Shown here: positions 1-64,000 of the stretch, in pieces
How positions within the stretch are numbered: the stretch's first letter is position 1
Layout: every line of letters begins with the position of its first letter
Origin: Acanthaster planci
Lineage: Eukaryota
NCBI RefSeq assembly: GCF_001949145.1
Contig: NW_019091361.1
Coordinates: 744,001 to 808,000 of the forward strand
Length of the DNA: 64,000 bases
Direction: 5' to 3'
Notes under the pieces: model-generated
The model's database searches: none
Told to the model about the DNA's origin: nothing
The model's input: only the letters and a program-made list of their open reading frames with translations
Translations under genes and position numbers: made by a program

Positions 1-3000
1 AGTTGGATACCCTCCCTGACAACATCTCAAACAAGTGTTCCTAATATTTCTTTAAAGTAAACCCTATAAAAACCTCCAAATAAAATTCCCCCATAAATCT
101 TCCATTTTGAAATCATGTTTTTGACGGCATTTGATCAATATGTATAATGCATAAGGTACAATACACACAGTGTGGTCAAACATAAATACATGATTTTTAA
201 TCAAACCAAATGACTGCAAAAGCTGACATTTTGACCTGCCTGAACTGGGATCCTTCTGGATCTGCAAATGCTATTCCAGAATCTGATGAAAAAAGTAAAA
301 GATACACAGAGGGCACAGCTGAAATGCCTCCCTCTGTTTTTCTTTCTTTTTAAAACAAGTACATACTTTTTTCTGTTCTCCACTAATTATTCAATGATGG
401 TACAGACAGACAGTTACATCAACAGGTTGATCTGTTAATAAAAGAAATAAATTTACATTTACATTTCATCTCCATTTTGCATAGTCCCCACCCTTTTCAT
501 AAATGCTCAGCAACACCCCCTTCCCTACAACTGCAAAAATACATGTACCAGTACAACCAAAGTGTCAATTTCGGAACTCTGTAAAGACAGAAAAGAACGT
601 GCACAATTCATGCCAAGGTATAACTTACGGACAAAAGCTTCATCAACACAACATCCCTGAAGCCAGCACACGCTGTCGGAAAATTACAGTGGATATCAAA
701 AACAGGGAAGCAACAATTGAACTGAATTCCGTCCAGGTTGTCCTATAGCCTCTCCAACAGATGTAAAAGTCCTCAGTAAGACAGGAATAAAAGACCCAAG
801 TGATATGCCATTAGATTGAGATGGACTGTTCAAGTGTGTGCATTCTCTTGCTCGGTCAGCTATCCAGAACAGCGAGACCATGGATGACAGCCAATGATGA
901 ACAACTCTAATCAGGAACTCTGCCCACGTGAAAATCACGGGTAAATGAATCAACCTCATTCACTGGAACACAAATGACGAGATGACTGCAGTATACAATA
1001 TGTACACTTCATCCATGTATGCACACATGTGTACGTTCTCAGACCAACAGAAGATTTCACATGCAGGTTTTCTACAGTACGTCCATGTACAGTATAGTCT
1101 GTACATGTAAATGTACAGTACATGTACATGTACGTATGTAGAACAATATGTGGTATCTTATCAAAGAGAGTTACTTCATACAAACACATGTACAATGTAC
1201 AGTACATATGTACAAGCATCAACATACGTGCTACACGTTTTTGATTCTCACGCACTCAGTTTTTTCTTTGGAGTGACGTGCGAGACACAAGTCTTCATGT
1301 CAAGTACAGGCTGCAATAGACTGCTTGCATACGCAAAATCATGTCACCTGTAGCCGGTATCAACCCTATAGCAAAGTGTGTTTTGAGTAAAGGTTGGATG
1401 TTTGCATGTTTAAACAAAAAAGTTCAAAATCTGTTTACAGATTTTCCCAAACGTTTAAACAGAACCGCCCCTGCTAGAGGTTTGACGTTTTGATTGATGC
1501 AATCTGGCATTTATCTAAACGATGCATCCATGTACTTTTTGAGAAAAAAGCGGATTCTAAAACAATGCCCATTGCTTGTTTTAAATGCCCTAACATCAAT
1601 CTACAGTTTTACACAGGTTGGACCATTTGCATTGTTGAATTATATACTTATGGGTATGAAAACACCAAGGCAGGTGGAGGCCTCTGTAAAGTGTTGGCTA
1701 AACGTTTAAATGGTTGGGAAAATTTTTATAAACAAACAACGAAGCCGATTTACGATATAGTATCAAGCACATCAGTAGTCTGAGTATGATACCTACCGTC
1801 GGCTTTATTTTTGGTAAATGATACTTAAGAAACACTTTGATTTTTGTGGACACCGTGTTTGTTGATATGGAATACCCACTATACGTCACGTGACTTAGCG
1901 GGCGCAATCAGTCTAGAGTGACATTGCAGTTGTCTTTTATTGCTGACGCAAGAGCAGCCTGGTCGAAGTCACAAACTTGCAACATGAAACCAAGTCATGT
2001 TAAATTGAACTCCATAATTTGCCATACATTTTAAGAAGTACCTGTGCATTTTGGGTATGTTTGTTGAATCCTGCTTGAAGAAATGCAGGATAAAATTACA
2101 CAGTTTTTCAGAGTTGAGAAATGAGTGCACACAAATTCCGTACATGTACAGAAAACCAAGGACTGAAATTCACATGGAAGCATTTTTGGGGAAATTATAC
2201 CTATGTATTAGTCATAGTAATAAATTCCAACTGTGGCTAAATACAGGTACACATGTATAACATAGGCCTAGGATTAATAAAAATGGACTGCTGTAATAAG
2301 TTTCCAGTTCAAAGAATGTGAATCCTGTGCATAACATATGTATCTGTGGTAAAAACAGAAAAATAAATGTATTTAACTAGAAAACAATTCAGACCCATTT
2401 CCAGTGTGTGCCTCAATATTCAGATAAGTTCCTCTACAGTTTCTTGCCCATTCAGTTGAAAATCAGTCGCATTTGCATAGCATTGATCCATGTCATGTCT
2501 GAGGATTCAGACCTCGTGGTTATCTTTTATAAGAGGCATCTGATGCTGACTCGGTATGACTACACATCTTTGACTACTTTGGCAACAAAGTCAAAGTTAG
2601 GCCTACGTGAACATGCATCAATCAAATGACAAGACAGTCTACTGATGAAATTGAAAACTTGTTCTCTTTTATCATTACTCGTTCATAACTGAAACATAGG
2701 TTTTCCCGGCCAATTTTAGCAAAAGTTGTTCAATTTAACACAGGGCCCATTTAATTTCATTTCGAAAAGAATGATCCTTCACACAAGCATTCAATAATCA
2801 AAAGCAGGCAAACGATTTCATTATCGTTCTTCAAAACATACATTCTTTCAAATTCCAAAGGTTGTTTCATTCATTCACATTTGTCAAAGGGCTTAGAAAG
2901 AGGTTGATAAGGCATTTGATTTACTCAATGAGCAATCTTGTTTCCCTTGTGATAATTCAACTTCGTTCCAGTGATAAGGCTTTCGGGATCCTATATAAAA

Positions 3001-4959
3001 TATCTCATTTCCCAGGAAAAAAGGGTTATCGTGATCGTAAAGGTGGATCGCAAGACAGCTTTTTGTCAAAATGAGTTTGTACAAAAATTGTGTCAGCTAG
3101 GGTCTTACAGAAAAGTTAGGTTCGTAGAAAGGGAAAGCAGATTAACGCTTTTAAGGGCAATAATGCAAAGAAAGAGCTGCAAACAATTTTTTTTCTTCCT
3201 TTTGTTTTCCTTTTTGTGTTTTGAGGTTTCTCCTGAAGGTTTCCCCTGAGCTTTTGTTAACTTTATATGTACTGGTGCATTTTGAAAAGATCCCAATAAT
3301 CGGATAGGAATCATAAAAAGAACCGCATTAGTTCAAATGAAAAAGAGCAAAACAAAACCTGTCTGATTTGACTCAAGAAAATAGGCTTAGATACAAACAC
3401 AAAATGAAGGATACAAAAGAGTCATTCACAATCATCGAAAAATTATTATGGAACAAGAGTATCATACACGACAACTTGCAATAGAAGACCAACCGCACTA
3501 ACTTCTCTCAATACTTCTAAACACTCAGAATGTGAAATAGATTTACTATAAATAAAACAGAAAATCAAGCAAAGGTAAAAGATCTTACATGTGTCAATAA
3601 GTTTTAATTAGACTGCACCTATTGGAAAAAGGCAGCAAGAGATTAAAATGAGGAATGGTGAATTGGTGATAGTATAGTTTTGAATGCCCCTAAACAAAGT
3701 GGGATGATGGAAACAAACTGAACAGCAAAGCAAACAAATTGCACGAAAACAAACTTGAATGTCAGAAAAAGGAAAAAGAAACCACAACACAAACGAAACC
3801 CCAGCATCTGTGTGAAAATGAATATGTCTTGACGAAAATGAGTGAATTTTTGCTGAAATCGGCCGGGAAAACCTAAAATATATGGTACAACAAAAACAGC
3901 CCTAAACATACATTGTACAAGCAGTAACAATCCAGTAACAACTTGGAATCCCTGCCTGTTGTTCTTAATGATGAAATGCAACACAATAGTGGATGTACAT
4001 GTAGATATACATGTTGATGTACTTATTCTCAGACTGAAATAAATCACCGTGCACACACGCTTAAGTTTGTATTCTGGCCACAGCTTTGTTTTTTTCCAAG
4101 AACTCTTCGAATATTGCCAGATACCAGAAGTTTTGGGCAAACTGGCAACAAAATTGCATTTTTATCAGGCACACCAGACCCAGCCATGAAAAAGGGCACA
4201 CCAGGCCCACTCAAAACACAGCCCCTTTGACCGTGTTAATATTCAGGGAACATCAAACCCTGCTACAAGTATGGCTCACCAGACCATCATACGTGTAATT
4301 AGGGTGCACCAGGCCCATCGTAAATATGGCACACCAGGCTATCACAGTTAGGCCACACCTGGCCCACCATTATAAAACTCAAAACATGGCACAGTAGCCC
4401 ATGATAATGTAACACTTATAACACACCTGGCTCACCCATAAATGCTGAATAACAATCGGGCACACCAGACCATGAAATCAGTAATAGCCAAGAGTCATGT
4501 TAACACCAATTAATTAATAACTCTGTAGTGAAAACATTAAACCTGAATTATTAAATATGCAGGCACCCAATGTTCCCCCATTGGAGACTTACAGGAGGAA
4601 TGGCCCATGGTGAACATCCATGGAGCCATTTGAGTGCCTGTCACTAAACATTGAGATTACAGCCATAGTGCCTCCATTGTATACTCTAGCATCTGTAACT
4701 GGTAAAATAACTTTATTGGCCATTATAATAGATCATTTCTTGACCGTGTCTGTCAAAATTCCCGTCAAAAACTGCTTCAAAGTGCCAAGCTGAGTCAAAT
4801 CTCTATGTAGGATACGATTCCACCATTTGAACCGCTGAGGAGAGAAATGGTTCTTGATGAACATCCAAGAAACACAAAACCAAATATATGAGATAATGCA
4901 AAGCACAATGCCAACATTTTGTTCACACAATAACATGTTACTTAACACAAGGTGGAGAT

Positions 4960-5160
4960 GGGGCGGAGGCAGGTAAACAAAAGTTTGGAAGTTGCACTGT
5001 CTATTAAATCTTTACCCTATAAAGGCTGTGACAAAACTGACCTTAAATTACATTCCCTAAATCCATCAAGCCATGCGTCCCATTAAGAAGATGTCCCATT
5101 GGTCAAAAGTTTTGTCACAGAAGTTCCCTTATTGGTCTAAATTCTCGTATGTAATTGGCT
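4960..5160. promoter_or_regulatory. GC box plus three CCAAT boxes, promoter-like cluster
   Basis: GGGGCGGAGG near 4960; ATTGG at about 5098, 5131 and 5154, all in the same orientation. Confidence 0.3.
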
Positions 5161-6525
5161 GACACATTATGCTAATCATTCAGTGGATCCTTTAATAGAA
5201 TTCTGTGTTTTCTACAAATTTTCTAGAGACATTTTAACCAAGATGCTTCCTTCCAATTCCACACATACCTGCAGATAAGGAAAGCTGGTAAAAACACTAC
5301 CTAATAGTTCAAGTACCACTTCTTGGTAGTTCGGAGAGATTTCTCAGTTTTTCTTGTCCAAATTTGCAGTAAAATTAGATTAATTAGCTTGTCCGCCATG
5401 CTAACACACAGTATTGCTTGCAAACTGTTACAATACATACCAACTATTACACACAAGAGAGATACACACATATGTACCAGAAACCAATTGCAAACACCTT
5501 CAAGAAGATGTATGTTTTTCACACTCTGCCTACAGCACTGGCAGAGCCCGATGAATATTCATCACAATGTTGCCCCAAAGCAGCTGATTGGCTGCCTACA
5601 ACAGTATAGGATCCCTTGTTGACACAGAATTGCTTATGGTATTCTGTGCAGTAAATAAGTAGTACATCCAAATAAATGCATTACTTATACATGTACTGTG
5701 TATGCATAATCTGTGCATGCACAAATGTTCATCTTCTAATGTGCTGTGGTTTTAGCCGATGTTGGCATATCTTAAATTTATTAATTCAAACAACACATTG
5801 TTGCGACTCATTAATGAAATTGTCTGTGACAAACGAATTGAACACTTATATGGAATACTGAGAATAAAGCATTAGATCATTTAATGATAAAATGTCACGT
5901 ACATGTACCAAACTCAAGGGAGGTCTTTCAGACCATTAGTATCAATGTTACCTGTCGCACAATCAAAGCAAAGCTGGTGACTTCAAATTTTTGAAGTTAT
6001 TTTGTTTCCTGCAAAAAGTATAGTGGAACTGGAAGTGGTTAGTCATCGTCAATGCTACATGTACATATACTGACTAGGTAAAAGGTTCAATGGCAGGTTG
6101 AATGCAACATCCTTGGAAAGCTTTCTTTCCAGAGCCTAGATTCTTTTTACACACCACATGCTCAGAGCTCATTCATGTTCCACATCCCCTAGTCATCTTC
6201 TCATGGATTTCTTCCAACTGAATGAATTTTTAAACTTGATACTGTGAATACAACAGACTAGAGAATGTGCAACAAAATCTTAACGTAAAGATACATGTAA
6301 AGTATCTGAAAAATCTTTTTTATGACCAAGTATCAATGGTTATTGATTTTTTTTTTCCATTCAGTAGTAATGTACATACATATATGACAGTCTGCTCTGA
6401 TTCAGAGCACAAAGAATGTAATTCATTTAAATTTACGGAAATCAATGTGGGTAGCATGTGACACAGTCATAAACTGGTAATGAGCCTCGACAGCACATAT
6501 TTCATGTGGTGCACATTACTCAGAA

Positions 6526-6535
6526 GGGATTTCCC
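6526..6535 (+). promoter_or_regulatory. Candidate NF-kB site upstream of viperin exon 1A
   Basis: GGGATTTCCC is an exact match to GGGRNWYYCC, about 350 bp before the ATG. Confidence 0.5.
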
Positions 6536-6879
6536 CATTGAGCAACGCAACCAAGGCTATACATACCTTGGCTGCTGTTTGAAATTGCACATGACTCTAT
6601 GACAACTGGCTGCAGCCACTACCATAGAATTTGTGCAGTTTCAAGCCTTAGCCAAGTAACTCATACACAGCCTTGGCTACCAGTTTCTAGATAGAAGACT
6701 CCTTGAGGTATTCCCAGATCAGTGCAATATCTGTGAGAGCAGTCCATACATAGGAACCAATGCTACCAACAATTGTGACACAACACAATCGTGCGTTACA
6801 CAGTGAAGAGAACGGCCTGCACTGAAAGCTTGTCAACTGAAATTGTGTTCAAAGGGTCTCATAAAAAAAGTGTATCACA

Positions 6880-7222
6880 ATGTTTGACGACTTGTGGGCT
6901 TACATGTATTTGCCCCTCATGTACAAGTACTGGTACTGCATGCCAATATTTCTTGGGCTGGTCAGTGCACTGTACATGTACATTCAAAGAAGGTGGCAAT
7001 CCCACATCAGCCAACCAACTGACAGGGCTAGAGTGGGCAATAGTGCTTCCCCTGGGAAAGCCCCAAGGAAGGACAGAGTCCAAGCACTACCCCTCAGTGT
7101 CAACTACCACTTCACCAGGCAGTGCAACTACTCCTGTGGGTTCTGCTTCCACACAGCCAAGACATCCTTTGTCTTGCCGATTGAGGATGCCAAAACAGGA
7201 ATCCGTATGCTGAAAGATGCAG
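6880..7222 (+). CDS. RSAD2: Viperin alternative first coding exon 1A (hydrophobic anchor + CxxxCxxC motif)
   Basis: ATG at 6880, open frame MFDDLWAY...[23 protein letters not shown]...LKDA-G; phase-1 donor CAG|GTTGGT at 7222/7223. Confidence 0.88.
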
Positions 7223-10200
7223 GTTGGTACAATTACAGGTAGTGTTGAATTCAATCTAAAAATGGACAAAATTATCATGTCCTGAACATGTGCTTATCTG
7301 TTGTGTTCTTATAGGCCTACATGTGCGAATACATGTACATGTATCTTTCCTCCCTTTATCAGATGTATTGTATAAAAAGTAACATGCATGCACATTCCAA
7401 TTATCTGTAACAGCAACTCACTAACACACCAACCGAGGCAGTGAAATTACTGATATTACAGTGGCACGTACACTGTACATGTGCATCATGTACATGTACA
7501 TGTACACACGAACTAGTCCAGGTATGTAAACTTGTGCAAAAAAATTCCGGATGCACTGGTAGAGTTGTTGGCAGTATTCTTGTTTGAACTTTTTGGGAAA
7601 ACAGCAAACCCAAAGGCACAAAAAGTTGCTTCACAGGTACACTTTATAAACATGGGCATGATTTTTTTCTACAAAAACTTAATGAGTTTCCAACATCAAA
7701 TCTGACACTTTAGTTCAATAAACATGTACATGTACTGTGTAATGCTATAGCAATACTGTATGATGCTGTGAAGATTTTCTAAAGTAATTCTGGATGTAAT
7801 TGTCAGTCAAGTTTTGGGATCAGGAAGTTCACAATAAAGGAATAAACAAACAGTAAAAGGCTTCACTGTTTGGTATTTGGAAAGACTAGCAACGCACTAC
7901 AATTTGTACTGGGGAAGTCCCTCATCTGAGAAATAAATGTTCTACCGTATGAGAAATCTGCATTAGTCATGCAAGTGAGACCAGGCTCTTGAACAAAACA
8001 CTGAAAGGTAAGAAGGGGAATCTAGTCATACAGAAATGTGTACATGTATGTTTAGTTTAGTAAATCTTCAGCAACTTTAATGCTATTCTTAACTGGAAAT
8101 GAGTTCTTATGCCCCCTCAACATTTTATTTAGTACTGGTACGTATTGTCATTATGAAAAATTTTTTCTTGCCAAATCTTCAAGCCATTTTTCTGTGATGT
8201 CTTAATGGTACAATCATCTGGAAAATCAGGTGTGCCATTTCTTGCAACTAGCCATTTTTCTTGAGACAGGACAGCCTGGACATGCATGAGGTTTTCAACA
8301 AAAAGCCCCATCTCAGATTGAATTGCAATGTGCATGCCAAGTTCATAAAGTGTTGGGCAATGGAAAGCCAAGATCTTAGGGGTGGGAGATCATCCCCATC
8401 CTCTGGGTTGTGCAATGGTCCAACAAGCTTATTTAGGGTTGAGCATTCAAATTGACTGAGAAGAATTTTTCAACTGCATTTATTTACTTATTTATTCACA
8501 GTGATTTACCACAGGGTGGTTGATCTTACAAGCATCATAATTTTAACAGAGTAGTATAACTATATGCAAAATTAAAAATTAAAGACTAGAAACGTATAAA
8601 AAACATTCTAAAGTACTTATAACATTTAACGAAATAAAAACTGAAACATAATGAACCTTGCAGGTTGGATAATGTGCACACTCTTGGATGAAACTGCATT
8701 GTCGCATCTAAATCAGTAAAGAACCTCAGTGTGTATTCTGAGCACAATGTCCATGTCAGAACATATACATGTACATGAAGATTACATGTGTACATATACA
8801 TGTGTAAATGCATCTGGTTTCAGTTGAAAGTATTTCTCATTCAAGGAAATAGGCCTACATCACAAATGATGGTCATCCTCATGCTGTATTGCAGCCATGC
8901 CCTCTCTCAATACTGCAACAGACCGAGGTCCCTCAAGTGTATTTGAGGAAATTACAGAGTTTACAAAATTGTGCAGCCCGCATTATCTTTAAAGTTGATT
9001 GTCACTATCATGCAATACCATTGTTAAAGTCTTTCTACTGGCTCCCAGTGAATAAAAGGATTGTTTTTAAGATTCTCTTGCTTGTCTTGAAATCCTTTAA
9101 TAACCAGACACCATTGTATGTACAGATTTCCTTATGTCGTTTACTCAACTCTGTGGTAACCTTCGCTGTGGTGCAGATTCACTTCATTTCTCATAACAAT
9201 GTACCTCAAAACTCAAACTAGAGCAGGTGATCATACCGGCCTTTACAGTTGTGGCAGCCAAAGAATGAAATAAATTACCTATTTGGATTCGGAATGCCAG
9301 ATCTATTAACCAATTTGAACAATCACTGAGATCACATCTCTTTCCTCTGTTCATGTTCGTGTAATTGTACTTTTGGCTGTTAGTTAATAGTACATACCAG
9401 TATTTACATTTACTTTGTTTTGGGAACTTGATTGTCTTATGAGGTACGGTGTAATGGGTTTTTTGTCACAATTGTAAATGTTGTGATGTAGTTTATGAAT
9501 AGCTTCTCTAAATGCATAATGATAATAATCAGTAAACAAAGAAAAATTTATGATGCTAGTGACAAAAATAAAACTTTGCTGAACTGATTCCAATACCAAA
9601 GTTATAAAACGTTGAAAACCCCTTGACAAATTACATGTACACGTACAGTGAAGTACCAGTACATGTAACTACATCTGTACATGTACATGTACATGTAATT
9701 TTAGGGAAGTGTACATGTACTTACAAGTACACATGTACCACCTCAGTCACTATATACTATACTAATAGGGAACTGTACAGGTACCATCCGAGTCAATATG
9801 TACCGGTACCATACTAATAGGGAACTGTACAGGTACCATCTCAGTCAATATATACCGGTACCATACTAATAGGGAACTGTACAGGCACCATCTCAGTAAT
9901 ATACATACCGGTACAATACTAATAGGGAACTGTACAGGTACCATCTCAGTCAATATATACCGATACCATATTAATAGGGAACTGTACAGGTACCATCTCA
10001 GTAAATATGTACCATACGAATAGGGCACTGTACAGGTACATGTACCATCTCAGTTAATATGTACCGTGCTAGTCGAGAACTGTACAGGTACCATCTCAGC
10101 TAATACATGTATATACCATATTAATAGACTTGTACCTGTACTACGGTATACTGTACTACACTACGGTATACTGTAAGTAAAGACTGTACAATCAATAAGC

Positions 10201-13200
10201 AATCCAAGCTAAAGTCTCCAGGTGTCCTTTCTCTATGGTGCAACCATAGAGTCAAGGTTTGACCAGGGCACTATGAAGGTGAAAGTTCACTCTTCCATTC
10301 TTTCAGTTCCCTGTGGATGGCATTGGGTGTGATCAGCATTATTCTGGGCAAACAGAGAGGTCAGCCTCTACCTGGTGGTAACCTGGACAAGTGAAACAGG
10401 TTAGGGCCATGCATGGCCAAATGGATTTGTATCTCAATGACTACTCATCTGTTCTCCCAAATGTGGCATTGTATATGTACATGTATATCTGTTGCAAGAT
10501 GCTTGATAAACAATACACACACAGACCCGTGAATGGTGGCAATGTCAACTGTTTTGAGGCAGAATTATTCTGATCTGCTGGCTAGGATGGAAGCTGAGAT
10601 GAATGCCTCGTCTGAAGGCATTTGGACTTGGGTCAGCTGCAACTACTGCACAAATACATGCACACGTACATGTATTACTTTTTCCCTGTTGGTGGCATGT
10701 TACTTCTTTTGCATGTGGATGCGACCTCGCATGAAGTTGCTTTTGCACAGCAACAAGCAACACATTGATATGACTAGGGTGGACAAAGATGCTACCCCTG
10801 GAGGCGCCCAAGGGGGGGATGGAGACCTAGCCCCGCACGTACCCCTCAGTGTCAACTACCACTTCACCAGGCAGTGCAACTACTCCTGTGGGTTCTGCTT
10901 CCACACAGCCAGGACATCTTTTGTTCTGCCCATAGATGAGTCCAAAAGAGGAATCCGTCTGCTGAAAGATGCAGGTTTGTACAGAGTACAACTGGTGCAG
11001 GTTACAATGTGGCAAAACTAACAGACTCCAAGCTCACACAATATTGTTCACAGAAATCTGCCTGAGAACCTTCAGCACTGTACTCAACAGAATATCTACA
11101 ATATGAAATCTTCACAGCTGTCTACTATTTTAAGGGCATTGTAAACGTTCCAGTATTTCTTATTCTTGGAGAAAAAAAAAAGTAAATCTGAAAATGATAT
11201 TCCCAGAAGAAATTACACAACTCCACACATCGAATAGAATACCAACACCGAGCAACATTACATCTGAGCAATACATACATGTACATGTACATACATACAC
11301 GTGTCCGTGTACCAGCAAGGGCAGGTACATGTACAATGTAATGTACATGTACATGTAGTGTGCATGTGCCCCAGTGATAATGTTGCACAAAGATGGACTG
11401 CCAGTAACAGACAGAACTATCTTCAGAAGTATTTATAACATTGTGAGAGTATTCACAACATGACAACATGAGTGCATGTACACATATACAATACATACAT
11501 GTACATAATGTACATATGCATACATGTGCATGTACCCGTACATTTACGATAATTTGTCATGTACAACCACATTTTTTGTGCCGTACATGATATTCTTCAT
11601 AACTTAAAGTAATAATCAAATGTTCTCCCATACTGGAATTTTTGTTCCGAACGGTGCAGTCTTTCAGTGTTGAAGGACACACATTGGCATGTACATGTAT
11701 ACAGAGCAAGTATTGAACTACCCAGAGGAGGTGGGGTACATGTACATGAAGTGAATGGCAAAATTCTTCATTTTTTTTTATCAGAGACTAAACATTCGTC
11801 CACTTTGAGGGAAGACAATGTGGTAGAAGAGAAATGTTCAGAAGACAACTGTACTAAGAAATGACCATATGTATATGTGCATGTACCTTATTGAAATAAG
11901 TCAACCAAATTCCTGACCCTTCTAAGGTGTACACATAAATCATATGGTACATGTTCATGGTGCATTGATGGAAAACATGAACTACATGTACATTTGTTAA
12001 CATCTTCAAATTCTTTTTTTTTAACAAGGACTTGTGTATTCAGTGGATTTTTCGAAATGCAGAAATGCATCATTTCAGTTGAATAATGCTGCTGGTCATT
12101 CCTTCTGCTACCGGTGACACAAGTACTTTCTTTTTATTTAAATCATTGCCTTTTTTCTTGACAAAAACACAGGTATGCAGAAGATCAATTTCTCTGGCGG
12201 CGAGCCGTTCATTGTGCAGCGAGGAAAGTTTGTGGGGGAACTTGTGCGATTCTGCAAAGTTGATCTGCAGCTTCCAAGTGTCACCATCGTCAGTAACGGC
12301 AGCCTGATAGATGAGAAATGGTTTAAAAACTACGGTATGTCAGGGTCATTCACATCTAATTAATGAGCTGGTTTTAAAACTGATGCATTGATCAACAGAA
12401 CACTGAGGAAAAAAATTACATTAAATCCTTGAAATCTAGGAAACAACTGTAAAAATGACAATCTGTTATAAACTCAACAAAAAATATTTAAATAAATGTA
12501 CATTTTGTACAAAACTTGGACATTTTATTTACTTATTTACACTCTTGCCCAATTCTTGAACTACTGGTATCATACCAGACTTGGATTTTCAAACCATATA
12601 CATGTATCAGTACATGTAAGTCACACTTTAATTTGTCGTTTTTGAGGGGTGATTTCTCGACAACCTGTGACAACGATTCTGACAGACTAAGTCTGAAAGA
12701 CATGTATTCATCATACGCATTAATACGTGAAAAATACCAGTGCAGTATTTTTAAGTGATTTACCGGTACATGTACATGTACACTGCTCAAAAAAAAGTAT
12801 GGACCACTTTTTATTTTGTGTATACTTTTTTAAATGAGACATTTTACGGCTGAAAAGGTGCATTTGATGTTTTGAAACATTAAAAAAAATTTTATTCCAA
12901 TGAGAACACCATCTAGGCAAACAAAAAATGAAAGAACTAAACCCCACTCATTACTTGGAAAAAAATTAAAAGTTAAGAAAAAAGTGGTCCTTAACTTTTT
13001 TTTTAGTCGTGTACATGTACGAGTACCAGTCAGAAATTAATCTAGCTACATGCAAAATTCTTCATTTTCCATGAGAGTATTGGGCTGAGTAAAGCAAAAC
13101 TTTACAGCTCAGAGCTACCTAGAAGGAACATGGGATTGAAGACTCCAGAATGGCTGGTCACTGGCTTAGAACTACAAAAGGCTTGGGCTGAGGGTATGAG

Positions 13201-16200
13201 GACTAAAAAAGTGTTCAGTTTTCCAGTTCGTAACATATGCACTAAGTACTTGTACATCTACATACACTGCTGTTTAATGTTTCATTCTCTCTCAGGTGAG
13301 CATCTTGACATCTTGGCTATTTCCTGTGATAGCTTTAATCCAGAGGTCAATGAAAGAATTGGACGACAACAAGGCCAGAAGAATCACCTTGACAGTTTGC
13401 AGCGCGTGCGAGATTTGTGCTCAACGTACAAAGTAAGCGCAAAGCACTATGCAACTGGGACCACAGAAACATGTACATACACAGTACACATACATCAGAA
13501 CAAAAAGTTGATGTGAAAGTACAGTACATGTATGACAATTACACCCTCCACTTGTCATGGCTTGGGTTCAAATCCTACTGAAACTAACGTGTGAATTGAA
13601 AATGTCCTGTCCCATAAATATGTATACAAACAACAATACCATAGGCTCTGATGAGGAATTTGGGTTTCTATGATAACAATCAAATGGCTGCCTGTAAGCA
13701 AAAAATGCTCCAAAGGGAGACTGCTAAAAAAAAACATTAGCGCACAATATTGAAGCATACATGTACATCCACTGAGTCACACATGAAGGGATATGCACAA
13801 GACACATTATACGTACATATACACACTTATGCATGGTAACAGATCAGTCCCCACTGATACATGTAGCCTATGTATTATGTCATGATATGGAAACACTACA
13901 ATACATGTATAAATACTGTAACTAACAAAAACATTGATGTACGCAGTCAGGAAAGTTGGATCAGGTTCAACTTTTCCATCTCACATACATGTAACTCATT
14001 TTACCACATACATGTACATGTATGCCACCCTAACTGTCTGTCTAACATAAGTATGAGTTTGGCTTCAAGAGGCAGTATTGCCACCTCAAAAAGTCATTTT
14101 ATGCAAAATGTTTCCAGTTTTGGATGCTATTTTGTTTAATTTTTTGGGGGTGTAATAACATCAGCCAGCATCTGTTTTGTCTGCGTCTTGACATTTACAT
14201 GGCACTGGCATTCGTCACAACTACATGTATGTGGAAACCAAGCTTTACACAACATACCCGAATGAATCTCTGAAGTGGATAGTGCAGAATGAGTTGCATA
14301 CTGTTTAAGTGAACAACGTAATGACACAAACGTGCACTATTCAAGGAACAATGTAGGGCATTTCGGAAACAGTTACCGGTATCTCCCTATGTCTTCAACA
14401 ATTGTTCAACAAAGAAAGCACTGATTTGCAAAATATAGGGACAAGTTATTGTCTTTCTTGCTCTGAAGATCATCAGCAATCATTTCTTTGTCTGCAACTG
14501 TGCTTTTCCCTACAGGTTGCATTCAAGATCAACAGTGTCATAAATACACACAACAAAGATGAAGATATGGTAGACTATATCACTAATCTTAACCCAGTCA
14601 GATGGAAGGTAATGTACCCCCTCTACAAGTACAATGAACCCAGTCACATTTTCCCCTGAAGTAAGAATTGTCAGTCAGTAAAAATTATGATGGGAAAAAG
14701 TGAAAAATCATAAAGCCCTCTCTGGCAAGTTGGTGTACATGATGATGTTACCAGGTACATGTACATGTAAGGTGTGTTATGGTATATGCACCTTGCATCT
14801 CACAAGTGAGTTGGCTTAAGTGGCTGCCATGATGAGACAGACACTTACGTCTGATATGATGAGAAAGGCAAGACTCTTCCTCCTTGCAGGAAAGCAATGA
14901 CTGCTCTTTGTGTAGAATTGCATATCCTCAACTACCTGTACATGTACATGGCTTGAGCCATGAAAACTGATTATCTCATACTGCATCCTGTTGGAATAAG
15001 CCATTTGCCAGTTAAATTTGAATAAAATCTGGTGCACTGAGTTATCTGTCGGCACATAAACAAAATGATTTGAATTCACCTGACTAAAGACACTGTTGCT
15101 ATACCTCGTGATTCGGGGCAAGCTTTTGCATAGCGACCACCATCTCTGGAATGGACTAGTTCCTTTGTGCCCTTCTTATCCATTGAGAACAGTGTATCGT
15201 TACAAGGCGTCACTTATGTAACTAAGCAAAAGCTTGCCCCAAATCATGAGGTATAGCAACAGTGGTTTTAGTAAGGAGAATTCAAGTTGTTATGTTCACG
15301 TGAATTTAAAGAACTCAGTGTACCAGATTTGGGTCAAAATTAACTCACAAAAGGCTTATTGAAATGACTCCTCTGGCAGCAGCTGCCCTCTGTGGACCCG
15401 TTCAAAGCTCAGTATACCGATGGCTGAGCCACAAACTTGGGGGGGGGGTTGACTCTGGTCACAAGGAGAGCAACAGTCACAAGGCTGGCGGCCTAGTGCA
15501 GCTGTTCCCTTCAACTTTGTCAGCTTTCCTTCAACAAGTTAATGTCATAACTGTGGACTTTCTCTCTTCTTGTCTCCATGCTGTTTGATGTCACAGTTCC
15601 TTTTGAAGGGCAATTGTTGAGAACATCCCTTTGTTGGTCCTCAGACCTGTTTATCTTGCTTGGTTCTAATAAAAGATATTTTATCACCTATCCATTTTTT
15701 TGGAACCAGCCTCGTTCAACCTGAGCTTTTTGCTGCCACTGCTATCCTCTTCATCCAATGATGTTTATAAAAGCCTTTTATGTTTTTGTCATTCATGCAT
15801 TTCCTACATGTACTTAGGTTTTCCAGTGTCTTTTGATCGGAGGAGAGAACTGTGGCGAAGATGCCCTTCGTCATGCTGAGTCCTATGTCATAAGTGAAGA
15901 AGACTTCCAGGCATTTCTAGACAGACACAAGGATGTCAAATGTTTGGTGCCAGAATCAAATGACAAGGTAGAGATTCATGTACAACATAGCCAAAAAACA
16001 AAAGAAAAATACCAAGTAATGAATAATGACAAGAAACTAGTTGGTTGAATTTAAAAAGTCTGGAGTACTTCTGGAAGAGGTGATTGAACCCATGCAAGAC
16101 TATGACTGTAATGGTTTGTGAACTAAAACGTACAGAATCACCTTTGTAAAGGTTCTGTCATTATCTGATGGATCAAATTCATTTTCTTTACTCTCCTTTC

Positions 16201-16984
16201 TTTGCAACACAGATGCAGAACTCTTACCTCATTCTCGATGAATACGTAAGTAGTCGCACATGTACCGTGAGACTGTATGGAACTTATTGGTACATGTACA
16301 TGTAGGTGCAAGGACACTCTTGAAACTGCCTGCACTTACATGTACATTATACATGTACACGTACATGTATCTCCACATTTTCAACAGCACATGTACAGGT
16401 ATCAGGTGCATTAGAGGTTTACATACAGTACATAATTGCTGATTCATAACAGGAGTAGAAGGTGGCGTATAACATTAAAGCCCTGTACTCAATGAAAAGA
16501 CCATCAATTAATATGGAAACAGCAGCTGTCTGAAACATTGACAACACTCACTACCGGTTCTTTTAAGAACTACCAGTAAATTTGTTCAAAGAAGAGACAG
16601 GTTCCAGGACTGTGCGGAAAGCTATCATCTGTACCATACCGGTACCTTAAAAGGATCTTCTAAAGTGGCTTCAATGAAAAGAAATAAATTACAAATTAGT
16701 TTGATCTTAAAACTGAAGTCACTATAAAGGTGTTCGCCGGTTTGGCCCAGTTTTTTCTTTTTTCACTGTCAAACTGTTTTATTTGTTCAAATTTGAATGA
16801 ATTCTGAATTTCACCACAGATGCGGTTTTTGGATTGCACTAAAGGAAGCAAAGACCCTTCCAAGTCCATTCTGGACGTTGGTGTGACTGAGGCACTCAAG
16901 TTCAGTGGTTTTGATGAGCAGATGTTCTTGAAGAGAGGAGGCAAGTACAAATGGAGTAAAGCAGACATGAAGCTGGACTGGTAA
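6880..16984 (+). CDS. RSAD2: Viperin / radical SAM domain-containing protein 2 (ddhCTP synthase), whole spliced gene. Isoform A = join(6880..7222,12173..12334,13296..13432,14516..14608,15818..15967,16213..16245,16820..16984), 360 aa. Isoform B uses 10533..10974 as first exon, 393 aa
   Basis: Manual splicing gives an uninterrupted frame; all introns are GT-AG with matching phases. Viperin signatures: [38 protein letters not shown] [47 protein letters not shown] and C-terminal [16 protein letters not shown]. Confidence 0.97.
7911..7921 (-). promoter_or_regulatory. Candidate NF-kB site between viperin exons 1A and 1B
   Basis: GGGGAAGTCCC; the reverse complement GGGACTTCCCC matches the kB consensus. 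Confidence 0.4.
8943..9343 (+). mobile_element. 3' fragment of an L2/CR1-group LINE ORF2 (decayed)
   Basis: [14 protein letters not shown]...[26 protein letters not shown]; after frameshifts [34 protein letters not shown], the typical C-terminal tail of L2-type RT proteins. Confidence 0.85.
9745..10130. repeat. Minisatellite, ~52-bp unit, ~7 copies, decaying at the 3' end
   Basis: Unit ACTAATAGGGAACTGTACAGGTACCATCTCAGTCAATATATACCGGTACCAT; units start at 9761, 9813, 9865, 9918, 9970 and about 10016. Confidence 0.93.
10275..10398. promoter_or_regulatory. Cluster of IRF/ISRE-like motifs upstream of viperin exon 1B
   Basis: GAAGGTGAAAGT (10275), CTTTCAGTTCC = GGAACTGAAAG on the minus strand (10300), AAGTGAAACA (10389). 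Imperfect matches to GAAANNGAAA / AANNGAAA. Confidence 0.35.
10533..10974 (+). CDS. RSAD2: Viperin alternative first coding exon 1B (longer Cys-rich anchor + CxxxCxxC motif)
   Basis: Open frame MVAMSTVL...[23 protein letters not shown]...LKDA-G; phase-1 donor CAG|GTTTGT at 10974/10975. The real start could be one of several downstream in-frame ATGs. Confidence 0.9.
12173..12334 (+). CDS. RSAD2: Viperin shared exon 2
   Basis: ACAG|GT ATG CAG acceptor; (G)[28 protein letters not shown]...[13 protein letters not shown](G); donor G|GTATGT. Confidence 0.96.
12781..13011. mobile_element. Tc1/mariner-type MITE in viperin intron 2
   Basis: TA|CACTGCTCAAAAAAAAGTATGGACCACTTTT ... AAAAGTGGTCCTTAACTTTTTTTTTAGTCGTG|TA: imperfect TIRs with TA target duplication. 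Confidence 0.75.
13296..13432 (+). CDS. RSAD2: Viperin shared exon 3
   Basis: TCTCTCTCAG| acceptor; (G)[45 protein letters not shown]; donor |GTAAGC. Confidence 0.96.
14516..14608 (+). CDS. RSAD2: Viperin shared exon 4
   Basis: TTTTCCCTACAG| acceptor; [31 protein letters not shown]; donor AAG|GTAATG. Confidence 0.96.
14995..15360. mobile_element. Foldback/MITE with ~140-bp inverted arms in viperin intron 4
   Basis: For example CACTGTTGCTATACCTCGTGATTCGGGGCAAGCTTTTGC pairs with GCAAAAGCTTGCCCCAAATCATGAGGTATAGCAACAGTG, and AAATCTGGTGCACTGAGTT with AACTCAGTGTACCAGATTT. Confidence 0.8.
15818..15967 (+). CDS. RSAD2: Viperin shared exon 5
   Basis: CTTAG| acceptor; [50 protein letters not shown]; donor AAG|GTAGAG. 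Confidence 0.96.
16213..16245 (+). CDS. RSAD2: Viperin shared exon 6 (33-nt mini-exon)
   Basis: ACACAG| acceptor; [11 protein letters not shown]; donor |GTAAGT. Confidence 0.95.
16820..16984 (+). CDS. RSAD2: Viperin terminal exon 7
   Basis: CCACAG| acceptor; [57 protein letters not shown] stop at 16982-16984. Confidence 0.97.
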
Positions 16985-17819
16985 TCTGATGACTTACATG
17001 TACATGTACAAAACACTTCTCTATGTACATGTACCAGTACATGCCCCAGTCTTCAGTGTGAAACCTGAACTCCTCACAGTACAGTAAAGCACTAATGTCC
17101 TCCGACTGAATTTGCTTCCAAAGCCTGTTGGGCTGCCTACACTGTATATCTTTTACTCAGATATTAACTCCCGTGGTAACACATCAAGTTTAGAATAACT
17201 CAAAACAACAGAACTTAATCATGGGGCAGCCATTTCGTTTTTCTACCATTGGAAGAAGTGTTACCGAACTGAGGATGGAAGAAAATGGTCTGTTTGCATT
17301 TATCAACACGTAAAGTTGTATTACTTTGGCATTTAGTATACAGGAGCTAGACAAAAATGGTGGCATCATGATAAAGGTTTACAGAGATTTATAAATGCTT
17401 GCAACTGACACCAATGTTCTACACAGTACCAGTACATGTTTGTATTAACATGTATAAACACAAAGTATCAACATTTATATATTTTAGCAGAAAGTTGTTA
17501 ATTACAATTTGTTCTTGTCTAAGCTTGTACCGGTACCTTGTGATCGTGTTTCTACATGTGTATGTATCACCTACATGTACGGATTTGTTTACCATAAGGT
17601 TAAGTGTGGTTACCCGTGGTTACCTAGATCGAGCTTCCCAGTTACTTACATGTACTCCTCAATACGCTTATGTAACTTGTTCACAAAGTGACCTTGTCAA
17701 TTTGCATTAATTGTAAGCTCTTTTGGATCCAGACCAGCATTTTTATTCAAAAAGTAACACCACCTCAAAATTATTTTCTTTTAGACCAGTTTGCTGATAA
17801 CTTTAAGGCAGTGAGTAGC

Positions 17820-18160
17820 AAAAACACATTTTCTTGCTTTCACCAAAACGCTCGGAGCCTACGTAAGAATTTTGATAATATGATTGACTATATAAACATT
17901 CTTCAATACCAATTTCATGTCACTGGTTTCAGCAAAACATGGCTAGACGACAAGAGCCCAGATTTCTGCATTAAAAATTACTCATGTGTGAAGAAAAATA
18001 GGTAGATAAAACTGGTGGTGGTGTTGCCTTATATGTGCATAATTCTCTTAACTTTTTTGTACGCAATGATCTCAAACTAAGTAACTATGCCTGTGATTCT
18101 CTTTTCATTGAAATTCCCCATTCTCAGGGTAAAAGTATTACAGTTGGCATAATCTACACA
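17820..18160 (+). mobile_element. Decayed APE-type endonuclease fragment of a CR1/L2-group LINE
   Basis: FHQNARSLRKNFD...VTGFSKTWL...KNR*DKTGGGVALYVHNSL...DSLFIEI...ITVGIIY with an internal stop; matches the NxRSL, (E)TWL and GGGVALY motifs. Confidence 0.85.
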
Positions 18161-21100
18161 CTGAAATAATGTAATGTACATAGTGGTATGGTACAACAGT
18201 CATCCCCAATGGCTTAGTCAGTGTTCAAGTACATGCTTAATGTTCACTCAACCACTGTGCCTGTACATGTACCACATTTACATTTAGCAGTGGCACACAT
18301 AGTGTACATGTACATGCACAGTGGCTTATACAGTGTACATGTACATGTGTACATGTACCAGGTAATGTACCATGAGTGATAGCCCCTTAGTGACCCTTCA
18401 TTGTGACAATATACCGGTAGTGGTGCATGTAAAATGCAATGACTTTCATGTACTACGCCTACCAGTACATCTACTTTGAAAGTAATTTCCTGAGAAAAAT
18501 GTCCAGCCCTCTAAATTTACTTCTTCAGGTGAAAACAAGAAAACTATCATCTTTCCATTTTCAAACCATGATTGGAAATCATTGTATACATTTTTATGTG
18601 CAGTGAAAAAAAGACTACTGATATGAATATATTCTCGTTCACTCAAATTGGTAACTTAAGGCTCATTTCACCTTGAAGTCACACCTTGTTTCTACCGAGA
18701 GGAAGGGATATCACATGTATGCTTGAAATAGTGTACCTCCATGGTACCTCTGATCAAGTAAAAAGGTTTTTTTCAGCCATTTTGAAAGAAATCAGCACTC
18801 CTAAACAAGTGCAAACAGTCTTTATTAAACCTTTTCCGATGCAAGTCATTAATACTTTTTAACATATCTTGTCCTTCCACAGTAGTGTGCACGTTACCAT
18901 TGTACATGCACAATATCCGGCAAATCACCGAAAGATTGCCAAATCGCTACCTGTACCTCTTACCCACTTGTAGCCCACACACTGACAGTCCAATCTCTGG
19001 CACATTGTGGTGGTCAGTGTGACTGCATTGGAAAACTAACTTTTGCAATTTTAGATGGGGGCAGACATCTTTAAGTAAACCCAATGTAACAAACTATGGA
19101 AATGATAACACACCCTAAGAATCAATAAAAGAGGAAAAATCGTGTCTAAATCAATAGTCCAACTGGACAGAGTGAGTTACGGTGGAAAGACTCTGATAAA
19201 AAGAATAAACATTATAGAAAAAAATCACAGAACCTTTGCATTTAAACTCAAAATCGAGAAGCTTCATCAGTTCCCCCAAGCTCCATTGACATGTACATAC
19301 CGGTATGATGGAAGTTTACTGTAGTACTGTAATTGGCCTTTGATGGTTTGTGTAAACACTTCACCAAAGTTTCCCATTGATATTTTCACATGTTGAAACA
19401 GAAATTATGAAATAAGCATTTCAAAACTGAAAGCATCATACATGTTACCAAAAAAATTACATAAAAAGAGCACATGTACACGATACAGTACATGTACGGT
19501 ATATACCCCCCCCATATGCAGAGTTTCAAAAACTGAGCCCACATTACATGTAGGTGGTTATTCGTTTTATACACCAGATCAGCCAGTACAACCATTTCCA
19601 CTTTATTCAAATGAATATGAAAATCAAATATTACAGTACAGCAGACGTTAATGAATGATAAGCTACTGAAGAGGAATTGTTGCCAGGAATAGATAGTCTT
19701 AACAACTTTAACACTTTCGCTTGCAATGTACTGTGCGTAAAATACTGACCTCAACTGAACATGTACACTACCAGAGCAACACTTACCACTTCTTACAGTG
19801 GGATGCTCCCAAGATGAACAAATCCTAGTCACTTGAAGATTTTGTCTGCAGAGACTGCCCACTCAAGGATCCATTCAGAAGTACACGTATGCGGGTTCTA
19901 CCTACGGTACATGTACCCTGTCTCCACTTCTGGGTGAAGAATTAACATACAGCAGTATGTACATGTACATGTGCAGTGTACCCAGTCCCTGTAATTTGAT
20001 AACAGAGACAAGTCCCTGTCAGGAAACAGGATTGATAGTAAGATTTTTCATTTCAGTAATCACATTTCTTTAATTTGCATAATTTAACTGAGCATGTGTG
20101 ACTTCAGTCCAGACAATTGCATGTGCTAGTAAATGGCTGGAAAAAGTCTCTACATTTGTAGGTTTGTCCAATCAGAATTACATCCAATAAAGTTGTTGCT
20201 TTTTTAATTCTTTCAGCATGACAACTGAAACATGTACCAGTAGCTTCATTACTACCCAAGCTGAAAACAGGTTGAGTACATACAGCAGAAGATTGTTGCA
20301 ATGTGCTTCCGAAAGCTTTTTCGAAATGTAAATTTATTCAAAACCGTGTGTACAAAAAAAACAGAGTAGGGCTAGTACGCATACAATGATACATGTTATG
20401 TAGATCCCTCTGAATCTCATCTGTCAACTGAGGGCGCTCTTACAATTTGACAATGTAAAGAACAACTTACAGTACATGTATTTCCAACTTCACATTGGAA
20501 CATGCACTAGGCATGATCAATCGACCTGTGGTTTGAAGCTCTTACATAATTTTAAAGACGTAATGAGTTACATCCAATTTCAATTTACCGGCATTTGTAC
20601 GGAAGAGAGCAACTTTCCAACCATAAACTGCATATTGTTGGTCCCTCACTAAACTACCATACACCACCCTACACTTCCTTTTGTGTATTAGATTTTACTT
20701 TTGTTTAAATATTGTTTTGGTTATATGTACTTCATGTACCGGTATATATTCTTTCAATAGCATCTTTTAATATAAATTTATTTCTTTGTGTTAATGCATA
20801 CTGTCATAATTCAGAACGTACATGTACATGTATGTAAAAAGTACCTTGCATTTGTACCAATTTCCCGTACACTCACAATACCACTCAGATACTCCAAGCC
20901 GGAACATGCCAGGTATTCATGATTTCAAATATTCAGTCCACTCATTCATTATTCTCACAAATGGCCACTTCCCATTCCAAGCCCTGATCACATTTAATGA
21001 CCTCTATTTACCATTAGCCCAACTCCCCTGATGGCCATGCTGTAGCACTGAGCATGAGAAGTGGAATGATTATTGGGTTATTAGTCGAGGGCAACGAAGC

Positions 21101-24100
21101 CTTTCTGAGCTAAACCACCAGGCCCGCAGTCAGAAGAACAGGTTTTTTTACCACTTTGTCTTTTATTTTTCACATCGTCACAACCATATCATCCTAATTC
21201 ACATCAGTGGCTTGAGTACAGCCATCTGGATCACATTCAGATATTTGATAAATTGGCATAGACACAGAATGCATCTCATACATGATGATGTGGAACAAAT
21301 TAATCTTTGGTCTTGTTCTTTTTGGTACATGTATGTCTTTTTAAGGAAACCTACATGTATCAAATTAAAAATGCACCAATGTAAAATCACCCTTGAAAGC
21401 TATCATGCTTGTATCATTTCAATCTGCAATGAATTTTTAATGTGAAATATTTTGTTCGCAGATAGGGTATGGTTGTATGCTTGTAAACTAACATTTTTCT
21501 AACAATGGCACCATTTCATGTATTGAAGAGGAATTTGAACCAGCATGTAATAAAAAAATATTTCACAATGAGTGAGGATTGCACAAGGACATGTACCGGG
21601 TATGTGTACACAATTTTCTTTCTTGTATGAGTCCTCAATGTACATGAGCCCTCATTTCAAACTTTATAGCTGTATAAAACTTCATTGACCTTTATCTGCG
21701 GGTACAAGTACATGTAGTATCAATGACAACATTGTGTGAAATTAATGTAACAAGTCTCATCACAATAGGTATTGTACTTGTACATGTATCTGTATAAATG
21801 AATAACAGACTTGTAACTAGACTTCATTGGGTGTCCATCATGTACAGTGTACATTGTATTGTATGGTTGCCATACTAGCTGCACCTTAGTGCTCCAATGT
21901 CAAGAAAATACCGGTACCTGATTTGCTAAAAAAAAAACAAAAAAAACTACATACACATGTACCAAAGTCTTTGGCCTTCATTTAGTTAACAAATGTCTGA
22001 AAATGGAAGGTTTGGGAGTCTTCCAATTTTTCCTCAATTTTCGTAAGTGTACAAAACATATGCTGGGGCCGAGGTTGACTGCCAGTGCACATGTACACTT
22101 TTCATTGTGTAACTTTAAATTGCGTAACAATTGACCACTGTCATGTTTTATGTACTCTTAATGGGGTGTCAGATGAAAAGAGTAACTTTTTTGGTGCTAG
22201 AGAAAATGACTGGGGACAACGGATGACCTTATTAATGGTCAATATGGAGCTGGTATGACAACATACATGTACCAGTATGGTACCAGTAAATCAAACATTT
22301 GGAAGCAGCCCGTTAAAAACTACCCCTGCATTTCACTACAACACACATTGTGAATGTCAGACCACAAATTAAACATACTCCTGAAAGTTTCTCTATCCAA
22401 TGCAAATGATACTGCTGTGTAATTGTTGACTCAGGGCCCAGTTACCCTGTGCCTGCCTACACTCCTCAATTCTACCCTTGAACAAGCTGCTCAATCAAAT
22501 GAAACCTCTTCTTTGGCAATACATGTACATGTACGTCCCCTACTCCCTTCGATTCTCAAATCAGAAACTCAAACAGACTCAAGACAAACGCTGTTAAAAC
22601 TGCTCCTGTTATTCATCTGAAATCAGCACTGTGAATTCCATAGTCTACTGATCATGGTGAGGAGTTGAATTTTGTCTAATCCAGATGTATACAGTGGGTG
22701 TACATGTACAAATACGCGCCAAAACCAGCAGAATGCCCAGTCTTGCTACAGGTAAAACACACCTGTGCCAACACACAAGACATACTCATTACAGAACTTC
22801 AGCTACATGTACCAGTACACTGTACATGAAAATAAGGCAACCATTCAATATCCATATTCTTAATACAACACACCGTACATGTACATGTAAATATTCAGGA
22901 GAAATTGCTACTACGTAGCTTACATTTACATGTATTTTAGTGAAAACAGTTCCAACCTCAGACTCTTAACTGCTACTGTATGGGGGGGACACAAAGCCCT
23001 ACGATACCATTGTGTGATGTGCCTGTCCTAACCTACAAAATCCTCCAAACCTCCCACTAGGATTTTGAATGATCTTGAGAGGCTCGTACCAACTGTAACC
23101 TTGAATTGCAAGTAGGCCTACTCCATGTAATGTTCATGTACACGAACCAGTAATGATGCCACATTGCATATTTGTGGTGTAGCATGAAAACCAAGAGAGA
23201 AAAGTAGACAGGTTTGATGACAATTGTAAAGGGGAAGAGATGCGATTCACTGCCCTGGGCCTTCCCTAAAAAACTTCAGGAAAGAATTTGCAACCTCTTT
23301 CAGGCAGGCAATGACAAACGCTTGCGGGTGTTTACGCATGTAGGCCATAACACTGCAATTAGGTAGGTGCCATCAATTTAAAGACTCAAGAATAAATCTG
23401 GTGCAAGTGACTTCTTGTCTGCAATCAATCAAGTACCAAACAAGAAAACCTTCCTGCTCCTTGCCAAGAAATGAACTCAATAAATCCACACCGGAGACAT
23501 TTTTGGGTTGCCGGGCCCAAGGAAGATATGCGCAAGGTAAATTACAAATTGGGAGTTTTGAGGTTATCCAAATACAGTCACTGAAAGAGAAAAGACACAC
23601 CTGAAATAAATATAACATTTGAGCAGATGTGTTGGAGAAGGGAAGAAAATAGTTTTAAACTTGATTTTGTACAATAAAATATGAACGTGAACATGTACAT
23701 GTATACTAGTTTGAACTGCACAGCATGTAAGTAAAAAGAGCTTTTGGTTAAAAAAACAAAGAGAGAGAGAAAATTCTTCCAACTCAAATCAACTTGTAGT
23801 CCACTAATTTCCTCCCAAAACAAACATCTGTCTACATCTTTGCTGCATTGAGTAAACATGGACTGCCAGTTATGTCATGTTGACACTAATATTTCAAGAC
23901 ATTGGCAGACAGACTTACACATTCCCCCTGAAACCCCAACATGGCAAAATAAACCATTCAGAAACCAGGTCAGGCAGAAGACAATTCCAGCTGACAAGAT
24001 CCCCAGTGTTACTCATACCGCGCCCGGCGCAAACTGGCCAGGCACGCTATCTCAAACAATTTGTCCAGTGCCGCACTAAAATATTCAATTTTCTATTCAC

Positions 24101-24721
24101 CTGCTCATCTTCCACCCCTCCCCTATGTCTCTCAATTCCTTTCAAAATCAGACCGAGATGTCAGAATACCCCATTTTAGCCAGAGGCTTTTATTGAATCA
24201 ATTTCTGGGACACTGTCCCAGAGACACAGACAAGAGCAAAATTAATTACCACATTTGGCAGTCATTCAAGTTCAACAGAACCCCGGTGAAATTGATTGGC
24301 AAACGGTGCATGTTCAGAGAGAAGCATGTGACTTCAGTGTGTGTCGACAGTACTTGCCAGCACATTAATTACATGCATGTCTTACAGCAATACCTTGGCA
24401 ACCTGTTTCAGACTACTGTACATGTAGGTGCTTTATAGTACAAAAAAATCTAAAGGATATTGTGCCATGCATGTACAAAGTACATGTACAGTACATGTGT
24501 CTGTACACCCTTGGATGGTGTGAACATGCACCTGTAAAGTACATGTACATGTGCATCCCTAAAGTGACAAAGTGATTTCAGATTTGCGGCCTGTCATGAT
24601 TTCAAATTAAAACATACATGTACCGGTAAGTACCACTAAACCAGTACTTATGGTCAAACACAATATCATTAACAGTCTGATATCTGGATGTTCTGATTAT
24701 GAAATTTCACGAGGTATAAAA

Positions 24722-24736
24722 CCACCAGAGGGCGCC
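24722..24736 (+). promoter_or_regulatory. Candidate CTCF site
   Basis: CCACCAGAGGGCGCC matches the CCASYAGRKGGCRS core. Confidence 0.4.
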
Positions 24737-25529
24737 ATACATAGTTTCAGTCTGACCTGTGTAAAGAGAAAGTTGCGACATGAGTGTCACCTTTGTTGGA
24801 AACAAACTGGTACATGCGTCAGTGCACATGAAGAGTTGGTATCCAACAGCTGCATGCTCTACTAACCACACACAGTGAACAGCCATTTTGTTTCCAAAAT
24901 CTAAAGCTGGCGCTCTTCTCTCTATAAACAGCTCTGTTTTCAGTCGGCACTGGATACACACAGTATCATTTAGGCTGCAAAAATAGTTTAAAAATGCAAC
25001 TCTAGACAGCTGACTGAGAAGCATACATGTACATGTATACGTACCGGGTAGTTGTATCCTTTGTAACTTGAAACACTCTTAACTTAACTTGGCAAAGAAG
25101 AGACAACTTGGTTTGAATAATTTCAATAGCACATCCACCACGGTCTGACATGTACATGTACACATGTAAGCTGGTCACATGAGCTCCATGCATCATGCAC
25201 CAAGCATGCATAAACCTGTGCGCAAATGAACCAGTAGTGAGTTCCTGCCAAAGGACTATCGATACCATGTAAAAGCATGTCATCTCTTGTTCTTGCATGG
25301 ATAAAATTTTGTCATTTTGATAAATAATGACACGTACAATAGGCAAAAAAACAGTACGTCATGGGAAAAATACCACTATGCGTACATGTACATTCAGCAC
25401 TGGACAAGAATTTCTTTATAAAAGATACATTCATGTACTGTACATCAACATGTACAGACCTCCACATTCTTTTAAACCTCAAAATGCAGTACTTTATTAT
25501 TATTATTAAATATTTCTGGTAATGACATC

Positions 25530-25770
25530 AAGGATTCCTAAAAAGCGCCCAAGGCACTGTTGCTCGCAAGCCTGAAGAAGCCCGTAGAGAGGAGACAATG
25601 AGAAGCAGTTGCAGTATTAGAGGTAGGAGGAAAACCTCAGAGGAATATTCTGGGTAAAACCCACAGCATTGAGGTATGGACTGAAAACCCAATCCACATG
25701 TGGACCGGGCCAGGATTCGAACCTGGACCGCAGAGGTGGAGTAATGAACCACTACGCCAACCTGACTCCA
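25530..25770 (-). mobile_element. tRNA-derived SINE
   Basis: Minus strand: A box TGGCGTAGTGG (25759-25749), B box GGTTCGAATCC (25723-25713), then a CATGTGGATTGGGTTTTC...GGTTTTCCTCC body. No tRNA cloverleaf. Confidence 0.75.
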
Positions 25771-28700
25771 TTGTTGATGAGATGTACTGTAAGAACATTC
25801 CTCCATAATTCAATACACGGTTACATGTAACAAGCACAAATCATTTAAAAACATACTGCAGATTTGTATCATTTCATTTGCTGATATTTCAAGCAATTTA
25901 AGGTTTCTAAATAATCTAAATATTTTTGAACCATCTGTTAAGAATGGTACATGTAGCAATTGGCCTTTTTACTAATAGGAATGCCCAACACATACAATGT
26001 ATACAAAAGCATGTACATGCTGCGGTACATGTACATGCAAGAACAATGCATTTTATGAGAAAATAATGAAAAACGGGTATCTGCATCCACAAAACACATT
26101 TAAATAAAACCAATACATTTGTTGAACTGTAACCTGTATTGTTTTGAAAATTCTGGTCACAGAACTGAGGCCGGAGAAGCCAAGACTAACAAGACGGCTG
26201 AACTCCAAACATGAAGCCCTATTGTTTCCAATGAACACACTGCTACAAAAGTGACCGTACAGGGTTGTTCACCCTCAGCACTGCATGCTGAAGTAGCATG
26301 GGATTTCAACCTGCAGCTAAATTGGCTAATGGAAGAAGTTTAAACTAATTCTGATACTGCCTCAAGCAGGGCTTTCCTGCCACATTGTGGAACATGAAGG
26401 AGGGCTCCAACTCCTCAATATGCATGTTTATGCTTCCAAGATCAGCTTTCATGCATGCATTAGCCACTAATGCTCATCCAGGGGGCATAATGCGAATGGA
26501 GTCAACAAGTCCGCTGTTTTAAAGAGTCTTGAACATGATCATATTTGTTGTTCGCAAGAAGCCATGGCCTTTCTTGCTCAAACTGGACAGAAATGGTCAA
26601 GAGATGCAATTACTACATGTAATGTACCTGTATAATTTGTTTGTAAGTAAAGCGCGTTGTGGAACAATTCCTGAGACGTCACTGTGCTCCTGGTTTTTTC
26701 CTGAAAGTTTGATTTGATTGTCCAGTCTCGTGACATACAATCTGTCCATCCAGTCTAACCTTTTTTTCTGAACGAAACTAAAAAATATCTCTCAGCAAGT
26801 TTCTGCCGATAATGTGACACAAAAAAATGTATTTGGCACGGTTTTTGCCAATGAAAGCATTAATTATTTGGGAACAAAAAGTAATATTGACAGGCGAAAA
26901 AGTCATTTTCATTCAAAGTTCTCATGTGCATGTATCTAGAGATAAAAGCCCTCAATGAAGAATTTACAAGCAGATAAGATACTGAAACGGTCAGTTCAGT
27001 CTGTCAGAAATTAGGTTATTAATTTTATTTTTAAAATGTGCTTTCATGTACATGTAGGCCACTACTGCTGTTGTGCTACTCTTTGTTTATGTGTTGATAA
27101 CATTTTGTTTGTTCTTTGCACATGTACATGTACCCAAAGGTCTTGGAAATGGAAACTTCTGTTTATGTTGAACTATGGGTACATGTAATTGGCCAGGTTT
27201 CAGTTCTCAAGTCTTGAACACAGACAGACCATTGTTGTGAACTTCTGACGTGGGATACATGTATAACACACATTGTACCAGCAAGTTGTGATGGTTTCAA
27301 AGCACCATCACTCTGACATCGCACAAACTCAGTCACTGGTCCATTTAGCAGTTACCTATTGCACTGTACGCTGTAAGTTGTTAGTCCCACTGTGTAACTT
27401 TGGATGAGTTATATGAAATCAAGCCCAGAATAGAAGATCAACAAGGATAAATTCTTCCCTTTCCATTGGACAGTCCAAAGAAAGCGAAGAAAAGGAATCA
27501 CCCTCCTACTCAGATAATCAGCAGGGATACTCTCCCCTGGAGGACTGAGGATCACATTCACTGCTACATGACAAGGGGCATTCATCACCGTTATAATTCA
27601 TCAATCATGCAGTTTACATCAGCGGATGCTCAGCTGTTGCTGAAATACCCTCGGGCTGACCAAGCTTCTCATTTGCAGGCAAAAAGATGAGGGAGGGGAA
27701 TATGTACCGAGGAGTGGTGGGTATAGTAACACCTAACCACAGGCCATTCAACTCCTTGGTAGGATTAGGGTTGTCACCAATGCTGCATCCATTTGGATTA
27801 TGAACTTGACTCTCTAGCTGTAGCTGGTAGAGACAGAACCCCCGCTTGGTCCATTGGTATAAATAGACTATGGGGTCTGGGAATGCCCCTAGCAACTGTG
27901 GAGAGGCTAACGACATGACTGTCAAAGTGGGTCAGGGGGGAGGGGCCTAGCTGCGGTTAATACAGGAAGTATGAGTACGTATTTTGGGTGGAAATCATGT
28001 CCAGGGACACAACAGGGGATGGTGTGCTGCATCCCTCAGTGTCTAATTGCCAACACTTGTTTTGATCGCAACTTTAAACACTTTTCTGTGCAATTCTGTT
28101 AATTCCTAATAAGCTGTGTTGAACAACCTGAACTATTCAGCATTCTCTTATTCACATCTCAGAGATGTTCAAGTATATACTGTACATGTTTGTCCAAGAG
28201 TTTGCCCTGCCAATTCAGATGTGAGGTGGCCCACCTCATGACTTTTAGTGACCACCTCACGCTTTTTGAAGCCAATATTGCCATCTCACAGCTGAAACAA
28301 TAGATGAAACAAACAAACAAAAAAACCAAGGGCATCCCTGCATTTATCAAAACAAATCTTTTAATGTATTTCACCATCAGTTAATTCATTTTCATCAGAA
28401 GGTGAAACTTAAAAGTGAAGATATTGAGCTGAACATGGGCATTTTGAATCAAGTTTCTGCCCACTACTGTTAATAATAATAACCTCCTGAAATCATGTGC
28501 AGCATGCAGTGCAGCCACACTGGTTTCTGTCCCTGAAAAACTAAATGTAAGAATGATAATGGAAATACGAGGAACCAGTTGAATGGTATACCACTACACC
28601 CCCACAATGACAAAGCACATGTCCAAAGACAATATAAAAAATGTCACACAATCACTGCTTGAAATGGATCGAAACTACCACAATCTTTGAAGATTCCAGG

Positions 28701-28839
28701 GAGCTTAGGGCCTAGTAACTAGACTTGCTGTCTATGTTTGTGCATTTGTGTCTCCCCTTTCGTGTATTAATTTGGGGAAAAAAACTTGCATGTATGTTTG
28801 CATGTAATTCTGGTGAAGCATGATTTTTCTGTATGACTG

Positions 28840-30044
28840 TAGAGCCAATGATTTTCCGTTTCAAAAATGAGTATTTTCCGTTTCACCAAATCCTAAATTC
28901 CGCTTCAGAAATTCAAATTTCGTTTCATACCATGAAATAGGAGAGCAAGTTTTAAACTCTGCATGGAAACTATTTGCCCAACCACATTGTCCCCCCTAAA
29001 AAAGAAAGAAAGAAAAGAGACAAAAACAATATTGTTGGGAAATACTCTGCAATGTTTCCAACTTTATTTATAATTTCTGTGGAGAAAATTAAAAAAACAA
29101 ATTCAGACAATAAATTCAGCATACCCCATCCTTTGATTTCCCACCAGCGCGATTGCCAAAAACTTGCTACAATTAATCGACGGACAATTCATGTGCCACT
29201 CCTTGTGTATGAAATCAGATTACATACATGTGCATACATTACATACAGTGAAGTCACAGAGTAGGTCTTGCATGTAACAGTCGTTGATCACAATATGTTA
29301 ATGTTGGACATCGACCCGCCATTTTCTTTGGCAGGGGTGCAACAAAATAACATTAAATCTGAGCCTTAAAATGTGTGTTTGTGACTGAAAACTTCACTCT
29401 TTATTGAACACTTCTGAGGGCCTATTCAACTTTGGTGCACCAAGCTTACTACACGTAGGTTTCATTTAATTCAAGAAATATGTAAAATTAGTCTTCCGTT
29501 TTGCTGCTGCGGTTTCATCGTTTCGCCATGCTGTACTAGCCTTGTCTCAAGGCGCCCATGCGGATTCACAGACTGAATTCCCCTTGTGTGCAATAGTCAT
29601 ATGTGTCAGTACATGTAAGAACCTGTTTGGGCCTTGATTTCATTGCTAGTACAGTGTGCGTGTGAACGGCCAATGTGTGCATACACAATGTACCGTACCG
29701 GGCCGCTGTGCTGTGCCAGCTGCCGCTGCACGAATGGGGCTCACGCACACCATAGCACTTGCAAGTATCGGCACCAGCGGGGCACGGACGATCCAATCAT
29801 GTGGTGGAGTGGTGGAATTTAGCATGTTTCCAGCGTACATGTAATTCATTCCTTAAAAACAAGCATTTGAAAAGGGTTTAGTAGGCATTTATTTTTTAGT
29901 ACTTTACAGAAAGTTTTCTTTACTTTTAAGCCATTCTTAGAGGGAAATTTTGCAAGTTCCATTTCAAGCAGTGGATTCCATTTCAAATTGTTGATTCCGC
30001 GAATTCCGTCCATTTTCCGCGATGGTGGTAAATCACTGGCTCTA
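28840..30044. mobile_element. Non-autonomous DNA transposon, ~1.2 kb, hAT-like
   Basis: TIRs TAGAGCCAATGATTTTCC / GGTAAATCACTGGCTCTA; direct repeat (TA)TGACTG on both flanks; subterminal ATTCCG/TTTCCG repeats at both ends. Confidence 0.75.
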
Positions 30045-31155
30045 TGACTGTGTACACAGCAGTGACTGATCCAAATGTCTAGTCTCTACACACACTGATA
30101 CGGTACTGTGCATTTCAGACATTGTTAGCCATTTTCCCACGTAAGAGAGACCAAAATTTGAAGTCTGTATCACTAGTTTTAGATATGTATTTATCAAAAT
30201 TATTTCACGGGGAAAGTTTTCATGAATTTACATAAAAGTGCATGTAATGTAAAAGCAAATCTCAACAGGCCCATCTTGGGTAATCAAACACATACATTTT
30301 ATTGACTAAAAGTCAAATTCTCTGCCAAGATAACATTCTGTGCTGCATGGACTGGTGGGTTTTGTAAAAAAAAAAAATCAAAACATTGCACATTTCAATG
30401 AAATTTGGACAAAACTGAGCAGTCCAAATGGCTCTATTTTGTAATGGAGAGTACATCAATTTTCAAAATGGTGATGGGCTTCATAACTGTTTTCAGTCGT
30501 GCTTATCTTCAGATGGAAGTATCTCCAAAAAGTCGTGGTTTAACACAAAAAAACCTGCAACACAGAATGGAAAATGAGGAAATAGACTTTGATTTGATGC
30601 GTGCCTTCAACACTTGAGAAAAATTGTATTTTTCAAAGTGGAAGTAAGGACCAGTACCGCAGATGGCAGCTTACATGTACATGTATTTGGATAGTTCCAG
30701 AAATAAGGGGTCAAAAAATGTAACATTTTCGTATCCCTGTTACATGTGACCTTTGTTGATTTCAAACTATTACTATTTGTTTGGCAGGTAATTTGCATTA
30801 ATTCATCACTCTAAGAAATTAGAAAATGTGTTCTATACTTATAAAATCATATGTCAGATGTGACAGGGACATGAAAAAAAGTGGACCCCTCATTTCTGGA
30901 ATTACCCACTTACAATGTACATACATGTACATGTACATACCAGTAGTAGCAGTGATTGTACTGGTACTTGTCTTCAACCTGTACACACACGTTTGTTCAT
31001 GCTACCTGTACATGTACATTCATGTACCGGGTACGGTCACTAAAGATTAGCGTACTGGAGCACTACTTTACATCTTTCTTGCCCTATAGCATGATGCAAC
31101 AAAACAGTTGGCCCAACAGGCATTCACAACGTTTGTGGCATCTGGCTGCATAAAT

Positions 31156-31909
31156 CAGAGGTGGCTGCAAGTCATTTTTTGCAAGTCCAAGTCAAGTCAC
31201 AAGTCATTTGGCCCAGTCACAAGTCAAGTCACAAGTCATTTGGTCACAGGGCAAGTCAAGTCAAGTCACAAGTCATTTGGTCTAAACACAAGTCGGGTCA
31301 CAAGTGTCTTTGTCCAAGTACAAGTCAAGCTGCACATTATTTTGTCCAGCTGTAATAAGCAAAAAGAGCCAGGCATCAACTTACGAAGTTACGAGTTATG
31401 ACTTTTGGACAGCTGAACACCTCTTCTCCAAATATTTTGACAATGCCTCCATAAATCCCCTTTTCACTTGTGTTGTAATTACTCTTCTTGCAGTTATCTG
31501 TTGTATAATGGACCTCTGTTTCATTTAAAAATGTACTTTGCAGGGCGCATATTGAGGGCGCTGTTTATCATACTCACACATTAACGAAAATGTGACGTAG
31601 CAGCATGATATGCATGCTGCCCTGATCTACAGCTGCAGCAAGGTGAAATAGAAGCCACACAAGCCGGAGTCCATTTTTTATGTACATGTACATGTACACT
31701 GTACGTAAGGTGTAAACTGAATAGCTTAATTCAAAATGTATGGGGCCGGTTGAGTAACGTCAGACTTGGGTTGGTAACAAGTCATTTTTGGCAAGTCCAA
31801 GTCAAGTCACAAGTCAATTTTGCAAGTCCAAGTCAAATCACAAGTCAGAGCTGGTATTTACAAGTCAAGTCACAAGTCACAAAAATAGCGACTCGAGTCA
31901 GCAACTCTG
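31156..31909. mobile_element. Non-autonomous hAT-type element with subterminal CAAGT(CA) arrays
   Basis: Ends CAGAGGTGGCTG / CAGCAACTCTG; 8-bp flanks GCATAAAT (31148-31155) and GCATACAT (31910-31917); CAAGTCAAGTCACAAGTC arrays at about 31168-31330 and 31778-31880. Confidence 0.8.
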
Positions 31910-34900
31910 GCATACATGTACATGTACTTATTTCTCTCAAGAGTACAATGGCTGAAACGTACATGTACAACATCAGTTGCAATGTCACTGAGGCTGATAA
32001 CTTGTGTGTAACATGTACACACGCACAAATTGATGTGAATATTACATCCGTGCAACAGGACTCTTTTTGTTAAACCACATTTCGCCCTTTTATTCACGCT
32101 GTATTCTCAGTGTGGTCTCAGGCTTGGGTGGGATCTGAACCCACGACTTCCTGCTTACTAGTGCAGATGTCATCTAGTTTATGAGACAGGGTGGCTGGCT
32201 CAAATCCAATACAGCAGCCGGGCCAGTACCGCAAGTACCGTAGTCGATGATAGTCATTTGGCTTTGCATCAAGGATGTTAATTTTATACCAGGTTATGCC
32301 CTTCATCGAGGTATAATTTCACACCATACATGTACCCTTGGCGTTACATGTACCAGTAAGGTCTGAGAGTTGCAAACAAATCACAAACTAAAATTATTTC
32401 TTGGCAAAATGAAGTCACTGAAAACATACATATACACGTACCAGTACATGTATGGCCACATTTAAATTATGGTTGCCACACTACAGTTGGCATTCCAGTA
32501 ACTTCCATGGTGACAATGTACCCAAGCAGAAATGTATTTCTGTATGGAGATTAATTACTGCAAGCTAAAGTACTAGTATTTTACAAACCAGTACATATGC
32601 ATTTTAAGACACATACCGGTACAATACATGATAAGTACAGTAAATATGGACACATACAAGTACATAATTTACATGTACTTGTGTGCACACCTACTTTTCA
32701 ACCAACATTTACATGTACTTTGACTAAATAATTAACTAGACATGTCTACATACACAACTACATGTACAGACCCTCCAGGAAGCCTGAGCCCTGAAGCATA
32801 CATGTACAATGTACATGTGGGTCTAACCCTTGACAACATACATGTATACATGTACATGTACATCTACTGGTACATGTGCATACAATGTACACGTACATGT
32901 ACATGTGCATCATAGCATGTTTGCTCTTGCTGATGAAGTGGAGCAAGGCCAACAACCCAAAAGCATCCGGGCACCGCATTTTCACCAAACAAACAACGCC
33001 AAGCAAACACAAATGGGCAGGCAGTTTGGTGACTGGGGACCGTAAGTGGACCAAGGCTCCAAACTCAGACTCTGATTGGTTGGAGAAGAAGGAGGGAGAG
33101 ATAGAGAATAAAGGCAGTTCAACACTTGTGGAAATGGGCCACGTAATTTGATGTGGGGACATGCACCAGTGTGTGCTCTCGTTCAAGGTCACGTGCGCAG
33201 GAATGAGCCAGGCTTAAGTGGTTTTCCTGGGATGGTGTTTGCATACAAACGCGATGAGGAAAAACGGACATCTAGCCTGGCTAGCTGTGTGTGTACAGTA
33301 CGTGCGTCCACAAACCCAGCCCACGTTGTAGACAGAGAAAAGGCACAAAACTTCGTACGTTATTAAAAGACAGTGTGCACAAGCATAACGAGCAGCTGTC
33401 ATTCTGTAAAAAGAGATGAAAACTAATACCAGACTCTGATCAACACAGACCTGCCTCAAGGCCAACGTCAAAACCATCACTTGGAATGTTCCTCAACCTG
33501 CCAAACACATTTACCATTTCATTGATCATACAACTGAGATGGGGTTTTTTGTGTGGGTGCATGTTTACATGTCACATCAACAAGTACTGTAACTCTTTGT
33601 TCCATTTCTGTCAAACTCATTATATGCATGTACATGTACACGTATCAACTTATCTCATTTCAATTAGAGATGCAGTCTAAACTTAAGCCAATTTTCAACC
33701 GAAAAAAAACAAACAATTGCTACATATTTGTCAACATCAAGAAGTTACAAAGACTTCAAATTACTAGAGACTTCCTTTGTTCTCTCGATCCTCACTCACT
33801 GCCTGCATCCCTTCTGTCTACAAAGATGTAACATTCAAAGAGTTCATGTACCTGTACATATACATGCATCTCGACAATCCCAGTGATTTCTGCCTTGTCT
33901 TTTCTTGTGCAGCCACACCTTGAGTGGCCCTTGGGCCTTGTATTGATTAACACCCTCCCCCAGTGAAATCCTACTGATGTTGTGTAAACTGCACAATTAC
34001 ATGTACATGTACATTCTCACTATAACAGAGCAGCAAGGGTGTGCCAGCGCAGCCATAACCTACAAAATCTGTCTGTTTGGGAATTCCTCAACCTTGAGAA
34101 GGCCAACACTCTGTAATGGCCTTACATATTTAAATAAATATTCACTTCACTAAGACAAGCCGAGGACAATGTACATGTAACACAGTCAGGACATGTTTTA
34201 ATTCATCAAGACACAAGTACATGTACCAGTATAAATGGAGAATGAATATAAGATCTTGATGCATGCAGGGAAATTGAAGCACACAACTGATTCCACTGGA
34301 CAAATTTCAAAATACAAATCTGGGAATGTGAATGACAAATATTTCACAATAGCCAGGAAACCACATACAATCTTTGAACACCTTTTTTTAACCACTGAGC
34401 AAGTTATTACGGATTAAACACACAAATACAAGGATCATTACGGCGCCCTTTAGTTACAGTTTCTAGATATTGTATCCTGTGGGCAATTTTATTACTTTTG
34501 ATGGCACGAAAGCTAGAAAAGCTTTTCAGAAGACTCTATTGAACTTTCTTTAACTAAGTCCCCCAAGGAACAGCCTACACAATGAAAGGCTGGAGTCAGT
34601 TTTTGACACCAGTATCCTAATTGTCCTGGCTGTACCCCTAGCAAACAGGCAAGGTGGCTTAAGCTGGCGCTAAAGTGTGGTCTCATTGAGAGAAATTTCA
34701 GTCCCATGGGCACATATCGGAAACTAACCTAATGGTTTTCAGTGTACCCCCAGGCAAGCTTAGAGAGGCTCTTGACTAGACAAGAAAACAACCAAAGAAA
34801 ACCCTGAGGCTGAAGACGACTTTGAGGATGTTGACCAGATTGAGTGACTCCAGCTCAGGACAAAAGAAAGTTTGCAAACATGGTTCTATGTACAAGTACT

Positions 34901-37339
34901 TGAAATGGGTGACTTCAAAAGACTATTAAATGTGGTTCAAGATACTGTAATTGCTTTGCAGGAAACCCGGTAGGATACACGTAGCAAGATACATGTACAT
35001 GTACGTATCTCTCTATTTTGTGAGAATGTGTGGCTCTTAAATGAGCCAGTTTACTCAATGAACAACATATACATGTACATGTACATGTACCGGTATTTGC
35101 AAACGAGAGAGAGACAGTATCTTGTACATGTATGTACATGCTGTAACCAGAAATCACTTACCCACCATGCAAACTTCCATACGAATGTACCATACATGTA
35201 TACCGTACATGTACCTACATGTACATGTGTGTTTCCAACATGCATTAATAGGTTCATGGTGCAGTCCAGAAATTCAAGCTTGGAACACTGTAAAATAAGC
35301 AGTGTTCAGAGTTCAACAACATGCATGCATGTACCAACATCCAAGGTGTTTCTAAAACAAAAAAAATTATTGTCTGGTCTCTATTTCTTTTCAATTTTGT
35401 TCAAGGGTTAACCAATTACATTTTTAACTATTCACAATCTCCTTTTTCAAAAGAAACTGTGGGGGCACTGTTCATGCTAATGAGCAGGGCAGAAATTTTC
35501 ACTTGAATTAGTGGATTGCACCCTTCAGACAAGACACACAGATCTTTGTCATTTGATTGGTGGAACTCACATCATGTGACACCCATCATCACTGTCATTC
35601 ATGCTGGGGCTTCCAAAAGTCCCATTCCCCCATGCTGAAATCAGATTTACTGTTCATCAGTAAAGATCATCCTCGTTCCATACATCATACGCATGCACGC
35701 TGATGACTTATCCCAGGTACACCATGGGCATATGGATGCCTTTTACGTTTGCAGAGGACTTTAATTTGAAGGAGTGACCAAAAAAAACCCATGAGCACTG
35801 TAACATGTTCATGTTCACAAAATGTTATTGATTCCATGATTTGACTCACGGAATACTGAAAACTTTACATTTGGCATGTTCTTCATAAACTGGACCAAAA
35901 TGCAACTCCGCATGTCATTTTCCAAAACTTCTAAAAAAGTGACTTTGATCATGTAAAATACAAATTAGCACCTTCAGATTTATAAAAATGATTATTTGGA
36001 GATAATTAGGCATATTGTGTACATTTGTTGGGCATTTGGTTAGCTACCAGTGCAAATCAAATTGAGTTTAATTCATTTAAAGTTTTACATCAAAGTATTT
36101 GCACCAGAGCACTTGATTTCAAAACCTCTCTCAACAACAAGGAAAATTCAATATATTTTTCAAGTGATGTATTTTAAAGCACCTAAGAAATAACTTAAAA
36201 ATATATGAGCCATGAAAAAAAGAGCACACAACTGACAGAAAATGATGAGAAAAGTTTCGCTCTCTTCATTCTCTTACCATTCATAATCACTCTCATTACA
36301 CCAGAATATCTGCCAGGTCTTATACCTTTCAACCACCAAAAACAATCTTTAAGTTTGCTGCATCAAAAATGTATAATGTGTACAATATGTTCATTGCAAA
36401 CGTCATATTTGATGAAATTTTGATGATGCTCGAGAGTTGTGACAAAAAAATACAAGAAGTTTGAGAATGCCGAAAATGCTGTCAAATGTAGTGCTTGAAA
36501 ATTCCATGCGTGATGTTCATTTTGCCACTTATTTTGGAGATATCCCGGCTGAAAATTACATTAAAATTAACAACTCTGCGCATTAGATTTTCATCATGAC
36601 ATCATTTTTTTGCGAACGTCATTCAGTATGACAGATTTTCTTTCGAGAAACCTAGGCACGAAGAGAAAAATCGTGGAGCGTCGCCATTCCGTGGAGGGGC
36701 TCATGAATATCGAATGAAAAAGAAGGCACACTATCTGGGCTGAGGTCAAACAGCCCACTACATGTATGTAGCAAAACATTTCTGTAACGTCACCTCAAGA
36801 TAATGACAGCAGCCACAAAATTGCCACAACCAGTATTTTGGACCGTGGTTTTCGGTAACGTTCTTGAAGAAAATGTGATCGGTCCAGTCGTAAAAGGATG
36901 ATGATGACTGCACTTTTTTAAAGCTGGTGTTGTTGTTCATCAATTTTAATTTTACTCGATGCTTTTTGGGGGTTAGGATTTCAAGAGGTTGTTCACATCC
37001 ATCAAAAATGCTGACATTTGAGACTTTAATTAATTAACTCCAATTAAGTTGAAAGATGGACATGGTCATCATTGTTCCAGATATCAGCCATGACTTCCCT
37101 CATTTCATCAGACATTGGGAATTAATTCACTGCTGTTCACTTCAGGAAAAATGAACCCCCAAAGTGGAACATTATCTAATGGTCCAGATTTTGAGGATCC
37201 TGCTATTTATTCAAAACTGAAGTTAAATGAATTTGTTCTGAGTCTTTATTAGTGTGATTTGACATCATAAATTTCTTTTTTTTTTAACCAAATGAAAGGG
37301 CTCAGTATGTCAGTTATATAAAAAATACTGAATGGATGT

Positions 37340-37480
37340 AACTTGGGAAATGCAGGAATATTATCCCTTGGTACAATCTGCACTTTCCTATTTCACTCGG
37401 CTTTTGTTGTGAAATGAAAAGGTCCAGATTTCCACAAACCTTGAGATAATGTTCCTCCCATTCTACTCGGAGCCACTGAA
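37340..37480. mobile_element. Small palindromic MITE remnant
   Basis: Nested inverted pairs AGGAATATTATC/GATAATGTTCCT, AATCTGCACTTT/AAAGGTCCAGATT and TTTCAC/GTGAAA. Confidence 0.5.
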
Positions 37481-38224
37481 TACCACATCTCCACTAATAT
37501 ATTGTCAGCCTTTAAGCAAATGGTCAGAACCAATTACACATGTATATGAAAGCATATTTTGAGGAATCCCATTGAGGAATCAAAGGATAAATGTATGTAT
37601 CAAACATGTTCATGTATAGCGCAAACTGGAAAAAATGTTCGTACAGGTCTGTTTTCAGATCTTCAGCATGGTTATCCTCAAAGCAACCTTCATCACAGGT
37701 ACATGTACTTTTAGAACAGCCAAAAGTCTAACCTAAAAACATCTAAGGACACACACAAGTGGCAAGTTTTGTGGGAGAATAGAGACAAGTGCAATTCTAA
37801 GGGCCTACCAGCATAGCCTAAAAAAATCAAGTGTGGAAACTTGAGCAAAACTAGCCAGATAGTGGTGAAGTGCTAGAAACCTCAATCTCAGAGGTACGTC
37901 GGGGCAGTAATCTAAGATAGCCTCATCTAGAACACCCAGTTCTACTTGACTTTTCAAGAGGCCTAGGTGGCCCTTCAGAGGTGGAAGGAGAGAAGTCCAG
38001 GAGGGAATTTGTTTGCACACACCAGCTTGACACTCAGGGATATGTTTTGACCATGCAGACCATATGCAAAGGTGTTGAATTGTAACGGGAAGTTGTAAAC
38101 CTAACTTGTAGCATGAGTTTGGGGAAATGGTTTAACTCTGTAAAGTAAAACTGTACAAGTACATGTACCAGTATGTGAGTAAGTTAGCACTTTATTTAAA
38201 AGCATCTTGTAAGTGTGTAGTCAA

Positions 38225-38400
38225 ATACATGTAGATGTAGGCCTACCTACATGTACATGTACATGTATATACGTACATGTATACACGTACATGTAGGTAG
38301 GCCTAAATGTATACATGTGCCTGTACATGTACATGTATATATGTACATGTAGGCCTACCTACATTGTACATGCATACATGTACATGTACATGTATGTATC
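38225..38400. repeat. Dense (TACATG)n / TAGGCCTA low-complexity cluster
   Basis: Near-continuous TACATG units with interspersed TAGGCCTA, including an inverted pair TAGGCCTACCTACATGTAC / GTACATGTAGGTAGGCCTA. Confidence 0.85.
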
Positions 38401-41400
38401 GGTGCCATTTAAACAACATGTGATCAGAAGCACAAGTTAGCTTTGTACATATACAACATCCATGCTGTAAAAGAACACCTTCCAAAAACATTGTAATGAA
38501 AGATACGCTTGGAATGATTGTAACATATTTATTATTCTTTGTGGTTGGTATGTGACAAATGTGTTGGCTGAGGAGCAAACCAGCTCGAAAGCATCTGCAG
38601 TACTACTAAGTTAATTTTCAAGTGGGCATGTATGAATATTGTAAAATAACTATATGTTGAGACCCTAAGAAAATGTGCAGGCTGGAGTTCGTCAGACTAT
38701 ATGAACACTGAGGTGACCTTCATCTTTCAATTTAATTTGTAAACTGAGAAAAATCAACACTAGTGATACATGTACATGTACTTAGTACAAAGTCTACGCG
38801 TATTTTACAACATGCACTATCAAGTCTTTAAACACAACACATTTCAGAGCCAGGTACTCACACATGGTCATGGTCATGGTCATGGACCAGTCCATTGTTG
38901 TTTTTCTCCCACTTTTTCTCAAAAACAAATAGATTTTGTATAACCACACGCTTTTTAATCTTGAAAAAAGGAAGAAATAAACGTGGAACTGTTTTTTCTT
39001 TAATTAATTGAGGACCATGTTTAATGAATTCATCAAGAAAAATGTTGTGGTCTTACGGTTTACTACATGTACATGTACATGTATCTAAAAACTCCTTCAA
39101 AGGGTGCCACTGTGAGCATTTCACATATTAACATGTAAATGCATGTACCTGCACGTATGGATTCAGTGCCACGGGATTGGTGCAAAATGTCTGTGATGGT
39201 GGAATACATGTACATGTACACGTATGTATGCTCTCTGCGGGGAAAGCTGATGACAAGAACAGTATTCTATACAGGAAGTTAGTAGGCTAATGAAAGTTGG
39301 ATGTGGAATTAAAATGAGATAGGGATCATTTATCATGGAAACCCATATTCTCACGTCTTAGCACCCCACCGAGCAAGCACACTGTGATTTTTGTCTCACA
39401 GTAAATAACTCTTTAACTATAACAATCTGAGCTTTCCAGACATACAACTACATGTAGGCCTTCTGGTTGTGTACCAAAGTTTGGTTTAAAAGGGGTGTAA
39501 GTCAGAAGCCACTATTATTACAGCAAGGAAAAGGAAAGCATCAATCAGGGTTCCATTTGATGGGATTTGGCTTCCAATTCAACCAATCAATTTATTATTT
39601 ATTTGGCAATAATCAGCCAGGGCTTCCTTCAAAAGGGTGTCTTTCAAGCCTTGGCAGCAGAAGTGGGAGGGAGGAGGGCCGAGGGGGTCGACACTCTTTT
39701 GACTCGGGGGTAATGAAAAGAAAGCTTAAGAAAAGAGAGAATGCAATTATTGGTTTGTTTTACAGTTTTAAAAGTGGGAGGAAAACCCTGGATAAGTATG
39801 CCAGGGGAAAAACTCACAACGTCATCAATTTAACCCGATCCACAAGTACTACAGGTGGTACTTGAACCCAGGTACCCAGTAGCAGAATTGAAAGGCAAGG
39901 AAAGTAACACTGTGCCAACCTGACTCAAGAAACTACTCAGAAGCAACCTGACCACAAGAACTACATGAAACTGTACACTATTAACAAGCCTGGTTTGGGT
40001 AAAGTTGTAGTCGTACATTTCCATAAATTTACAAATGTAGACAGAATGGTACTGAAAAGGATTCCTTGGAGGCTTTGCTTTCCTCTCTTCCATCTATCAG
40101 CACTCCGCATCTTGCGATAAGGTATCACAACCTACCTAACATACATGTATGAATCACTCCCCCAACGTAAGAGCCCAAGACCCCTAGAGGATTGGAATTT
40201 ATGATAGCTGGGCACACGTAGCCTAGAGGGATGGCAACATAATGCTGGTTGTTCACCTTGAACATGAAACCTGCCACTTGATGTGTTTTAAAGGGGGAGG
40301 GGTTCATGCTAGATGGCTCTGAATACTCTAAGACACTGGTTCATGAGATACTATATCTCATGAAGAAACGTCAAAGAGACCTGCTCCCACCAGTTCTTTT
40401 TAGAACCACACCTCTTCACAAAAGAGATATTTCCCACATGCCCGCAAACCTTTTTTGTTTAACACTCCCACCATGGAAAGCTTCAAATCTTACTTGAGAT
40501 ACTATATGTATATTTGTGTCATATTGCTAGACCCTTTATCTCAAGGGTTTTATTATGTTTCCTAGTTCTGTGAAACCGTAAACCTGTTTAGACCTCATTT
40601 TAGTCCAAAAGGCTACAACAAATCAAGTAGATCCTTTTAAGTGATTTTAAATACTGGTATCTGAATGATCCATCCCTACGTTTTACATTTATGTCTTATT
40701 TATCATCTTTTTACGCCATCTCTTCAGGGGTTCTAAATATTAAACTACAAATTTCCACTGAAGAGTAAAGTCTGATGCATTATACAGGATCTACAGCATG
40801 AACAAATTGAGAGAAAAAGCAATAAAATTTTTGTATGATGTAGTTTATGTACAACATTATGTGGTGTGCATTACCGTACAGTACTTTCTACATTATTCAC
40901 ACTGGATACAGATTAATGCCATCCTCACAAGCGTCCTGGCTGTGCTGTACATGTACTAGTGTTGGGCGATTCCAGCATTTTTGGAATCAATTCCGATTCT
41001 GTCCAGGAATTGCGATTCCACTCGGAATCAATTCCAATTTTTACGAGATTACATGCACAATGCACTTGTAAGTTGTTTCCTAAACACTCATGTCATTAAA
41101 AATTATCCCCTTTTATTGCATCAGAAACATGAAAGATTTATTATCATTACAGATTTTAAAATTGGAAATTTTAGCTTCATGGAAGCACACCATTTATGGG
41201 AAAAGATTATCACTCTATGTATCCCGCCGGCTTTCAATTTTTCCAGTTTTTATAGAAATGACTATGAGTTCTAAAATGTAGATTTTACAAGAAAGAAACA
41301 TAATGTATGTACAGGTACCTTTATTTCATGCCGCCAAAAATGTACTAAAGAAAGATTTATTTCCTTGAAGTCCAAAAAAAAGGGACCTTATTCCACCGAC

Positions 41401-44165
41401 GATGAACTATGATAGTTTTCTCAATCTTTCAATTGTAAATTCCATCAAAAATTGGGCTGCTCGAGTGCCACACTGCACCACTTGCACCCATCTGTGCAAT
41501 CCCTGGTGAACATGCCTGAAGCTATATTCTTCCTACATGTATGTGTATGCCTGCTACCAACTTCAATATAAGGCTGTTAGTCTTGTTCCAAGGCGGAGAT
41601 GGAAAGTTTTGAGAACTGCTCAATTGACCTTCAATTCACTCAACAGGTTGAGTAGAATTTCTTTCCTTTATGGCAGAAATGGAGGATGAAAAGTAGTCAG
41701 AGATTTGTGTTTGGCAGAGTGAATGATGGTAATTATGGTGCATATCTCACAGACATAAACATGAAGCATCTGCAAAAAAGCGCTTGCTGTCGGCCCACAG
41801 CCACAGGTCCATGCACCAACGAAGAGTGGTTGATGCGTGTAAAAACATGCATGAACACCGATCTCCACCCAGGCCGATGTCACTGCCGATCTCGCCAGCT
41901 TCTCTTTCTTATGAATGGTTTAAGTTTAGTTGGCAAACCCTGGAAATTTTTGACTTTAAATAACTTTGGATCGCTGATTTTATGTCAAAGATTGTGGGAT
42001 TTCCGGAATTTTCCAAAAGCTGGCATCATGGGAATTTTCAAATGCTTCAACGATTACTTGCATTTTGAGTTTTTTATTAATGTCGGGCTATGGGCTGCAT
42101 TGTTTAGGTTTTTTCCAGTTCTGAGCATATTTTTGTAATATGTGACAAAGCCGGCCTACTTTTTCCATCACAGTTTGATTCGATCTTGAAGAATGAAAGG
42201 AGACGTTGATCTAGCGGAAGATGTTATTTGGAAGAAATAAACATTCCAAGGAATGAGTTTCTAATTGGTGTCATCCTTCAGATGTTACAATTGAGTTTCC
42301 AACAAGAAATAAAGGGTAATCAATGAAACGAAATTTCATTGCAAAGAATCTGGCGTATGGGAAAAACTCTGGTGTAGTTTTATCTCTCACAATGTAGCAC
42401 CCAAATGCTCAGCATGTTTAGGGGTTACAATTGGCATGCAGCCAACAGTGGTCCATCGGCACGCTGCAGACAAATTGGTCGGAGTACTGCACGGTGCCAC
42501 TGCGATTCTGCAAAGCATGTACATGTAGGCCACGTGACGTCTCATCACAGACTTCAGTTTTTGGCAACGAAAATAACGCAGCTCAGTTTAGGTTCCTTGA
42601 TGTGGCATAAAAACCACACATTTCTTCAAAAATCGACCGATCATTTTAGACGGCAGTCTTTCAGAATTGCTGGACTATTCCTGGAATTGGATCTCAAGGT
42701 CACATCTCACCTTCATGTACATGCTCATGTACTAGTTGGTGCCACCCACTCACCCGCATTCACCTAAATCCAGGGAAGAATATTCTGAGTTGTTTAATAC
42801 GAGTACCATTGAAAAACAGACATGTACATGTAAATGTACATCAAAGACCGCTTAGGCTCCAGACACCTTTATCTTACTGATGTAAACAAACAGGTGACAT
42901 ACATGTCACTTACAAATGTTGCTGTACTACCATTGTCAGTAGTACTTCACATAAATTTATACATGTACTCGTACGGCAACAAACCTGACTTAACTTTTTT
43001 GCTTGGAAATGTGATTCCTCTGGCAATTTTCCCTATGGGAAACATGCATCGTCAATGCCTAGAGTACTAAAATGTTGTCTTGCCTGAGCAAACAATATAA
43101 TTTTCTTTATTTCCTCTTAGAGTGGCTTGGAAACAATATAATTTTCTTCATTTCATCTCAGAGTGACTTGGAAACAAATTTCTTGAAACTACGTAAACGT
43201 GAGGTTACTGACGTAAGCTGGGTTCTCACTTTTCATGCTCACACACAGTAACATGAATATGAACTGTCCTTATCTCTTGTAAGACTTCTTATCTTCTGGA
43301 CAATGGAACAAACCACAGGATATTACGTCATTTAAGTGCTGTATTCTGACAGTAACATAAAGAATTCGTCATGCCAAGCAGATGTAAATTAATTGACAAG
43401 GAATTTAAACAGGTTCCAAGCATTATATTCTCAGTGTTGCCCATGCCTGAGTGGTGAAGAAGTAACCCTTAAAGAGCAGGGGGGGTTCCCCCTCCTCGAC
43501 ATTTTTCTGATATTGAAGAAGTGCATTTTTTTTAGGAGCTGAGCCTTTAGGAGTTTTTCTGAAGAGTAACTCTTTGCAGTCATTTTGACACCATTTTGCA
43601 AAAATTAAACAAATCCTTCTTGCAAAGGGTGCATTTTTCTGAGACAGGTCAGCCAAAAATATATACTTTTCCACAGTGATGCTCAATGCACACAGGTTGG
43701 CATGTATTTAATGTACGTTGTACCTGTAGCCTTGAAGTTCAAATGACCGCAACAACAAAACCATGTCTGATTGACATCAAATTTTACATTTATATTGATC
43801 CTGAGTGTCTTTACATGCATGGCAAGTTTAAAAAACTGAGCATGGCACAGTTGAGTTGGGGGGGGGTATGCCCACACCTGGCTGTGAGATGGGCTAAAAT
43901 AACCCAGCTCTTTGAGGGTTTTTAATGGGATTGCCTGAGAAAGATTTGAACTAACCACATCCTCTTCCTTGCTCATATACCCGTACAAACATCTCAGCCA
44001 GCTGAAATTTCATTTCTAGAAAAAAATCTATTGAGCATAGTGTGGACTATGGTGAGTGTTTGTCTATTTCAATATCCATGATCCTTATTAGCCATTAGAT
44101 ACCATCATTACATACTCACTGAATTACATTCATTCCGGTCCTTACCAGCACATCACTTAGATTTT

Positions 44166-44620
44166 ACAGATATCGGTATGTGGCATCCATCTCTAAAAAT
44201 AACATCAGCCAAAGACATCTGCACGGAAACCAAAGATCGTATATCGCCGAAGGCGCAAGATGGATAACTCTGCCCAAAAGATGTAGTTACCACGGGCGCC
44301 ATTTGAGCAAGCGATACGCCTGCAAGGTTAACGGTCATGCACAGGCGCAGGCTCACCAGGGGCACGTGCCTGCCGCGGCGCCAGCGCCTTTGCATAAATG
44401 TGCATTGCGCAGGCGTATCACTTGCTCAAATGGCGCCCATGCGATTACGTTTTACGTGTATTCACGGTGAAGTTCGCCATCTTGCGCCGCTTCATAGGAA
44501 TAACACGGGTTCAAGATAAATATTCATTTGCATACAAACTGTGCTCAACGATACAATGTACCAGGTACCATACTACTTCATCCGCGCACCGGTATACAGT
44601 ACACACATATCGGTATCTGT
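44166..44620. mobile_element. GC/CpG-rich nested inverted-repeat (foldback) element
   Basis: 30-bp arms 44294-44323 and 44409-44438 (1 mismatch); outer pairs GGCGCAAGATGG 44252 / CCATCTTGCGCC 44477 and 44166-44182 / 44604-44620. Confidence 0.65.
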
Positions 44621-47600
44621 ACTTCACCGGTCAAGCCAAATGACATACTGCAAGCTTGCATAGTGAAGTGCGAACTTGATTCACATACTGCACAACCATT
44701 GGTACAACCATGGGGGCTAAAAACAAAGAAACTTCTAAAACAGGGTGTGCCGTGTATGCGCCATACATGTAGAACCCTTGGGAGTACAAAGCTACATGTT
44801 GTACAATGTTTACAAGTGCAGTAACATGACCTGGATGCAACCCATTTACTGTACATGTATTGTACGCTTATAATGTCTTATATCAAATATCCTCTGACTG
44901 CATACATGTACATGAACATGTGATGCAAACATTATCCATGAACTTTTGCTGTAACAGTCACAGGCAGTCCAAAATTCCTTCCACTTGATATGCCACAGTA
45001 CACAGACACATACACCCCCATGGACAGTACTATACATGTAGGGGTCATTACAGGACTGTTTTTGACTCTTATAGGACAACTTTGTCAAGAATGCATCTTT
45101 GCATTCATGTTTATACTTTATACATGAATTCACAACTGCTTCAAACTTGTGCTACACTTCATTTGCAAATTTATCATGAATAAAACTCCCCTAGTTTATG
45201 ACTCTTGCTGAGTGCTTTATCTGACCACTGCATGTTCAATACAATTGAAAGACCTTGCGTTTTGTAAAGAAAGAACACACATTTACATCAGGTACATGTG
45301 AATGTAAGTGTGCATCCGTTTACAAGGCATGTTACAGCAAGGCTCTAATCTAAAGTAACAATACGCATGCTGGAGGAGGTGAAAGATCAAAAAAAATCTG
45401 CAAAAAGATCAAAGGGATTGCAACAAACAGTTTTCAGGGCTTCCAACAAAAAAACAGAGAAGTGTTAACAGCTCACAATTTCTCTCAAGATTCGCTATTG
45501 TTATCATTTTGATAGTCTTGCACTTCTTTGTTTTTTAATCCAAAGTGCTTAACATGTATAAAACATGACTCATTTACTAAAACTCATAGAAAAACAGTCC
45601 TAATGTCCAGGAAAAATCCCCCATCAATGCGTTACCAGTACACACTATGTACATTGTAACCATGCAAGCACCTGTTCTCAGTTAGCTAATGTGGCATACC
45701 GTATTTCAAGTTTTTGCCAAGACTCCATAAATGTTTAGGGAAAAAAATGGGATGGATCTGATACAAATGTACAGGTCTCTATTAGTTTGCATCATGCTAT
45801 AAATGTACAGTACCTAGTCACAGAGGATATGAACATTGCACATGTACATGTAGCTATGGTTTGTTACTTTGGAAGCAAAGGTCTTTCTTACGTTGTAAGC
45901 AGTTTGCAATCTAGCGCAGCTAAACAATGTTATCCAAATAACACATTGTCGCACAAGTCATTTCCAGATAACTGCAAAACAATTTATCATGTAATATACA
46001 CAAAACAATTGATAAACATGATAAATGGCATCTTTGATCAGTATTGCTTAAAATATTTAGAGATCAATAAAGTTGAAAGTCAGTGTAATCCTTCCTGGGT
46101 TCAGAAATGTACAGTTGTCTCTAAAATGGATTCTGCAAGGATGGTACTGTTGGTACAGGAGTACAACTGATCCATCTCAACTTAAACAATCACAGGTTAT
46201 TTGGCAATGTTTCCCTTTTTGAACCTCAAACAAGCTTTATAGGCCTCAGTTTCAACAATGCAGATTTATGAACAAAGCAATTCTTACTGTTTACTGCCAA
46301 CCGCTGAGCAGTTTTCACGACAAACTACATGTATTTCAATTGACAGAGGTTTAAATGATATGGTTTAACGATACAGGTACATGCTAAAATCATGTTAATG
46401 CTGACAAGTAAGCTACCAGTAAATTACAGGTGTGCGAGACTGCAGACCCTGGCCATCAGTGCTTTACCTGATGTGACAGGACAGAGTGTATGTTGTTGGT
46501 TTATTGCATTGTTTCTGAATTTGCAAGGTTCAGGAAACTTCTCAGCCAAAATAAAATGTTGAGAGTCTGGGTTAACTTTGATGGAAGTAATATGACCTAA
46601 ATGTACCAGTACTTGTAGAACTGTGTCTCCATGTACATGTCCTGGTAAGTCATAACCTTCAGTGTCTAGTCTTGGTCTGGATCCTGATGTCTTTTTGGAA
46701 TGGATTTTAACTGTTTTATTATGAGCATACATAAGTTTGCACAAGTTGGCCTTTGATAAAAGAAAAAAAATCTGTGTCTTTACAAAACCAAAAATTAGCA
46801 GGTACATGTACACATTATTGTACATGTACATGTAGCAGTACGGTATGTACATGTACAAGGTACCTGTAGCTATTGGCCTTCTGATGTGTTTTTAAAATAA
46901 ACCTATTATGCCGGAAGTGAAGAGATTGAAACCAGAACTTCTAAGTTCATGTTACCGGTACCACACACACCCACACATGTGCATGTACTTACATGTACAT
47001 GTACATGTACATGTAGTACATGTACCAGTAAGTTATACAATGCACATGTTGGTCATAACTGAGAGGTAACATACCGGTACCGACTTAAAAAAGTTGAGTT
47101 GATGATCACAAAGTTTCTTCTTCATGGGACACACATGTATGATGTAGCATCTGAATCCTCTTGAAAGGAATGAACTATTGTCTATATATAACGTGTGAAA
47201 GGGTTACAGTTCAAGGTTTATAGGCCTGTACTGTATGTTATGTGACTTTCCTCTGTGACTCCAAACACAGCATATATGTACATGAACATATACGCACGTA
47301 CTGTACATGTGCATGTATAAGCAGGACGATGGAGCAAAGGTTAACATGAACTCATTACTACTTTAAACGTGTGTATTTTCAAAAGTACCGGTACCATACC
47401 ACTTAGACAGGTGGGAGGAAACAGTTAAGATTAGCAAACCTTACAGTGGAAGTTGTGAATTTCATCCAATGAAAAGCACATTTAATGTCCATGCACGTGT
47501 ACTCAATGCACAAGCCACTTGACTTGAACATGTACAGTGTACATACATGTAGCCTTCCTGAAAAATACAGATTCAGAGTACAGGTGAAACTTTTAAAAAC

Positions 47601-47737
47601 TTTTAAAAATAAAGAAATTGTAAAAAAAAAAATAAATTACACATACAAGAATTACATGTTATCAATTTTTTTAAAAGTTAAAATGTACTGGTGTTTCTTT
47701 GACACCTGAATTGCTGACTGTTGGGAATTTTGCATGG

Positions 47738-48191
47738 CACCCAAGGCAAAACACAGGGTGCTATGCATAGGGACAGGGCTAAAACACCCCAGGCAACACA
47801 GGGTGCTTTGCACAGGGACAGGGCTAAAACACCCCAGGCAACACAGGGTGCTATGCATAGGGACAGGGCTAAAACACCCCAGGCAACACACGGTGCTATG
47901 AATAGGGACGGGGCTAACACACCCCAGGCAACACAGGGTGCTATGAATAGGGACAGCGCTAAAACATCCCAGGCAAAACACAGGGTGCTATGCATAGAAA
48001 CTGGGCTAAAACACCCCAGGCAACACAGGGTGCTATGCATAGGGACAGGGCTAAAACACCCCAGACAACACAGGGTGCTATGCTCAGGGACAGGGCTAAA
48101 ACACCCCAGGCAACACAGGGTGCTATGCACAGGGACAGGGCTAAAACACCCCAGGCAACACAGGGTGCTATGCATAGGGACAGGGCTAAAA
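47738..48191. repeat. Minisatellite, 45-bp unit, ~10 copies
   Basis: Unit AGGGTGCTATGCATAGGGACAGGGCTAAAACACCCCAGGCAACAC; it explains the repetitive 15-aa ORFs on both strands. Confidence 0.96.
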
Positions 48192-49577
48192 CTACTGTGG
48201 AATTATCACATTATGGCTAAACATTACGGGTAAATGTATATGTACATGTACGTACTGTATATGTCAAAGGCAGTGAAATCTCCTCCACAACAAATTCCTA
48301 GATATGAAATGACAGCTCATAGAGACACAAATCAACATAAATTACTACTACTAGGATGAAACTTTATGGCATACATGTATGTACCTGTAAATCTGCAGTA
48401 AAAGAGTGCAGAATACATGTACACGTAATATTACATGTGGTGTACTGCATGAGTCCTGCAGCCGATTTCATGAAACTTTACCCAATGGCGTAACTCCACT
48501 TACGCCACATTTCATTGTGTAAATTGTACAACTTCAGACTGACTTCACAAAAATTACACATTGTGTAAGTCCACGACTTATGCGACAAAATATGGCATGA
48601 CCAGGGTTGTGAGTGGAACATAAAAAATAGCTGAAATTGAGAGTGCAAAGCAAATATATTGTGGGGTCGTAAATTTTGAAATGTAGGCCTAAATGCTCTG
48701 TGGTACATTTTACAGCCTCCTGGTACAACCATTGGTCATTTTTTTCTTTGCAATTTACACTATACATATTTTTTATACGTGTGTGTACATGTACATACCG
48801 TCCTAAATCCACTCTTCAGAATGAGTACGTAGCATAATTGGTAAACTCTTGTAACCCCAACATTGAGATTGGGAACAAATCCTGGCAGTTGGCAAATTAT
48901 CCCCATCCAAAAATTACAACACCAACCTGTACTGTTTGAAATTCAATCTTACCGGTACAGGTACATTTCTACATGTACACATATTTAATTTTTCTTTTCT
49001 GATATACAGGTGTCTCTGAACTACACGTACTTTTTTTATCGAGGGATGAAAACCAAATTGCAATACATGTACATGTGCAAGTAGGCTGGAATTCCATCTT
49101 GTGAATATGAGCTTCTACCATTAATGACATTGTTTACATAAAAAACAGACAAAGATTTCTCATGGTAATACTTCAAAGCTCCCAAGACATTCACTGTGCA
49201 TGTTGAGTTGCCATGCTGGTACTTACTGTAAGTCATTTGAAGTAGATTAGTAATGGATATGGATGGATCCACACGTACATGTAGATGGGACACACAACCA
49301 TGTTCAGAGGTCAAGTTGAATCCAGACCACTGTGCCATTTTGATGTCAAACTTGGCATTAGGGAAAGAATTCCATACAGGTCTATGAAGCCACTAATTTT
49401 TCCCTGCAGTAACCTTTAAGTATCAATCATCTGAAAGCAATAAAATATCCTAAAAAGTCCAATTCATTAGTGAAAATATTGAGGTATTCACAGAGAAAAC
49501 ACAGTAGAGCTTTTCAGACCAGTTTCAGTTATAGGGTTTGTGCACAGGGTGTCAAGTGGCATCCGTATATTGAATTC

Positions 49578-49697
49578 TTTTTGGTCTAACATTTTTCTAC
49601 GACTTGACTGTGCATCACATTTAAGGGGTTCAATCGAGTTTTAAAAAAGAATTTTGATCCACAGTCAAGTCTTAGAAAAATGCTTGTTAGACCAAAA
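49578..49697. repeat. ~40-bp inverted repeat (hairpin) within a dispersed repeat
   Basis: TTTTGGTCTAACATTTTTCTACGACTTGACTGTGCATCA pairs with TGATCCACAGTCAAGTCTTAGAAAAATGCTTGTTAGACCAAAA. Confidence 0.65.
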
Positions 49698-51688
49698 ATT
49701 TAGGGAGAGAAACAGGAATTTTCAACTTTGATACATGTATGTATATTCATTTTTATTGTGAGTCAGTCTTACCAGTCATGTAATTCTGGGTCATTTGGCA
49801 CCAAAATATTTAACAAAATTGGTCAAGGAGTTGCAGAGATACACTCATTTGTATTTTGTGAAAAAACCCTTTTTTGGTTTAATTTCCTTATGGCAATTTT
49901 GGTTAATTGTGGTACCAGGAAGTCTTGTTTCTTCATGTAAACAAATATGTAAACATTTTAAGGTGCTAATACATGTAGCTCTCCAACTTTGTACTTCATT
50001 TCCTCTCTTCTTTCTTTGATGGGTATCCAAGGGAAGACATCCACAGTTGTAACAATGATGTCAAAGTTGACACATTTGTTTGTTGGTACCATATCATTGC
50101 CATGGCAACTGGTCTAAACTTCAGTTCGATTATAAATAAAAGATTCACTTAAATTTATAAAATCTGTGTTGTGCATGACAAGAAAATATCCATATTATTT
50201 CGTCCAAAAAGTAACCAAATGCTTTGTTCCAATGAGTAGTCATTTTCAATTTATTTTGTTCACAAAAATGTTGACACTGTAAAATACTTGGTCAACAAAT
50301 TCAAATCGATGTACCGGTATGTCTTGATTGCCAGGTGCTGCAGAGCTTAGTTTCTTTTCTTTCTTGTAACAAAGTATGGTTGCCTCCCTTAGAAAAGTGA
50401 TCTCTCCATAAAGTCATTGTGATTTGCTCTGATGATTGAAAATGAAGTTAAAACTGGAGCAGAATATTCAGCGACAGTCAGATTTTTCAATGCATAATTG
50501 TGTGTAAAACTGGTATGTGTCTGTTTGCTGATTGAAGTGCATGATGTGAAGTGTAGTAAAGTCAGAAAGTGTGAGTTTAACAGAATGAACAACGGGGGAA
50601 AAGGGTATTTAAATTAACTACATGTATTGCACCAGTCAACACAAAATTCTGAACTACTTGTAAGCAAGAAAAATCAAATTTTTCTTTGAGCTCAATAAAA
50701 CTTCTGCAAAACTTTCTGCACAGGTAAGTGCCCTAGCTCTGCTGCCCCCTCCCCCATAAAAAAAATCAGTGTAAAGCTATAATGCTTTCAACATAAAAAC
50801 AATGTCTATAATTTTTCAAACTTCGAAATTAAAAAAAACAGTGCAAAGGTTCGGCTTACATGAAGAAAATTAACCCAACCCCACCAAATTAATTTGTATA
50901 ATTTGCAGTTCACAAGTACATGTAGCTGAAAAAAATTGTAGAGAAATGTTAGAAGAGAGACCAAATATAATAACGCTTGTTATTTCTCTTTAAAAAAAAA
51001 GTAAAAAAAAAAAGAGCACTGCATGATAAACATGAACTCATGACAGCATGGACAAAATCACAAAAGGCAGTCCGTATCCACCAGTGTACGGCAGCACGTG
51101 TGAGACTAACGCGCGCAGATGCCATATTGAATGACCCCCCCGAATGCACGCATGCCAGGTGGTGGCCATACAAAAATCACTGTGCATTTCATCGCTCGGC
51201 AGTCCAATGCGCTCACACTCACCATCTGAACCTTAATCTTTCTGAGGTGTTTCTGACCTTTTCAAAAATGATACCTATATGTAGTTTCTTGTAGATGTAC
51301 TGAAAGCCTCTGAAAGGCCACTTGGAATAATGCCTAGGTTTTTTTCAGATCAAAACTTCCAGAAAACTTCACGTTTTTTCCTGAAACCTTCCATGAGGAG
51401 TTCGGGAAACTCAAACTTTATCCATTCATGCAAAAATTGAGGAAAATAGTGTTGTCTCTGGGGCCAGAATTCAACTTGACTGCATCATGTCTATGGGGAG
51501 TCAGGCCAACAAATTTTTGATGTTCTTCGCAAAAACGATTCCATGTGCACAACGCGTGCACAGTAGCCCATTTACATGTCGGTCCATGGATATCAAAAGG
51601 CTGGAAAGAATCAGACTGACTTGACTTTGGGCTGAGTTGACATAAGCTGACAATCATGTAAACATATATGTAGTCTCCAACCAAGTTG

Positions 51689-51870
51689 TAGGGGTGTGAG
51701 TGGCCACTTAAAATTAAAGCTGAAAACAGCTAGCAAAAGGCTGAAATGTAAAAAGTTCCCATAGGGCCTACTTTTGCACAGACCAGGTGTACGAAAAAGC
51801 TGAAATTCAGGGTAAACATCTACACAAAAAAAGCTGAAATCAGCTAAAAAGCTTAATTCTCACACCCCTG
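51689..51870. mobile_element. ~180-bp MITE (hAT-like) near the ARV1 promoter
   Basis: TIRs TAGGGGTGTGAG / CTCACACCCCTG; CAAGTTG duplicated on both flanks; internal AAGCTGAAA repeats. Confidence 0.7.
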
Positions 51871-52056
51871 CAAGTTGGTTAATGTTAACCTGTACGCTGC
51901 AGTTTCCTCAGTACCTGTAATCTGACATGTACGGTAGGCCTAGCCTAAACATGCTAGGCCTAAATGCTATTGCTACACTAATTTGGAGAAACATGACAAG
52001 TCATTATTGTTTGACAAATTCGAAAGCAAAATGAATCCATTCCAAATGAAACTCAC

Positions 52057-52200
52057 CTCTAGAGAGAGACTCCGTCAGTGCCTGTAATCTAAAGAATTCA
52101 CAAAAGTTCGCTCAGACCAAATATACCGCATATTATAGCAAAATTCGAGGCCTTGAGTTCATATCCTGCGCCACACGCCACGGCAGCTTTCTCCAGTTTT
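52057..52200 (-). other. Putative non-coding first exon of a minus-strand transcript divergent from ARV1
   Basis: Consensus donor GAG|GTGAGT on the minus strand at 52057/52056, inside the CpG-richer zone about 360 bp from the ARV1 ATG. No long ORF; the 5' boundary is approximate. Confidence 0.4.
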
Positions 52201-52418
52201 TTTGTAGTTTTGTTGGTCTGGTCCCGCGCTAGCCAAGGTAAAAACTAGTCACGGTTTCAAGGAGCAAGCTATGTACAGACTATTTTTGCACCGGCCCTTG
52301 GACCGCTATTAAATTACAGCGCCATCAACGATGAAAAGTGCGTGAGAGAAATTCAAGATGTCAGCCCCCATTGGAGACTTGTAAGTTGTATGCCGAAGGG
52401 AAATCTCACGAATCAAAC

Positions 52419-52514
52419 ATGGAAAGTACCAGCTACGTTTGTATAGAATGTGGAAAATATGCATCAGAACTGTACAAGGTATACAGTGGAGGAATGATAA
52501 AGATTGCACATTGT
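52419..52514 (+). CDS. ARV1: ARV1 exon 1
   Basis: [32 protein letters not shown]; donor |GTAAGT. Confidence 0.92.
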
Positions 52515-55500
52515 GTAAGTATTTCACACGATCATCTCGGGGACACTAGTAAAGTAGTATAAATTAAATCAACTGACATGACTGACTAGCCCAATTTATA
52601 ATTGAACGAGTGCCTTCAGCAACATCTTCTTTCCACGGACAGTCAAGGATTGGAATAGTCACCCATCTTATATTGTTGAATCTGGTAAAACATCACATGC
52701 AACTTTTAGAGCTGAACTTTTAAAACTGTTCAGTGGTTGTAAATAAGCTAGCTCCACGCCCAAAACTAAACCCCAAGTTGGTGTGATGTTCCTGATGGAG
52801 GCCTTGCTGAATGTATGATTCAGATTCTGATTTCAGAAACTTTGCTGACATCTTTTCTGTTACTGTGTTAGCCCGGTTTCTAGGCTAGGCCTACATTCTC
52901 CCGGTTGGAGGTTGTTCCATTTATCGCACTTACGTTTGGGCAAAGGGGCGGAAAGAATTCCATATACGAAGTTCACTTTTTAGGAGAAATTTTTGCTCCA
53001 GGACAGATTTAAAAAGGGGCGACATTTATTTTTGGGGGATAGAGACGTGAAAGGGGGTTCAGTAACTTAGGGGGACAGGTTTAAAAAGAAGGGGCCCCAC
53101 GCAATAAAACGGCAAAAAAGTGAGTCCTTTTGCGGTTCCTTTNNNNNNNNNNNNNNNNNNNNNNNNNNNNNNNNNNNNNNNNNNNNNNNNNNNNNNNNNN
53201 NNNNNNNNNNNNNNNNNNNNNNNNNNNNNNNNNNNNNNNNNNNNNNNNNNNNNNNNNNNNNNNNNNNNNNNNNNNNNNNNNNNNNNNNNNNNNNNNNNNN
53301 NNNNNNNNNNNNNNNNNNNNNNNNNNNNNNNNNNNNNNNNNNNNNNNNNNNNNNNNNNNNNNNNNNNNNNNNNNNNNNNNNNNNNNNNNNNNNNNNNNNN
53401 NNNNNNNNNNNNNNNNNNNNNNNNNNNNNNNNNNNNNNNNNNNNNNNNNNNNNNNNNNNNNNNNNNNNNNNNNNNNNNNNNNNNNNNNNNNNNNNNNNNN
53501 NNNNNNNNNNNNNNNNNNNNNNNNNNNNNNNNNNNNNNNNNNNNNNNNNNNNNNNNNNNNNNNNNNNNNNNNNNNNNNNNNNNNNNNNNNNNNNNNNNNN
53601 NNNNNNNNNNNNNNNNNNNNNNNNNNNNNNNNNNNNNNNNNNNNNNNNNNNNNNNNNNNNNNNNNNNNNNNNNNNNNNNNNNNNNNNNNNNNNNNNNNNN
53701 NNNNNNNNNNNNNNNNNNNNNNNNNNNNNNNNNNNNNNNNNNNNNNNNNNNNNNNNNNNNNNNNNNNNNNNNNNNNNNNNNNNNNNNNNNNNNNNNNNNN
53801 NNNNNNNNNNNNNNNNNNNNNNNNNNNNNNNNNNNNNNNNNNNNNNNNNNNNNNNNNNNNNNNNNNNNNNNNNNNNNNNNNNNNNNNNNNNNNNNNNNNN
53901 NNNNNNNNNNNNNNNNNNNNNNNNNNNNNNNNNNNNNNNNNNNNNNNNNNNNNNNNNNNNNNNNNNNNNNNNNNNNNNNNNNNNNNNNNNNNNNNNNNNN
54001 NNNNNNNNNNNNNNNNNNNNNNNNNNNNNNNNNNNNNNNNNNNNNNNNNNNNNNNNNNNNNNNNNNNNNNNNNNNNNNNNNNNNNNNNNNNNNAATAACT
54101 GAAACCTTTTCAGCACAGTGTGGCCCACAGTTCATAGGCCTATGTACATGTCATAGGCCTAGCACAATAACCAGTGAAATTTCAGGCATATTTGATGCCA
54201 AGATAAAGCGTTCGATCGATAATTCACATTTACTCCATTACATGTACTTGTAGGCCTATTGTGTTTTCATGCTCCTCAAGTCGGATATGGATGTACATGT
54301 AGGCCTACATGTACATGTATAGTATACATACAGGTATTCTGCACTTGAGCAGAAATACTTGAAATATTTTCAAAATATGAAATAATTTTCAAAAGTTTGT
54401 TAGAAAAAAAAATCCTGTTGTCCTTTTTAAATTAAAAGGCACTAGCCTAGCAGTCTAAAAAATGAACGTGATTGGCCAATGCAGGACGAATGAGCTTCTA
54501 GTCCTTATTCTGATTGGCCAATTTTAGCTCATGTTCAGAAACTTACAATCTTAGTCTTAGTTTAAGACACGAACTGATGTTCCAGGAAAGGATTCCCCAA
54601 ATTTATTTCTGGTATGTAAGCTCTAAAATGTTATTCATTAAGAGGTCCATAGGGACATCCTTAATTTCCCCTTGCAGTGGTTTATTGGCCATTAAAATAT
54701 TTGAACATGTACTAAAAAGTCACAGTTAACAGTGGAAATATTAAAACATTTACTTAGAAAACACTCTCACAGTCTCATGGGGTTTGTGCACAGGGTGTCA
54801 AGTGATGTCCGTATACATGTATGGAACTCCTTCCTTGTTTTTATCCCAAATCTACAATGCAGCACTTTGTCAAAAGAGGATGGCTTGATTGTGAGTACGT
54901 GATAAAGTGGAAAAATAGTATTGTTTTAGCAGGTACACTTCTTCCATAGCGCTGTGCATAAATGCATTCCTTGTTTGTTATCCTAATCCCATGACGCATT
55001 GCAAATTCTAAAAAAAAGTTTTTTCAATGGATATTCTTATTACATGTTTGTCCCAATCTTGCCCTCATTCCTGGCCTCAGCTTGTGCCCCTGCAAGATTT
55101 TTACATGTTTTTCAACCCTCACAGTCCTAGAGTTTCAATATAATTTTTTGCACAACTCAGGGGATAGGTTGAGGGAAAAATGTAATTCAACTTCTGTCCT
55201 ATTCAAATTCAGAGTTCTTTCTCTCTCTGTCTGAAAGATGCTATCTTGGTTGAAATCTGTGGCACTTCCAACTCTACACCACTCTCAACATTGTCTGCAT
55301 ACACTTGAAGAATTGTTATGGTTGTGTAGCCCTACAACTTTGCTTTAATATTAACTGGCTTTCCTTTATCTATTTGGCATAACATACAGATTAAGGAGGC
55401 ATTTAATAAATCTGTTGTTCAATTTCCAAACTCAGTAATTGGCTCCAGGATAGACAAAATATTAAACTTAAATCTGGCCTTGGAAAATTCTGATATCCCC

Positions 55501-58500
55501 TGCCGTTTACATGGGTTTTTCACACAAGTGAATGTGTGCCTAGACAAGATTTCAAAGCAAAATGTTCCTATTTGAATATATTATTCTGATACTACTTTCT
55601 CACATGTAGCTTAAAGCTCTTGGTAAATGCAGAACATTTCAAAGTTGGTCAGATATTAGCTTCTAATGTTCATGGCACCTCCCCCCCCCCAAAAAAACCC
55701 ACTTTTACTGTATATCTTTTCTTTTCTTTTTTCCTGTTGCATATAAGTTGGAGAATACACTTTTAGTGTCTCGGATACCATGATTGCCAACAATAATACC
55801 AAGCGTAAGAAGCAGTTGGTTACACTATTCATTACAGAAAGTCAGAGAGCTTTACAGGTCTACTTGTACATTTACATACTGAACCTGAAGCATAAGCACT
55901 TTGTATTCTCATTAGTGTCCCTGTGAAGATGATCTCCAAACTGGTTTGTGGTATTTCTTTTCTGTGATTTTTTCACTAATTTTTTATTTTCAGTGGAACC
56001 AGGTTCTACAGAAAATCAAAAAGGCTTTTGTTGACAATGACCACAATTCAATTGGTAAAATAATATGTGTAGTGCCTAGTTGACTAGATCAGTGCTGGTT
56101 TTTACATAGGATATTCTGTTGTTCCTATGTACATGTAGTCAATTAGTCAAACTTTCCATCCCTCCAGAATCATTGTACCAAAGTTGTTGACAAGTACGTT
56201 GAGTTTGATCCAGTCATTGTTCTTCTTGATGCGCTGCTGTACAAGCCACAGGCCTACAGACACATCTTGTTTAACACCAAGAGTAATGTGAGTTGTTACG
56301 ACCTTCATTAATCGATTTGTTCACCACACTCTCTTTTGACCTTTTAACCCTAATTCCCTTGACTGACTGCCCTTCCACTGCATAGAAAGCAAGGAACGCA
56401 TTCCTTGTTTTACAGCGTTCAAGGGATATCACACCCCATGTGAGTAATTCATGTATATCACAACTCTTCTTAATGCTAATGAAACACTCTGTGTACCGGT
56501 ACTTCTGGAATATAAGTTACTTTTTTAAAAGGCAGCTGCAATCAATTTGTTTTAATACAGACCTTCAAAGTGCACCTTTGTGCTCAGTTAACCTTATTTT
56601 CAACTTATTTTTTTTCACTGTTTCTAAGGGTATTTTACTGCTTTTTATGCTAATGAGATTTCCAATATTCATGAGAAAACTGTGATGTCATCTCAGGAAG
56701 AAGCCTCAATGTTACATTGGTTTGTACACAAAAAATCCTGTATTTTTGATTTGATTTTACTGGACTCAGTTTTCTCTTCTTTGCTGATTCATTATTTATG
56801 TGCCTTCCTCAGAAATGTTTTCAGTAAGTAAATTCTGGGTTCATAATTTGAACAGAAAAGCCCATGCACTGAAATATGTCTTCTTCAAATGACTTCAATT
56901 TAATTCTAAAACTTTAATTGTTTTTAATTGTTTGCATATGCATTTTTCTATGCATTTAACCAAATAGGAAAGTAAAAGAGTCTTCATACATTGGAGAAAA
57001 AAATTCATTGCAGATACACTTTAAAGGTTGAGCACTGTCCCGCTTGTTTCCATTTGATCTACAGATACATTGGAAGTTGAGCATTCTTTGTCTTTTGTGT
57101 GACGCTTACACCAAATGGGCGCAGCGTTCAACGGTTAACCCAGCCACTGACCCCCTCGATCGACAGTTCCTCTTCTTTGCCCTGCAATGGCACTTCTATG
57201 TCATGTTCATCATTGCAGGACTCGGTGGGTCCCTCGGTCAATGATATTATTCACAATGACATCATACACATACATGGACATTTCCAGCAAACTCTTTGAG
57301 TGCAGTCTAATGCGATGTGAGGTTCTGTCCAAATCAAATATTGTTGTTTTCACTTATGTTCATAGGTGTCATGGGGGAGAAGTACAGTTGAGGGGCAGTT
57401 GGTCTCTCAAAAAGAAAGAAAGAAAAATAAACAGGGGATAAAGACAAAAATGAAAGAAACAAAAAAAAACAAAAGGGAGGTAGGGGATAACAGTCGCTAT
57501 GTCGGTTTATCAAAACACACTATTGATAAAAGCTGCAGCCCTACATACCGTAGTTTCACCGTGACCTGATGTGGTGTGGTTTGTTTTGCTTCTACTGAAG
57601 TTGATGTTTAACACTGTCTATGACCTAGATCCTTCATGACTTAAAACCCCTCACCCCCATCAGAAAGGGGAAATAAAGTGGAGGAAAGAAAAGCGAGACT
57701 GACTAGAGCAGATTTGAGTCTGTGAGGGGCCATCAATACACTGACTGATAGCTCAGTTGAGAGAACACTGGAAGGGTATTCCAGAGGTGACAGGTTCAAA
57801 TCCCACTCCAGTTAATTTCTTTGTTAATCTTTATCATTACTGTGTATGCATCTTGTCAGTTTTCCTACATGGTTTGTTTAATAGAACCTTCAATTTGTTT
57901 GAATTTTAAGTAAAGGCTATCGAAAATCTGGTACGATAAGTACAATACAATAAACAGTCACATACATGTATTTCAACTGTACTAGTTCCACCAAGTCTAT
58001 TCATGTCCAACCATCATCCCCTAATGACTCAATTTCTCTGTTTCTGATTCATGGAGCCACATTTCCTTATTGATTGAATATACCCCAGTCTTGTACCACA
58101 TATGCATTTTCTTTGTATCACCAAGCCATTACAAAAAGTCGAATACAAATTCTATATTATTTATCAGTATTGTAGTCTAGTCCATCACGAGTCTCTGCAA
58201 GTAAATCTTAAACCGTCCAGTCTCAAGTCAAGTCATAAGCAATGATGGGAAAAACTTCCAGAACTAAAACAACCATGGCATTGTTCACTCATAACTGGTC
58301 TTGTGAAAGGACTTGTGATGCACTCCACTGTTATTTATATCCAGTCACAACATACAAAGTGTGTTTGATTTGTGCACTTACCCTGATTCCTGGAACTCCT
58401 TTACCTTTTTTTTTCTGCATCAGAGCTGAGTTCCTTTCTCCTTGGTGTTGTGGTGCCAATAATTCTTCAGTCAAGAATGACGGGAGCTCAAGACAACAGG

Positions 58501-61500
58501 TGTGTGTGGAAGTAGAACACTAGGAACTTCAGCTCAATTTATTCCCGTTGCATCAAGACAAAGATTTTGACCATCATGTATGCTCTCCCAGGGAGGGCAA
58601 AGCACAGATCTCATACATTTTGTTAGGAGAGAAACCGAGAATAAGCAGATTGACAGGTTGTGTTAACATATTAGCATTCTGAGTCATGACTAGAAAATCA
58701 AATGTTACTCATATTGTTGTATCTAGCCACTGACCTATAAGCACAGCTGTGAAATTTTTATTTTGTCTGACTGCATCTGGTATATAGTTCTATAGAGTGC
58801 ACGGCATGCCAACACTGCCATAAGTTATTTTTTCCCAAAGAGTTCTTTGGGGGGGGGTTACCTCCTGTCAAGTACCATCCTTGTTTATGTGCCATTTCAC
58901 TGGTTTCGATTTTGATGCTATAAATTACAATGGATCTATACATGTACATCGATTCACTTTCACTGTTATACTTAGTTAAGACATAACTGGGTCATATTGA
59001 AACTTTTGAAGAAGACGTCGCTGCATTTCTCTAGAGAATATTTTTATTTCCTTTTCCTGGCCAAAATTAACGATTTATGCGTCTTTCCCATCTGTTACAA
59101 GTTGTCTCACAATGAATACTTCCACAATTCATCTGAAATCAATCCCTGTTAATTCCCAAGTCATATCATTCAGCTTCCAATTGTTGTACGATGCACATAA
59201 TAATGAATAATAAATGGGATTTATTTGATATGATATCCATTCCATTCTTGCATATGGAGCACACGAGCTTCAGTTTTTTAAAGTTGGAGTCTCAACTTGC
59301 CAATCAAGATAGATTTGATTCATAAATAAATGTTTTCAATTGCAGTGAATTTTTATTTCTTCTCAAAGCATATTATACATGTACTTAAAATGACTCTTGT
59401 CCAATGTTGTGATTAATTACTCCTTAAAAAGAGAACACAAATGAAAAATGAGGCATTTCAATGTGAATGCAGATTATTGTCAGAGAAAAAATCCTACATT
59501 TTCACTTAGAGAACCATCGGTAAGAACTTGATGGATTGAGGTTATGATCGTTTCTACTAAGAGTGTATCATTACCCCTAACTCCCAAATCCTCCAATTTC
59601 AATACGATTTTACATACACCCTAGGGGGTTAGCGTTACTCCTACGGTCCTTACTTCTGTGTTGTATGGGCAAACTTCTTGTCATACCAATGGTCATCTGG
59701 AGTCAGACGGACATCAAGACTTGTATGTGGATGACACGACTCTTTGTGTTTACTTCGGCTACTCAGGCCCTAAGGGGTAAGATCAGTTACTGCTATACCC
59801 AATGGAGACACTGAGACGCTGGCAGAAGCAGCTACATGTGTGCATACTAGTCCTTTGCCACGATCTTGCGCATGCTCAGACCTGTACATGTATATGCATG
59901 GTCAAAACTACGCCTATCTGCACAACTGGTAAAAACGAGCAGTACAAGTGTATGTCTGCTGCCACCGGGGTTTCAGAAGTCTTCCGTTGTTACTGTTAAA
60001 GTGTGAAACTCTTTCAAAAAAAATACTGACAAACTGTACCGTTAAACTCATAACAAGGCAATTTAAACTATTCCAAGGTGACATCATTTCTGCAGTGGCA
60101 TTGTGGTACCATTATGTGCATGTTCTCAAACATGAAAGCAAATTGCAGTGCCCTATTTGCTGAAGAAGTATTCAACGTGTGCACCATCTGCCCATAAGCT
60201 TGCTGCCACTGCCGCAGCCTCTAATTTTGGTTGGCACAGGAGTCTATACCTTTGTGAAAGCTGGCATGAAGCATGCCAAGTTGCCAGTGAGAATAAGCAA
60301 TAATTCCGTTGTGTGTGCCAATCTAGAATAGGCTGTTTCTGAAATAACGCTGCATCCAAATCACTTGGCTACGGCTTGAAATTACACACAACTCTATGGT
60401 AACTAGCCACAACCACTACGATAGACTTGTGCATCATTTGGACACAGCCTTAGATGTGTCCAAAAGATTTGGCTGTGGCTTCCAAAAACAGCTCACAGCT
60501 GTAGCCACTTGCCATAAACAAGTTACACAAAGCCACAGCCTAAAGTTAAAGGCATAGCCTGAGTAGCAAGCACATAATAGGAAGGCCTAGAATCCGTTAC
60601 CAGTTATGTAGGCTAATCCAAGGAGACGCCATCATAACGGTGCCACTGCACTAATGCATGCAATTTTAGACATAATGCACACATGCATTTGGTAAATCAC
60701 GATGCTCTATTGGTCGAAGTGGCATGTAATGCACGGTACCACCTGTCCATGAACATTGTGCCACTGCAGTAATGACCTCTAATTCTGGTTGTTGAATTAC
60801 ACCATAGTTGTCACGTTCCTTAATTTGCCACCTGTTGCAAAGTTCTGGGGTTTTATCCACAGTAAATGGCAAAATTAGGGACCTAGCAACTGTAAGGTCA
60901 CAGATGTAGGCTTGGTTACACACAGCATGAGAAATACTCATTGTATGAAACATGGCTGGTAAGTGCTCTTGCTAAGTAAATATTCTTTTGCACTAAGCCA
61001 ATTTTTGTGCTTATCTACTTCATGAAATTGGCTTGCAGTGCCCTCAAGCCTCTTTAAGCAGGAAAAGTGGCATTTTCAGAGCTGAATAGCAGGAGTTCCA
61101 AGGTTTTTGAGGTGTGCCAGTAATCAATCATAATTCATATGCTGTTTTGGCTGGCAAGTGTTTTTGGTTGAAGGCAATAAATCTGCCAACTGTATTTTTC
61201 CACGTACTTTCAGTTCTCCTGATTGTGAACCATCATGCCAAAGGCTTAAAGCAGCACAATAGCACTCAAGCCATTTTCCTACATGTGCATCTATTCAAGG
61301 CACTTGAAAACAACTGCACCAATCATGTGATCCTGTGTGGACCCGAGAACAAAACTGACTAATATAAAGATGGTTATTTAAATCTTGTTTGGACTAAGCC
61401 AGGTCTGAACAAGTGTCGCTCCTTTATGGAAAAGCATTTAGGGGTTGGAGTTATTTCTGGAAAAATGAAGAGGAACAGTCAAGGAAGCCAACAACAAAAC

Positions 61501-62014
61501 CAACTTCAGTGTTCAGAGTGCAAGAAAATTGAGTATTCACCGAGTTTTCGTAACTACACAAAAACAAGAAATGTCTACACAAGGTAGCTAACATAAATAC
61601 GAGGGGGCAAGCCTTCCTTTTGTTCAGGGGACAATTTCTGTTAAGAAAATTAGAACATTACAGGGACAAAAACGTGTCCCCATAAGAATTGTCTATAGTT
61701 CAAGATAATGTCCCCATAACCTGGTAACAAGTATGCTAGTTGCCTACGAAAGTTCGCTTGTCTCACGTAAGTTGAAAGCAGTCCTGCTTTCAGCTAACAT
61801 GCCAAGCTTTCCAAGTGACTATCTGGGATACTGGAGCACTTCATTGCAAATACAGATATTTGAGCAAGTTTTTATCATTGTATCTACAGTAACGAGAAAC
61901 TCAGGCACACTGCAGGCAAGTGGTTTCATCCTGCTTGGGTTTGCTGCACAGCATCTCTCCACCCATCTGTCACCTATTTTGGAGTGGGTTTTGACACAGA
62001 GTTTTGTATCATGA
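52419..62014 (+). CDS. ARV1: Protein ARV1 (ER membrane protein, sterol/sphingolipid homeostasis and GPI synthesis), whole spliced gene join(52419..52514,56168..56287,57065..57224,58424..58499,59625..59776,61890..62014), 242 aa
   Basis: Arv1 homology domain YVCIECG...[52 protein letters not shown], then TM segments including [11 protein letters not shown]. All introns GT-AG with compatible phases; 729 nt in total. Confidence 0.94.
53143..54093. other. Assembly gap (N run) in ARV1 intron 1
   Basis: 951 consecutive N. Confidence 1.
56168..56287 (+). CDS. ARV1: ARV1 exon 2
   Basis: CCCTCCAG| acceptor; [40 protein letters not shown]; donor |GTGAGT. Confidence 0.95.
57065..57224 (+). CDS. ARV1: ARV1 exon 3
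   Basis: CTACAG| acceptor; [18 protein letters not shown]...[16 protein letters not shown]; donor G|GTGGGT. Confidence 0.92.
57742..57825 (+). mobile_element. tRNA-derived SINE head in ARV1 intron 3
   Basis: A-box-like TAGCTCAGTTG and B box GGTTCAAATCC; no complete cloverleaf. Confidence 0.55.
58424..58499 (+). CDS. ARV1: ARV1 exon 4
   Basis: Strong polypyrimidine tract + CAG; (E)[24 protein letters not shown](R); donor AG|GTGTGT. Phases match the neighbouring exons. Confidence 0.82.
59625..59776 (+). CDS. ARV1: ARV1 exon 5
   Basis: [50 protein letters not shown]; donor G|GTAAGA. Confidence 0.92.
61890..62014 (+). CDS. ARV1: ARV1 terminal coding exon 6
   Basis: CTACAG| acceptor in the phase required by exon 5; (V)[44 protein letters not shown], with a hydrophobic segment as expected. 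Confidence 0.8.
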
Positions 62015-64000
62015 CCCACGAGCAGACATTTCTTCAGCTTGCACTCACAGCCAAATTTTTTATGCTTGGGTAAAACAAAACATGAACTAACAGATCAGTG
62101 CTGGCAATTTTCTTTTTTTTAAATGTTAACTTTATTGGAAGTTGACACAGATGTGCTCAGAGAAACACTACATATTTGTTTCAACAGCACTAATTATCAA
62201 ACTAAATTTATAAAAAAAGTCCTGTAAGTACAAGGCATTTTATGTGATATAAAATTCTGAAATACAACAGCTGTTCAAGGAAAAAATAATCTGGTAAAGG
62301 ATGATAACCAGTAATTCATCCAAGAAAAAGGTAAACTGGGTGTAAGAGGATCTCTGACTATTTGACTGAAAAATTCTCATGAATGTTAATCTTGTGGTCA
62401 GTTGTTTTTCTGATGTTGCACCTTGATTATGCACTAAGAATATGTTTAATTTAAGGAGAAAATGGAGGTGTTTATTCATGACTTTGAGTAATCTGAACTT
62501 TTGTGTAAATGCTGCCATAGAAATGAAAAACATTCAAGTCTTGCCAGTCTTCTCTTTAAAAATTTAGCTTTTTAACAATTAAGCTTGTCTGGATCTCTTA
62601 ACAACACTCTTTTTTTAAAAAAAGGAAACAGTCTACGAGCTCTGAATAGGTTCGGCTGATACACCAACCTCAATAACTGGACAGACTGTGATAACTTACA
62701 GCCACATTTCTGCCAATTCTTGTTTTCCGAAACTGCACAACGCTAAATTTAAACAAAGTTGTGATTATAATCTTATAGGGCCAGTTTGCATTTTTATTTT
62801 TGCCCTATGAAACTTTTGAGGGAAAAAAAATGAGCACATACATGTACAGCATGGAGAAACAAAGATAGTGATGAGTCCACCGTGTCTAGTTAGTCATATA
62901 GAAGTCTGTGGTTCTGTAGGAACTTTGCAAATACATTTCCCACTGAAGAAAATATAAATCAGTTCCTCTGAACTTTTGATAGGCGTATCACTGGAATAAG
63001 GTTAGTTACTATACATGTATCAGATTAATTCTATGCCAATCATGATCTCAGTATTTTTAGATCATGTAATTCATCAGCTATCTTGCTTTCTCCATTATGC
63101 ACGCTTCTTGAGGAAGCTACTAGAGACCCTCCAGCCAGCTGGACTATTAGTGATTACCACCTAGGGCAGATATGGGTATCATGGCATGGCCCACTTAATG
63201 CATTCATGTACATGTAATCCTCAATGACACATTTGAGCTAATTGAATGCACAAAAATTGTTTCCTCAAAACCAGTTTCTTTGCTGAATATTGTGACAATG
63301 ATCAACATTACCTACACACTACTTAACAGATTACAAAATCAAGTATCTATAAACTAAATTATACCTGTCAAAATATTTACCACTGATTAAGGATCTCTGC
63401 TTATCTGTATACACAAAGTATAGTAGGCTCTGTTTAAATATATGCAAAGTGTCAATGTACAATTGATTTTACAATTTACATCTCCCTTCCTGAATATGCT
63501 TTCATTTCCTTTTATATAAACATCTGCAGTTGTAGGATTACATGCAAAAATACAAATACTCTGTATTGGTTATTTCCTTTTTACTTTTGTACAAAAATAA
63601 TAAATGATGTGCAAAATATTGGAACTGTTCTGTACACAAGAATGTTATGCTTGTAGTTGTGTCTCCTTAGTTTAGACTTTGCGATTTAAATTGTAAGCGA
63701 AAATTTGGAAATTTCAGGTTTGGTTTATACACAAATTGGATTGTACATGAGCATTGCTGAGGGTGGGATGAATTTCAAGATTTGAACAATGATTCTGCTC
63801 TTAGAATCCATCTCCTTCATTTGTCACACACATCAGTCAAAAAAGAAGAACGTTTATTAAAAGAAACCTGTCGCCAAGCCAGTGATATGCTTAGTTTCTT
63901 GCAAAGGACTGAAAAAAGTCTCTTCAATCAAATCACGGGGGAGGAATCCTCTGCTAATTATTTTGATTTATATTTTTCTTGAAGTCACCTAGTCTTCCTC

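What the first reader, a model, noticed from the sequence alone, without database searches (positions are those of the whole stretch)
6880..16984. One viperin gene with two interchangeable first exons: a variable N-terminal/Fe-S module spliced to a constant catalytic body
Seen: exon 1 exists twice (6880-7222 and 10533-10974). Both copies are open from an ATG, both encode a hydrophobic anchor plus the full [19 protein letters not shown] radical-SAM motif, and both end in the same phase-1 donor (GATGCAG|GT). Exons 2-7 occur only once, and no copies of them lie between 1A and 1B. Known: the viperin N-terminus sets membrane localisation (ER/lipid droplet), and the body makes ddhNTPs. Inference: alternative promoters give two enzymes (360 and 393 aa) with different targeting from one locus, a miniature UGT1A/protocadherin-style variable-first-exon design. 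I do not know of this arrangement being described for viperin.
Basis: partly seen in the sequence, partly recalled or inferred. Interest (0 to 1): 0.9.

Follow-up and report, generated by a model that had tools for sequence, protein, structure and literature searches.

The report
Starfish viperin with two first exons
This starfish antiviral enzyme gene (viperin) carries two intact copies of its first exon in front of one shared catalytic body, a layout that a second starfish family likely shares, so it would make one enzyme with two different membrane anchors, although only the upstream form has been seen spliced in this species.

Summary
Observation confirmed. Exon 1A (6880-7222) and 1B (10533-10974) are open, both hold the whole CxxxCxxC motif, and both end in a phase-1 donor; exons 2-7 occur once. 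1A plus body equals the Acanthaster planci RefSeq viperin. RNA shows the 7222>12173 junction; 1B had no depth in the one informative sample, and that blank has caveats. New evidence: Patiria miniata RefSeq isoforms X1 and X2 share an identical 246-residue body but have paralogous first-exon parts. Their anchors pair 1A-X1 and 1B-X2 across families (bootstrap 95; species grouping rejected, AU p 0.026). A third intact B-type exon exists (P0321). The duplication is therefore old. Corrections: the Fe-S motif is not variable (72 identical nt, likely gene conversion); the substrate pocket is in shared exon 7, so both forms would make ddhCTP; 1B likely starts at 10599 (371 aa, not 393); different targeting is untested. 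This is a known kind of architecture (tandem alternative first exons) that my searches did not find described for viperin. Interest 0.5.

The parts
6526..6535 (+). NF-kB-like site GGGATTTCCC, about 125 nt upstream of the 5' end of the 1A RNA contig; candidate part of promoter A (inferred)
   Evidence: 8 strand-matches in the window (two of the places match on both strands) against a chance mean of 2.17; the pattern is a recalled consensus; function untested
6659..6879 (+). 5' untranslated part of exon 1A (at least this long); holds a short upstream ORF from ATG 6760
   Evidence: X1 contig 6659-7064, depth 23.2; ATG 6760; in-frame stop before 6880
6880..7222 (+). Exon 1A coding part: A-type hydrophobic anchor, linker, strand 1, CxxxCxxC motif, helix 1; phase-1 donor CAG|GTTGGT
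   Evidence: 100% identical to XP_022108160.1; junction to 12173 in 1 read of X10 and an X1 contig
7088..7159 (+). 72-nt tract identical to 10840-10911, covering the CxxxCxxC codons; likely gene-conversion tract
   Evidence: 0 of 23 third positions differ here against 6 of 21 downstream, Fisher p 0.008
9755..10099 (.). 52-nt tandem array between the two first exons, ending about 430 nt upstream of the first 1B ATG
   Evidence: 5.6 copies, 89% matches at 9755-10039
10275..10310 (.). Two ISRE-like stretches (1 and 2 mismatches) upstream of 1B; weak candidate for promoter B
   Evidence: 215 matches at this tolerance window-wide, so not significant on its own
10533..10974 (+). Exon 1B: B-type anchor (Thr-rich spacer, FSLL..C(Y/W)F), linker, CxxxCxxC motif, helix 1; phase-1 donor CAG|GTTTGT; likely start ATG 10599
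   Evidence: orthologous to the heads of Patiria X2 (P0001) and P0321; splicing not observed
12173..12334 (+). Exon 2 (54 codons), first shared exon
   Evidence: X1 contig 5; the same 54 residues are missing from 3 of 3 mammalian short isoforms examined
13296..13432 (+). Exon 3
14516..14608 (+). Exon 4
15818..15967 (+). Exon 5
   Evidence: X1 contig 5
16213..16245 (+). Exon 6 (11 codons)
16820..16984 (+). Exon 7 coding part with stop; holds C312 and K317, the CTP-selecting residues (mouse C314, K319)
16985..21577 (+). Long 3' untranslated region; seen in RNA to 19000, extrapolated to about 21577, with AATAAA at 21549
   Evidence: X1 contig 5 is 5365 nt and was laid only to 19000; extrapolation; AATAAA list

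Best explanation
One viperin gene has two intact, homologous first exons ahead of a single six-exon body; 1A is spliced to the body, and 1B likely is too, from a promoter of its own, as a minor or conditional form. The doubling likely predates the split of Acanthasteridae and Asterinidae. Since then the two anchors have diverged and stayed distinct, while the Fe-S-motif end of the exons was likely homogenised by gene conversion within each species. Both isoforms (360 aa and likely 371 aa) would bind the [4Fe-4S] cluster with the same cysteines and make ddhCTP with the same pocket. They would differ in when or where they are transcribed and in their membrane anchor. Shown: gene anatomy, the 1A junction, Patiria proteins with two heads on one body, and the A-A/B-B pairing. 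Inferred: Patiria's genomic layout, promoter B, 1B splicing here, gene conversion, the product, and any difference in localisation.
For: Anatomy and phases. 1A junction: 1 read in X10 and a spliced X1 contig of depth 43.8. Patiria XP_038072336.1 (X1) and XP_038072337.1 (X2), listed with the same longest-contig length, differ at 0 of 246 body residues, but their heads differ up to residue 31 of the 42-residue motif block. Anchor scores: 1A-X1 60 and 1B-X2 58 (each 0/2000 shuffles), against 1A-X2 27 (375/2000), 1B-X1 29 (15/2000) and 1A-1B 25 (370/2000). On the anchor tree the A/B split has bootstrap 95 and species grouping is rejected by AU p 0.026. Block residue 31 is D in both A heads and E in both B heads (D in 26 of 292 other viperins). 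A third intact B-type exon, P0321, scores 98 to 1B (0/2000) and has the same 9-residue start. The 1B donor has the same +5G/+6T as the used 1A donor. In human genes such N-terminal tandem-exon swaps come from alternative promoters (PMC8373072, passages).
Against: No 10974>12173 joint among the 15 joints shown (103 more hidden). Depth in bin 10501-11000 was 0 in X1, X10 and X13 and at intron level in X14 (0.69/0.09). The X1 body contig runs into 1A-specific bases without a break. The A. planci cluster has 1 member, the 360-aa form, and no 1B-bearing protein of 259 aa or more turned up. 1B carries two rare residues (block K22R, 3 of 292; A32S, 0 of 292), has lost the fourth-position Met seen in Patiria X2, and has 6 Cys in its tail. 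The AU rejection rests on 48 columns (KH p 0.054, SH p 0.067), and only 2 anchor columns strictly show the orthologue pattern. X1 also scores well against X2 (43) and P0321 (52). Patiria DNA was not seen.
Confidence: 0.6

Rival explanations
1. The two-first-exon design is real and old, but in Acanthaster 1B has recently gone silent and is starting to decay; only 1A is used here, while Patiria keeps both.
For: No 1B depth in X1 while 1A was at 23 and contigs of depth 2-3 were kept. Only the 360-aa form is annotated. Rare substitutions K22R and A32S in the motif block. 1B has a longer branch than the other two B heads on the anchor tree (0.54 against 0.36 and 0.04).
Against: The frame, motif and donor are intact, and the indels against both other B heads keep the frame. 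1A (R34T, 3 of 292) and both Patiria heads (F25D, 0 of 292) also carry rare residues. The RNA blank rests on one informative sample; X10 and X13 barely cover even exon 2 (0.14, 0.04). By my arithmetic on the bin means, X1 also has a hole at about 7065-7191 in the used exon 1A, so motif-bearing contigs may have been left out.
Confidence: 0.3
2. Assembly artefact: a tandem pair of whole viperin genes, each with its own exons 2-7, was collapsed, as a misreading of the two-gene state seen in Asterias.
For: Asterias rubens and A. amurensis each have two whole-gene paralogues, whose bodies differ at 4 and 7 of 246 residues. No second assembly of this locus was examined.
Against: RNA joins 1A directly to exon 2 at 12173, across 1B. 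There is no gap or N in 6880-16984. The Patiria assembly is a separate one and shows the same pattern with 0 body differences.
Confidence: 0.05
3. 1B is not a first exon but an internal cassette reached from 1A through a cryptic acceptor, giving non-productive RNA that tunes viperin level.
For: Acceptor-like AGs at 10306 and 10585 lie ahead of the 1B coding part; joining 1A to either gives a stop at codon 123 or 120.
Against: It would not explain a conserved start, anchor and open frame in three B-type exons. No such joint among the 15 shown.
Confidence: 0.05

Closest known systems
Animal viperin / RSAD2 (mouse, PDB 5VSL and 6Q2P)
   Same: Residues 68-360 align without gaps (E 6e-152). Motif, CTP-pocket residues and the exon 1/2 and 2/3 boundaries are shared.
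   Different: Two homologous first exons. Among 248 full-length viperins held, only the Patiria pair showed paralogous heads on an identical body; 0 of 42 metagenome loci had two motif exons, though most are too short to tell.
Tandem exon duplication-derived N-terminal substitutions (39 in the human set, PMC8373072, passages)
   Same: Duplicated 5' coding exons giving homologous N-termini on one body, conserved between species.
   Different: Here the duplicated exon holds the three Fe-S cysteines of a radical SAM enzyme; RSAD2 does not occur in that paper's main text (0 hits); use of the second exon is not shown in this species.
Clustered protocadherins, Chelicerata sDscam (PMC4835542, passages) and UGT1A (recalled)
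   Same: Variable first exons or cassettes spliced to constant exons; homogenisation of the 3' part of variable exons (recalled for protocadherins).
   Different: Two units, not an array. The specificity-setting pocket is in the constant part, so no change of substrate is predicted. Separate promoters are not shown.
Known viperin diversification: fathead minnow Viperin_sv1 (exon 5 skipped) and gibel carp homeologues (PMC13030082, PMC11218377, passages); Asterias two-gene state
   Same: More than one viperin form per species.
   Different: Those arise by internal exon skipping or whole-gene copies, not by swapping the first exon on one body.

Membership tests
viperin (ddhNTP synthase) | N-(W/Y/F)-H-x4-Cx3Cx2CF motif (as given in PMC11218377 passage) | tested here: met
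   Present in both 1A and 1B; motif text
viperin (ddhNTP synthase) | Full-length homology to solved viperin barrel and C-terminal extension | tested here: met
   phmmer of P0003: 5vsl_A, E 6.2e-152, residues 68-360
viperin, CTP-selective type | Residues equal to mouse Cys314 and Lys319 in the beta-8 loop | tested here: met
   C312 and K317 in shared exon 7; criterion from bioRxiv 10.1101/2023.09.13.557418
viperin (ddhNTP synthase) | Makes ddhNTP; antiviral activity | not testable with these tools
   Needs an enzyme assay
viperin, eukaryotic | N-terminal membrane anchor | tested here: inconclusive
   Best 19-residue Kyte-Doolittle means 1.40 (1A), 1.56 (1B), 1.91 (Patiria X1), 0.70 (Patiria X2); localisation untested
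viperin, metazoan | Linked CMPK2-type kinase gene (70% of fungal and metazoan cases) | tested here: inconclusive
   No kinase Pfam hit in 187 of 885 frames picked by GC, 4 added frames, and 81 further upstream frames; the same scan missed 1A and 1B themselves, so it is insensitive to short exons
tandem duplicated alternative first exons | Homologous 5' coding exons in tandem, same phase, one downstream body | tested here: met
tandem duplicated alternative first exons | Each exon spliced to the common exon | tested here: inconclusive
   1A yes; 1B not seen in 4 runs, only 1 of them informative; Patiria RefSeq lists both forms, whose read support I could not see
tandem duplicated alternative first exons | A promoter and start site for each exon | not testable with these tools
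   Only consensus scans; no read-start pile-ups (table 6: none)
tandem duplicated alternative first exons | Both exons conserved between species | tested here: met
   At protein level: A-A and B-B pairing with Patiria, and a third B exon; genomic DNA of Patiria not seen
UGT1A / protocadherin-type cluster | Array of many variable exons | tested here: not met
   Two copies only in 64 kb
UGT1A / protocadherin-type cluster | Variable exon sets substrate or binding specificity (recalled for UGT1A) | tested here: not met
   By sequence: motif identical over 72 nt and nucleobase pocket in the constant exon; enzyme output itself not measured

The most novel reading that the evidence does not exclude
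Valvatid starfish keep, across at least two families, a promoter-switched viperin: one catalytic body with two anchors held distinct by selection while gene conversion keeps the Fe-S motif the same. The two forms are induced in different cells or by different signals and sent to different membranes; the B anchor may be lipid-modified at its conserved Cys. It would be a natural experiment on what the variable N-tail of eukaryotic viperins does with the enzyme held constant.
Probability: 0.25. Interest if true: 0.7.

Novelty: new variant of a known kind. Interest (0 to 1): 0.5.

Why it matters
The N-tail is the most variable part of eukaryotic viperins. The viperin survey I read in part says that the localisation and role of most N-tails is unknown (bioRxiv 10.1101/2023.09.13.557418). 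Two old, distinct tails on an identical body let that be tested with the catalytic part held constant. The finding also flags a probably unannotated isoform of a core antiviral gene in crown-of-thorns starfish, and shows a route to viperin diversity (first-exon doubling) beside whole-gene copies and exon skipping. The architecture itself is familiar, so the surprise is moderate.

Tried and rejected
No whole genome is held for this window, so further viperin copies outside the 64 kb could not be sought. The run search listed no RNA holder on record; this is no evidence either way. Only one laying of reads was answered, so runs X2-X9 were never examined and the state of 1B in other individuals is open. 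A metagenome scan with 1B gave 42 loci, none close to 1B and none with two motif exons; 8 exceed 10 kb, and few have much sequence upstream. The exact 162-aa 1B read-through frame is not in the protein collection. A search for the same pattern in other taxa: 248 of 320 held proteins were usable; six pairs were flagged, five were indel or start variants of one head, and only Patiria fitted. Molluscan and sponge clusters showed gene copies and truncations; isoform X1 of the A. amurensis gene was not found. P0322 and P0323 were rejected as low-complexity matches. ISRE scans: none of 10 exact GAAANNGAAA matches lies in 4-19 kb. No TATA match upstream of 1A, and one at 10110. The CMPK2 screen was inconclusive. 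Earlier findings: none. My first exon model had two boundaries off by one base and was corrected. Literature: viperin + 'alternative first exon' 0 papers; Acanthaster + RSAD2 0; viperin + Patiria miniata 0; viperin + starfish 5; viperin + echinoderm 15, 13 listed; splice variant set 4; alternative promoter set 1; coral/duplication set 126, 20 listed. By titles and abstract starts none describes this layout. The library lacks most subscription papers, and the bioRxiv supplements (N-tail tables) could not be seen. No structure prediction was run: the fold is known and would not settle splicing.
Full report
What is in the sequence. The gene model holds. Exon 1A (6880-7222) and exon 1B (10533-10974) are open from an ATG, contain the full viperin motif and end at CAG|GT in phase 1. 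Six further exons (12173-12334, 13296-13432, 14516-14608, 15818-15967, 16213-16245, 16820-16984) complete frames of 360 and 393 codons without internal stops. tblastn over the whole window finds exons 2-7 once each and nothing between 1A and 1B. The two first exons are 81% identical over 226 nt at their 3' ends and do not align as DNA further 5'.

What the gene is. Exon 1A is 100% identical to the start of XP_022108160.1, the 360-aa RSAD2-like protein of Acanthaster planci, and the body matches at all 246 positions. Residues 68-360 align without gaps to mouse viperin (E 6e-152). C312 and K317 match mouse C314 and K319, which mark a CTP-selective pocket in the viperin survey (bioRxiv 10.1101/2023.09.13.557418; parts 1-3 of 6 read, and a term search). 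They lie in exon 7. The exon 1/2 boundary is ancestral: 3 of 3 mammalian short isoforms examined lack exactly the 54 residues of exon 2, and several metagenome loci break at the same residue. So 1A and 1B are two copies of the ordinary first exon.

RNA. Four runs were laid. The joint 7222>12173 appears in one read of X10 and in an X1 contig (depth 43.8) that continues through the body into a long 3' UTR; another X1 contig covers 6659-7064. The bin over 1B had depth 0 in X1, X10 and X13 and intron-level depth in X14, which covers all 30 bins. No 1B joint is among the 15 shown; 103 are hidden. X10 and X13 hardly express the gene in the fifth of each run that was read, so only X1 is informative. 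Even there the bin means imply a hole over the motif of the used exon 1A (my arithmetic), and the tool warns that records can be left out. The X1 body contig runs on into 1A-specific bases, which fits little or no 1B use in that sample. The A. planci cluster has one member and no 1B-bearing full-length protein was found. So 1A is the main form; 1B is neither shown nor excluded.

Conservation. This is the main new evidence. Patiria miniata, a different family of the same order, has RefSeq isoforms X1 (361 aa) and X2 (352 aa). Their bodies differ at 0 of 246 residues, but their heads differ throughout, including residues just before and inside the motif block. That is what two paralogous first exons would give; I could not see the DNA, so the layout is inferred. 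The anchor parts pair across species: 1A-X1 score 60 and 1B-X2 score 58 (0 of 2000 shuffles each), against 27, 29 and 25 for the crossed and within-Acanthaster pairs (similar). A search of 1.84 billion representatives with the 1B tail gave 3 hits. One, P0321, is an intact B-type exon from an unnamed 689-nt contig that reads on into an intron. On the 48 anchor columns the A/B split has bootstrap 95 and grouping by species is rejected (AU p 0.026, but KH 0.054 and SH 0.067). On the other 85 columns grouping by species is best. Block residue 31 is D in both A heads and E in both B heads of the two named species. Weak points: the alignment is short, and X1 also resembles X2 and P0321 (scores 43, 52). 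Asterias, another order, instead has two whole genes with unrelated heads.

How the exons evolve. 1A and 1B share 72 identical nt over the cysteine motif: 0 of 23 third positions differ, against 6 of 21 just downstream (Fisher p 0.008). With anchors that old, this points to gene conversion, as does the species-wise grouping of the 3' part (inference). Patiria X2 and P0321 both have nine residues from the start Met to the first Trp; the Met at 10599 gives the same spacing, so 371 aa is likelier than 393. All three B heads keep a Thr-rich spacer, FSL and a Cys before an aromatic residue; neither A anchor has a Cys there. 1B has two residues rare among 292 other viperins (K22R, A32S), but 1A and both Patiria heads have rare residues too.

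Mechanism. Most likely (0.6): alternative promoters, with the cap-proximal first exon spliced to exon 2 and 1B skipped inside the intron of 1A transcripts. The products would share chemistry (ddhCTP) and differ in regulation and anchor. Promoter evidence is thin: an NF-kB-like site at 6526-6535 and weak ISRE-like stretches at 10275-10310, both from recalled consensus patterns. Different targeting is plausible, because the N-terminal helix sets ER and lipid-droplet location in mammals (PMC11218377, passages), but untested. Both Acanthaster anchors are similarly hydrophobic (1.40, 1.56), while the Patiria pair differ (1.91, 0.70). Main rival (0.3): 1B has lately gone silent in Acanthaster. Collapse of two genes (0.05) and a poison-exon role (0.05) fit poorly. 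Whether the layout began as an exon duplication or as a gene duplication that lost one body cannot be told.

Comparison and novelty. Duplicated first coding exons under alternative promoters are a known class: 39 N-terminal cases in one human catalogue (PMC8373072, passages), with protocadherins and sDscam as large versions (PMC4835542, passages). Known viperin variants are exon-5 skipping and whole-gene copies (PMC13030082, passages). Eight paper searches on viperin variants or starfish listed nothing on this layout, within a library that lacks most subscription journals; RefSeq does already list both Patiria forms. Among 248 usable viperins held, only the Patiria pair fits. Verdict: real, conserved, a new variant of a known kind; interest 0.5.

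Noticed in passing
window 16985-21577: The viperin mRNA seems to have a 3' UTR of about 4.6 kb: an RNA contig is colinear to 19000 and its remaining length ends 23 nt past an AATAAA at 21549.
   Followed up: partly
window 6760-6825: A short upstream ORF (about 21 codons) lies in the 5' UTR of the 1A transcript and could damp translation.
   Followed up: no
window 6895-6995 and 10650-10680: The genome's common TACATG/GTACA words are dense in the 1A anchor (91 per kb against 21 window-wide; 33 in 1B) and coincide with in-frame insertions relative to Patiria; repeat slippage may be lengthening the anchors.
   Followed up: partly
window 57032-57241 and 59581-59811 (+): Exons of an ARV1-like gene (PF04161, E 8e-4 and 3e-5), the only clear other gene found in the screened frames.
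   Followed up: no
window 15000-15350 and 12760-13010: Repeats with inverted arms inside viperin introns that attract hundreds of RNA reads from elsewhere in the genome; likely non-autonomous DNA transposons.
   Followed up: no
window 8853-9221 and 17676-18005: Frames that read like decayed LINE reverse-transcriptase and endonuclease pieces (recalled resemblance; no Pfam hit).
   Followed up: partly
P0068, P0199, P0197, P0198: Asterias has two whole viperin genes per species with related heads and bodies differing at 4-7 residues; one A. amurensis record is 'isoform X2' and its X1 was not found.
   Followed up: partly
P0001, P0196: Both Patiria heads have Asp at block position 25, where 284 of 292 other viperins have Phe and none has Asp.
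   Followed up: no
P0166, P0292, P0296: Geodia barretti records suggest viperin joined to, or mis-merged with, an ARL6-like GTPase.
   Followed up: no
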